64,000 nt of DNA, taken from the NCBI RefSeq assembly GCF_037042905.1, contig NC_087251.1:49353358-49417357 (forward strand). Reading direction: 5' to 3'. The notes beneath the pieces were generated by a model. It ran no database searches. It was not told where the DNA came from and saw only the letters and a list, made by a program, of their open reading frames with translations. A program made the translations under genes and the position numbers. This document shows, in pieces, positions 1 to 64,000 of the stretch. Source of the stretch: Lytechinus pictus (taxonomy: Eukaryota). How positions within the stretch are numbered: the first letter of the stretch is position 1; each line of letters opens with the position of its first letter.

Positions 1-2796
1 CCGTCCCTCCCCTTCCCATCGATGAGTCGTGAATAAAGCATCTTGGAAAGCATCCCACCGTGACTTTGCGCGCCGAGCGGCTTCCCAGATCCACGGCGTC
101 GTCCCCCCGTGCGAATGCATCCCTGATCGAAATTAATGCGCATACGATTTCGTCCTGTCGTGGGCTTGCCCGTGAGTCTATTAACAGGCAGACAGAGCAT
201 ATTGTACAGTATGATTGTTTTTTAGCTGGAAGGTGTAGAATTTTGACATATCCATGACAAGGTCCTGACAAGGGGATTTTTTTTTAGATGATCCAGGGGT
301 TGGTCGGTCAAAAAGAAGTTACCATGTTTTCAAATAATCATAACTCTGACCAAAACAAGTCTGCATTCTCTAAGATATTCATGAATTTTGTTAGAATAGA
401 ATGGTTATATTAAATCTTTTTTTCTTTTTTTGAGTGTATCAATAATCAAATGCAGATGATCGCATTATAGGGTATCTCCAATTTATCTCTTCTTGTCCCT
501 TTCTATATGCATTTCTCACCACATTCTTACCCATTCTAAGAACATTTCAAGTGAGTAACACACGAGAAAAGCCTAAATGATTCTCTTTTCTTTGTCAAAT
601 AGTAAGAAATCACTCTTAACTCTTCTCTTAATTTGAAGAAATATTATTAACAATTCATATTAAACAAAGGTACAAAATTGAAAAATATGCTTGCGATTTT
701 CCAAGGGACGTTCAATTCGTAACGCCTAAAAAATGTTCTAATATGAAGGAAATGCCCAGAAGATATCTTAATTCCCATGCATCCAGAGGTCACTCACATT
801 TATTTTTGTTGGATTGTAACCAAAAAATACTTTCCCTTTCTGATCATTTTGCTGTAAAGTTTTGTGTATATGCTTTCTCTTCCCTGCTCTTTCTTCATCT
901 TTGTCTAGCTTTCACTCTGTCTTTCCTCTTTACTAATTGAAAATTTCTTTCAATGACAATAGAATATTGCTCAATTCATTAATTTTAGTTGAAAATATGT
1001 TGATTTTATTCCTATTTTCTTTGTATTCTTTATTTGTATCGTTTCATGTACATGACCCTTTTCCCTCTGTTTCAAGGCTCTTTTTCTTGTTGTGTCTTCA
1101 TGCTGTCTTTCAGTGCATTTTTCACCCGTCTCCTTGCCCCCCCTCTCTCTCTCTCACTTTATTGCTTCCTTCAATTCCCTCTCTCTTCTTACTCCATGTC
1201 CCCTCTCCCCTATCTCTTTCTCTCACCCCCAGCTCTCTCTTCCTCCCTAACTCTGTTTTATTTATTTTTCTTCCTATCATATATTTGATATCAGGGCATG
1301 TATGTCTGATAGCACACCTCATTTCATGTTTGACCTTCTTTTTTTACTCCTCTAATTCTTCTGTTTCCTGTCGTCCTCCTATCATGCCTCTCTAGGAAAC
1401 CTCTTTTTACGTAGTCCTCTGTAAATTTCTGCTTAAGAAACGGAGTGCGACCACCGCAAGACCTCCGCAAAACTATCAAAAGTTGAAATATAGTTCATCT
1501 ACTAATAAAAAATGTGGTTATTATTTTTATCACATCATATCTGAAATTATTTTCATATTTTAATTCAAACCCCCCCCCCCTTTTGATAATCTTATACAGG
1601 TACTTTCCTTTTGAAAGGTTTGAAGAAAAAAATAACCTGTAATTGCTCCAAATCTATTTCCTTTGTCACTTGCGTCAAGATGATAATCATTGGTGCTTTA
1701 TGTTTCCAGCCTAATTGTGCTGTATTTTTATGGAGTCCCCGTAGAGAATGAATATTCTAAAAACAAATGGAGAAATAGCCCTATGTAAATATCCTCAGGC
1801 GAATGGCTTCGAGATGGTTATCCTAACTTATTTCATTTCCTGTTCCATTTTACGTTACTCTGTGGGTTCCACACAGAGGATGCTTGCTACTGTAAATGTC
1901 GTAGCTGGATATTTATTCATATTTATGATTTTTTCTTCATTGTTACTTTGAGTTCATACACACACCTTTTGAAAATTACATTTCTTATGACGTTTCTTTG
2001 TGTTAAACTTCAAGTAAAGATGTACATTTGAAACAAGTGTACTGAGTATTTTTTAATTAAGTAATTTTCATGTAAAGTTATCTCTGAATTATCAGTATTT
2101 CTAATTTGCAATAAGATATTCTTACTAAGGGTGCTTTTTATGAAACTTAATACATGTATTTTTCATCTATCTTGCTGCGAGTAATAGATTAAAGGGACTT
2201 GTAAAGTTTTAAAGAAAATCTCTAAGTCAGAAAGTTTGCTTGATTGTGATTAATATTTCTTTGGTGTAAGATATAATATTCAGTTTTTATACAGCGCTTA
2301 ATACATTAAAGCAAAGTCTCTAAGCTCTATTAACCCATATTCAAAATGTTATTTTGAACATTTATACCAATAATTGAATAATATTTAACTTCGTTTCTCA
2401 TTCACGAAAACCCCTTAAAAGATTATTGTACAGCTATGAGCTTAATTTCTTCACAGAATATAAAACATCTCTTAATGAATTATCTTAAATATGTGTAATA
2501 ATGATTATTTTTTTCTCTCTGAAAAATGAAGGTTTAGATGATCATTATTTTATGCCCCCTTTCATTTCACTTTTTTTTTGACTGACATACAGACAGATGC
2601 ATTAACAAAGATACATGTAGAATTAAAGGAGGGATGATTATCTGGTTTGTTTCTTGTTTTCTTGCAGCATTTAAAATGTAATTTGATATATTTTATTGAT
2701 TCATTTTTTTGGGGGGGCGGGGTAGGTCTTCTTGCAAGATTTTAGATGGAATGAGATAGATTTTACTGATTCAATTTTTGTTTTGTCATTTTGCAG

Positions 2797-2873
2797 CATC
2801 CGTACCCTTCAGAAGAACAGAAGAAACAGCTTGCACAAGATACAGGTCTTACGATCCTCCAAGTTAATAACTG
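2797..2873 (+). CDS. MEIS: Meis/homothorax TALE homeobox gene, internal coding exon (homeodomain, PYP loop to start of helix 3)
   Basis: Follows a T-rich tract ending ttgcag (2796) and ends at tg|gtatgt. Translates as [25 protein letters not shown](W), the Meis/Hth homeodomain sequence with the TALE PYP motif. 77 bp, phase 0 to 2. Upstream exons lie before the window. Confidence 0.97.
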
Positions 2874-4224
2874 GTATGTCTTTCAAATTATTATTTCTTG
2901 CCTAACGTAGCAATAACCAGTGTTGCAGCATCAAGAATCGAATCTCTCTCTGTTGTTTCCTAATTACGTGAAGGTCAGAGATCGCTGATAACAGTAAAAA
3001 TGACTGAAGATGCTTCCTATGGGTTGCTAGAATTATAGACAGGTTGCTGAGAAGATTTTGGTGGGTTGTGTGAAGATGGCGAATGAAGTATAAAATAAGA
3101 GTGTGGAGCTGAGTTTTACTCGTACTGCTGATGCGTACATGGGGAAGAAAGAAGATACATTCTAGAAATGACTGCCTCAAAGAAACCTGCGAATTGTCTG
3201 GTATATTGTCGTTAAATTCCTTTATGCGATTGATGAGGTCACGGTGCACAGGTGCAGTTGCAGGACAGGATGAGACAAAGTGTTTAACATCTTGAAACTG
3301 AATAGCTTTCTTTAAAAAAAAAAATGTACTGATTTGAAAACAATATAGGCCTAACTATTTCATTTGCATACATTTGCATGCATGTATGTCTTTAGATATG
3401 CACCATGCTAAATGCAATTTGAAAAAAAAAATTATTATGTTTTTATTCTCAAAGAATGGTTTTACATGTATTTATGGAATTAAATTTACATCTCTGTTTC
3501 AAGCCTTTAGACATTGTATTGCAGCAATGAAAGGAATGTTGTAGACAACAGAAATCTAGTAATATATTTTATTTTAAAAGACACTGAAATTGATCATAAC
3601 GGGCCACCAATTCATTGACAGATTTGCTGTGTCTGCAGTGTCGTCCCCCATCCATTGCCGCTGATCTAAGAATAGAAAATTTGCCTCCTGGCAAATGTTT
3701 TATATTTCTCAGAACCATTTTTGAGGTTTTTTATTTCCCCTGGTGAGGAGGCACCGCAAATATGCCTAGGGGGTGAAAGCCAACCCATCCTCTATTATCC
3801 TCCTCCCCCTTCCTTTTCACCAACAGTCAGACCGCAGGTCCCTATGCTAATGAGCAAAAAGGCCAGATTCATCCAAATCATCTCGTGGCTGAATCCTCCT
3901 CCTTGCAAAATCTCGTGATTCGTGAGATTTTCTTTCTCTAAGAATTTACCTGTTTTAATCTCAAGTTAAATGAAATATTATTACACGATCAGATAGAGTA
4001 AAAGTTACTCTTTCATATTGGTCATTTACTTTGTATACAATATTTTGTTAAATAAGTAAATTTCTGGCCTGAAAATGTGCCTAAAAACTGAATTGTCTTC
4101 CTCTGTTTTCTTTTGCAAATTGTGCAAAACTTTTTATTTTGAGCCTCAATGATATCTATATCACCATAAAGCTGAACATCTGTACTTTCTCACAATGCCA
4201 CTCTTGATATGCGGCACCTTTTAA

Positions 4225-4510
4225 TCGGGTCAAGATCACACTTTTCCCACCAAGGTACAAGACGAGATTTCTGAAATGTTGTACTTGCATGAAATCCAGA
4301 GTTCTGATTGGCTGGATAAGGTTCACAGAACAACAGGCGCGGGGTATTTGAGGAGATTACCACATGGGAAGTGTGACCTTCCCACAAACCCAGGCACTGG
4401 AACCGTTGGAATTTGCCATTGTGTGGTCTCTTTGACCAATCAGAGTGCAGTATTCTTTTTTTCAAGCTGCTTTATGTACTTGGCAAATGAAAAGTGTGAT
4501 CTTGACCCGA
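4225..4510. mobile_element. TTAA-flanked MITE, apparently inside an older fold-back element (about 3985-4740)
   Basis: Perfect inverted repeat tcgggtcaagatcacacttttc / gaaaagtgtgatcttgacccga with TTAA on both sides. A separate degenerate inverted repeat (about 4132-4188 vs 4547-4603) lies outside it. Confidence 0.65.
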
Positions 4511-6340
4511 TTAAACCAATTCTTATTTTGAAACCTATATCATTTTAAAGCATACATATTCAGATTTATCATGATATAAAAATCATTTGGGCTCAAACAA
4601 AAATAAAGTGTGAAAATAGCAGCTTTTGTCAGGTGAAAATATTTATTTTGTAGCATATTTTAGATCAAAATTTTAACCTATATTACAAAATCTTTGAATA
4701 AATCCAAATACATGACCTGAAAGAATGATTCTTTTTCTTTACAATGGTACCAAATTCATGAAATTCGATGCACAATTAGAGCAGCAATGACCGAATGAAA
4801 AGAGGTGTTTTGGTCCGCATCAAGCTCATTAAATATGCAAAACATCTCAAGTCATGAATATCACTTGGATGAAAGAAGCCACTTTCTTGGGACCTGCAGT
4901 CTGACTACCAACATTCCTCTTTTTACTCTAGGCGCAAGACCGTCTCATTTTAGTTCATTTGAACAATCCTTGCGATAGGAATTGATAAAGAAACATTAGA
5001 GTTACAATACAAAGAATTAGCCCAATTTCGAACAATTCTTGTGACACAAAACATATGGGATCGGGAGGCCGAACATTGGATGCATTGCCATGGCAACACA
5101 TGCAAAAGGATACTCTGAAGAAGTAGTAGGGGGTTAATAGGATACCCCTACTTAATTAAACTCTTTCTTCTGGTACTTGATGCATACCGCTGCAGCCATC
5201 CGCTTTCCCTATAATACAGTTTCCCGTCGTTGAATATATATTCTTCGTTTCCTCCTCTTCATTCTCATCTGATTTCATCGTGAATTTATGTTACTGAGTC
5301 AGCTAGGAAATCAGCCAGCTCCAGCAGAATCACCAAGCCAGGCCTGCCAGCCAGCCAGGCAGGCAGGCAGGCAGCTGGGAACCAGAGTCAGCCAGTTGAG
5401 CCACAATACCGCCTCAATATTGGCTGACTTGATTCATAAGAAGATGTGGCGCTGGTAGGGGTTAGGAGGAGGAGGAGGATTGGGATGTTGGTTGAGATGA
5501 ATTGCCGTGGGTAACAAGCTGCTAGTAATGTGACACAGACCAGGGCAGGGTTGGCCTTTATGTCAGGGGAGAGAGGTTCAGTGGGATTGGGTATCATACA
5601 GGCTCTGGGGCTTAAATGATTCTTTCTATCATTCAAACTTTTCTATCAATATTTCTACCGCTGTCATCTTTCTGCCAAATCCCCGTCCTCTTTCGATTTC
5701 TCTCTTCTGAGATGCATCCACCATTCCACTGTGTAACCAGAGCAAATTGAGTGACACTGTCTTAAGAAATAGGTCTTTGGGTTTGTTTTCTAAAACACGT
5801 TTCACTGGTTCCAATTATGTCATTCAAGTTCAAAATTAATCAATTTCTTATTTTTGTTTGAATATCATATTTCTAGTGATCAAGAAAAATATAATTTGTC
5901 TCCTTGTTGTATAGTTGGGGCATAAAATCAATGTCTCTTGAGGAACCTGCTTTTCTGAAATATACGTAGATTTTTTTCTTTCAATTTAAACAATTAAAAG
6001 AATTCTACGTATAAGAAAATTTTGCATCTGAAAAATGGATATTGCAAGAGATGAAATTAAAAGTTCAACTTATGAATATGTAGGCTTATTGTTTTTATGA
6101 GCTATGCAGTTATGCAAATACATTCTGCTAAACAACCATATTATGTTCTTAAAGTTAGTCCAAGCAAGGAGATGATATCTCCTCGGTCCAAGTTAAACTT
6201 GTATTTTGTAATTTATTGTTAGTAATCTTTCACTAAATCTCAAGCACAAGGTACAATATGAAAAAGGTTAATCCGGTATTGGGTAAAAACAGAAGTTAGG
6301 AAATCAATTAAGTTTTAATGATATGTACATTTTATGCAAT

Positions 6341-6502
6341 GTTGTGTAAAACTAACCCATGAAACATGCTGTTTTGTTATCTTACAAACATTTATGTTCC
6401 CTTTTAACCCAACATGTTTATCAGGTAACAAAAAATGTTTTTACAGGTTTGAAGTTTTTTAGATAACAAAATAGTATGTTTCATTGGTTATTTTTACACA
6501 AC
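6341..6502. repeat. Imperfect inverted repeat (MITE remnant)
   Basis: gttgtgtaaaactaacccatgaaacatgctgttttgttatct pairs with agataacaaaatagtatgtttcattggttatttttacacaac. Confidence 0.55.
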
Positions 6503-7562
6503 CATTCATGCGTTATTACACAACGTTTTACTTGGCCTTTTAGAGTGTGTCCAGTTTATGCCCTCAGTTTTCTTTTTTATTTTCATGGAGGAAGTTTCAT
6601 TGATTTTGTGAAAGAAATGTGAGACTATTCATGTAAGAAGGTCAATTCACTGTCTGTTCTACTATAGAAAGAAAATAAAATGGAACAAAAAGAAAGCTGG
6701 ATTTCTGTCGGTTTTTCTTCTCCATCTTCTTCACATGTAGCAAGCCTCGCCTGAGAGAGTGCCCCTGGGGGCGGGGTGCTATTCGATTCTTTCACATGCA
6801 ATTCAATATCCGACACTTGAGAATGGGTTGCTCATAGTGGTATCTAGCGTGTTAGGGAGATGAGATATTGGAATACAACAACTTTGATTGAAGAACATTG
6901 TACCTCACTCCCCCCTCCCTTCCCACCCCATTAAGCCATTCTTACTTCTAGTTGTGTGAACATACTGAAAGATATTGATTCAATAAACGCTCAGATACAT
7001 TAAACAAAAGGGTTTGTGAACAAAGTATGTGTTATTGATCAGAGTTGAATATTAACCAAATAATGATTTACATACTATAGCTTTTTCATATGTACATTAA
7101 AAAAATAAAATAAAGAAGAGATGTGTCCTGTATTTTTATTCTTTCCTTTTCTTTATTTTCTTAATGGAAAGCTCACTAGATTTTATTTTGTTTGTTTACA
7201 ACTTTTCTCTCCTATCTGGTCCAATCAAGGAGCACTTAATGCAATATCTATTTGTAAGCATTTTTTGTGTGTGAGCAGTATAGGACAACACTATGAAGCT
7301 ATGGGTGAATATTAGATTAGATAATTGTGTTGTATGGAAACTGTACATTAGTCTTCTTGAAAGATATTCCTATTTTCCTGATTCATAATGTCATGCCATC
7401 TGCCCCTGTAAATATTTTAGAGTGAGGAGGAGGGTGGTGGCTGGATGGTGGATAGTAATATTTAGCTTCTATTCATATCTGTATTAAAACTGGAGGAAGA
7501 GCCCTAAACCGTAGACAGGAATAAAACCTGTGATACCTTTACTTGACATGGTGGTATAACCA

Positions 7563-7787
7563 GACATGGTAGCTCAGTGGTAGGGTACCTAGTTCATGAA
7601 TACGAGGTTGTGGGTTCAATTTCCGGCCTAACCATACTAAAGACTTAAAAATGGGACCTTCCGCAGTCTTGTTACATGCTCGACGTTTGAGAATGGAAAA
7701 GGATAATAATAGCATTACGTTATGCAGGGCTCAGTTGGTTAACAATTCACAAGAGCTGAGTGGCTACCCTGGATAATAATAATTATT
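7563..7787 (+). mobile_element. Degenerate tRNA-derived SINE
   Basis: A-box-like tagctcagtgg, B-box-like ggttcaat at tRNA spacing, non-tRNA body and (TAA)n tail. Confidence 0.6.
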
Positions 7788-10088
7788 GATCTTATTTGGA
7801 CACTCCCATTGTCAAATAAGTAGGCCCTATTAATGGTGCCATCTGACAATTATATTCTCATATTTCATTTAATTTGATTTGAGATGAAATTATTTTTTGC
7901 TTTGACTTGAAAGAGAAGTAGAATAATAGAAGCAATAGAGACTAAAAGAGCCTTGCAAGTATGATCTATTTGGCTACATCCATGTATATATTTCTGTTCA
8001 CACCTATCAGATTTGACTCTTAACTGGCTCGGTGAGTAAGAGCACATGATCTGTGACTTAAGACATGCTGTACTTTATGATTAATCTGAATTAGTGGGAT
8101 CAAGCTATTTTGGTATCTAATGTTCCTAAAAGTCTTTAGGAAGTGAGGAATTATAACCTCGGAAATCTCTCATAATCAAGAAGATTTGGGTCGTAAACCG
8201 TTCCCATCTCTCCCCCAAACTACTTCTCGAAGACAACGGCTGTTGATTCGAGAAGGTATTACCATTTTTCATTTACGAATATTTTGAAATCGGAAACAAA
8301 TCATTTTCACTGTGTGAGCCAATTGATTTTCTAGTTCATTGAACCTGTATATCTATGTGATAGGGGATTTGGAGGGATTAGTTTATCCACTCTTTGACGC
8401 ATCAGTATTTATTTAAGTTTACCTTAAGATTTGTTTTCATGTGCGGATGATGATAATAACACTTTAATGGGAAGATTAGAGAAGCCTGATCGTGTTCTTG
8501 TCTTGAAGGCTTAAAATTGAAAATATTGAATTATTTCAAGAGAGCAAGAAATGGTAAAAGACTAATCAAGAGGTGATGATCGTAAGTTTTGGAGGATATT
8601 TCTTCTCAAGAATTCTGTGGATATTTCAGGTTTATTTAGAAATTCTGAATTAATGGTTTTCCATGTAATATTCAATTCCAGACTGTAGGCTTATATTTAT
8701 TTCTTCAGAGTATATATTTCTTATAATTTGTTATTTTATTCGTCTTTTTTTCGGGAGGGGGGGGGGGTTATCCTCAGTTAAGTATCTGTCCCCTTTTCAC
8801 CCCTATACTCTCTTTCCCTCTTTTCTTTATTTTATTTTCATCATTTTCTTTTGATCATTATGATAATATTGATGATGATGCTGATGATGATGATGATGGT
8901 GGTGGTGATGGTGAAGAAAGTTGAATAATTTCAGACAATAATTAAGAAAATACAGATGATGATCTTCTTGGAACGATGATATCACTGATACATTCGTGAT
9001 AAGAAATGAAGAGGTGGAAAGTTAATAAATTTAAGTCCAATTGTGGATGAATCATCAACTGCCAATATGCTGGGCATAGTTATGGTAATGATGATTATAA
9101 TACCCCCGATGCTGATCCTATCTGTCTGATTGCAGCAAAAGAAAAAGCGAAGAATGTTGAAGGAGACATTGGGAGGAGGATGGCAGACGAAGATAACAAA
9201 TGTGATATTCATGATGAAAACAGGAGATGAAGATAACAAAGTCTAAATCAATGATGTGCCAAGAGATGGGATGTTGATGATGGGACGTCAGCGAGGGTAT
9301 CCATGTCGGATAATCATCTCTCCTGCTTGAATGAGTTCCCTGATCTGCTGGTATCCCAAAGACTAGAACCTGATTCTTGGTCCGCCGCCCGGTCGGTTAC
9401 AACAACAGGCCCCGCTTCATGCTCGTAACAGGGCGTTAGAATGAAATGTGTTCACACTTTGGATGAATGACAGAATTTATCATCATTTATTACTAATACA
9501 TTTTTAGATAAAGTGAAAAATTGACACGACTCTAAAATTCATGGTGAGATGATATGTTCCTCCCTTATTCTGTTTGTATAATTTTTAAAACATCTCCCAA
9601 ATATTGATTTGATTTTTAATTAACAGATGGAAAGTGTTTAAAGGAGGAAATGCATTTGAAGAGAACATTAGCAATTGGCTCAATCAATCCATCATCCATA
9701 ACTCTAAGACCTATACATTCAAAGGTACATTACTCTCCATGTTATAAGCAATTGATCCGAAACATAACTTAAGTTGAATCAAGCGAGAACTCAAAACGAC
9801 ATAACATCAGCGTGTGAACGCAGCACGACTGCTGCCAGCCATATGCCAGCTCTACTCTGTGAGGGGCATAACAATCATTAGCATAGTTTGGGATGAGTGG
9901 CGCCTACCAAGCATTTTACCCCATTAATCATCTCTCTGATCTTTCAGCAGACTCTTCTAACCCCATCATGCACCCCTTGCTCCCCTCTTTACCCCTCCAA
10001 CACCCCTCCCCACATATACCACCACCACCAATGAGGAGAAATAGAAGGAATGTGGGGAATATTATGATGGGTGTACACTCTTGATTCT

Positions 10089-10300
10089 AAATTTCAAGGA
10101 TTGAAAATATATCCAGATCGGCTGTGAATAGTGAATGTTCAATTTAGATTTTAACCTTGTGGATTTAAATATAAACGAATAATATCTAAATTCAAATTTT
10201 TTCAGATTTAGAAGTTTGACCTTAAGATTAAAAAGTAATTAAAGTTTTGTTTGGTCACCATTCACAGCCGATCTGGATTTATTTTCAATCCTTAAAATTT
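10089..10300. mobile_element. Hairpin-type MITE remnant
   Basis: Arms of about 45 bp: aatttcaaggattgaaaatatatccagatcggctgtgaatagtga / tcaccattcacagccgatctggatttattttcaatccttaaaatt. A related sequence lies at about 39595-39813. Confidence 0.6.
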
Positions 10301-10832
10301 GTTGTTATAATTGTGACAACACTGGACCTACTATACAATGTATTAATCTAAAGATGACTGAATTATGTCCCTTTTTTAGGATTGTTAAAAAACAAGTTGC
10401 AAAGCTAGAATTGAAAAAATATTGTTTGATTTGTCAGTATCATATGTGGGCTCATTACATAGGCCTACATGTAGTTTGTATGATATCAATAACTGAAAGA
10501 AATCACCTTTTTTTATATAGGCCCTACCAACTAGAGTTTAGAAAATATTTAGGAGTTATACCATTGGTGCTCATTCCCCGAGTGAAATAAAATTCCTCTA
10601 TAAATGTGGAGTATAAGGTCAAAGGTTGCTTCCTTTTGACCTCTCCTCAGCCTTGGCCTCATAAACGTGACCTTTTTGACATCTTTAGATCATACCATTA
10701 TCAAGAGCATTGCAGCGGCATATTTCATTCACTTGGAACTTGCTTCATGAACTCTTGGTGCATATCACAGCAGGACAAGGTTTACAGGTTGCTTTTATTG
10801 TTATGGCCAAGAGGCTCTCACATTGTGTCTTA

Positions 10833-11369
10833 GAGCCTGTTCAGACCGGCAGAGATAGCGCGATCTAGCGCGCGCTAGATCGCGCTATCTCTGCGGTGTG
10901 GAAGGTACAACGTCGTTTCGGTCCGCCCAACAGCGAGCCACGGCGAGCCAAAACGGCGTGCCACTGGAGCACCTCTTGGGGGTGGTCCACGAGAGATAGC
11001 GCGGTCTAGCGCGCGCTAGATCGCGCTATCTCTGCCGGTGTGAACCCGAGCTACGATAGCACGCCGGAAGTCATCTACACGCGGGGAATTTTATACTCAT
11101 TCTATTTTGGTGCGATCTGAATCTGAATCGGTACAACTCAACACTCCTAATTTTATGGAGTAAAACGCGTCGGAACATCGTGAAAATAGAAATATAGTAA
11201 GTAATGCGTCATGGCAACAGGACCTCTCAAAAAAGGGGGTGCTACGATAGACCGCGCTATCTCACTGCGGTGTGAATCCGGCGAATGCCAATGGGCGGAC
11301 CGTGGATCGCGCTACGATAGCGCGATCCACGGTCCGCCCACGGTCCCCCCTTGCGGTGTGAACAGCCTC
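10833..11369. mobile_element. PIF/Harbinger-like MITE, GC-rich, with internal palindromes
   Basis: TTA TSD at 10830-10832 and 11370-11372. TIRs gagcctgttcagaccg / cggtgtgaacagcctc. Confidence 0.85.
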
Positions 11370-11766
11370 TTAGTGTGTTTGTTTTGATTTTCAATATGAA
11401 TTGAATTGAATTTAGTTGATTGATTAAAAACAAAATCAAATAGGCAGTGCACAGGCTGAATATGTTAAATTTACACACAAAAAATAAGAAAACAGTTTTA
11501 TTACACAAAGATATTTGTATAATATTTACAGACAAAAATTAAGATTCTGGAACAATGGTAAAATATAATTGTTACTGTATCCTTTCCAATTTTATTGAAT
11601 GTTCAATCCATTTTGATAAGAAAGAGGGGGAAGAAGGGGGGGACCACAAAAAACCAAGTACATCATGCGCATGCAATAGGCCTACAACAGCTTTGCAGAA
11701 GAATAGCTGGAGAACTCATGTATGATTTCTCATTATAAAAACAAACAAAAGAACATATTACACTAA

Positions 11767-12631
11767 GGCTGCGTTTATGCGACCTTGTGCCAGAATCATG
11801 ATTCAAAACACAAACATGAACCACAATACCGCAGAATCACGACTTTCATTCCAAAGTTGTTTCTCCTCAGATTTGGACCGATCCAGTGCACATCACAGTG
11901 TGCAGTTTGACTCAGGAAGTATAGGTCAACTTTCTCTCGCATGTTCTAACTTTATGTCGGCTGCATAGAGGTATACCTCTATGGCCCGAGCTGCTATCTT
12001 TTGCATGCTATGTACAACGCAGCTCAATCGCATAGTTGTTTGTGCCACATTTGCTCGGCTCTCGAAAAATCAATCTTTTGCTTCCAGAATTTGGTTTATA
12101 ATACCTCATTTTGTTTTTGTATACTTATATTCGATCTTGTTGGTTTATCGAAAATGGTTTTCAGAAATGAATTTCAGCGTACATCCAATTTAATATTGGC
12201 ACTTCTAACTCAATTCAACAACAGCTGAGCTCATTGTCTGTCCGGTTAGTTTCTTTCCTAAACTTGAAGTTGAAGCAATGACCCCAAAAAAAGAGAAAAG
12301 CAGCGGACGATGCGATGATAAACACAAAACTTAAAGTTAAATGCACGTGACAAGAAATGCATGCATAGCATATGCACATACACTGAGCATAGCGCGCCTT
12401 GAGCTTGGCATGGCAAGAGTCAAATCAGAAGTAGCTCGACACAATGACATCCAGAATCATGATTCAAATCACAATTACGTTTATACAACAATTTTCGTTG
12501 GTGATTCCACAGAAACGTCTTTCCAAGCACTCCCTTTTCTGTGTGTCATGTTTGCGATTTGAAAGACGTTTATTTTCACTTTTGATTCAGATCTTGATTC
12601 TAGGGTAAAAAAGTGGCGCATAAACACACCC
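11767..12631. mobile_element. PIF/Harbinger-like non-autonomous DNA transposon
   Basis: TAA TSD on both sides. TIRs ggctgcgtttatgcg / cgcataaacacaccc. Subterminal cagaatcatgattcaaa repeats. Confidence 0.8.
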
Positions 12632-15600
12632 TAAAAATGCAATGAAAGAAAATTTTGGGTGGGGGTGTTTGCTAGAACTTGAAATTATTTCAGAGTAAAA
12701 TACAAAAATGAGTAAGCTGCATATTCCATGACATAACAGAGTGGAAATTCACATTACCAAAGTCATAGGAAAATCTGAGTAATTATAAGGGAATTTCAAA
12801 GGAAAGAAGAGGAATTAGCCTAAGTAACTTTCATGATGAAGACAATAGCTTCTTGATGCACTATGTTGGAAGGGGGATGGTAACATTATATATCATGGGT
12901 TGAAAAGAGTTGTGAGTGGAGCGCAAGGGGACTTAACGCTGTCATGACATCCAATGCTATTCCTAGAGTTTCTGCATCCTTCTTCCGAGCCCTCATGGTA
13001 ATCCAACCATCACTTGGAAGACACCATACACCGTCAAGATTTAGAAATGTCTCAGCAATCAAAACTTTAGAAATTCATGTTTAGGAATGGATTTGAGCAT
13101 CTGATAGTGAAGTAGAGAGGAAAAGAATCACTTATTCTGTGTCAAGATAGAAAAAAAAGTTTGATCCCAGACTTGCCGTGTCCTGAAATGGTTAGAATGC
13201 AGAGAAGTGACAAGCAGCTTGGTGTTGGATGGTCGGGAAAAGGCCATGCCTTATTCATGGCGGAATTATGGAGTTACCGCCGCCACGTAATTCAGTATTT
13301 TCAAAGGTCTTTGGTGCTAAGGCGAGCCCTGTGTCGCGTTGCAAACACAGAACTTGAATTACCCCCCTGTGTTATCGCTTGTTCATGCAAATGAGGAAGC
13401 GTTGAATATTCATGGTTTGGGCTAGATTTTCGGGATTGACAGGAAGCCGGCCAGGGGTGAATGTTGTCCCCGGAGAATGGTTGGGGGGGTATGCCGGCGG
13501 GGGAAATGAAGCAATAACAGTTCAAAAAGCCACAGATGTCGGGGAGGAAATGGACACAGGTTGATCAAGTTCAAGTTCAAGTTTAGGCCCTCTCTTGACA
13601 GCTGGATGAAGTAGAGGGGAAAGACAGGAGAAAAAAGGCATTAGCATGTTAAATGGTTAATCAAGTTGGTTCACCCTTTCATCTTTTTACCCTTTTCAAA
13701 TGAAATTCTAAAGAAAAAAATAATATCTTGTGCCACTTTGCATCCTTTAGAACTTTATCTAGCTTTGTCGAAAATGAAGTTGTTTGATTATGAATCAATA
13801 TTCATTATGTATGCAATGAAAAGGTTTGTTTATTTCCAATCTCTAGTGGTAGAGTAAAGGAAGTAGTAGTAGAGTAAAGGAATGAACATGAATTAACTTT
13901 GAAACCCTTTTTATATTTCTGATTAATCCTAAAATCTGTCTTCCCTTTGTCAAGACAAAATATATAACATTTCAAATCTCTCATCTCATTCTTTCTCCCT
14001 CTCCCCTTCTCTTTCTTCCTTTCATTTCTCTTTCCATCTTTGTATCTGAACTGAAATCAGCCTCATAGAGATTGAATAGATATTTTTTGATATCCTGTGC
14101 TAGAACTTTGTGATTACAGACAATAATGCAGTATCTCTGTTTTCTAATTTCTCCCTGACTTCTCAGAATAGACAGTGTGACTCAAGCAGACAGATTTGGG
14201 TCATACAAAATCCCTCTGTTCCACCCAAAACTGTTTGACCTACAAATACAGTCCAGTTTCTACCCAGTTGTACAAAAATGCAATACAATTGTTGATGAAA
14301 TTTCAAAATGTGAATTCAACAAAAACATTCACTAAGAACATACAGCTGTATTGTTTTCATAAGGCAGTACTTATTTGAAAACTTTGCTTTTGACAAACAA
14401 AGAGGGATATAGATTTGTTTTCTGTATGTAATGCTTTGGTTAGTGTATTTTATAAATTGAGAGGGTACCTTGAAGTAGGCCTGTGTTAATGCCATTAAAC
14501 TATAATATATTCTTCATTTGGTATAATCACCCCCCTTCATAATTGCTACTGATTTTTTTTGTATTTTCAATAGAACAGGCATAAGCTTATTGATACAGGA
14601 AGACATTCTTAATTTTGATGTTTGTTTTTTTTTGGCTTAAAATAATTCTACACATTTTATCATGAATATTTAATTAGCCAGCTAATGATGTAATCTTGCC
14701 ATTTCTTTTTCAAATTAAATGTTGATTATTTATTTCATTTATCTTTTCTAGGAATGTGAAATTAGGATTGACTGCTTATTTAATGTGTAAGATCATAGTT
14801 GCTACAACTCCTTTCATTACAACTTGAATTATGATAATTTTATGTGTGGAGAATAAATAATATTTGTAAGATTTCATATCATGAAATAAGATAAACAAGA
14901 ATGGGGACATAATGACATATATAGGTCTGCTTCACTCATACTATGCAATATTTACAATTCAAATTCTATTATTTTGGCTTAGATTGCCCATTTGAAATGA
15001 ATTGAGTGAGTGAAAGAAGAAAGAAAAGAAGATGATGAAAGGAAAGAGAGTGGGAGACAGGGATAGGTAAATAGAGGATGTAGAAGAATTCTAAACCTGT
15101 CTGTTTGGTAGCCATCCCAAGATCACATTGAATCCTTATCTCTCTGTCTGTAACTCAATATTTTACTTTGAATTGTTAGCCTTTTGGATCTAGGAAGAAG
15201 ATATGGGTAGTTTATACAGCAAGTGAAATCAACAAACCAGCTTTGTGTGTCTGCCTCTGTGTATATGAGTAGAGCGCAACCCATAATTATTGCTCAAATA
15301 TCTAACAGTTCAGATTTATTGCTTAATTACTAATCATTTGTGATTTAGTGAGCTTCAAGTGGTTTGCACTAGTTATTGGTCATTCAAATATTTTTTTTCC
15401 TTAACAGTTATTAAATTTAGATGAATAGAAATGGAGTAAAAATATCAGGATATATTGAGCTACTTGTCACATTTTTTTAGCGACTTCAGTCAAATCACTG
15501 CTAGCTGTGAATAGGCCTTATGATATCAGGGTCATGCATGACTTTTCTAAAATCCAGATAAATGAAAATTTTCCGGCATCCAGCTGTCCCCAAGATTAGC

Positions 15601-16339
15601 ACAGGTTGGTGGGTATTATGGGTATTGGTAGCCTCCTATCAGGCTTTTATACAATTATTTTCCCCTGGATTCAATGAATGAATGCTTTGCGTTAAAAAAG
15701 GGATAAGTTATTTTCCATGAATTTGCATCATGAATATTTTCATGATTTTTTAAATTTCTGTAATGTAACTTCTAAAGTGCTGTTGGTTGACTAATTCTTT
15801 TTGCTGAAAAAAATTTACCTGATTAAAACTACATTGGATGTTGCATCTATGTCAGTTTACATACATGTATGTATACAAAACTAGAAAAGTCAGAAATTAT
15901 AGGCTTACTTCTTTTATCCATCTATTAATTCATTATAACATCTTACATTTACGACAAAATATTTTTGAATGATGGTTATTCCCTATTTTCATATAATAGT
16001 AATTGCAATATAGGATCTACATGGATGATTTTTCACTGGTTATTTCCATGAATTTATATAAACTTTATGCTATTTTCAGAGACTAGTTGTTTTACTATTC
16101 TTCTACTTTCTCTCTCTCAAAACTCACCTTGGAGTCATATATTCGGCAGCTGAATATCATACTGAGTTTCTGTGACATGATCATTGAGAAATTCCCTGAA
16201 AAGTGTGCAATATCTATTCTGATCTTTGCAGTTTAAAAAAAATGGTAGAGTTTATGTATCCGAAAGAGTCACGTTGTGATGGAGGTCATCAGAATGTGAG
16301 TTCAAAGACATGAATTTGTTGAGATGTGACTTTGAATAT

Positions 16340-16803
16340 GAGGCCGTTCTCATTACGCTTTCTAAAACTAGTTTACTGGAAGCCGATTCAGGAAACCACT
16401 TTGGAAGATCGCTTTGCTAGCGTTCCCACTTGATCACACGAAAGTGATTTTCAAAATCACTTCACGTAAAGCGCTCTTGTTGCTATGGAAACGCTCTCAG
16501 TGGGGTGACACGTTTCGCGCGAAATTCGAAACCGCAGCATAGGCATTCTACACCTGTCGTGTGGAGTAGCGCGCTCAAAATGTGCGAAAATCGCTTCCCG
16601 AAGAACGGTTGTGTCCTCACTTACGCTAAAACCAGTTTAACGAGGCAAAGCGATCTTGAAAACTACATCGCGAGGTGGTTTTCCAAACTGGTTTGGAAGA
16701 TCGCTTCCAAGACCGCTTTGGCCGTTCTCACTACGCGTTAAACTAGTTTCCACTAAACTAGTTTCCATTAAACTAGTTTTAGGAACGTAGTGAGAACAGC
16801 CTC
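16340..16803. mobile_element. Harbinger-like MITE
   Basis: TIRs of about 35 bp (gaggccgttctcattacgctttctaaaactagttta and its near reverse complement). 3-bp TAT duplication. Internal aaactagttt palindromic repeats. Confidence 0.85.
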
Positions 16804-17798
16804 TATCATACCATGATACCCTAGGAGTAGACTTGGTAAATCCATACTGTTTAGATGTTCAAACTTGCACTTAATTGTTTTGTTTTCAATATCAATTTTC
16901 ATTCTACTCTTTGATTGTGAATATTTGCTTTAATATTATTCTCTCATTTGTCTGCATATATTAAAACTGGAGTGAAATTCCCCTTTAACCATTGTTGAGT
17001 TTTAATGTTAGTTTTGCTGCCACTTCCGTCTTCCTGGGTTCTGTGAACATATATGTGTAGAAATACACAGTCAAAATTAAACATAAGAATGTACATCAAA
17101 TGAGTTGCAATTCACAGTCACTCTATCTTTTAAAAGCATAAACCAGTTACTTGTATATTGATTACATGCATTGCAGTATGAGAATTATTCTATGAAAACC
17201 CAATGTCTTCGGCTGGCATCCACTCATTATCGCTTCACCCAGGCCCAAACCCCTCCATCCCCGGAATTACTCCTGATTAATTTCCCGCAGAGTCCCCCGT
17301 TTCGATCACTGTATCGGGTTGCAGGCATGGAAGCCCAATAATCGTCGGGCAGGGCTTGCTGTGAGTTGGAGGCGGACCCGCTGACCCCCCTTCGCCCTGA
17401 CGGGATCGCCCCTGCTGGGGCTGAAATGCCAAGGGGTGAGGGGTGAGGTGGAGGATGCTATAGAGACAGGGAGAAAGGAAGTGAGGGAGGGAGAATGGAA
17501 CGAGGGGGGGGAGGGATAGAGGATGGAAGATCGAGGAATGGACACTCAGGATTTTCTAGAATATGGCCAAATGTGTACGTTGCTTTCAAAGTTTTGTTTA
17601 AATTACCTTCAATACTTTAATTCTTGTAAATACTATAAACTTGCCTTAACCGCAGTGCCCATTTGATGAAGAATTGTATCACTTGCTGAGTAATCAGGAT
17701 GTGGTTGACATATTTCGGTATAAAGAGTGTTGAAGTTTAAATGCTTTAGATTTGTCAATTAAATATATTTTTTCACATTTTTTGTTTTCCACTTGCAG

Positions 17799-17857
17799 GT
17801 TTATCAATGCGAGGAGACGGATAGTACAGCCGATGATCGACCAATCAAATCGAGCAG
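17799..17857 (+). CDS. MEIS: Meis coding exon (homeodomain helix 3 and C-terminal flank)
   Basis: Acceptor ttttccacttgcag, donor g|gtaaat. Completes the split Trp codon (tg+g) and reads (W)FINARRRIVQPMIDQSNRA. 59 bp, phase 2 to 1, in frame with the previous exon across a 14.9-kb intron. Confidence 0.97.
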
Positions 17858-17935
17858 GTAAATCCGCCGTAGTAACTGTATTCAAGTCTCGTCGGCGTAA
17901 GTCATCACCTAGCCTCTCTCCAGGCTCGTCTCCTG
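17858..17935 (+). CDS. MEIS: Probable alternative 5'-splice-site extension of the Meis homeodomain exon (26 aa, basic and Ser/Pro-rich)
   Basis: The frame stays open past the first donor (GKSAVVTVFKSRRRKSSPSLSPGSSP). Two more phase-1 donors follow: c|gtaagt (GT at 17897) and g|gtatgt (GT at 17936). Full read-through stops at TAA ending 17982. Confidence 0.6.
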
Positions 17936-19984
17936 GTATGTTGTGGGCCTCGACCGATCAGGCCATGGTCTGCAGCCAGTAACCAAAATCAAAGAACCAA
18001 CCAAAAAAAGAAAATCAACCAGAATATCTGCAACTGACCTTCCACAGCCCCCTTGATCGACACACCTGAAAATATCCCCCCCCCCTCCCCTTCCCCTCCA
18101 ACCCCAAACTTCACAAATGAATGGGAATAGGGATCTGAACCAGACCAGATTATGCTGTTTGTGCAACCAAATTTGTCTTGCCCGTAGCTCTGTTATTTCC
18201 TGACTTTTTACTTTTTGGTTGAAAATAATAATCAATTTTCACTTTACTTCGTAGTGACCTTAAAGCGACCACAATCAAAGGGGTTTTAATTGGAATTTCT
18301 GAAGAAAAAAAACTCTTGGAAAAAATCAAGGCCTTAAATTGTCTCGAATAGACCAATATTACTGATTATTATAATGACGATCTGTTGTGTAACATGAATG
18401 CCCTGTCAAATTTTCTCAAACACATCACACTTGCAATCATATAATTCAATAGAATTTATTTGGTAAAGGATATGTGATTGATATCCTGGTTTATCACTGT
18501 TTTGTAATTTTGTTACAATAGACAGAGGCAGAATTTATGTTAATGAATCACACTTTTATAAGATAATGACTGAAACCCAGAGCCCTAAATCTCGCTGTTC
18601 TTTTCAGTCTCCCGTGTTAATGATCCCATTTGGAATGCTCCAAGACAAAATGCCCCTCTCCCAAATCTTGCATCAGCAAAAGTGCAGACACCCCTTCCCC
18701 CCCCCCCCCCTCCAATTATTCTATGAATTTGTATGAAAGCAGGTTTTTACTTCACCTCATATTTGGATATGAAATACCCCATGATTTTACCCCAATTTTA
18801 CCATTGCTGGCTGCCCTGGAAAAAATAAATTCTCCACCCAAATTCTTGCATCAGCTGAAATGCGCATCAGCATTTTGGATGGTGCTCCTGGCAACGGTGA
18901 TGATGATGATGACAGCATGCTGCTCAAGACATTCATAAAGATTTTATGTTATGTTGAAATATGTTTTGTGAGAATTCTACACAAAGATTTATTGTTATCG
19001 ATAGGATGTTTAAACCTGGTATGTCAAAGTTTCTAAAAATTTTGGGACAGCTGGGAAAAAGCTAGATTTTAGAGTTATGATACAAGCAGCAACCTTTTGT
19101 TTCCTAGGAAGATAATAATTAGGAGGTTGTTTTTAGACAATATTAAGTTGCCACGATTGCCATTTTTCTTAAATACAGCTTTTTCTTAACTGCCCTGAAA
19201 ATGTGTAAATTTGAGATTTTTAATCATGTAGATGTCTGTATCTCCCTAGCGACATTATGCAATGGTAGGAAACCAATATTATCCAAAGTTGTGTTATTAG
19301 AAGGAATATAATACTTTTCATTTGTACATAAAGTAGTTGTGCTCCAATTATTTCAAGATATTCATATTTATTCAAATAAGATGGCTGCACATTATGAAAG
19401 GTAAGGTGAAGAGATCTCAGAGTACGCAGTCAGATAATGCAAGAAGCTCCTTGGATAATGCCTCAAAAATAATTCTAAACTTGATTCCTTTATACCTCAA
19501 ATGAAACATATATTGTATTTCAGCTTGTATTTATTTTAATCACTCACTTTTTGTGTTAAGCCCTTGCAACTATTCATTCATTCATTCGCAAACAAGAGAA
19601 AAAAAACCTTCAATTGAAATTTCATCTGACTTTCAATTTCCAAGAGTATCGCTGCCCAGCCGGAAATCACACCAGTATATTCACACCGGAGAACGCATAA
19701 CAAAAGAGGAGAACAAGCTCCGTCCCACGACAAGAATAGAATTACGTACACAAGACTTGCTCCAGCAATCGTGTAGAATAGAGAGAGCGGACTTTAGCGC
19801 CAATTATGACAAAGCTGTCACTTTTGGTGAATGGCGTAACGAATGAGGGGAATGTCAGGGGGTCAGAATGTAGCGCCACTTCAGTTCAATCTGGAGGCGA
19901 AATTCTCACTTATATGATGAAAACCATCAATCACTACTTGCCTGCCTATTTCATTACAAACTTTGTCTTTTCCTCATTACCCCA

Positions 19985-20600
19985 ATCTCCTTCTCATCTC
20001 CTTTCATCTCCATGACTAGGCCTACAAGCTCTTATTCTCGTCAATGTAGAAAGAAAATATATCAGCCCCCCCCCCCATCTGCTCCTCATCTTATTTCATC
20101 TCCATGGCTAGGCCTACAAGTTCTTATTTTAATCAATGCAGACAAAAAATGATCAGACCACCCCCCCCCCTCCATCTCATTCTCATCTTATTTCATCTCC
20201 ATGACTAGGCCTACAAGTTCTTATCTTAATCAATGCAGACAAAAAATGATCAGACCACCCCCCCCCCCTCCATCTCATTCTCATCTTATTTCATTTCCAT
20301 GGCTATGCCTACACGTTCTTATTTTAATCAATGCAGAGAAAAAATGATCAGACCACCCCCGCCCCTCCATCTCATTCTCATCTTCTTTCATCTCCATGGC
20401 TAGGCCTACAAGTTCTTATTTAATCAATGCAGGGAAAAAAATGATCAGACCCCCTGCCCCATCTCCATATCTTCTTTCATATATATGACTGGAACTACAA
20501 GCTCTTTCTCGTCAGTGCGAACAAATGATCAGACCCCCCATCTCATTATCTTATTTTTTTAAATGCAGAAAAAAATGAACACCAGAACCCCCCCCCCCCC
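19985..20600 (+). repeat. Tandem repeat, about 96-bp unit, about 6 copies
   Basis: The unit catgactaggcctacaagttcttattttaatcaatgcagacaaaaaatgatcagacca(C)n... recurs near 20011, 20103, 20200, 20298, 20395 and 20485. Confidence 0.9.
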
Positions 20601-22174
20601 CGATCTACATCCTACCATGTTTCTTACTATTTCTTTATAAAAGTGGGAGTGTATGGATTAATTGTTTTCCCCTAAAGTGGGATTAGGCCTCCTAGCAATT
20701 TTGACAATTTCACTTGAGCCGTTAATGTTTTCAAGTACTGAAAGAGAAGCCACATTTTTGGAGAGTGAAACAAATAGTATGAGTAATGCCTGGCGCTTGG
20801 CTTGTTTTGATACTAAAAATCATATATTTTCAACATTTGTGCTCATGGTGATATTGCTCAATTGTATGGAATTTCTTGGTAATGTTATTGAATTGAATGG
20901 TATGTTTTTAATTTGTAAGTCTGTTAGTCTGTTTTTGTTTATTTTTCATAAGTCTGTAACCAAAATATGTTGGTTAACTTTTGTTCATTTATTATTTTTA
21001 TTTATTCAGAATGACTTTCCTGCATTTAACTCCTTTTTCTATCTAATGAAGGAATAAAGAATATAATTGGAATTTTTTGATTGGCAGAAAAATTATGTTG
21101 CTTAATTCATTTAATTTTGCAGACATATTTTCTAATTATAAGTCCTAGAGATATTACTGTTACTAATGGGCCTTATGGTGGATGGAAAAAATTGTCAAAT
21201 AATCATATTTTAAAGAAAAAAAACAAGATTGCCTCCAAAGTTTTGTAGCTCCATTAATCAAATCAAGAGCTAATTGAGGTATTTTGAATGGAGGCATTTT
21301 GTCTGGGGTTTGGTGGCGGCACAGTCTGGTTCAAAAGGACAAGGCTTACGGATACACATGTTTCTAATCTGTAGCGGGTATGGGAGGGCTTCCACGTACC
21401 GGTAGTATTCATTTGTTGTGTAAACCAGAGTGGATGCGTCACAAATTACCAATAATTATGCATTTAGTTCAATAAATGAAATATGATAGGCAGAAGTAGT
21501 GTGTGGGTTTTTTAAGGGGCGGAGCAGGGGTAATGAGGGTATTGGTGCGTAAAGGGGAGGCCTATATTGTGAAATTGACAATATAGGAGGGGTATAGCAG
21601 AGAATTGGGTCAAATATGCCGTCCACAGAAGGTGAAAATGCTCCAGGAGATAAGTCAGGATTAGATGCTCTTATTAGTATGTGACGGGTGGTGGTGGTGG
21701 AGGGAGGGGAGAAACGGGGGAGGGGTAATGATACAGTAGGCAATGATGGGTAATTATGTGAAAAGTCACCATGTTGCAATGTCAGGATTCAATGGGGAGG
21801 GGTATTGGTATGTAAACTACAATTTGGTAGATTAATGATATAGGTTTTGGGCAACTGGGGCAAATGCATTACTCAGATGATGGGGAACTATGCACTAGCT
21901 GTAGCAAGTTGAATGAAAGAAAATCTGGATTGTGAGTAAGTACTTAAAAATGTTATGGTTGTAGGGGGTTACTGGAATAGGGGAGTGAATGGGATGGGTG
22001 GTGGGTGGATGATAAACTGTTGATAGGATTGGGGGTTGTTAACTCAATCAATGAAATAGTAGATGTTGGTCAATTGTGCTGAATGCTTTGCATCGATACA
22101 GGGGTAGATGATCATAGTCTAGTTCCCTTGCCCAGGGGATTTTTCTCTTTTTTTCTCAGTCTGTGCTCCTTTAA

Positions 22175-22776
22175 AGGTCAAGTCCACCTCAGAAAAATGT
22201 TGATTTTAATAAATAGAGAAAAATCAAACTAGAATAATGCTGAAAACTTCATCAAAATCGGATGTAAAATAAGGAAGTTATGACATTTTAAAATTTCGCT
22301 TATTTTTCACAAAACAATTATATGCACAACTCAATGACATGCAAATGAGAGAGTTGATGATGTCCCTTACTCACTTTTTCTTTTGTTTTTTATTGTTTGA
22401 AATATAGAATATTTCAATTTTTACAGATTTGACAATAAGGACCAACTTGACTGAACCATAAAATGTTAAGGCGATGGTAATTCCACATATCAGGGAGGAA
22501 TGAAACTTTGTTTCAAGGACAATGAGGAGAAAATGGGAATAAACCATTTTTCAGATAATGAAATACAAAAGAAATAGTGAGTGAGTGATGTCATCAGTCC
22601 CCTCATTTGCATACCGACCAGGATGTGCATAGAACTGTTTTGTGAAATTAAGCAAAACTTTAAATGTCATATCTTTCTTATTTTACATCTGATTTTGATG
22701 AAATTTTCAGTGTTATGCTCGTTGGATTTTTCTCTTTTTATTCAAATCAACTTTTTGTTGGGGATGGACTTGTCCT
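22175..22776 (+). mobile_element. Kolobok-like non-autonomous DNA transposon
   Basis: TTAA TSD, AGG...CCT termini, long imperfect TIRs. An inverted homologous copy lies at 60637-61234. Confidence 0.85.
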
Positions 22777-24309
22777 TTAAAGATCACCTATCAATGATTC
22801 TCCTAAAACTCCACTCTGAAGAGAGTGTTGAAATTTAGCTTTTTATGGTATTAGTTAGAAGTCAGTTTAGGAGTGGCATTGTTTTCGCTACCAAAAACTG
22901 ATAGAACTTTAAAAATGAAATCAAAAGAGAAATTACTTAATTTAATAAAAAATGAAAAATATATGTCCACGTAGCCATAGAAAATAAATGTATGGCTGAA
23001 TAGTTTAAAGAAAAAAGGCAGAATTTATGAGTTATTGAAGGTCAAGTAGACGTTGGATGTGAATGAATCTTTTAAAGCCCAACGATTCCTTTCTTCTTTT
23101 ACAAAAAAAAATATTCAATTTCTTTCAAATCTGGCATCAAAACGAAGAAGAGAACTCGAAACCCTGTTCTCTGTGTCTCTACAGACTTGGGGTGTCCTTG
23201 GATTGGGTTTAATTTTATTGGATGAGATAATTAAAGGTGGAGACACTCATCTTCGAGTCACATCCTGACCGACCCACTTGTCCACCGGCTAACCCTGCCC
23301 CCAAAGAACCCAGAACTGACAGCTACGTCAAACTACGCTCACGCTAATTTGTCCGATAGCATAAACAGGTTCACTATGAGATGCGCCTGCCAAATGGGGA
23401 GGAATGAAAAAAGATGGAGAGAGAGAGAGAAAAAAACAAATAAGATGAATTTCATTACAAGGATTTGATGATTGTATTTTTATGAAAAGACAGTTAGGTA
23501 TAAAAATAACAGAGAAATGTTTTTTGTGTATGTCTTTAGTGAATTGGATGTGGTGAAGAAGAACCATGAATCGGTCCTGTGCTCCATCATGGATTTCTTA
23601 TCTAGGACTGGCTTGCTATTTTTGATCACAGGTGCACCTATAATATTTGCAAAGAAAAACAATCTTTAAGAGGGGAAAATAAGATGATATGAAATCATAG
23701 ACAGAAAATTCTTTGAAGTAGGGATAGATATTTTAAAAAAAATTAATCAATCTTTTGGAGTTTTTTAAGGAAGGGGTTGTTGTATACTTATTATGAGAAT
23801 TGCTTTTTATGGACAGGTTTTTTTTTTTTCATTTTACTAAGAATGCACTTTCTAAAACAGCAATAACCAGATAATCTAGAATTAAGTTCACCTTTATTCA
23901 ATATTTCTTAAAAATATATTCTATAAAGACTGAAAATGATAATCCATCAACATAACCCTTTTTTTAGGAAGGGGTTGTAGTATACTTTTCAACTGTTCAA
24001 TAATAAGGTTTTATTCAATCTTTTTTCAAGATATATTTTTTTCAGAAACTAAAAAAAGAAAGATACTTCATCATCATAGGCCCTATATTAAGTCGTCAAA
24101 CAAGGTTTCGGCCAGGGGTCTTTGTTTTTCCATATTTGATACCCATATACATGACAAGTCCATCTTATGGGCAATATAAGAAATTTTCATCATGCCACAG
24201 TTTTTTTAAATACAAAGATCTAAGAGATTAAAATTAGATGTCAAATGCATATAGGCCAACATAATTTTATCTATGTATACGGTAAATGCATACTTTTTAT
24301 ACCCCTATA

Positions 24310-24631
24310 GGTCTGTTTTCTGAAGTCGGGTTTAACCTAGACCACAGTCTAACTCTGTGCTGAAATTGTAGGGAGCCAAAAATTCAAAAAACCTGTTTAT
24401 ATTGTATATTTCTTGTGTTTACTATTTTGTTTCCTTTTGCTTTCATAATGAAGAAAAATACTTCAAATCACTTCTGTTATCATTCCCAAACAATTATGAA
24501 CAATTTGAGTATCAAAAGAGTTAATAAATTGGGTGTGTACTGTTAGGGATTTGTACCCCAATTGGCTCAGCATAGTTAAACCACAACTTTAAACCAGGGT
24601 TTAATTTAAACCCGATTTCAGAGTACGGGCC
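24310..24631. mobile_element. MITE with GG...CC termini flanked by TA
   Basis: ggtctgttttctgaagtcggggtttaa pairs with ttaaacccgatttcagagtacgggcc. Confidence 0.7.
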
Positions 24632-24853
24632 TAAAATGAGCTAAACTTAGATCTTTACTTTTTGAATGAATGTGCTAACAATGACAGAGAAACAAACATT
24701 ACTTGATCATGGGTTTAAAACTAGATATTCTGATTTGGAAACGTGGCTAAAAGAAACACATCCCTCCCATCAGATACAATGTTGTTTTGCATTCACATCT
24801 TAAATCTCCTTGAGAAAGGAGCCTGGCATCCTGAACCTTGGTAATGTTTAGAA

Positions 24854-24902
24854 GGGTCATCTTAGGTCATGTAGGGTCATTTGAGGTCATGTCAAGGGGT
24901 CA
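24854..24902 (+). promoter_or_regulatory. Array of RGGTCA half-sites with 4-nt spacers (DR4-like)
   Basis: GGGTCA-tctt-AGGTCA-tgta-GGGTCA-tttg-AGGTCA, plus a fifth half-site 7 nt later. Function unproven. Confidence 0.35.
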
Positions 24903-25109
24903 CTGAGATAGTGCCTTTCTCTGCAAGAAAATGGGTGCTCTGATTATTTTTCGAAGGCAATGCTGAAAATATTTGGAGAATCCCCTTTGGGTATAAACAT
25001 TTGACTCTCTTTCTCTCTCTCTCTCTATTACCCTCCCACAGCTTTCTCTTGCTCTTATCCTCTCTCTCTCTCTCTCTCTGTATCTCCATCTAAGTATCTT
25101 CCCATTTCT

Positions 25110-25143
<34 letters not shown>

Positions 25144-25934
25144 TCTTTTCATCTCTGTATCTTCCCCTTTCTGCTCATCTCTTATCTCTTGTGCTATAAT
25201 GTGTGAATCCAGGATTTCATAATGAGGGGGGGGGGGGAGGGGGTAGCAGCCCAGAAAATTGATCAATTGTTTGTTTGGCAACAATCTTTTTAGAAGGAGA
25301 GAGGGATAAGAAACATAAAAAACATATTCGACCTAGTGGATAAGATTATTTAGTTATTTAATTCTTACCCCTTCTATAAAGTGTAATGTAGGCCTATTTC
25401 TGATATCTTGAATGGAACTTAAAAGCCTACTGCGATTTTTTTTTCAATCCCATTCTGTAAAATTAACTTTTGTTACATACTTCTAACTACTCTATATATT
25501 GATTCTGCCAGAAAGAGAAGAGTTGCTATTTTTTTTCCACAAAGGAGGGTGTAATCATAATTGCTAGAGGTCAGTTGAGGTCATCTCAGATGGAGAATTA
25601 AGCTCCAGTGAGGAATGTTTCTGTTGAACTTCAACTTGTCTTACTCCCATTTTGCAGGGTGTGCCCATTCTGCCCCAGTCCAAGGGCATCTGGATTATGT
25701 TTGGTTGGAAATGAAATTTGAGAGTTGTTTACATAGAGACCCAATATTACTTGAGAGTAGAGCAGAAAAAAAAGGATAACTCTTGGTCCATTAAATATGG
25801 AATATTTCCAATACCAACCATATCAAGAAATTGAGCATGTATTCTCTTGTTGTTTCACTCAGTTCTTCTCTCATGTCTCTGTATTTTACTTGTATCTAAC
25901 TTCCCTTTGGGCCTTTTCTCTCTCAGTCTCTATC

Positions 25935-26085
25935 TACTTGTCTGTCTATCTATCTGTCTGTCTGTCTGTCTGTCTGTCCGTCCGTCCGTCCATCCAACTA
26001 TCTATCTATCAATATATATGTCTGTCTGCCTGTCTATCTAACTGTCCATCCATCCATCCATCTGTATTTCTATCTACCTCTCTAT
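25935..26085 (+). repeat. Compound tetranucleotide microsatellite (TCTG/TCTA/TCCG/TCCA)
   Basis: Visible directly; explains ORFs 25797..26249 and 25847..26041. Confidence 0.9.
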
Positions 26086-26246
26086 CTCACATGCCTTTTT
26101 TTTCTTGCCTTTTCTCCTTTTTTTTCTCCACTCACTCTACATGTTCTTTCCTCTTTCTCTTATTCACAAATACACTCTTCATTATTGGATTTCATCCAAA
26201 AAAGTCTGCCTTTCTCCTTTTCAAATCAGACTATAGTGACAAATAT

Positions 26247-26265
26247 TGACCTCCAGATGGCGCTC
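26247..26265 (+). promoter_or_regulatory. CTCF-like motif
   Basis: TGACCTCCAGATGGCGCTC aligns with the CTCF consensus TGGCCACCAGGGGGCGCTA at the core positions. Confidence 0.45.
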
Positions 26266-26534
26266 AATAACAAATTGGGCTCTTTGGAACAAGTGAATGG
26301 CTCCCTAACAAATTGGGCTCTTTGGAACAAGTGAATGTCTCAAAGGATTTCATTTGATCCCTGATCTGCTTTTTGAAGCAAGGAGTGTAAAATGATTTTC
26401 TACAGCTAAATTTGATCTATCAATTGTATAATTGTAAGAGAAATTTGCTATTGATTGCAAATGTTTTCTTACCACACCCCCTTAGACAATTGCTCAAGAT
26501 AATCTGAATGAAAGAAAAAGAATTGTGATATCAA

Positions 26535-26790
26535 CACATGGTCTAGTTGTTCTGACACTCTCCTTCCAAACAGAGGGTCGTGGATTCAAATCCTAGCCAT
26601 GGCATGTTTTCCTTCAGTAAGAAATTTATCCACACTGTGCTGCACTCGACCCAGGTGAGGTGAATGGGTACCCGGCAGGATTAATTCCTTGAATGCACGA
26701 GCGCTGAAAGGCCGGGGTAATAATGATAACAACGCGCCTCGGAATAGATGTTTCTAGATAGATGGCGCTATACAAATGCCTATTATTATT
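26535..26790 (+). mobile_element. tRNA-derived SINE
   Basis: A-box tggtctagttg, B-box gattcaaatcc, core ccacac...ctcgacccaggtg...aatgggtacccgg, and gcgctatacaaat...(TAT)n tail. Shares core and tail with the element at 46783-47076. Confidence 0.75.
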
Positions 26791-26854
26791 AAATTCATTT
26801 TGCATCTTGAAAACTCATTGTTTAAATTTATGATGATATTTTGTTGTTGTCCAG

Positions 26855-27003
26855 TTCCAGGGATGTCAGGTGGCATGGCATACAGTCCTGACGGTCAGCC
26901 TATGGGTGGATTCATGATGGACGGTCAACCAGGACCCCCCATGCACCATCACCTTCGACCTCCGGGGTCAAACGATTGTGACCCCAGACAGCATCTTTAC
27001 TGA
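26855..27003 (+). CDS. MEIS: Meis C-terminal coding exon
   Basis: Acceptor ttgttgttgtccag (alternative ttccag 6 nt later). The phase-1 join gives VPGMSGGMAYSPDGQPMGGFMMDGQPGPPMHHHLRPPGSNDCDPRQHLY*. The Y-x-PDGQPMGGF-x-MDGQ motif is typical of the Meis C-terminus. TGA at 27001-27003. Confidence 0.9.
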
Positions 27004-27048
27004 GTAGATGTAGATAGAGATAGATGATGCACACGCCTCATAGCTATG
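27004..27048 (+). other. MEIS: Meis 3'UTR portion of the stop-containing exon, ending at a strong splice donor
   Basis: atg|gtaagt consensus donor with GT at 27049-27050, 45 nt after the stop. Confidence 0.6.
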
Positions 27049-27070
27049 GTAAGTTACTCAATTCAATTAA

Positions 27071-27325
27071 AAGGGAAGGTCACCCTGACGAAAAGTTTGT
27101 TGTAAAAATAGCAGGAAAAAAGTGATAGAAAATACGACATTTCATTGATTTTTTACCATATGATATGTAGCAATGCTGCTTGCATATGATGTCACAAATC
27201 AAATGATCAAAACTCTAATAACTTTTTTATTCTTTGATGGATTTTTCTCAAACTTTCGCCAATATTTTTTATTATTGTTTCTGCTATTTTTACCATAAAC
27301 CTTTTTGTCAGGGATAACTTCCCCT
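27071..27325. mobile_element. Short Kolobok-like MITE
   Basis: TTAA on both sides. Imperfect TIRs aagggaaggtcaccctgacgaaaag / ctttttgtcagggataacttcccct. Confidence 0.75.
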
Positions 27326-27482
27326 TTAATTGATATTCAATTCAAATTCAGCTGTATTTAGTCACACGCAAAATATAAAGATGGTAAATTAATAATGCTG
27401 ACCTATGACAAAAGGAAGCAACTCTATAGAATGAGTTTCTTAGTAAATGAGGAACCTGTGTCACAATTTTATGTAGAAATAA

Positions 27483-28041
27483 CCCAGGGGAGGGGGGGGG
27501 CACTTACATTGACGAGTGGATACCATGCGCGACCAAAAAAAACACGTAAAGAGGATGTCTTTTTCAAGATGGGCACGTTACGTACTTAACATAATAAGGG
27601 TGTCAAAAACACAAAAATAATGAAAAATGGTATCTATTTTTGCTAGGAAGGCTACGTGTTTAGGGTCAAATTTGCGAGGGTTTAAAAAATTAAGACTAAA
27701 TGTTTTATAAAGGATGTACTCTTTGCCCCAAGAGTCAACACTACGTGTTAAAAGTACGATTTGCGCGAGGTGTGGCTGTACTAAATCTAATGATGTAGGT
27801 ATCGGTAAAACCGACGACCGACGACCGTGACATAACAATTGAAATATTGTTGTACTTGTTTAGGGGTTTGATTCATGGAATACTTGCCAATAGTATCGTT
27901 TTGTTTCTAATAATTGTTAAGGGTGGGGTTCACACGCCAATACTTGTTAAGAGGTGCATTTTCAGAATATGGAAAATATGTGTTTAGGGTGCTTTTCGAG
28001 ACCCCATGGTCGCGCTCATCAATGGAAGTGGCCCCTTCGGG
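27483..28041. mobile_element. MITE with CCC...GGG termini and 2-bp (AA) flanks
   Basis: ccc-aggggag(G)n-cacttacattgacgag pairs with ctcatcaatggaagtggccccttcggg. Internal catgcgcgacca / tggtcgcgc inverted match. Confidence 0.7.
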
Positions 28042-28775
28042 AAAAATATATAACATTTATTTGGTTTTTTATCACATTATATAAGAAATCAAAATATCAA
28101 CATATTGAGCGATTGTATTGGAAATCGTCAAAGAACATCAAATTCCATGCATTATGATTGATTGTTTTATACACAAAACAAGATATTGTACTCTATAAAA
28201 CTTGAAAGGAAATACATATAATCCAAGACTGGAAGCTATTCCACAGTGCTGTTTGTCATATTGGCTTGATGGGGAAGCCCACGTTCCATTCATTCACCTG
28301 TCAACCCAATGTCAAGGTTACCCCCAGTCCCACATACTGGCATTTCCTGTTGGATCAGTTGCTTAGCTGCTGTACCAGGGGGGGCTAACCTGTAGTCCCA
28401 CACATTACCGTTTCCTGTACCATGTTATATCTTACTTAGCGTGTCTGCGGTTGCCGGTTGTTGCCTCGCGGAGTTCCGTTTGTTTACATGAAGTGAGGCT
28501 ATAGCTGTTGGGTCCCATCATGCTTCTGTTACATGGCAAATAAGATAAACTGTTTTTGTGTCGTTTGTGATAGAGATTGCCCTCAACTGCCCATTTCCTG
28601 CCCATCGAGGTTACTAATAGTGGTTTGACCCCGACCTCTATGTCATTGTCAGAAATATGAATCTGGTATGACTCTGCAATATTGAAAGAACTAGTGTGAA
28701 AGTTTGGAATGGTTATCTTTATACTAGCATTTAACATCAGATCCCTCATTTTTGTCTCACCTGCATAGCAGAGTG

Positions 28776-29667
28776 GAGCCTCTTGTCGAGGCCCTGGCGG
28801 CTGCTTCCCGAGCGAAGCGAGCGATATAGCGAAGTGCAGCGAGCCAGGGCCTCTTGACATCTGAGCCGAATTTCACCGACTTCCATTTGTTTTTACCAAT
28901 ATTCCGACCAAAAACTGGTCGGTGAAAATCATTCAATGAGAACGCGGGATGCTATGACGTCATATTGAATATTCATGAGCTCATCTTGAATGGCGACCCG
29001 TTCTTGGCGAAGAGTGATGACGAAATATCAAAGAGCATTGAATATGCCTCTAAAACGCTGAATATATTGACCGATTTAAGGATTTGCAAGTCGATGAAAT
29101 TAAATCTGCACTGAAAGGACAAGATTTTTTTGTAAATCTACCCACAGGAAATGGAAAAAATGTAATCTGTCATGCGATTCCACTATGCGTCGATAATCGA
29201 TCTCTGCGGTGCAGTGAGGGAATGCTGGAGTCGAGTTGTTCGGCCTTGGTGCTTCCCCTTGACTCGAGTCTGACCAGGCCGATCTCCCGGGAAGTTTTGG
29301 GGTGGTGATGGGTCTGTTACGGCTAGTAGTAGTAGTAGTAATACCACTACTTGTAGCATTTTGCTGGTTATATCCCCTTTAGTGTCCCGCAATTAAATGA
29401 ATCCCCTGCAGAATAGTGGACTACTAGTATTCCGAACCCCGGACGAAACAACTTCAAGTTTGACATTTCATTAATTTACTAGGTGACCGGTAATATAGTC
29501 ATGACTCATGTATATTCATTAGGAAGACGCTTCTCATGAATATATAATTCGGCTCAGATGTCAAGAGGCCCTGGCTCGCTGTGCTCGCTAGGCCTAATTC
29601 GCTTTGCGAATTAGGACATCCCTCGCTTCGCTCGGGAAGCAGCCGCCAGGGCCTCGACAAGAGGCTA
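28776..29667 (+). mobile_element. Non-autonomous AcademH-like DNA transposon
   Basis: TIRs of about 95-120 bp ((g)agcctcttgtcgaggccctggcggctgcttcccgagcgaagcgag... / ...gaggcta), 9-bp TSD agcagagtg (28767-28775 and 29668-29676), internal RecQ-like helicase fragment. Confidence 0.8.
28990..29271 (+). pseudogene. Frameshifted N-terminal remnant of a RecQ-like superfamily-2 helicase inside the transposon
   Basis: IDRFKDLQVDEIKSALKGQDFFVNLPTGNGKNVICHAIP resembles the RecQ Q-motif plus Walker A (LPTGxGKS), followed by a degenerate motif Ia (SALVLPL). The upstream ATGGCG is out of frame. Confidence 0.75.
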
Positions 29668-31011
29668 AGCAGAGTGAGACTATAGGCGCCGCTTTTCCGA
29701 CGGCGGCGGCTGCTGCGTCAACACCAAATTTTAACCGAAGGTTAAGTTTTTGAAATGACAGCATAATCTAGAAAGTAAATGGACCTAGTTCATGAAACTT
29801 GGCCATAAGGTTATAATCAAGTATTACTGAACATCCTGCCTGAGTTTTAGGTCACATGACCAAGGTCAAAGGTTATTCAGGGTCAATGAACTTAGACCAT
29901 GTTGGGGGAATCAACATCAAAATCTTAACCTAAGGTTAAGTTTTTGAAATGTCATCATAACTGTACATCCTGCCTGAGTTTCAAGTCACATGACCAAGGT
30001 CAAAGGTCATTTAGGGTCAATGAACTTTGGCCAAATTTGGGTATCTGCTGAATTACCATCATAACTTTGAAAGTTTATGGATCTGATTCATGAAACTTGG
30101 ACATAAGAGTAATCAAGTATCACTGAACATCCTGTGTGAGTTTCAGGTCACATGACCAAGGTCAAAGGTCATTTAAGGTCAATGAACAGTGACCATGTTG
30201 GGGGTATGTGTTGAATTACCATCATACATGTATCTCTGTAGGTGTGTGTATTGGTCTAGTTCATAAAACGTGGACATAAGAATAACCAAGTATCACTGAA
30301 CATCTTGTGCGAGTTTCAGGTCACATGACCAAGGTCAAAGGTCAATGGACTTTGGCCATGTTGGGGGTATTTGTTGAATTACCATCATAACTCTGTAAGT
30401 ATATTGGTCTAGTTCATAAAACTTGGACATAAAACTAAGAGTCATCAAGTATCACTGAACATCTCATGTGAGTTTCAGGTTGCAAGGTCATTTAAGGTAT
30501 TGAACTTTGGCCATTTTAGAGGTAATTATTAGATTGCTGTCATAACTTTCAAAGTTTATAGATATAGTGTATAAAATGTGGATATAGGGTTAATCAAGTT
30601 TTAGGTCACATGATCAAGGTCAAATGTCAATGAACGTAGTATTGTATCATTATATGAAAGGTGTGTTTTGTGAATAATTATTTTAAAGTAGTTTTCAAAG
30701 TCAGCACTGCTGCTATATTGAATCCTGTGGTGCAGGTGAGACAGCCAGAGGCATTCCACTTGTTTTTCATTCTATTCCAATGTGCTTCTGAATTCAAGGT
30801 TATGTTCATGCCATTAAGATTTGGCATGCAGAACATGGTTTTAAGTTTGCAAAGGAGAAAACAGGAAAGTGCTTATTAATATCAAAATTCATTATCATTC
30901 CTGGAGTTTATATGGCTATGAAGCTTCTCTAGAACAAGATTGTAAATTTTACTTCATATTCATGCTTTTCCTTAACATTTTCCTCGTTCTCTCTTTCCCT
31001 TTCTCATGCAG

Positions 31012-34000
31012 AATATAAAACAAGCAGCTCTCTATGATTGGACGCAGAGGGCCGTCATGTGATTTGGATGGCCTTCACTGATTGGCTGAGCTGCACTTCA
31101 TTTCAACTCTACCTCTCTACTGCATATCTCCCCCATCCCCTCTACATACACTGTGATAGTCTAACGCACTGTCATATTCTTGGTCGCTACTGGCAGTGGT
31201 AATCACCCTCAGCACCCTTTCTTCGTTGTCAATAAAAGGAGATAGACTTCCTCTTGATGATATCTTCAAAGACTCCTAGAATTCCAGATGATACCTATTC
31301 CTAGATGCAACTGCAATCATGACCTGATGACCTCAAAGTCACAATAGGTGTCAGGAAAATGGCCATCATTGAAGATGAAACTGACCCTCTTTGGTGCTCG
31401 GAATTGGACTCACAGAGCAAGAGCCATGAGCAAAAGATGTCAGCTGCGGTTATTGCAGATGTTCCGGCATCAGGAGACCAGCCATCGACATGTGTTTTGT
31501 TAGAGTTTTAACAAGGACACTCTGGAAGTGGTCTTTGGTCAGGGTATCAGTCTCATGTTAATGATGTCAACCAGAAGATGCAGAAACAACAGTTTCAGAA
31601 AACATATCATCCTTTGGACGTTCTTGCAGTGGTCTTTTGGTCAAGGTATCTTTCTGATGTTGATGACAAACAGAGAAGGCAGAGACTGCAGCTTCTTTCA
31701 CAAAATAGATCATGTGGACGTTCTGACAGCAGCCTCATGGTCAGGGTATCTCTCAGACCTGGATACCAACCAGAAGAGGCAGAGACAGCAGTTTATTTCA
31801 GAAAATGATCTCTCCCATGGTACAAAGAAATGTCTGAGATTCACTCAGACTCCTCACTGGTTGTAATGGTCCTTCTTCTCTCCAGAAACCTCTCTTGAAG
31901 ACATTGGCATATCTATTATGGCCATGCCAAATCTGTCTGTTTCCAGCAACATAAATCACTAATTGACCGTTATGGATGTGTACCAGTATTTGTGTTACAG
32001 TGTAGCATGTTACAGAAGCAAATCATTCAAAGAAAAATTCCAACATCCCAAAAGAGGTTTCCAAGAAAACAGAGCTTGATCTATCCCCCTAATCCACCAG
32101 TTGTATTGTACATATGTAAATCAGACTGGATTGAATTTGAACTTTAAAAAAATCCTTAATTACATTGATAGCCGATTAAGTATGAAAAGGAGGTTTTAAA
32201 ATGAAATCACTGTGCCAAATACTTGTGGAATGCAAAAGAAAATACCAAAATTATATATTTGTGAAATCTGTGGAGTAGTATGAAAATCTCATTACAGAGA
32301 TAAACAGGAAAAGCATAGGTCTAACTGCCACTAGTTATATATTATACATAGAATTGTATAGTGCAAACGTGGGCACACCGATTTCAAGTTAGACTGAATC
32401 CTTGGTAGATTTAATAGAAAAATGGTCAACATTTTGTCATAGTTTGTCTCAAAGTGTCTTGAAATTATGATCAACACTGAATTTTGTTTATTCCTTCTGG
32501 TTTTTAAGTATTACTTTGAATTTTCAAAACACTGTTGATTCTTCATAATGTGCTGCATTCTCTAGCTACTTTCAATGTGATGTTCCATTGCCAGTGAGTG
32601 CTTCAGATATTGATTTTAAAATGAGTGCTTAAGTAATTGATTTAAAATCATAAAAATAGGCAAAGAACCTTTGTTTTATAGATAGAAACAATATAGCTGA
32701 CATACAGCAATGATACAAAGCCTGAAATTAATTCCAGGGTCCAGTACTGGCACAAAGGTTTGCCATGGATTGCAAAATATGAAAGAGGAATTCTGATTGG
32801 TTCCTGGTCACTGTCATGATATAAATGTGTTCCCAACAGTGATCCTGATTGGCTATTGTTGTTAGACTATTCATTGCATACCTTTATGTTATTACATGGA
32901 GCCCAGATACTTTTGTCCAGTGATGTTGTGTTCTTTGTTAACTGTAGTCAGGTTCTTTGTGGGGATAGGGATGGAGACTTGGGGAGTGTTTCAAGAAGCA
33001 AATAGTCACTGACTACCGTTATAAGCTACTGAAATCCTTGCATCTGATTGGCTGAGTGCAAATTAGTCAGTGGAAATCACTGGCGAAATCTCTTCATGAA
33101 ATACTCCCTTGGGGAGTATTCCTTGAAGCATCTTTTCATTAATTTTTCACTAACTTGCTCTGAGCCAATCAGATGCAAGGATATCAGTAGCTTATAACAA
33201 AAAATCAGTGAATATCACTGACTATATGTTTAATGAAAATGCTCTCCAAATTAAAGGTCACTGGTATCCATTTTTGTGTGTGTGTGCTTCTTTTTTTATG
33301 AGATATTGGTAAAGCCACTCTTGGCTATATGCGATGTTGTAATGCAACAATACGTTATTTAAGTGACAGGTTTTTATAATTAAAGGTTTGTTGAAAATGT
33401 AATCAATTATCTTGGGATTAAGGATGATTTGGTCTTGAGTTTCTAATAGTCCCCCACCTCCACACTTTTATTAAAAATTTTCTTTTAGTGGCCAGTGATA
33501 TTATCAGGCAGGTCTTATTCTCTCTCATTTATATTCAATTTTTTTTCTTCAAATTTTACTGCTCTGTTTCCATTCAGTTTTATTTTTCATAGGGCATGAA
33601 AATGTATTTCCCAATCTTTATATTACATTTTATGAGTGTCCTAGTTGTTTTGCGGTATAGCTATCTTTCCCATCCCTATTTATGTATTTTGTTTGAAAAA
33701 TACAAAGGCTGAAACCGTAATACTCAGAGAAAAGATTGAGGAATTCACTGTCACACTTCTATTTATTAATTTTCTCATCATTGTGTACCTAGCACGTGAA
33801 AATGTTTATATTTTAGTCTTTGATATTTAAGTTAAGTTGGGTTTTTCCAAGTTCTTTGAGTATTTCATTAATTTTCCAATTTATAAGCAATCATTTCTTT
33901 CTCTCTATATCATGTCTCATCTCTTACGTACACCAAGCACAATTGGGCCTCTTTCATGAAATGTGTTGTAAAATTCTAAAAAAAAGTCCTAAAATTTGTC

Positions 34001-35620
34001 TCAAAAAATATTTTTCTGGTACCTGTGTTAAGTTGTATAATCAATCTAATGTGGCCTTGCAAGAAAGCTGTGATAAATTACAAATCTTTTTGGGGTTCTA
34101 AGTAATTTTGTATGTTTTGCGATTAATTAAACAGTTGCAATCGATTGTTGCAACAAGGAATGTAAATTAATTTTATTCCAACAATAACTGATCTGTCACT
34201 TTTAAAATTGTAGTAAAAATTTATTAATAAATATTTCATTTCAACATCCTTTTTGTTGGCTTGGCTTTGGTTCAATGGTTTGACATAAGATGGGTGCTTA
34301 TGGGTACCTAACGTGTCAAATCTACCAATACACTCAAATTAGGAGTACTTGTCACTTATAACACATATCGTGAAACAGGCTTCACGCATGTTAATGCCCT
34401 GTGCTTCTTTCTTGCCACATTTTCAAATTTTTAAATTTTTTGAATTAATTTTTAAAAATTTAATCCTTGAACCTTTTTCTCTTTTAAAAAGAGCTAGTGT
34501 ATGTTTTTATGAAAAATTTATCTAGATTTCAAATCTGCTTTCTTTCTGTAACTTCATCTCTATAAGAACTGATTGTGCTTAATACTAATTGTGGAAGGTG
34601 ACTCTTTAAAGTATTTATATGTTGGCAGCTTAATTTGGTATTTTATGATGAACTTATCAAATAAAACATGCATGCAAGGGCAAGAAAAAGTAGGTACTTA
34701 TACGATGGAGTTAATAAATGTCCTTTGGTCCTCATTCAGCCTTATTGCACTCACATACATAGCAATGCTGGTAATTCTACCAAAGTTGATTTTGCATGAA
34801 GTTGGACTATTCTGCTTGATTCAGAGTTGTAATACCTCATATGAGATGATTTGTTCTTGATTGTAAGCTGTTTCTTTATTCCATACTGATTCAAACATAG
34901 TCTTCGTTTGACAGTTTCTTGGAATCAGAGTTGCTTAATATTTCCTTCACGCAGAAAAAACAGCAGCTCGTGCTAAATCTTGGGGATAATAATACTTGCA
35001 CTTTACATCCCCCGGAAAAAAGTGGTAAATGAATCCACTTAATATTATTTTAGGATAAATTACAAAACGCTCTGTTCTTTTCAAGATTTGTGTTTCGTAT
35101 TTTGAATTTTCTTTCTTTCCGTTTTTTGAAGGATAGTGTATGGAGGCTTGGGTTTGTTTTTATATTAAGGAAATGAAGTTGGTGAAAAAAGGAGATGCCA
35201 TTCCACTGGAAAACTGTGAAACTAGTATCGCGATGCTGGTTGACCACCTTCCACCCTTCAAAAAGATTTCTTGCCAAATGACTTTCATTTTGCTTCATTC
35301 TTTGTTGTATTTCATCACTGTCATCTTAGTTTTAACTTTCTTTCTAAATTGCATTCTGTTTGTAAAACAGATCCGTGCTTGTACAAAATTTGACATTTCT
35401 ATTTATTCCAACAATCACATTTTTTAATACTACTATCTAAAATAGATCAATGTATTAGATTGTTGAAAATGTATTACCTCCTGATGGATAGATGTAGACT
35501 AGATAAGCTGTTTTTATTTGAATAGAACAAGTCTTGTCCGTCACCTGTTATGAGTGTAATACAGTCATTTATTGAAATGAGCTCTGGCTTTAGAAATAAA
35601 AGAAAGTCATTTCTTTTTTC
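31012..35620 (+). other. MEIS: Putative terminal non-coding (3'UTR) exon of Meis; 3' end uncertain, may extend to about 37450
   Basis: A pyrimidine tract of about 45 nt ends in tgcag at 31011. No long ORF follows; the sequence is TE-poor and U-rich. AATAAA at 31231, 35595 (followed by a T/GT-rich downstream element) and 37435. Confidence 0.45.
32979..33249. mobile_element. Two short MITEs in opposite orientation forming an inverted repeat of about 270 bp
   Basis: 33018-33053 matches the reverse complement of 33163-33198 at 35/36 nt. The symmetry centre is atactccc-tt-ggggagtat near 33110. Confidence 0.75.
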
Positions 35621-38232
35621 TATTGCATGTGTGTATTTTGTGTCTCTAAAATTCTAAAAAAAATATTACTTATGCATCCGTCTATCTTGTCTGTCCATGT
35701 GTATGTATGTAAAATATAAATGTCTTTTAAATTTTTTCTTTGCCTTTATTTGTGTGTGAGTGTTACAATAACAGCACAGAAGATGGGAAGAATTGAATGC
35801 TTAAAGTCCTATTGAAAATTGCAGAAATGGTGATTATAAAAGAATCTATTTCACTTTAAACAACGGATATAGTAAAACAATGTACCGTCCACTGATTTAA
35901 GAAGTCCACTTATGTCTAGAAAATTAATTTTTATCTTAGAAAAGATAAGTTTTTAATTGAGAAGAAATTTCCTACTCGGGTGGGGGTGTATGATAATCTC
36001 TTTTTTTGTAATCACATATGAATATATTAAGAATTTGTGTTGTGTGAGTTAGTTTCATGTATTTATGTTGTGTAACTATTTTGCCAAAGTTTCACATAGC
36101 CCAGGGGCAACACATGTGCTATGTGCAAAAGAATTATTTTTGAGAAAAATAATATGTTTAGAATGGGCGATGAAATCATGTTATTGATATGTCATTTCAA
36201 ATAAAATAATTGGTCTTATGAATTTGAATATTCCAACAAAAGTGAAAGGATTTTAGAATCGAGATAATTTAAATCGATGAATAACACTGTGAATATGTCT
36301 ATTAACACCGTCTGTGTATTAACTATTATTATTATTATATTTCAAATGACTGTTATTTTGTTGAAGATATATTATGCTTCATGACAGAGAGAAATTGTCC
36401 AGTTCATAATGAATTTTTAACATTTTGATTGCTATCTCTCTCACAAGAAGAACTCTTAATTTTTGTAAACTATGTGATAAATAATGTAATAGATGCACAG
36501 ACCACAAAGAAATATTTTAATGGACACATTATCTGAAGTAACCCTCCTTTTAATGATAATTATTACGTGAGGACTGTTCAATTTTTTTAGTCACATAATT
36601 GAGAGGGGAGACATTTGTGTGGGAAATTCTTATATATTTGGCTAACTCTACATTCTTTATGCCTGTATTTTTATTTATTTCATATCTGAACAATGAAACA
36701 ATGTTTGCTGAGCACAAACGGTAAGCTTTAAGAGTCCCAGCGATCAGAAGGCTTAGCATTAACATCTGTTTGAATTTTCAATCACTTATGGGTCTACATG
36801 TGCCCTTTTTGCAGCAAATAGACAATTTTCTTAGTCCTTTTTTTCAGATTTTGTGAAATTACATTGGATGTACATGTAGAAAATATAAGCTTTCATTTTC
36901 AATTTGAGACTTTTGATTGTCTCATTTTGTCTTTCTTTTTCATGAGATTGTAAGATTTAACCTCCGAAATTGCTTTTGCTTTTGTGTCGGTAGGACTGTT
37001 TTTTTTTTATAATGGCAATCTTTTTGTTCTGTGTTTTATCATTATATTATGATTTTCTCTTATTCTATTACAAGAGATATATGTACAGAGATGAATGTGA
37101 GTAATTGTGAATAATCACAGATTAAAAAAGATGAGCAGTGTTGTTAATGATTGTACAGATTTTTTTGTCAAAATAATGAAGGTATGAAAAAATACAAAAT
37201 CAAACTTTCTGTTCACAAAGTTAAGTGTAAAGATGTTATGAATGATGGAGAAATTGATAATTTTAAAAGTGCTAAGTAAAGATGAAACTTATAAGCTGTA
37301 ATCTTTGTTTAATTATTTTTGTTTCTTTGAGTTTGTGTTTTTTTCTTCAAAATCTCAAATGGGACTGGGTCCTTTCTATGTGTTAATCTGCATGTGAAGC
37401 ATGTGGAGAATAGTTTTGTGTCAAGAAGTAATGGAATAAATTATTCCAAACTAAAAAAACACCAATCACATATGCTATTGGATTTGAGTTTTACTTGTCT
37501 CTAAGTTTGATAACTGAATGCTCAGCTGGTCAGCAGTGGACACTGAGAGATCGAATGATGTTATTTTGATTCATTGGACAAAGATAATGTGAATGCCATC
37601 ATGAGGAGAAAAAATATGCACTGTTGTAAAATTAGATCCAAGTAGTGTCACAGAGGAGACTGAGATATTATTGAAAGTAAGAATTGAACAGAAATTAAAG
37701 TGCCCCCATAAAAGAAAATGGTCGAAATACCTAAAAGAAAGTTTGAATTTTAATTTCTTGAGTATTGTGATAATACAATTGATTATTATTATTGTACTTG
37801 TTTAGTAAAAGATTGTACGATTCAATCCTTGGCTACAAATGAATTTTCAATAAACCATTACCATTATCATTACCAGGGAAGGGGGAGGGGGGTCATTAAT
37901 GAACCTCATTACCTTTGTGGATTTGGTTTTAAAGAGGATAAGTTTGAACAATTTCAAATAATCCACATTTAATGAAAATGCCCTTTTGAATAATAATGAG
38001 GAGAAGGAGTAGGGTGAGGAGGAAGTGAAGGAAAGGTATGGTGATTGTGATGGTGGTGATCATGATGATAACATATTATACTATTATTAGGTTTCCTAAT
38101 GAAAGGGAATGATTATTTCTTGCATGTGTATTCAAATCAATTATGCACACTGAAGGAAAAAGGAAATCAGAATTACAGATTTTGACATTTTTACTTCATT
38201 GACTAAAAAGAAATTCAAGATGAGAGCCGGGA

Positions 38233-38550
38233 ATGGGTGGTTGTATTGCTTACCTGCAATATGGTTGTATTGCTCACCTGCAATATGGTTGTATTGCTCA
38301 CCTGCAATATGGTTGTATTGCTTACCTGCAATATGGTTGTATTGCTCACCTGCAATATGGTTGTATTGCTTACCTACAATATGGTTGTATTGCTTACCTG
38401 CAATATGGTTGTATTGCTTACCTACAATATGGTTGTATTGCTTACCTGCAATATGGTTGTATTGCTTACCTTTAATATGGTTGCATTGCTTACCTGCAAT
38501 ATGGCTGCATTGCTTACCTGTAATATGGTTGTATTGCTTACCTGCAATAT
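38233..38550 (+). repeat. 24-bp minisatellite, about 13 copies
   Basis: Unit atggttgtattgcttacctgcaat. Confidence 0.95.
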
Positions 38551-39882
38551 ATACCTGGCTTTTTTTTAACGAATAGTCTCAAGATTACTCTTATTTATGT
38601 TGCTTTCATCCTTTTGAAAAGCTGTGCACTCTGAAGATGTATAAATCTGAATGCAGTAGATAAGTTTGGTCTTTTTTTTGGGCTCATTCTGTATGCTTGT
38701 GGGGACATTCCTCTCTCTCTTCTCTGATAAAAACATCAATCAATTAATTTTACATTATCCTCCCCTGTCTCTTTCACTACCTTCCTTTCAACCCCCCCCC
38801 CCCCATCTCCTCTTTTCTGTCTCTATAGCCTCTTTCTCTCTATTACCCTCATTGATTTTTGTTTACTTTCCCTTCTCTCCTCCACCTCTCTTCAATATTT
38901 ATCTGTCTTCTAACTGTTCATTTCACCTATCTTTATTTTCAAATGAAATTTTAGCTCTTAGAAACCACAAACCCAACCTCCCATCTTCCTTCTCCCCTCC
39001 ATCTCCCAGATCTCCCCCATTCATCCAGATATCAGTCAATTACTTTCCATCTAATACAGCCCATCTATTTGTCCCCCGCCCCCTAATGAAATTCTTAGAT
39101 GATGCTGGGAGTCTTCCAGAGGTCATTCTCCCTGCTTCCGTGCATCCCTTCACCTCTCAAGAAATTAGCCTGGTCCTGCCGACTGGAGACTCCCTAATCA
39201 CCGCCAAATGAAACCCCCTAACGATAATGATGAATGTCATATTAAGGGCCCATAACTGTCCGAGAATATTTTGAAATCTTTAATAAGAATTCCCCCAAAA
39301 GTTACAGATGCCTGATTATGGGGACGGGTAGTATTAAAATGCATGGCGTATAGCTAGTTTACTGTATAAACCGCAAGAAGATGATTAACTCAAATTTTGT
39401 GGTGCATACTTTTAGTTTCATCACGCTAAGAGTGTTTCCCAAGAGAATAGAGATATAGATACAGATATACAGTATAAGCCATATTCAGTAGGTTATTATT
39501 TGGAAAACAAACGGTATATGATATAGAACATTTCATTAAAAAAGAAAATTAGTGGCAGATTTCGATGAGGTTCTATTATTCTTTTTGCTTGCTTAAATTC
39601 TGAATTTCAAGGATTTGAAATAAACCTAGATGGATGGGAACAGGGTTCAGCTGAATATTGGATTTAGTTTTTAATCTTAAGGATTAACTTTTAAATGTCA
39701 AGAGATTTTAATTCAAATCTTTAAGATCTATATTTGAATCCAAAAGGTTTAAATCTAAATCTAATGTGCGACTGGTCCCTATTCAAACACAGTCTAGATT
39801 TACTTTGAGTGTAGTATTCTCTTTTTTACCACTCTTGAATCTCTTTCAAACAGTACGTCTACCATTACAACAACATTCCTCC

Positions 39883-39968
39883 ATTCGTTCGTTCGTTCGT
39901 TCGTTCGTTCGTTCGTTCGTTCGTTCGTTCATTCATTCATTCATTCGTTCGTTCGTTCATTCATTCAT
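39883..39968 (+). repeat. (TTCG)n/(TTCA)n microsatellite
   Basis: Visible directly. Confidence 0.95.
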
Positions 39969-42530
39969 GATTGTAAACAGTTTAGTTATGTGGAGGAAGA
40001 CAGCTATACTCCACCCCCTATTCTTCCCCCCCCCCTCTTTCTCTCTCTCTCTGAGTCCTCCAATATAAGCATGGTTGACAGTTTCAAAACACTACTGATT
40101 TAGGACTTTATACATGCCAAGTACAATTCTTTACATTTTGGAAATTCAGAGTTTACAACTGATTTTTTTTCAGGACCAGTTTGGTCACGGTGAATGAAAA
40201 TCAATCACAAAAGCTGTGGACATAAAGAGACAGAAGATTAAATTTATTTCAAGTTGAACCTGGTACACAAAAAACTACCTTCAGAAGTTAACATAGTATA
40301 TGGTTGTTGATTTTTGAATAACGAAAGGGTCCAATTTTATTTCAATCTTTGCTTATGAACGTAGGTCTGTATTTATTATGGATAAACTTTGGTCAAAATG
40401 GCAATAGCATGTGAACAAAATCGAGACTGATCAAGGTAAAGTAATCTTAATAGATTGATAGGGGTAAACAAACCTGAACAGTTGGTATATAAAATCCTTT
40501 ATACCCAAGCACTGACATCTCAATCACAATCAACGCTGCTTGCCAATCCAAAATAGGTCAATTGATTTAAATTTGGGACTAGATTTGGTTGACCCACTTT
40601 CATTAGGGAAAATAGGAGGGAGCGGGACAATATTGACACATCAAAGGCTGTGATCGCATCAGAGAGAGTGATTTAGAGGACATTTGCTGCTTCGATAAAG
40701 ACAGAGTGGAAGGATTTAACGTGTCACAAAAACTTGATGAATTTATTCTTTATGGAAGTAGACGGTCTCTTTACCTCAGGAATAAAGACTGGTATTGTTT
40801 GCCTTTTTTATATTTCAAGCTTTTAAAAAGTGATTTTTGTTTTTTCTTCTAAACTCCCTTATTAACCTAAACCAAACAAGAGCCAATGTGTAAATCTTTC
40901 CAATTTTTCAAAAAATTTAAATGGAGATGAAATTTCAAATCTACTCAATGCCATGCACCTGAATGACACAATGTGAATATGGTAAAAACTTGTTGTAGGA
41001 AGGATTTTAAGAAAATATGGGGGAAACAGCTAAGAAATGGAGAAAAAAATGACTGACCAAATGTGTATTCATTAACATCTTTTAAATGAGATAAGTTTCA
41101 AGAAAAATATGAAGAAAACAAGTTAGAAAAGCAATGTACTTTTTTTTTCTTTTGTTACATTTGAAGCTTCTTTATATAGTTTGGAAGAAAAACTGTCAAG
41201 ATTATTATTTCCATTTGATCCATCGTGAGACAACTGATTATTTTTTCTACTCGTATTCCCATATAATTTTTTTTATACTGATTTTCTTTAAAAGATCAAT
41301 CCATTAATGACTTATATTGCTTTTTATTACTTTGTATTATATTTGAATGGAAATGAAATAAAGAATTGAATTGAAGTTTTGAAAGTATTGTTTTCCTTTA
41401 ATACACAGGTCATCACCCTTTTGTGATGTTTCAGATTCTGACAGGTGATATTGCAAGCTTTGGTTTTATTAAATTAAGCAATCGTGAATAGACTTCTGGG
41501 AGAACAACATTTCCACGTATAATAGAATGCCCATACAAACAACATTCACAAATCATGACTTCATATTGAGTTGGTTGATGTGACACTCTGACAAAGGTTG
41601 AAAAATGTTTCCACCATGTGTGCTAATGTATGTTTAAAGATACATTGTAAGTTGAATGTTGTGATCATCAGTTACGTTCATGTATCAGTGCAAAACTGGT
41701 AACAACGTTTGAAAACAATCAGTTAAGCATAGAATATATATTTCTCTGAAATAAAACAAGCAACAATCATTGTAATTACTACACAATGAAAATATAAATA
41801 ATCAATCAGTCCATTAATCAGTAAAGAATTAAAAATAAATCAATAGTATTTAGTCACTAATTAACAGAAAACTAAACCAAGACAACAAAATAATTTAGAG
41901 TTGAAGGACAAATGAAAACTAAATTAATATATTTAATATTATCAATAAATGTCAAATACCAAGCTTCAAACTTGATGCTGTTGATTAATGAATGGTTATT
42001 TTCACTTAGTAAGCATTAACATGATTTTTCTTCATGAATAACGGCCCTAATAGCATTGGTCATTAAATTCAAGTTTCACTCTTCCATTTTAGGACAGCCA
42101 TTTAATAAAAAGAATAAAGGATCTTTTCTGTAAAAAAGTACATCATGAATTATAAGTAAAATCATAAAATCAGATGATTATGAAGCTATATAATTCCTTT
42201 CATAACTCCAAAATTGTATCTGCATGAAAATTCACTGAATATCCCTTTGAATTTAAATAATAACGAAAAAATAGTTCAACATCAAGGAACAAAATGCATT
42301 TTATTGCCTGAAAACACACTTTAATATACAAGTATACTAGTATATGAAAACACAGGCATTACAACCAGAATATTTGGCACTGAATGTTAGTTCTCTGAGC
42401 ATCTTTTTAAATGAAAATATGTAGTTCTGTCATAGAAATTACAGATAAAGACAGTGTACCTTTTATATCTTTTAGATATTTATCTTTCTTCTAAATATTC
42501 ATTTCTTTGTGTTACTACATATTTGCGTAT

Positions 42531-42762
42531 CAGGACACCCCCTGGACATGTACCCCCGAACATGTACCCCCCGGACATCTACCCCAGGGTAGAAGTCCAG
42601 GGGGTAAATGTCCAGGGGTAGATGTCCATAGGGTAGATGTCCGGGGGTAGATGTATAGGGAGTACTTGTCCTAGGGGGTACTTGTCCAAGGGGGCGGATG
42701 TCCTAGAGGTTGGATGTCTGGGGGGGGGGTGGATGTCCAGGGGGGTAGGTGTCCTAGAATCC
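42531..42762. mobile_element. MITE-like element built from inverted arrays of about 15-bp repeats
   Basis: Left ggacatgtaccccc units, right ggggtagatgtcc units. Termini aggacacc / ggtgtcct. Confidence 0.6.
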
Positions 42763-44463
42763 ATATTTGTCATAATGGAAACAAAGTAATATTGTAGAGC
42801 TGTAGTGTGAACAGGGATTTTAAGAATAGTTAATGTTATTTATAGATGTCTTCTTCATTATTCTTGATCATCCTCTCTTCTCTTGTTAGTCATCAAAATT
42901 CCATCTTTTCTTCCATCACCTTCTTTACATTCTTTTCAACATGCCAGATTCACTCTTCCATACCTCTCTTTTGTTCATGCTCACATTCACACATACTTGA
43001 CTCTTGCTAAGTTCTTATTCTCTGATTGGTTCTCTCCCTCTGACTTAAGTTCATTAATATTCAATAGCAGCTTTTCATATGCCATGTATATTCATGTATT
43101 TCTTTTATTTTCTATCTTTGCTATTTGAATATTCATTATTTATCTTTGTTGTATATAAATCAAGCATGTAAATATCTTATGCCAAATAAACCCCTGAGGT
43201 TCAAAGTTGTTCAGCTCAGGGCAATGCATCACAGGCAATCATCGAGTAAGGTTGTCCACTTCATGTCTCTGTAAGTTAGAACCACGCCCTTTGCCTACTG
43301 CTCTGGCCACTCTTCAATATCATTTACTGCATTTTGTAATAACTAACAAATAATTTATAGATTGATAGCCGATCTCTTGCAGTCTTGCGTATGTCTGACC
43401 AAAACTGTCAGTCGGTTCTGGCAAGCAGTTCCAATACTTCCATCCAATTCTATTCCTCCAGCTCGCATTAACCGCTGTCACTCTTCGTAAATTTGGAGAA
43501 AATTTCATCAGACTGCAGCGCACAAATTGTCGCACAGAATAGGAGCTTGTCATTGAGGGGAGCGGCTCAAGGAAACAGATTGGACAAATTGTTATCTCTT
43601 TATAGGGGCCAGTAATTCGGTTCAACAGAGAGAACCTGAGTCACGGTTGACAATTTGTGGATTTTGATTGACAAACGACACACTTTATCCGTTCAAGGAC
43701 ATTCAATGAAATCAATTTGACATTTAATTCAAAGGATTTTGTCATCATTAATACCAATCAAATTTAATAATTGCATATAAAATAAAAATGCAGACAACTG
43801 ATTATTTCATAAGTGAGACTGAGGATGCTGTTTTCGTGAATGAGATCTGCTTGGAGAAATTTGCAGCGATATTCCACGGATCCATCCATCTTTTAATGTA
43901 GAAATAAAACTTTCAGGCAAAAGGTCCGTGACTAGATAACCCCACAATGTCCCTTTACCCTTTGCTGCTTTATTCCTTTTTGGCATGCCAAAAGTGATGT
44001 GCAGATGAAGTCAGAAGCCCAAACACAGGTAAATATATTTTGTTCATAGTGGAAAAATTGTTTTGAATGTATGAGGATGTGAAAGTACTCAGATTGTTCT
44101 TCATATAGGGGTCATATTTTTCTTGTAAAAAGAAATAACAGTATCACAGCAAAAAATGCGGTGTTAACCGGTGTACATAGAGGACCACACCAGTTATTTT
44201 ACACCGTGTGTTAAATTGACAGTGTTAGTTTAGCACCTATAGGTGTTATTGCAACACCTTTGGTTTTTACATGTACACTCTTTGGTGTTATATTCAATCT
44301 GTAGGGTGTACACCACAGTTTTCACAGGTATGTTAATCTATTTTAAACACAACATGGTTTAATTACTCAAAATGGAACTAACAAGAGGTGTATTTTTATG
44401 TGTATCCTTTCATATTTAATCACTTGTAGATATCTTTATGTTTATGAACACTAAATCACGATA

Positions 44464-45717
44464 CAGCGTGTATCAATAACAAGTTTACACTTTGAAAAGG
44501 TCCTGGGAATAAAAAAATATGCAATATGGGGATAATTTTTTCACATATATTCTTGGGTTTGGGTCTCATCTATCAAATGAAAGAAAAAAATTGACAGAAT
44601 GTTATACTTGAGTGAGCATTTTTGTAAAGCTCGCAGAAATCGGTTTGCGCAGAAATGCTCATTTTAACACCGTGTCAAGGAAAAAGGGCGAAAACAAACT
44701 GACCGTGTGGTACATTTCTCATACATTTCTTTTGCATTTTTTAAAAATTTGAATACATTTAAATATTTTTGTAACAACTTTGCCACCCAAATTAACATTT
44801 TATCCCTGGGTAAGCAGATTGAACCTTTACCTTTTTTGTGCCAGCTGGATCTGAGGACACAACTGAATATAAACAAAAGTTTATTTTAGATATCTCCAGT
44901 ATTCTTTCACTAAGTTTTTATCATTTAAAGTGGGACCATATTTCATGTTTCATTCAATACTTGTTTCTCCACACTTTTCCCAAGCTTGGCAATGATTAAC
45001 AAACCAAACATCAAGCTTAAGCCATTTCATGTGAAGCACAGCTCAGTGTAAAGCAAATATCATCACGATTGCCTCGGTGTGTGGGGAGAGAGAGGGAGGG
45101 GGGGCGCAATGGTGCTCTATGAAGTGTTTTGGGCAAGGAAACAAGCTATAAAAGGTAAAAGATATCTCAAATTCAATTCAATTCAATTCGTATTTTTTTT
45201 TCAATTATAAAAAGAGATCAACAAAGTTCAAACATATAAACAGATTAGATAGATGACACGAGTATACAATAAAATCCAGTTAACATGAGTGAGGGCAGTG
45301 GCAAGTAAGGACGAGCCTTATAAACGCCAACCCAAGATACTTAATGAAATAAATTGAAATAACACAATTATACTAAAAATTAGGAAAACAAAAATACCAT
45401 ACAGACCCTAGACAAAAACAAAACTACGATACAAGAGCCTACAATCCATCTTCTAACCTAAAGTCCATGTGTTCTTCATGATTAACCTCTACTTTTATTC
45501 ACATAACTATTTCATAGTTCTGCGTAAATCATTTTAAACAAATTTTTTCAAAAGTAAATGATGCTCACTCAAGTGGAAAGATTTTTTGACAGTTATATCG
45601 TCATTTGCTTAAAGAGATTTGTACCAATGTTTGAATGTGGAAAAAGCTTCAGGATATTACAAATATAAAATTTTACAGCATTATTTCTAAGTGTAAACAT
45701 TTTTTTGATATGTACTG
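44464..45717 (-). mobile_element. Tc1/mariner-like non-autonomous element (copy 1) with an internal insertion
   Basis: TA-cagcgtgtatcaa ... ttgatatgtactg-TA. Inverted homologue of 49175-50932. Carries extra sequence at about 45171-45445. Confidence 0.75.
45171..45445 (-). mobile_element. Probable 5'-truncated retroposon (LINE/SINE 3' end) insertion
   Basis: Absent from the homologous copy. On the minus strand it ends in an A-rich run and a (TTGAA)n tail. Confidence 0.45.
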
Positions 45718-45789
45718 TAGAGGTTAAAGTGATCAAGCTATTTATGATTCACATCACAATTGGTGTCATAGTATTGTCCTCACAATTAA

Positions 45790-46235
45790 CAGCATTACAA
45801 CCATCGTCATCATTGTCACCATCATCACCACCATAACCATCATCACTACTACCACCATCACCACCACAACCACAACTTTCATCACCACTACTGTCATCAG
45901 CACCACCACCAATACAATCACCATCACCTTATTCACCACTACCATCATCACCACCATCACCGATACCACCAACACAATCACCATCAACGCTACCAACAAT
46001 CTCTACCATCACCATCAATCATCATCATCCTCCTCATTATCATCATCACCACCATCACCACTACCACAATCACCATCACCTTATTCACCACTACCATCAT
46101 CACCACTACCACCAGCACAATCACCATCAACGCTACCAACAATGAACAACCTCCACCATCACCATCAATCATCATCATCATCATCCTCCTCCTCCTTATT
46201 ATCATCATCACCATCATAACCACCACCATCATAAT
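45790..46235 (+). repeat. Imperfect (CAC/CAT)n trinucleotide repeat with internal duplication
   Basis: Visible directly; explains the Val/Met-rich minus-strand ORFs. Confidence 0.9.
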
Positions 46236-46782
46236 CAAACACATTTCGATAACTACCTGCACATTTATCAACAATCTTTAAAAGAAAAAAAAACATGAAA
46301 GCGATTGATGAATATCATTTGCTCAGCTTTTATATATAATTCCACAATTTGATAAAACTAATGTGTACATTTCTGGTATACTTAGAAATTTTCAGAGTAC
46401 AAAATCACAAGAATCAAGGTGTTTTAGCTAGTGTACGCCCCTGCAAGGAACTTTCTTAACGTGTGTACAATAGCAAAAGATTAAGTTTAAACAATTATTC
46501 TACATTGAGAGTTTGAGATATTTTCATGTGTACATGTGCGATTCTTGTCAGCGCATGGGGGCGCCTTCGTGTAAAAAAAAGAAGTGTCAAGGTAATTTTA
46601 TGAATTATTGTCTCTATTTCCGTTCTTTTCTGTTTTATATTGTTGATGGAGTTGTTGTGATAGTCATACCAGGAAGGGTATTTTCTTAAGCTTCACTCCC
46701 TGTTATGACAATGGGTGTATCGTAACAATCATGATTAACTATGATTTTCCCTTAATTTTCTTTGAATATTTCCAATATTTCC

Positions 46783-47076
46783 GCGGTCTAGCGTCCTTTG
46801 GCAAGGCGTTAATCCACACTTTGCCACTCTCGACCCAGGTGCTAAATGGGTACCCGGTAGGATGCGAAAGATATTGTATGTTTGATTTTGCCAGCACCAT
46901 AATGAGGCTGCGATGAATGCAAGGAATGCTCCCCAGGGAGTGGAAATTGTGCACTTTTCGTGCGGGATTGAAATGAATCCAATGACCGGGGTAATAATAT
47001 GCTGTAACGCGCTTTGAGCCATTCTGGGAAAAGCGCTTTATAAAAATTGGCTATTATTATTATTATTATTATTATT
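46783..47076 (+). mobile_element. SINE (5'-degenerate) with (TAT)n tail
   Basis: Core ccacactttgccactctcgacccaggtgctaaatgggtacccgg shared with 26535-26790. Tail aagcgctttataaaaattggc(tat)n. Confidence 0.7.
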
Positions 47077-47199
47077 AATACATTTTGGGGGATATTTCAC
47101 AAAGAGTTGAGAATAGTCCTGGGGAGCATTTCATCAAAATTTTTGTCTGACAAGTCGTCAGATCTGATAAGTATGATTGGCTGAGAGGCACTGTTACAA

Positions 47200-47706
47200 T
47201 GGCAACTGAATTTCACGATGAAAATAATATGATTTGAACAGATAAAGAAAAATCAAACAAAACAAAGATTTTATCAAAATCAGACAAGGAAAAACAAAGT
47301 TATGACATTTTTAAGATTTGCATTATTACGGTGAAACAGGCATGTCTTCATGAATATTCAATGAGCAAACTGATGATGTCATGTCCCCACTTCTCTTGTA
47401 TTTTATTACATGAAATTATGTTTATTCAATATTTTTTCCTCCAGGAACAAAAAAAGTTTGATTGACAACTGATTTTATGCATTAGATATTCATTGCTGCA
47501 ACTTATTTGATTAAAAGGGAAACACATTGACACATGAAACTACCTAATGAATATTCATGGCAACATGCATATAACTGTTTTCACAGAATATTCCTGATCT
47601 TTAAAATTCAATAATTTCTTTCTTTTTATCAGATTTTGACGAAATTTTCAGCAATTTTACTCTATTCATATCGATGTAATTATTTTCAGTCCAGAGTACT
47701 CCTTGA
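47200..47706. mobile_element. Degenerate Kolobok-like element related to 22175-22776
   Basis: Shares atcaaaatc...aagttatgacatttt, gatgatgtc and gattttga.gaaattttcag blocks. Confidence 0.55.
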
Positions 47707-47730
47707 AGAACTTATACAAAGTAATAATAA

Positions 47731-48495
47731 GGTGGGTGTTTCATAAAGCTGTTCGTAAGTTACGAGCGACTTTATGAACTGGTGATCTTCTTTGGGGAGC
47801 TACATCCACACCAAAGCAAATTTTTAGTGTGCATCATATACCTTAAAGGAGAATGAAACCCTTGAAACCAGCTGAATCCATATCAAAGAGAAAAATCAAA
47901 TAAACATATTGTTGAAAGTTTGAGGAAGATTGAATGAATAATAAGAAAGTTATGAGCATTTGAATATTGAGATCACTAATGCCATGTAGATCCTCCCAAT
48001 GGCAATGCGACCAAGATCTGTGATGTCACACACGTACAACTCCCTCATTACTTTAGTACTGATTTCACTTATATTCTCACTTTTATAGAGTCTATCACAA
48101 GGTGAGGTGTTCTCTTTATGAGAGGACAAGTACAGAGGTTTCACAACATTATATCATTGATGAATTGTTTGTCATATGATTAGAATGAGCAAAAAGAGAT
48201 GTTTTGGGGTATATTTTCAGTGTCCAAAAGGGGAGAGTTGTTCATCTGTGACATCATAGATCTTGGTCGCATTGCCAATGGGAGGATCTCCATAGCATTA
48301 GTGATCTCGACATTCAAATGCTCATAACTCTTCTATTGCTAGTCCTATTTTGCTGAAACTTTTGTTGATCTTATTCTTTGATTTTTCTGCTTTCACAAAA
48401 GCTAACTTGCTCCAAGAGTTTCATTCTCCTTTAAGCAAGGATCACCAGTTTTGTGTAAGGTCGCTTGTAAAGCAAAGCTTTATGAAACACCCACC
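47731..48495. mobile_element. Short MITE (ggtgggtgtttcataaagct TIR) split by a nested insertion
   Basis: Perfect 20-bp TIRs. An uninterrupted relative lies at 52265-52452. Confidence 0.8.
47847..48430. mobile_element. Kolobok-like MITE nested in the preceding element
   Basis: TTAA TSD, aggagaatgaaac / gtttcattctcct termini, long internal inverted repeats. Confidence 0.85.
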
Positions 48496-48680
48496 AGGTT
48501 ATAACATAAGCATTTCCACACAACTATTGTGTTAATTACAAACATGATAAGCTTATACCCTCTAGAAAATAACATGTATATAACATCGAGTTGAACTTCT
48601 CACTGCAAAGTAATCTAAGTAACATATTGCGGTAAAGCAGGACGGAGTGACACTTACACCTACAATATTGCGTTAGGCCT

Positions 48681-48937
48681 ACAGTATCCATAATGAAACA
48701 GTAACATAGGTGTAAGACAGTATTATTCTGATAATGAAACAGTAACATGGGCATAAGGCAGTATCATTCTGATAATGAAACAGTAACATAGGTGTAAGAC
48801 AGTATTATTTTTATAATGAAACAGTAACATGGGCGTAAGACAGTATTATTTTGATAATGAAACAGTAACATAGGTGTAAGACAGTATTATTCTGATAATG
48901 AAAAAGTAACTTGGGTGTAAGACAGTATTATTCTTAA
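48681..48937 (+). repeat. 41-bp tandem repeat, about 6 copies
   Basis: Unit taatgaaacagtaacataggtgtaagacagtattattctga. Confidence 0.92.
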
Positions 48938-49174
48938 TATCAAGAAATCACTTCATGTTTTAACAAATTAGTCTTTAACAAATTGAACAAATCACTCCGA
49001 GACTAGCACAGATATAACTTGCTGTTTCAATTCAGAATGAGAGGGCCTTCTTTACACAAGTCATTGTAGGCTTTGCATTCAGACCCCTTAACTTGAGTGA
49101 AGGGTCTGCACAGCAGACTAAAAGGCAATTCATGGTATCAATCAAGAATATTTGAGAAGAAAAATATCAAACTA

Positions 49175-50932
49175 CAGTGCGTATCAAAAAGAAAAGTTTG
49201 CACTTAGAAATAATCCTGTAAAATTATATATTTGTAATATTCTGAAGATTTTTTTATGTTTAAACATTGATACAGATCTTTGTAAGAGAATGACGATATA
49301 ACTGTCGAAAAATCTTTCCGCTAGAGTGAGCACCACTTACTTTTGAAAAGTTCGTGAAAAATGATTTGCGTAGAACTTAGAAATAGTTATATGACTAAAA
49401 GTAAAGGTTAATCATAAAGAACACATGGATTTTAGCTAGGAAGATTTGAAGATATCTTTTACTTTTTTAACTTGTTTCCTTGCCCAAAACACTTCTTAGA
49501 GCGCCATTGTGCCCCCCACCCCTCCACATAACGAGGCCAACGTGATATCTGCTTTACGCGGAACTGTGATTCACGTGGAATAGCTTAGGCATGATTTTTG
49601 TTTTGTTAATCATTGTCAAGCTTGAGAAGAGTGTGGAGAAACAAGTATTAAATAAAATATGAAATGTGGCCCCAATTTAAATGATAACAAGTGGAATGCC
49701 TCTGGCCGTCTCACCTGCATCACGCGATTCAATATAGCAGCAGTGCTGATTTTGAAAACTACTATAACTCGCACAAGATGTTCAGTGATACTTGGTTACT
49801 CTTATTTCCACGTTTTATGAACTAGACCAATACACTTATAGAGATATGATGGCAATTCAACAAATACCCCCAACGTGGCCAAAGTTCTTTGACCTTACAT
49901 GACCTTTGACCTTGATCATGTGACCTGAAACTTGCACAGGATGTTCAGTAATACTTGATTACTATTATGTCCAAGTTTCATGAATCAGATCCATAAACTT
50001 TCAAAGTTATGATGGAATTCAACAGATACCCCCAATTCGGCCAAAGTTCATTGACCCTAAATGACCTTTGACCTTGGTCATGTGACGTGAAACTCATGCA
50101 GGATGTTCAGTGATACTTGATTAACCTTATGTATAAGTTTCATGAACTAGGTCCATATATTTTCTAAGTTATGATGACATTTCAAAAACTTAACCTTAGG
50201 TTAAGATTTTGATGTTGATTCCCCCAACATGGTCTAAGTTCATTGACCCTAAATGACCTTTGACCTTGGTCATGTGACATGAAACTCAGGCAGGATGTTA
50301 AGTAATACTTGATCAACCTTATGGCCAAGTTTCATGAACTAGGTCCATATACTTTCTAAGTTATGCTGTCATTTCAAAAACTTAACCTCAGGTTAAGATT
50401 TGGTGTTGACGCCGCCGTCGGAAAAGCGGCGCCTATAGTCTCACTCTGCTATGCAGGTGAGACAAAAACTTTTTGAAAGAATGCTGGAGATGTCTGAAAT
50501 AAATTTTTGCTTAAATTCAATTACATCCTCAGATCCAGTTTCCACAAAAAAGTAAAGGTTATGCTTACCTCGGGTTAAAATATTAATTTGGGTGGCAAAG
50601 TTGTTACAAAATGTTTGAATTTATCTTTTTTTTATTTCATTTTGCTAACAATGCAAAAGAAATGTAAGAGAAATGTACTGCTTGTTCAGTTTGTTTTCAC
50701 CTTTTGTTACTTACAGTGTGAAAATGAGCATTTCTGCGCAAAATGATTCACGAGAGCTTTACAAAAATGGACAGTGCTCACTCGAGTGTAACATTCTGTC
50801 AACATTTTTACATTCATTGGATAGATGAGACCCAAACCAAAGAATATATGTGAAAAAAGAGTCCCTACGTTGTACATTTTTTTTAATTCCCAGGACTTTT
50901 TCAAAGTGTTAACTTTTTATTGATATGCACTG
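49175..50932 (+). mobile_element. Tc1/mariner-like non-autonomous element (copy 2) hosting a HINE
   Basis: TA-cagtgcgtatcaa ... ttgatatgcactg-TA. Confidence 0.78.
49687..50468 (-). mobile_element. HINE/DINE-1-like element, uninterrupted copy
   Basis: The reverse complement starts tttttgtctcacctgcatagcagagtgagactatagg and ends tgcaggtgagacggccagaggcattccacttgt. Central tandem repeats present. Confidence 0.82.
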
Positions 50933-52264
50933 TATATGTGGATGTACAACTAATGTAAGTTTCTGTTTATAATTCATCTTTAAAGTTTATACCTCTTCCT
51001 TCAAATTTCTGTCATTAAATGTACATGTAAATAACAAAATAGGTAGCTAGATAGAATGATACAATTTGACCACCCCCCTCCATGCATTCTTCTTAACATA
51101 AATAGGACTTTGTAGAATGTGCTATTTTCTAAAATGTTTTTAACTCATTCGGTCAAACTGTAAGGAAATACAGCACTCTGTCTGGTGAGGCCATCTCCAA
51201 TTCCATTTTAAACTTTTGTTGTCACACTAAAATAATTATAATAACTTCAAAATGTCAAGAAAAAATGATCCACACCATTTGTTTCTTATACAATCCTCTT
51301 ATATTTCACATTATAAACAGTTAGTAATATGTTTTACTTTATATAGATTGGGCTCTTTTAGGGTTAATTTCCAAAAGTGAAACTTATATTACTGTATCAC
51401 TTGAGGGTAACAGGCTTATGGCAGATCAATTCATAATTTTACAAAGTTAATTAGGATTTCTGATAGCAGAAGGCAAAGATCAAACTTTACATTTCAATAC
51501 TATTTTTCCTATTGCCGAACAGGACGTAAAAGCACAATCCACGACACCATACTAAAACTATATACACTACTGGAAAAATTCTGCCATAGTAGTGCTTCAT
51601 TTGCATTTTTAATGATCTATATACTATTAAATCATACAATTCATTGATTTCTAGGTATATGAGTCTGAAAAAATGATAACATTTTGGGAAATTATTTCAG
51701 GAAAGAAGTTGGAATGAATTTGAATTGTGTCATTAATCTAAACATCAACAGGTCACATATAAATCAAACTAAAATAGCTGCAACATTTGACCTAAAAATG
51801 TAAATATCATTTATCTACATATATTTTGCTCATTAAATATACTCTTGTACACAGTACGTAACTCATAACATACAAACCTCACATTCATTGATGAAAGACA
51901 AAGGTACATGGGAGGCACATGAATTCAGGTTTGTTTGCACAACTGCTATAATCATCTTAAACACAATATTAAGATCTTACGATATATTCAATTTAAGAGG
52001 CTAACGAACCTGGATGATTTTTAGCCAGCATATAGGCTGATGTACATATGGCAAGCCTACATCTTGAAATGAATATTTCATTTTATACTTTTAACAAATG
52101 GCAATTCTTGATATCGAGAAAGAGGATTAAATGTTAAAATGGCTTGCCATATGCTGGCTAAAGCGTCCAATTCTAATAGCAATTCTAATGCCTCGATATT
52201 GATAAATAGAAGTTAATAATCATGGCTTTCCATACATGCATCAGCATACACTAGCTTAATTGTT

Positions 52265-52452
52265 CTGGGGGCCGTTTCATAAAGCTGTTCGTAAGTTAAG
52301 AGTGACTTTAAGAACGACCGGTGATCCTTTCTTTACGCGCTAAACCATCGCCAACGAACATTTCGGTGTGTACCATTAAGCATAAGAAAGGATCACCAGT
52401 CGTTCTTAAAGTCGCTCTTATCTTACGAACAGCTTTATGAAATACCCACCAG
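52265..52452. mobile_element. Palindromic MITE
   Basis: tttcataaagctgttcgtaag.taagag.gactttaagaacgac.ggtgatcctttctt pairs with its reverse complement at the right end. Confidence 0.8.
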
Positions 52453-52660
52453 GTGTAATAGCCCCTTTACAAATTGTTTGAAATAACACATTTTTTTTGT
52501 CAGTGTAAGTACTCTGTCCCATTAAATCTATTCTAGATAATAATATTGATATCCAGACTGAAATATAATTCATAGGTATATCCCATGATCACGGACAGAT
52601 GATTATGAATAAGAAATTAGTATTGCAAGATATTTTGTTGGGGGTTCAAAGGTCACAGGG

Positions 52661-52741
52661 TCACGTCCCATCACCGATATCATCTGCAGATGGAATTGCT
52701 AGGTCTTCTTTGAGTTGAGTCATCAAATGCCTCATTCTTCC
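52661..52741 (-). CDS. SPATA7: SPATA7-like last coding exon
   Basis: Acceptor ttttccag, phase 0. Reads GRMRHLMTQLKEDLAIPSADDIGDGT*, continuing the SPATA7 MRHL...LK.DL motif. Stop TGA at 52663-52661. Confidence 0.88.
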   Translation of the reverse strand, partial: GRMRHLMTQLKEDLAIPSADDIGDGT

Positions 52742-53009
52742 CTGGAAAATTTAAAAGTTAAAAAGTAAAAGAGATAATTGTATTCACTTGGTTGATGTAT
52801 ACTACAGAAATATAGTCATGAGATGTATTAAACTTCTACTTTGTTTTTTGTTTTATTTCATTATCATTATTTTAAGTTTCAAGGCCTCCCCCCCCAAAAA
52901 AAAAAGAAGAGACAATTCATTTTTATTCCTTTTCAATCTTGATGGATGAATATGAGGAACATATGCTATTACCAAGGCAGTGCAGTTCCAAAAACATTTT
53001 AAAATTGAT

Positions 53010-53098
53010 GACTACTACTACTACTACTACTACTATACTACTACTACTATACTACTACTACTACTACTACTACTACTAAATCTACTACTACTACTAAA
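53010..53098 (+). repeat. (ACT)n microsatellite
   Basis: Visible directly; a second run at about 53207-53243. Confidence 0.95.
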
Positions 53099-53359
53099 TC
53101 ACCTTGAAAATATCCCTCACTCCTCCTCATAACGTGCGTCCAAGTCTAATTTCATCTTCGAGATAGGCTGCAGAGCCCTTTGAAGATTACAGCAGATGAT
53201 GATGATGACTACTACTACTACTACTACTACCACTACCACTACTATTATTCTGTCAACTACTTCTTTTACTATCATGGCCGAATCCCCTACTATAATCTTT
53301 TTCACCATCATAATGATTAAACTGTACCATGACATCAAATGTATTTACAGCTACATATG

Positions 53360-54044
53360 TATATGAACTAAAAAAAAGTTTGCAAATCTGAGTTTGGCCA
53401 TTAATATCTCCAAACTCCCAATTTCACGCAATTTGATATCATTCAAAAGATCAATTAATTGTCTTTAAAATGATACCCTACATGATATGATTATGGTTCA
53501 CATGGAGGTGCAGGGCCTTGAAATGTGGGGCAAGGTCAAAACTCAAAAGTTGCAAAATGACACAATATTGAAAGTCACCGTGGTGATGAAAGAGTTTCTC
53601 AGCAGTTTCTTTTGTTTTCATGCACATTAACATCGACATTAACATGAAATCAAACACACCTCTGCACAGGCAAACACATAAAAACAAACAAACATGCATG
53701 GGTATTTCAAACCACGATTCAAATCATGTTATCTCACAGATCTCCATGTTAATGTTGATGTTAAGGTGCATGAAAACAAAAGAAACCGCTGAGAAAATCA
53801 CTTATCAACACAGAAAAAAGAACAGTAACTTTCAATATTGTGTCATTTTGCAAATTTTGACCTTGCCCACATTTCAAGGCACTACACCTCCATGTGAACC
53901 ATAATCATATTATGTAGGGTATCATTTTATAGAGAATTAAAGGATCTATTCATTGGTATCAATCACACATCAATATTCACTAAAACCAAGGAGGGATTAT
54001 CGATCAAAATCAGATTTCCAAACTTTTTTTGAGGGGTTTATATA
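53360..54044. mobile_element. Fold-back element with inverted arms of about 280 bp in the last SPATA7 intron
   Basis: For example taaaatgataccctacatgatatgattatggttcacatggaggtg vs cacctccatgtgaaccataatcatattatgtagggtatcatttta. Outer arms aaaaaaagtttgcaaatctga vs tcagatttccaaacttttttt. Confidence 0.8.
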
Positions 54045-54049
54045 CTCAC

Positions 54050-54185
54050 CTCATCTAGTCTGCCTTTATTCTTGTCTATATGTGATTCAAAGACTTGCTT
54101 CAGGACTGTGTTTGTATAGATGCCTCTGTTCAAAACATCATTGGTTACATCAGTAACAAACTCCAGGTATCTCAATTCTTCCTCC
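54050..54185 (-). CDS. SPATA7: SPATA7-like coding exon (conserved C-terminal domain)
   Basis: Acceptor ttttctcttcag, donor gag|gtgagt. Reads EEELRYLEFVTDVTNDVLNRGIYTNTVLKQVFESHIDKNKGRLDE, matching the SPATA7 EEEL.YL.F..DVT...L..G block. Missing from the ORF track. Confidence 0.9.
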
Positions 54186-54238
54186 CTGAAGAGAAAATTA
54201 GGAAATACATTTTCAATATCATAAAAGTGAATTTTTTA

Positions 54239-57200
54239 CACTACAGGCAAAAAGTTTGGGGTGACCCTCAGATTTAAAAGATGATCACACATAACACTGC
54301 ATTCTGCATTTATGCAACTGTATCAATGGGCTATGACAATTCCTTTACATCATACAAGCATGTTTCAAAACCAGTTTTGACTGCACTTCTGTCAAACCCC
54401 TGTCGGATTTCATAATACATTCAACTTTATGCACACCTTTAAACTTTTATAAAGGTATGCATACAATTTGAATATATTTAAAGCAAAGGTTGTTTTTGAC
54501 AAACTAAAAGTGTGTCTAAGGTTTGTCTGACATAGGAACATGTAATATATGCAAACTGGATTCTATCAAAATCTGTTTGAAGGTTTGCATGGTGGCATAA
54601 ACAATCGCTGAAGTGGTTTATACTTTACACCATATGTTAAGTCCTGAAAAGAACTTAGATAAAAGTGGGTAGAAAAGAGACGGAGAGGTGAGAAAGTGAA
54701 GGTTAGAAAGTAGACTATCTTTTGGAAATGATTGTAGTCTTAAAGAGGACTGTAAACCAGAGGGAGTTGAAAGTAAGCAGGATGAAAGGCACGATTAGAA
54801 GGCTGGTTGAGTTAGTAAGGTGAGAGAGAGATGACTGAATAGATGAGAGAAGGCTGGCTTGAGTTAGTGGGGTGAGAGAGATGACTAAATAGATGAGAGA
54901 AGGCTGGCTTGAGTTTGTGGGGTGAGAGAAATGACTGAATAGATGAGAGAAGGCTGGCTTGAGTTTGTGGGGTGAGAGAGATGACTGAAAAGATGAGAGA
55001 AGGCTGGCTTGAGTTAGTGGGGTAAGAGAGTTGACTGAATAGATGAGAGAAGGCTGGCTTGAGTTTATGGGGTGAGAGAGATGACTGAATAGATGAGAGA
55101 AAGCTGGCTTGAGTTAGTGGGGTAAGAGAGAGATGATTGAATAGATTAGAGAAAGCTGACTTGAGTTAGCGGGGTGAGAGAGTTGACTGAATAGATGAGA
55201 GAAAGCTGGCTTGAGTTAGTGGGGTAAGAGAGTTGACTGAATAGATGAGAGAAAGCTGGCTTGAGTTAGTGGGGTAAGAGAGATGATTGAATAGATGAGA
55301 GAAAGCTGGCTTGAGTTAGTGGGGTAAGAGAGTTGACTGAATAGATGAAAGAAAGCTGGCTTGAGTTAGTGGGGTGAGAGAGATGACTGAATAGATGAGA
55401 GAAAGCTGGCTTGAGTTAGTGGGGTGAGAGAGATGACTGAATAGATGAGAGAAAGCTGGCTTGAGTTAGTGGGGTAAGAGAGAGATGATTGAATAGATTA
55501 GAGAAAGCTGACTTGAGTTAGCGGGGTGAGAGAGTTGACTGAATAGATGAGAGAAAGCTGGCTTGAGTTAGTGGGGTAAGAGAGATGACTGAATAGATGA
55601 GAGAAAGCTGGCTTGAGTTAGTGGGGTGAGAGAGTTGACTGAATAGATGAGAGAAAGCTGGCTTGAGTTAGTGGGGTAAGAGAGATAATTGAATATATGA
55701 GAGAAAGCTGGCTTGAGTTAGTGGGGTAAGAGAGATGATTGAATAGATGAGAGAAAGCTGGCTTGAGTTAGTGGGGTAAGAGAGATAACTGAATAGATGA
55801 GAGAAAGCTGGCTTGAGTTAGTGGGGTAAGAGAGATAACTGAATAGATGAGAGAAAGCTGGCTTGAGTTAGTGGGGTAAGAGAGATGATTGAATAGATGA
55901 GAGAAAGCTGGCTTGAGTTAGTGGGGTAAGAGAGATAACTGAATAGATGAGAGAAAGCTGGCTTGAGTTAGTGGGGTAAGAGAGATAACTGAATAGATGA
56001 GAGAAAGCTGGCTTGAGTTAGTGGGGTGAGAGAGTTGACTGAATAGATGAGAGAAAGCTGGCTTGAGTTAGTGGGGTAAGAGAGATGACTGAATAGATGA
56101 GAGAAAGCTGGCTTGAGTTAGTGGGGTGAGAGAGATGACTGAATAGATGAGAGAAAGCTGGCTTGAGTTAGTGGGGTAAGAGAGAGATGATTGAATAGAT
56201 TAGAGAAAGCTGACTTGAGTTAGCGGGGTGAGAGAGTTGACTGAATAGATGAGAGAAAGCTGGCTTGAGTTAGTGGGGTAAGAGAGATGACTGGATAGAT
56301 GAGAGAAAGCTGGCTTGAGTTAGTGGGGTGAGAGAGTTGACTGAATAGATGAGAGAAAGCTGGCTTGAGTTAGTGGGGTAAGAGAGATAACTGAATATAT
56401 GAGAGAAAGCTGGCTTGAGTTAGTGGGGTAAGAGAGATGATTGAATAGATGAGAGAAAGCTGGCTTGAGTTAGTGGGGTAAGAGAGATAACTGAATAGAT
56501 GAGAGAAAGCTGGCTTGAGTTAGTGGGGTAAGAGAGATAACTGAATAGATGAGAGAAAGCTGGCTTGAGTTAGTGGGGTAAGAGAGATGATTGAATAGAT
56601 GAGAGAAAGCTGGCTTGAGTTAGTGGGGTAAGAGAGATAACTGAATAGATGAGAGAAAGCTGGCTTGAGTTAGTGGGGTAAGAGAGATAACTGAATAGAT
56701 GAGAGAAAGCTGGCTTGAGTTAGTGGGGTGAGAGAGTTGACTAAATAGATGAGAGAAAGCTGGCTTGAGTTAGTGGGGTAAGAGAGATAACTGAATAGAT
56801 GAGAGAAAGCTGGCTTGAGTTAGTGGGGTAAGAGAGATGACTGAATAGATGAGAGAAAGCTGGCTTGAGTTAGTGGGGTGAGAGAGTTGACTGAATAGAT
56901 GAGAGAAAGCTGGCTTGAGTTAGTGGGGTAAGAGAGATAACTGAATAGATGAGAGAAAGCTGGCTTGAGTTAGTGGGGTAAGAGAGATGATTGAATAGAT
57001 GAGAGAAAGCTGGCTTGAGTTAGGGGGGTAAGAGAGATAACTGAATAGATGAGAGAAAGCTGGCTTGAGTTAGTGGGGTAAGAGAGATAACTGAATAGAT
57101 GAGAGAAAGCTGGCTTGAGTTAGTGGGGTAAGAGAGATGACTGAATAGATGAGAGAAGGCTGGCTTGAGTAAGTGGGGTGAGAGAGATGACTGAATAGAT

Positions 57201-58814
57201 GAGAGAAGGCTGGCTTGAGTTAGTGGGGTGAGAGAGATGACTGAATAGATGAGAGAAGGCTGGCTTGAGTTAGTGGGGTGAGAGAGATGACTGAATAGAT
57301 GAGAGAAGGCTGGCTTGAGTTAGTGGGGTAAGAGAGATGACTGAATAGATGAGAGAAAGCTGGCTTGAGTTAGTGGGGTGAGAGAGTTGACTGAATAGAT
57401 GAGAGAAAGCTAACTTAGTTAGTGGGGTAAGAGAGATGACTGAGTAGATGAGAGAAAGCTGGCTTGAGTTAGTGGGGTGAGAGAGTTGACTGAATAGATG
57501 AGAGAAAGCTAGCTTGAGTTAGTGGGGTAAGAGAGATGACTGAGTAGATGAGCGAAAGCTGGCTTGAGTTAGTGGGGTGAGAGAGTTGACTGAATGGATG
57601 AGAGAAAGCTAGCTTGAGTTAGTGGGGTGAGAGATTTGACTGAATAGATGAGAGAAAGCTGGCTTGAGTTAGTGGGGTAAGAGAGATAACTGAATAGATG
57701 AGAGAAAGCTGGCTTGAGTTAGTGGGGTAAGAGAGATGACTGAATAGATGAGAGAAGGCTGGCTTGAGTAAGTGGGGTGAGAGAGATGACTGAATAGATG
57801 AGAGAAGGCTGGCTTGAGTTAGTGGGGTGAGAGAGATGACTGAATAGATGAGAGAAGGCTGGCTTGAGTTAGTGGGGTGAGAGAGATGACTGAATAGATG
57901 AGAGAAGGCTGGCTTGAGTTAGTGGGGTAAGAGAGATGACTGAATAGATGAGAGAAAGCTGGCTTGAGTTAGTGGGGTGAGAGAGTTGACTGAATAGATG
58001 AGAGAAAGCTAACTTAGTTAGTGGGGTAAGAGAGATGACTGAGTAGATGAGAGAAAGCTGGCTTGAGTTAGTGGGGTGAGAGAGTTGACTGAATAGATGA
58101 GAGAAAGCTAGCTTGAGTTAGTGGGGTAAGAGAGATGACTGAGTAGATGAGCGAAAGCTGGCTTGAGTTAGTGGGGTGAGAGAGTTGACTGAATGGATGA
58201 GAGAAAGCTAGCTTGAGTTAGTGGGGTGAGAGATTTGACTGAATAGATGAGAGAAAGCTGGCTTGAGTTAGTGGGGTGAGAGAGTTGACTGAATGGATGA
58301 GAGAAAGCTAGCTTGAGTTAGTGGGTGAGAGATTTGACTGAATAGATGAGAGAAAGCTGGCTTGAGTTAGTGGGGTAAGAGAGATGACTGAATAGATGAG
58401 AGAAAGTTGGCTTGAGTTGGCTAGTGGAGTTGTAGAGCAGGAGCTGAAGAGAAGACTTTAGGCAGGTTGACTGTCTGATTGACAGGTTGAATGTTTGCTG
58501 GTTTACATATATTATTTGCTGCTATGTCAGACAAACTGCTTACAAGCTTTCAGGTTGTCAAAAAAATTTGCTTTAAATATTAATTTTATGCATACCTTCA
58601 ATGTATAAAGGTATGCATAAAATATGAATATATTATGAAAACCAACTGCGATTTTACAAAAGTGCAATCAAAACCGCTTGGAAACTATTTGTGTAATGAG
58701 ATTGAACTGCCATAGCCCATTCAGTATCAATACATTCAAATGAATGCAGGATGCAGTGTTTTGTATGATTTTCTTTTAAATCTTAGGGTGGCCCTAAACT
58801 TTTGGCTTGTACTA
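54239..58814. mobile_element. Old long-TIR (about 300 bp) element enclosing the 50-bp minisatellite
   Basis: The left arm 54239-54537 (cactacaggcaaaaagtttggggtgaccctcagatttaaaag...) is the degenerate reverse complement of 58522-58814. TA at both ends. Confidence 0.7.
54798..58419 (+). repeat. Purine-rich 50-bp minisatellite, about 72 copies
   Basis: Unit gagagaaagctggcttgagttagtggggtaagagagatgactgaatagat. Confidence 0.98.
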
Positions 58815-58896
58815 TACTTGTAGCAGCCTGATGGAATATTATTCTTGAGTTATGTATGCTATAAGTGTATGTGATATTGTACAAAAATTAAGCCTT

Positions 58897-59537
58897 AACA
58901 AGAGTGTTGCTAAGGCGAGCACATATTACGCTTGTCTGTAACGCGGAAAATGAAGCTAATGGTCAAGCAAGAAAAGTGGAAGATGGCAACTTCACCTTTG
59001 ACCTTCTGACCTAACAATCAATATAATTGCTAGGATCTATGCTAGTATCATACGCACCAAATTATATGAGCCTACATGTAGGTTAAGTTAAACTGAAGTT
59101 ATCGCGTTTACAATGACTGCAGAAGGGTAAGATGAAAACAATACATGCCAATGTGACCTTGACCTTTGACCTCTTGACCTCAAAATCAATAGGCTTCCTG
59201 GGATTCATGCTAGTATCATACACACCAAATTATATGAGCCTAAGTTAAGTTAAACTGAAGTTATCTTGTTTACAAGGACTGCAGAAGGTAAGATGAAAAC
59301 ATGCCAATGTGACCTTGACCTTTGACTTTTTGACCTCAAAATCAATAGGCTTCCTAAGATCCATGCTAGTATCATACACACCAAATCATATGAGCCTAGC
59401 CTGCCTAGGTTAAGTTAAACTGAAGTTATCGCGTTTACAAGGAAAAGTTAACAGACGGACAGATAGACAGACAAACGAACGGACGAACACCGGGGTGATA
59501 CCTAATACGTCTCGTCGAGACGAGCGTATTATAAAAA
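58897..59537 (-). mobile_element. Second HINE/DINE-1-like family
   Basis: Minus strand: 5' hairpin aatacgctcgtctcgacgagacgtatt, GTCY-like microsatellite, tandem repeats of about 160 bp, 3' subTIR agacaagcgtaat and cttgtt end. Confidence 0.7.
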
Positions 59538-60636
59538 CAATATATTTCAATATAAATATCAATAGTCATTTGATAATTCAAACACATATTTCATTAAGAA
59601 TATCCAAAATAGTCATTTTGTAATGAGTATATACTAGTTAAGTATATTCTTGGACAAATACCAGATTTTAATGTTTTTAAAATTATTTGTTTTAAAATTT
59701 TATCAAGATCTAGGACACATTTTTTTTTTCCAAAAGCTAATTGACATGATTTGAAGTTGCAATGAGAAAAATACAGGCATTCATTTTAATCTTCCTTGAC
59801 AGGCAAGTAATGTACAGTATGACACATCAAGGGCATTAGAAAGAATTATATGCATAAGGTTCTTAAAACTACATGTAGTTCAAAGGCAATCATTTTAATG
59901 GCTTGAGCAAAGTGATGTGTATGCATTATAAGATAGTGATATGGATCCTTGTTTATTAATAAACCATGCTCATCTCAAAACCATGACCGGTCAATAGAGC
60001 TGGTCATTAGTATACACATACTGACTGATGTGCTGTGTCATATAAACATTCTTGGACCGCCGGATTTATATTTTGCCAGAGGGGATATATTTTCCAGAGG
60101 CACGCAGTGCTGAGAAAAAAAATGTTCTCCAGGGAAAATATAAATCTTTTAGGCGGTCCAAAGAATGTTTTTTACACACCCCATCAGTCAATATCTGTTA
60201 TTAGATAGCCTTGAATGATGAAGATAGATCTAAAGTTAGGTCTACGATGTATGCAGTAGATCAAGACTTGTTTGTGATATTTACAGTGACTGATGGAACT
60301 GGTATGAGTAACGTTAGGTAAGGTACACTGAATGACCTTTTTTTATAAAAATCAAGTTTGTTTAGGCCTAGACCTAACTTAGAGTCGGGTCCAGGTCCAG
60401 AACCCAGGGCAGACCGAGCATGTTGAGCTATGATCAGGTGCACATTCTGATCTAACTTTAGGATGAGATAAAAACATGACTAGAGTCTCTCTAGATCTAG
60501 ATCTCTTTAATTTCATTCATTCATATGCATTTATTTCGTTCATATATTGAAAAATAACATTTACAAATATATTGTAATATACAAGAAATAGAAATTATTT
60601 ATGAAACTTCAAACTTCACTCTCTATCTACTATTAA

Positions 60637-61234
60637 AGGACAAGTCCACCCCAACAAAAAGTTGATTCAAATAAAAAAGAGAAAAATCCAACAAGCATAA
60701 CCCTGAAAATTTCATCAAAAATCGGATGTGAAATAAGAAAGTTACGACATTTTTAATAGAGTTTCACTTAATTTTACAAATCAGTTATATTCACATCCGT
60801 GGCGGTATGCAAATGAGGAGACTGATGACATCACTCACTCACTATTTCTTTTGTATTTTGTTATATGAAATATTCAAATTTTCTCCCTGTTGTCGTGTAA
60901 AACAACGATTAATTCCTCCCTGAACATGTGCAATTAGCATAGTTTAATAGTATATGGTTCAATCAAGTTGGTCCATATTGTCAAATCTGTGAAAAATAAA
61001 ATATTGTATAATTCAAACAATAAAAAACAAAAGAAATAGTGAGGGACATCATTGACTGCCTCATTTGCATGTCACTGAGTTGTACATATCACTGTTTTGT
61101 GAAAAATAAGCAAAACTTTAAAATGTCATAACTTTCTTATTTTACATCCGATTTTGATGAAATTTTCAGCATAATGCTTGTTTGATTTTTTCTCTATTTA
61201 ATCAAATCAACATTTTTCTGGGTGGACTTGTCCT
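60637..61234 (-). mobile_element. Kolobok-like element, inverted copy of 22175-22776
   Basis: TTAA TSD, aggacaagtccacc / ggtggacttgtcct TIRs. Confidence 0.85.
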
Positions 61235-62760
61235 TTAAACTACGTTGGCTCCACTCACCAATACATATCCAGAAATTGTTTAAGAAATCCCAAGAACCTT
61301 AAAAACGACGGTTATTCCTGTGTACATAAATCTAGGCTCCATTTTAGTAACTAAAGAAGGCCCAACGTTAAACCTAACTCGTAGGCTCCTAGTCCTACGT
61401 CGTCGTCGGACTCACTTAAATTCCACAGTCCAGTTGAGTGTTGACAATTGCAAACGATCGCTACTTTTAATAGTCCCACATGCCATTTCCGTGAAACTGG
61501 TAACATCTAATCCACAGGAGGCCCCCATACACATAGAAAAAATATATTCGTGGACCAGCTGGTCAATATATTCATCGAAGGTGGACCGGCTGGGAAAATA
61601 CACCAATTTCGATCATATCATGTGACGCGCTATGAACCAATCGCGCTTGGGTATCTGTCTTGGCTATCTAATATTAGCAGTTATTAGCCATTAGTTCCTG
61701 TTGGCTAAAATAAATGACTGGTCATGTGATAGACTTGAGCCAATCATTTGGTTTGGAACCAAAACACCATATTATGATTTATTATATAATAACTTACTCT
61801 TCTTGCATCCGCTTTGATACTTGTTCTGGTGTTCTGTATGTCATGGAAGCAAGTTCTGACCTGAAAATGCCAAAAGTATAATTGGTAATGTGAGAGATTA
61901 TTGTAAAAGATATAGAGTGTAGCGCCCAACAATTCTTGCCCTAGGGGGCGCATTAAATAAAAGAAGCACAAAAAAGAGAACAAGCTTAAAATACAGAGAA
62001 GATCAAATCACAGATAGCTGGCAAAAATCCAGATTAATCTGTAAATTGATACATATCCGCAATTGTTCTTATTCACCATTTGAATACATAATTGTTGAAT
62101 AAAGTGTGTTAACTTTGAAGTAATGAAAACAATTGAGAAGGATTGCTATTTAGCGAGAATTAATTGTGCATGCATGTAGCGTGTGAGCACACGGCGAGGT
62201 TTGGTGGGTACGAGATTGAGCAAACGCTGAGATTTGGCGTGCATGAGATTGGAAAGGGTGGGAGCATTACAAGAGCATGGAATACTAATATATTTCTATC
62301 TGATAATTCTGTTGCAGGCATTGCTCACAGTATGTGTCCAGCTTCCATCATTGTGTGATCTTATTCTTAATGAAATAATTACACTTGTGTGTCTATATTT
62401 AGCAGGACTAGGAGCACTGTTGATGCATTAACAGCAAAGTATATATTTATATAGAAGCTGCCATTTATCTTATCATTATTATTTAATTCATCCTAATCAA
62501 TTAAGGATAAGTCAGACCATGACTTATCTGGTAAACCTTTTTTTTCTGACAAGCAAAAAAAAAAAAAAGATTTTAATTCCTTCCCAAGGCACTGATATTT
62601 TGTCTGACATATTCCAAAATATGTCAGTAGGGGCACTTTATACACCTCCTCCTCCCCCCTAATTAAGTTTCATGATTGCTGAATAATTAGAATTATCATA
62701 ATTTCTGTTTCAGACATAAATAATAGCTTAAACTTTACAAAATTCAGATGATAGTGTTAC

Positions 62761-63015
62761 CTGAGTGACTGATTTCCGTAGCTAACATTCAAATCTTGAG
62801 TTCCACCAGGAGGCTGTCGAGGCCCTTTTCTGGACGGCTTGAGACTCGACGTCATCGGTCCCATCTCATCCTCCTCCCCTTCGAGTTCTAGAGACTGGAT
62901 CCTCATAGCTTGTTCTTCCACCCATCTTAGATGATCCTCGGCCCTCTGGAGACGGGCGTTCTCTCGTCGATCTCGCTCTTCTAGCTCCTCAAGCTGCTCT
63001 CTGGAATGTAGGGTT
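62761..63015 (-). CDS. SPATA7: SPATA7-like coding exon (charged, coiled-coil-like linker)
   Basis: Acceptor ctttctcttctcccctataaatcag (in-frame alternative ttccag 15 nt downstream), donor ag|gtaaca. 255 bp, phase 2-2, open: TLHSREQLEELEERDRRENARLQRAEDHLRWVEEQAMRIQ...GNQSL(R). Confidence 0.85.
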
Positions 63016-63416
63016 CTGATTTATAGGGGAGAAGAGAAAGATATAAAGTTGTTTTTCTTGTAAAGTCATATATGACTTTAAATTGACAGGAACATGTTGT
63101 TTTTAGGTGCTAAGTCAGCTACATAGAACGATATCATTTAGCACATGAAAGTGTCACCGTTCATACATAAAGTCATTTGTAACTTATGTACAGCTCTATT
63201 AAAATACCCACCACAAAATCCCCTTGGCTGCTTGTTTTTAACAACTACAATTCTTTGATCCTTTCCCCAAGAAAGTGCTAACTCTAGTGGAGTAATTGGA
63301 AGTTGCAAACAAACGGAACCAATAAAGCCACACCCGTTAAAAAAAAAAAGTAAAAAATCTATGTTTTGAAGCTTCCAAGGACGATTGTTACTTTCACCAA
63401 CCCTCTATTTCTTTAC

Positions 63417-63847
63417 CTTGTATTGCTTTCATTCCACTGTAGTTCTCTCTCTGACCTTCCAGTTTCATTAAGTTCCTTAGCACCTCCTTTCCTCTTCGGT
63501 GCATTATAGTTCTTAGATTGAGCAAGTCTTGAAGTGGCACCCGTCTTTAAAGTTCTTGGAGTGAACAGCTTCCGCGACTCTGTAAACTTATCTGCTCGCT
63601 TGTCTAGAATGTCCGCTGATTCCTTTCTTGGTGTTCGGCTTTGGTAGTCCAGAGTCATTGAGCCTTGCATGTCGGCGTTCTTATTGTTCCTGTATTGGTT
63701 TGAATTGTAGTTGTGTGATTGGCTGGTGTGTGGCCTGTTCACGTCTGAGTATGCACTGCGGGGGCGGTACGGTTGAGGGGTCATAGAAGCGTTCCGAGGA
63801 CCTCGCGGATCAGAGATTCCATACTTGGCAAGGTCTTCATCCAAGTC
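63417..63847 (-). CDS. SPATA7: SPATA7-like (spermatogenesis-associated 7, ciliary protein) coding exon
   Basis: Minus-strand acceptor ttttgttatatcag, donor ag|gtaaag. Contains DILDKRADKFTESRKLFTPRTLKTGATSRLAQSKNYNAPKRK, matching the SPATA7 D-x-LDK...FTPRTLKT...Y..P.RK block as I recall it. Confidence 0.85.
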
Positions 63848-64000
63848 CTGATATAACAAAAATATGATCCTGAATTAGTCTAACACAATTTCTTACCTGA
63901 TTTCAATAATTAAATGAAAAGAAAAGGTATCCTATACCAAGTATGGAAGGATCATCCCCTTGAATAATTTTCAGCATTGAAACATGTGAAACCTATCTAT

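Follow-up and report, generated by a model that had tools for sequence, protein, structure and literature searches.

An 892-bp insertion at positions 28776-29667 of the window, that is, of the whole 64,000-nucleotide stretch of DNA analysed here, is best explained as a non-autonomous AcademH-type element that landed by chance in the 5' hairpin of a HINE repeat, a reading to which we assign a probability of roughly 0.86. The first-pass annotation took the element for an AcademH derivative with an internal deletion, and there is good support for this, as the clade of its helicase remnant, its 9-bp TSD, its TAG...CTA-type ends, the position of its start codon and the end architecture that it shares with relatives all agree. 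The AcademH kind of transposon is already known, and the family described here is a new non-autonomous family of that kind; as it stands, the locus represents an ordinary nested insertion and one more such family.

TAG...CTA ends are ascribed to AcademH, and the window element has CTA at its right end and, at its left end, GAG, one change off and also found in one relative (L031). The AcademH lineage of the Academ superfamily is credited to Kojima 2020 (Mob DNA 11:15) by PMC10045372 and PMC10799480; it makes TSDs of 9 or 10 bp as compared to the 3-4 bp of AcademX (PMC10045372), and RecQ in Academ is mentioned in PMC3627910. The accessible portions of PMC10799480, PMC5751038, PMC12210899 and PMC9783078 hold no further defining AcademH features. 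The window element is like AcademH in its RecQ-like helicase, which belongs to a transposon-borne clade (support 100/99), in its exact 9-bp TSD, for which the empty site was seen, and in its long TIRs. It is unlike AcademH in that this copy is 892 bp long, non-coding and free of a transposase, starts with GAG and has TIRs that are unequal by 25 bp; a convergent DDE-like gene and TAG...CTA ends are seen in its relatives.

Boundaries, terminal repeats and empty site

The element starts with GAGCC, ends with GGCTA and lies between exact copies of the 9-bp TSD AGCAGAGTG at 28767-28775 and 29668-29676. The boundaries, the length, the long TIRs and the 9-mer claimed earlier were all reproduced, and the empty site said to be present in a second HINE copy was indeed found there, uninterrupted and with the 9-mer once. 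A right boundary at the host's GAGACTA is ruled out because the empty site and the contigs of other copies put the end at 29667. The features of the locus are as follows.

28749-28775, plus strand: 5' end of the host HINE, comprising a T-run, the 5' subTIR (28753-28765) and the larger part of the 5' hairpin; 27/27 identical to 50468-50442
28767-28775, plus strand: left TSD copy; a single copy in the empty site
28776-29667, plus strand: non-autonomous AcademH-type element, 892 bp, assigned from TIRs, TSD, tree and multicopy depth
28776-28872, plus strand: helicase-side TIR, short form; first base G; internal inverted pair from nt 13, span 66 bp
28955-28962, plus strand: CRE-like palindrome TGACGTCA; its sole occurrence in the window
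28990-29462, plus strand: 5' part of a RecQ-like SF2 helicase gene, left as a frameshifted remnant; assigned from homology and tree
29546-29667, minus strand: transposase-side TIR, long form (25 bp longer), ending in CTA; internal inverted pair from nt 13, span 91 bp
29668-29676, plus strand: right TSD copy
29668-30765, plus strand: remainder of the host HINE: a GC-rich hairpin, repeats in tandem (unit about 160-170 bp), the 3' subTIR (30731-30743) and the 3' end
29676-29682, minus strand: host inverted-repeat sequence reading TAGTCTC, the relatives' commonest terminal heptamer
about 49686-50468, minus strand: second HINE copy without the insertion, used as the empty-site control; 5.6% divergence across 626 aligned bases

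Each TIR consists of an outer block of 49 nt (98%; 28777-28825 and 29618-29666) and an inner block of 36 nt (100%; 28837-28872 and 29546-29581), and the right end has 25 bp more spacer between the two than the left, a difference absent from the first-pass annotation. A perfect palindrome at 29594-29616, with a 10-bp stem and a 3-nt loop, makes up most of this extra length. Among 14 relatives the TIRs are symmetric in length in nine, off by 1 bp in one and by 8 bp in another, and truncated on one side in three. We note that the first base of the helicase-side end is G instead of T in two of 14 two-ended elements (the window's at 28776 and L031 at 1223), which could reflect end repair or coincidence. 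Searches for a transposase remnant gave nothing convincing in the element (best E 0.033) or in the window, and Rfam had no matches over 27500-32000.

The helicase remnant and its relatives

The coding remnant comprises a start codon, an N-terminal helix, a Q motif, Walker A, a low-complexity linker and motif Ia, and aligns to its best relatives as three segments in two frames from 29013 to about 29462, including an upstream segment at 29013-29066 and a downstream one at about 29274-29462 that runs through motif Ia in the other frame. Frame changes at 29000 and 29062 coincide with length differences among other copies; another break, near 29220-29275, is unaccounted for by the copy variants shown. 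The first-pass annotation had placed a RecQ-like Q motif and Walker A fragment at 29066-29271, of which the RecQ likeness stands and the limits do not, the remnant extending from 28990 to about 29460. Its further observation that TGACGTCA and ATGGCG precede the fragment was borne out, the two lying at 28955 and 28990. The ATGGCG, 215 bp inside the element end, is best taken as the start codon of the helicase because the relatives mostly start with Met-Ala and align from 29013, while TGACGTCA is possibly a promoter element; its position shows no conservation among 17 relatives.

Against PDB, the single-frame peptide has BLM as its top match (E 1e-4; 41% identity over 41 residues, 26 bits) and RECQ1 as a weaker one, and RECQ4, RECQ5 and WRN are absent from its 15 matches though present in the searched library. 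In a comparison with DEAD/RecQ profiles, which had been put forward as a check, Pfam DEAD matched at E 0.03, under its curated cut-off. A search of 1.84 billion proteins returned 43 at E <= 0.001, two of which (P0004 and P0033) resemble repeat artefacts. The closest of these proteins are short, mostly begin with Met-Ala and score 45-58 bits as compared to at most 26 bits for solved cellular RecQs, such that none of the solved cellular RecQs compared (BLM, WRN, RECQ1/4/5) is closest. When the single peptide was used to look for longer relatives there was one match among 22 candidates, and the helicase profile gave 24 pattern matches and no relatives in viral contigs. Full-length relatives, among them proteins of sea urchins and of a mussel, measure 425-590 aa and are without RQC or HRDC domains.

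For the tree, 55 rows were used and none dropped, with the window peptide entered with X at its frame breaks. The window peptide falls on the non-cellular side with a support of 100/99, together with all nine TIR/TSD-validated helicases, where the cellular set was made up of 16 bacterial-type RecQ and two WRN sequences and held no BLM, RECQ1, RECQ4 or RECQ5. Its own sub-clade of 18 rows (98/96) has no TIR/TSD-validated members. Four sea-urchin proteins named wrn-1-like, RecS or RecQ-like (P0045-P0048) group with the transposon-borne helicases, and since they lie on that side of the tree they are probably mis-annotated transposon genes and not host repair genes. We also observe that the first open frame ends just after the tryptophan of the DExH motif in many relatives (P0018, P0021, P0030, P0043, P0044 and L015 at 5172-5678), which points to a conserved intron position.

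Alternatively, an unrelated MITE with a 9-bp TSD, MULE- or hAT-like, might have captured exon 1 from a RecQ gene of the host. A 9-bp TSD and long TIRs also fit MULEs, the element carries no transposase remnant, and a contest between profiles of the transposon and cellular RecQ sets separates them poorly (40.0 against 35.2 bits, and 28.8 against 28.8 bits with the single-frame peptide). We nevertheless regard such a capture as highly improbable, given the modest identity to BLM, the missing RECQ4, RECQ5 and WRN matches and the short full-length relatives without RQC or HRDC, and given that the ends of the window element score as AcademH ends do, the right and the left ranking 6 and 44 of about 128,000 positions in an end matrix built from 17 relatives only.

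An AcademH derivative is also what the surroundings of the related helicases point to. The survey covered 80 loci, many of them too short to show both ends, and in 15 of these, representing 13 distinct sites (L041, L042 and L044 being counted as one), the helicase lies inside TIRs with an exact 9-bp TSD; L001, L002, L003 and L011 (an inverted pair, no TSD and a constant right flank) and L056 (TIRs and no TSD) were left out of this count. The elements start with TAG at 12 of the 13 sites and at the remaining one, L031, with GAG as in the window, and the termini of L041 (TAGCCT...AGGCTA) are the same as those of the window element. The helicase match starts 109-308 bp inside the end in these relatives, as compared to 215 bp for the start codon in the window. 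A convergent DUF6589 gene is present at 11 of the 13 sites, and two of the 13 are short derivatives (1367 and 2023 bp).

The DUF6589 protein of the relatives is predicted to have an RNase H/DDE-like fold with an insertion domain. In a model of the full-length homologue P0130 (mc91c3f2ccd91; pLDDT 61.8) the best fold match is the P-element transposase (PDB 6P5A; Z 8.2, barely over the common range, rmsd 5.4, 268 aligned, 12% identity); Hermes matches with Z 6.8 (rmsd 5.9, 262 aligned), and other RNase H folds match too. With the transposase model, Foldseek found nothing at E <= 0.001; a profile search against PDB sequences was likewise empty, and the term DUF6589 was not found in the literature searched. 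As a separate observation, residues 1-87 of P0130 match ZAD zinc-finger-associated domains (Z 7.1, rmsd 3.7-5.9, 73-75 aligned). The P element is not known to have an accessory helicase, whereas the AcademH-type relatives carry one.

A RecQ helicase is also encoded by KolobokH, a lineage of the DDE transposon Kolobok with a 4-bp TTAA TSD that, in the accessible part of PMC9587614, is reported only from fungi. KolobokH and the window element are both DDE transposons with a RecQ helicase, but the latter is from an animal, and since its TSD is 9 bp and not TTAA, KolobokH is ruled out.

The internal inverted pair

At each end of the window element a perfect 11-bp inverted pair begins at nt 13 (equalled in 0 of 100 shuffles), and its core resembles that of the largest group of relatives, with matching changes in both arms. 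Across the relatives, the end upstream of the helicase combines a TAG start with an internal inverted pair lying 11-17 bp from the terminus in 18 of 27 evaluable families, as compared to 30 of 432 control windows, where 6 of 33 families had too little flank to be counted and two of the 18 resemble chance. We consider that the pair most likely represents two putative transposase-binding sites; such sites are favoured over a hairpin because uncompensated changes occur in the arms without strand bias. P elements have internal binding sites and a long (8-bp) TSD.

It is possible, though unlikely, that the paired motif is instead a DNA stem-loop formed as the helicase unwinds the ends. The arms vary among families yet remain complementary (CAGACCC, CAGCCGT, CAGACGT and GAGGCCC types), the span ranges from 28 to 91 bp across families and is 66 and 91 bp at the window's two ends, and 19 of 20 ends fold under the shuffle mean, 14 of them with z below -2. 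Inverted binding sites, however, would yield the same covariation. In one group, moreover, the inner arm is constant while changes in the outer arm are uncompensated, and the mismatches (C-T, T-C, A-C and T-G) show no one-strand wobble bias. The pair, common to the ends of this little-studied group and placed about 13 bp inside them, provides a concrete target for research on the role of the helicase in transposition. We did not find the internal inverted pair described in the accessible portions of the Academ literature, the defining AcademH paper aside, and it may be known. An isolated AcademH-type end, with TAG and an internal inverted pair, lies on the minus strand at 49067-49120 and is the top match of the end matrix window-wide; no partner end, TSD or coding remnant for it was found in the window.

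Other copies, the host repeat and the landing site

Four (X1, X2, X6 and X11) of 19 public runs were compared with 28200-31200. In X1, X2 and X6 the depth of the element is 37-183 times, and that of the host HINE 22,000-28,000 times, that of the unique flank, where summed depth is not copy number and these ratios are to be read as orders of magnitude only. The empty junction appears as loose ends at 29667/29668 in 89, 160 and 65 contigs of X1, X2 and X6, respectively. At least three contigs end at 29667-29670 and continue for 141-743 letters without a match to the host body, and as these run into different DNA, other copies sit elsewhere. At least three contigs, in three runs, span the deletion junction, where the helicase stub meets the right end; other copies hence share the deletion, and the element belongs to a multicopy non-autonomous family and is not a one-off deletion. 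In run X11, labelled as another organism (share 0.12), the element is present at low depth and the unique flank is missing.

One X6 contig (28221-28874) joins the unique flank to the element and thereby suggests a second sample with the same insertion, although an assembly artefact along a repeat path is also possible. One X1 contig departs from the element at 29449 into 80 letters without a match, a slight indication that a longer version exists. In contigs from other individuals the unique flank at 28221-28772 carries 21-27 substitutions per 550-650 bp, and polymorphism is thus high.

No autonomous parent with the window's TIRs was found, and the exact 21-nt TIR pattern had no matches in metagenome contigs. 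Presumably such a parent, in the same genome, would carry two convergent genes, one for a RecQ-like helicase that begins about 215 bp inside one TIR, and one for a DDE transposase that runs in from the opposite TIR. A single internal deletion would have removed the transposase and most of the helicase, and the resulting 892-bp form, with both ends intact, might then have spread to at least tens of sites by mobilisation in trans. Of these copies, one would have inserted, by way of a 9-bp staggered cut, in the 5' hairpin of one of some 10^4 HINE copies, most likely by chance.

HINE, DINE-1 and Cg_HINE are non-autonomous Helentrons (Helitron2) whose layout is given in PMC4067079, PMC7492417 and PMC3627910, in the parts of these that are accessible. 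The host is like them in having T-rich ends, 13-bp subTIRs (at 28753 and 30731, with T-runs flanking both copies), a 5' subTIR with a partial inverted repeat forming the 5' hairpin, a 3' subTIR and central tandem repeats of about 160 bp. It is unlike them in that its 3' palindrome is weak, folding no better than shuffles (z 0.0 and 0.39), and in that no microsatellite follows the 5' hairpin; nor was any autonomous partner seen. Helentrons would be expected to insert at TT and to leave no TSD. At the 5' end of the second copy, the 11-pair hairpin and the GC-rich hairpin fold with a z of -4.75, a value reached by 1 of 200 shuffles. Once the element is inserted, the 5' hairpin has -4.2 instead of -9.6 kcal/mol, but the subTIR and 7 of the 11 pairs persist. 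This hairpin is assumed to be important for Helitron2 transposition in the accessible part of PMC3627910, and it is therefore plausible that the insertion lowered the mobility of the host or, as the first-pass annotation had it, immobilised it. The loose-end consensus of the hairpin (28753-28775) has a GAA loop in X1 and X6 and the window's ATA loop in X2, which suggests that it exists in two loop variants. GAA loops of the GCGAAGC type are very stable.

With regard to the landing site, the first-pass annotation had raised the question of structure-directed targeting. The AcademH machinery might, for instance, be drawn to the HINE 5' hairpin as a stem-loop to be opened by the helicase, or by way of TAGTCTC as a mimic of its own ends. 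The window's empty site does fold better than 98.4% of the window background, and TAGTCTC, which occurs as the terminal heptamer in 12 of 17 relative families, adjoins the TSD, the motif being present in only 1.4% of random 29-nt windows; both features, however, were picked after the fact. The empty sites of 13 relatives are no more structured than their flanks (median fold percentile 0.465, lowest 0.06, none below 0.05). AGRCTA occurs within 12 nt of the TSD at two of 13 two-sided sites and in none of 18 one-sided flanks, as compared to about 0.9 expected (background 3.5% per 69 nt), and its geometry at these sites is unlike that in the window; these fold and motif comparisons cover families of other species and not the window element's own. 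Within that family, the contigs of at least three other copies leave the element for non-host DNA, and the host HINE is extremely abundant. Targeting was thus not borne out, and we consider a directed landing improbable.

A landing by chance in a modestly unusual site, selected post hoc, remains the most likely reading. As an illustration, assuming 10,000-25,000 HINEs, 40-150 element copies and a genome of 0.8-1 Gb, a HINE would be hit by one or more copies with a probability of 30-99% and a HINE 5' hairpin with one of only 1-13%, the latter being a point against the chance reading; such hairpins would make up about 0.03-0.1% of the genome. We can nonetheless speculate, with little expectation of being right, that the AcademH transposase knows its own end signal (heptamer and inverted pair) and that the HINE 5' hairpin mimics it, which would offer thousands of preferred sites or decoys and let a cut-and-paste transposon disable a rolling-circle replication signal. 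If such targeting of Helentron ends were true, one class of transposon would attack the replication signal of another.

Two further arrays lie in the window. The one at 54797-58418 repeats a 50-bp unit about 72 times at 93% matches and is strongly G-skewed, and the other, at 58990-59443, consists of 156-bp units with the same core of the ggtcaaaggtca type and is probably another HINE family.
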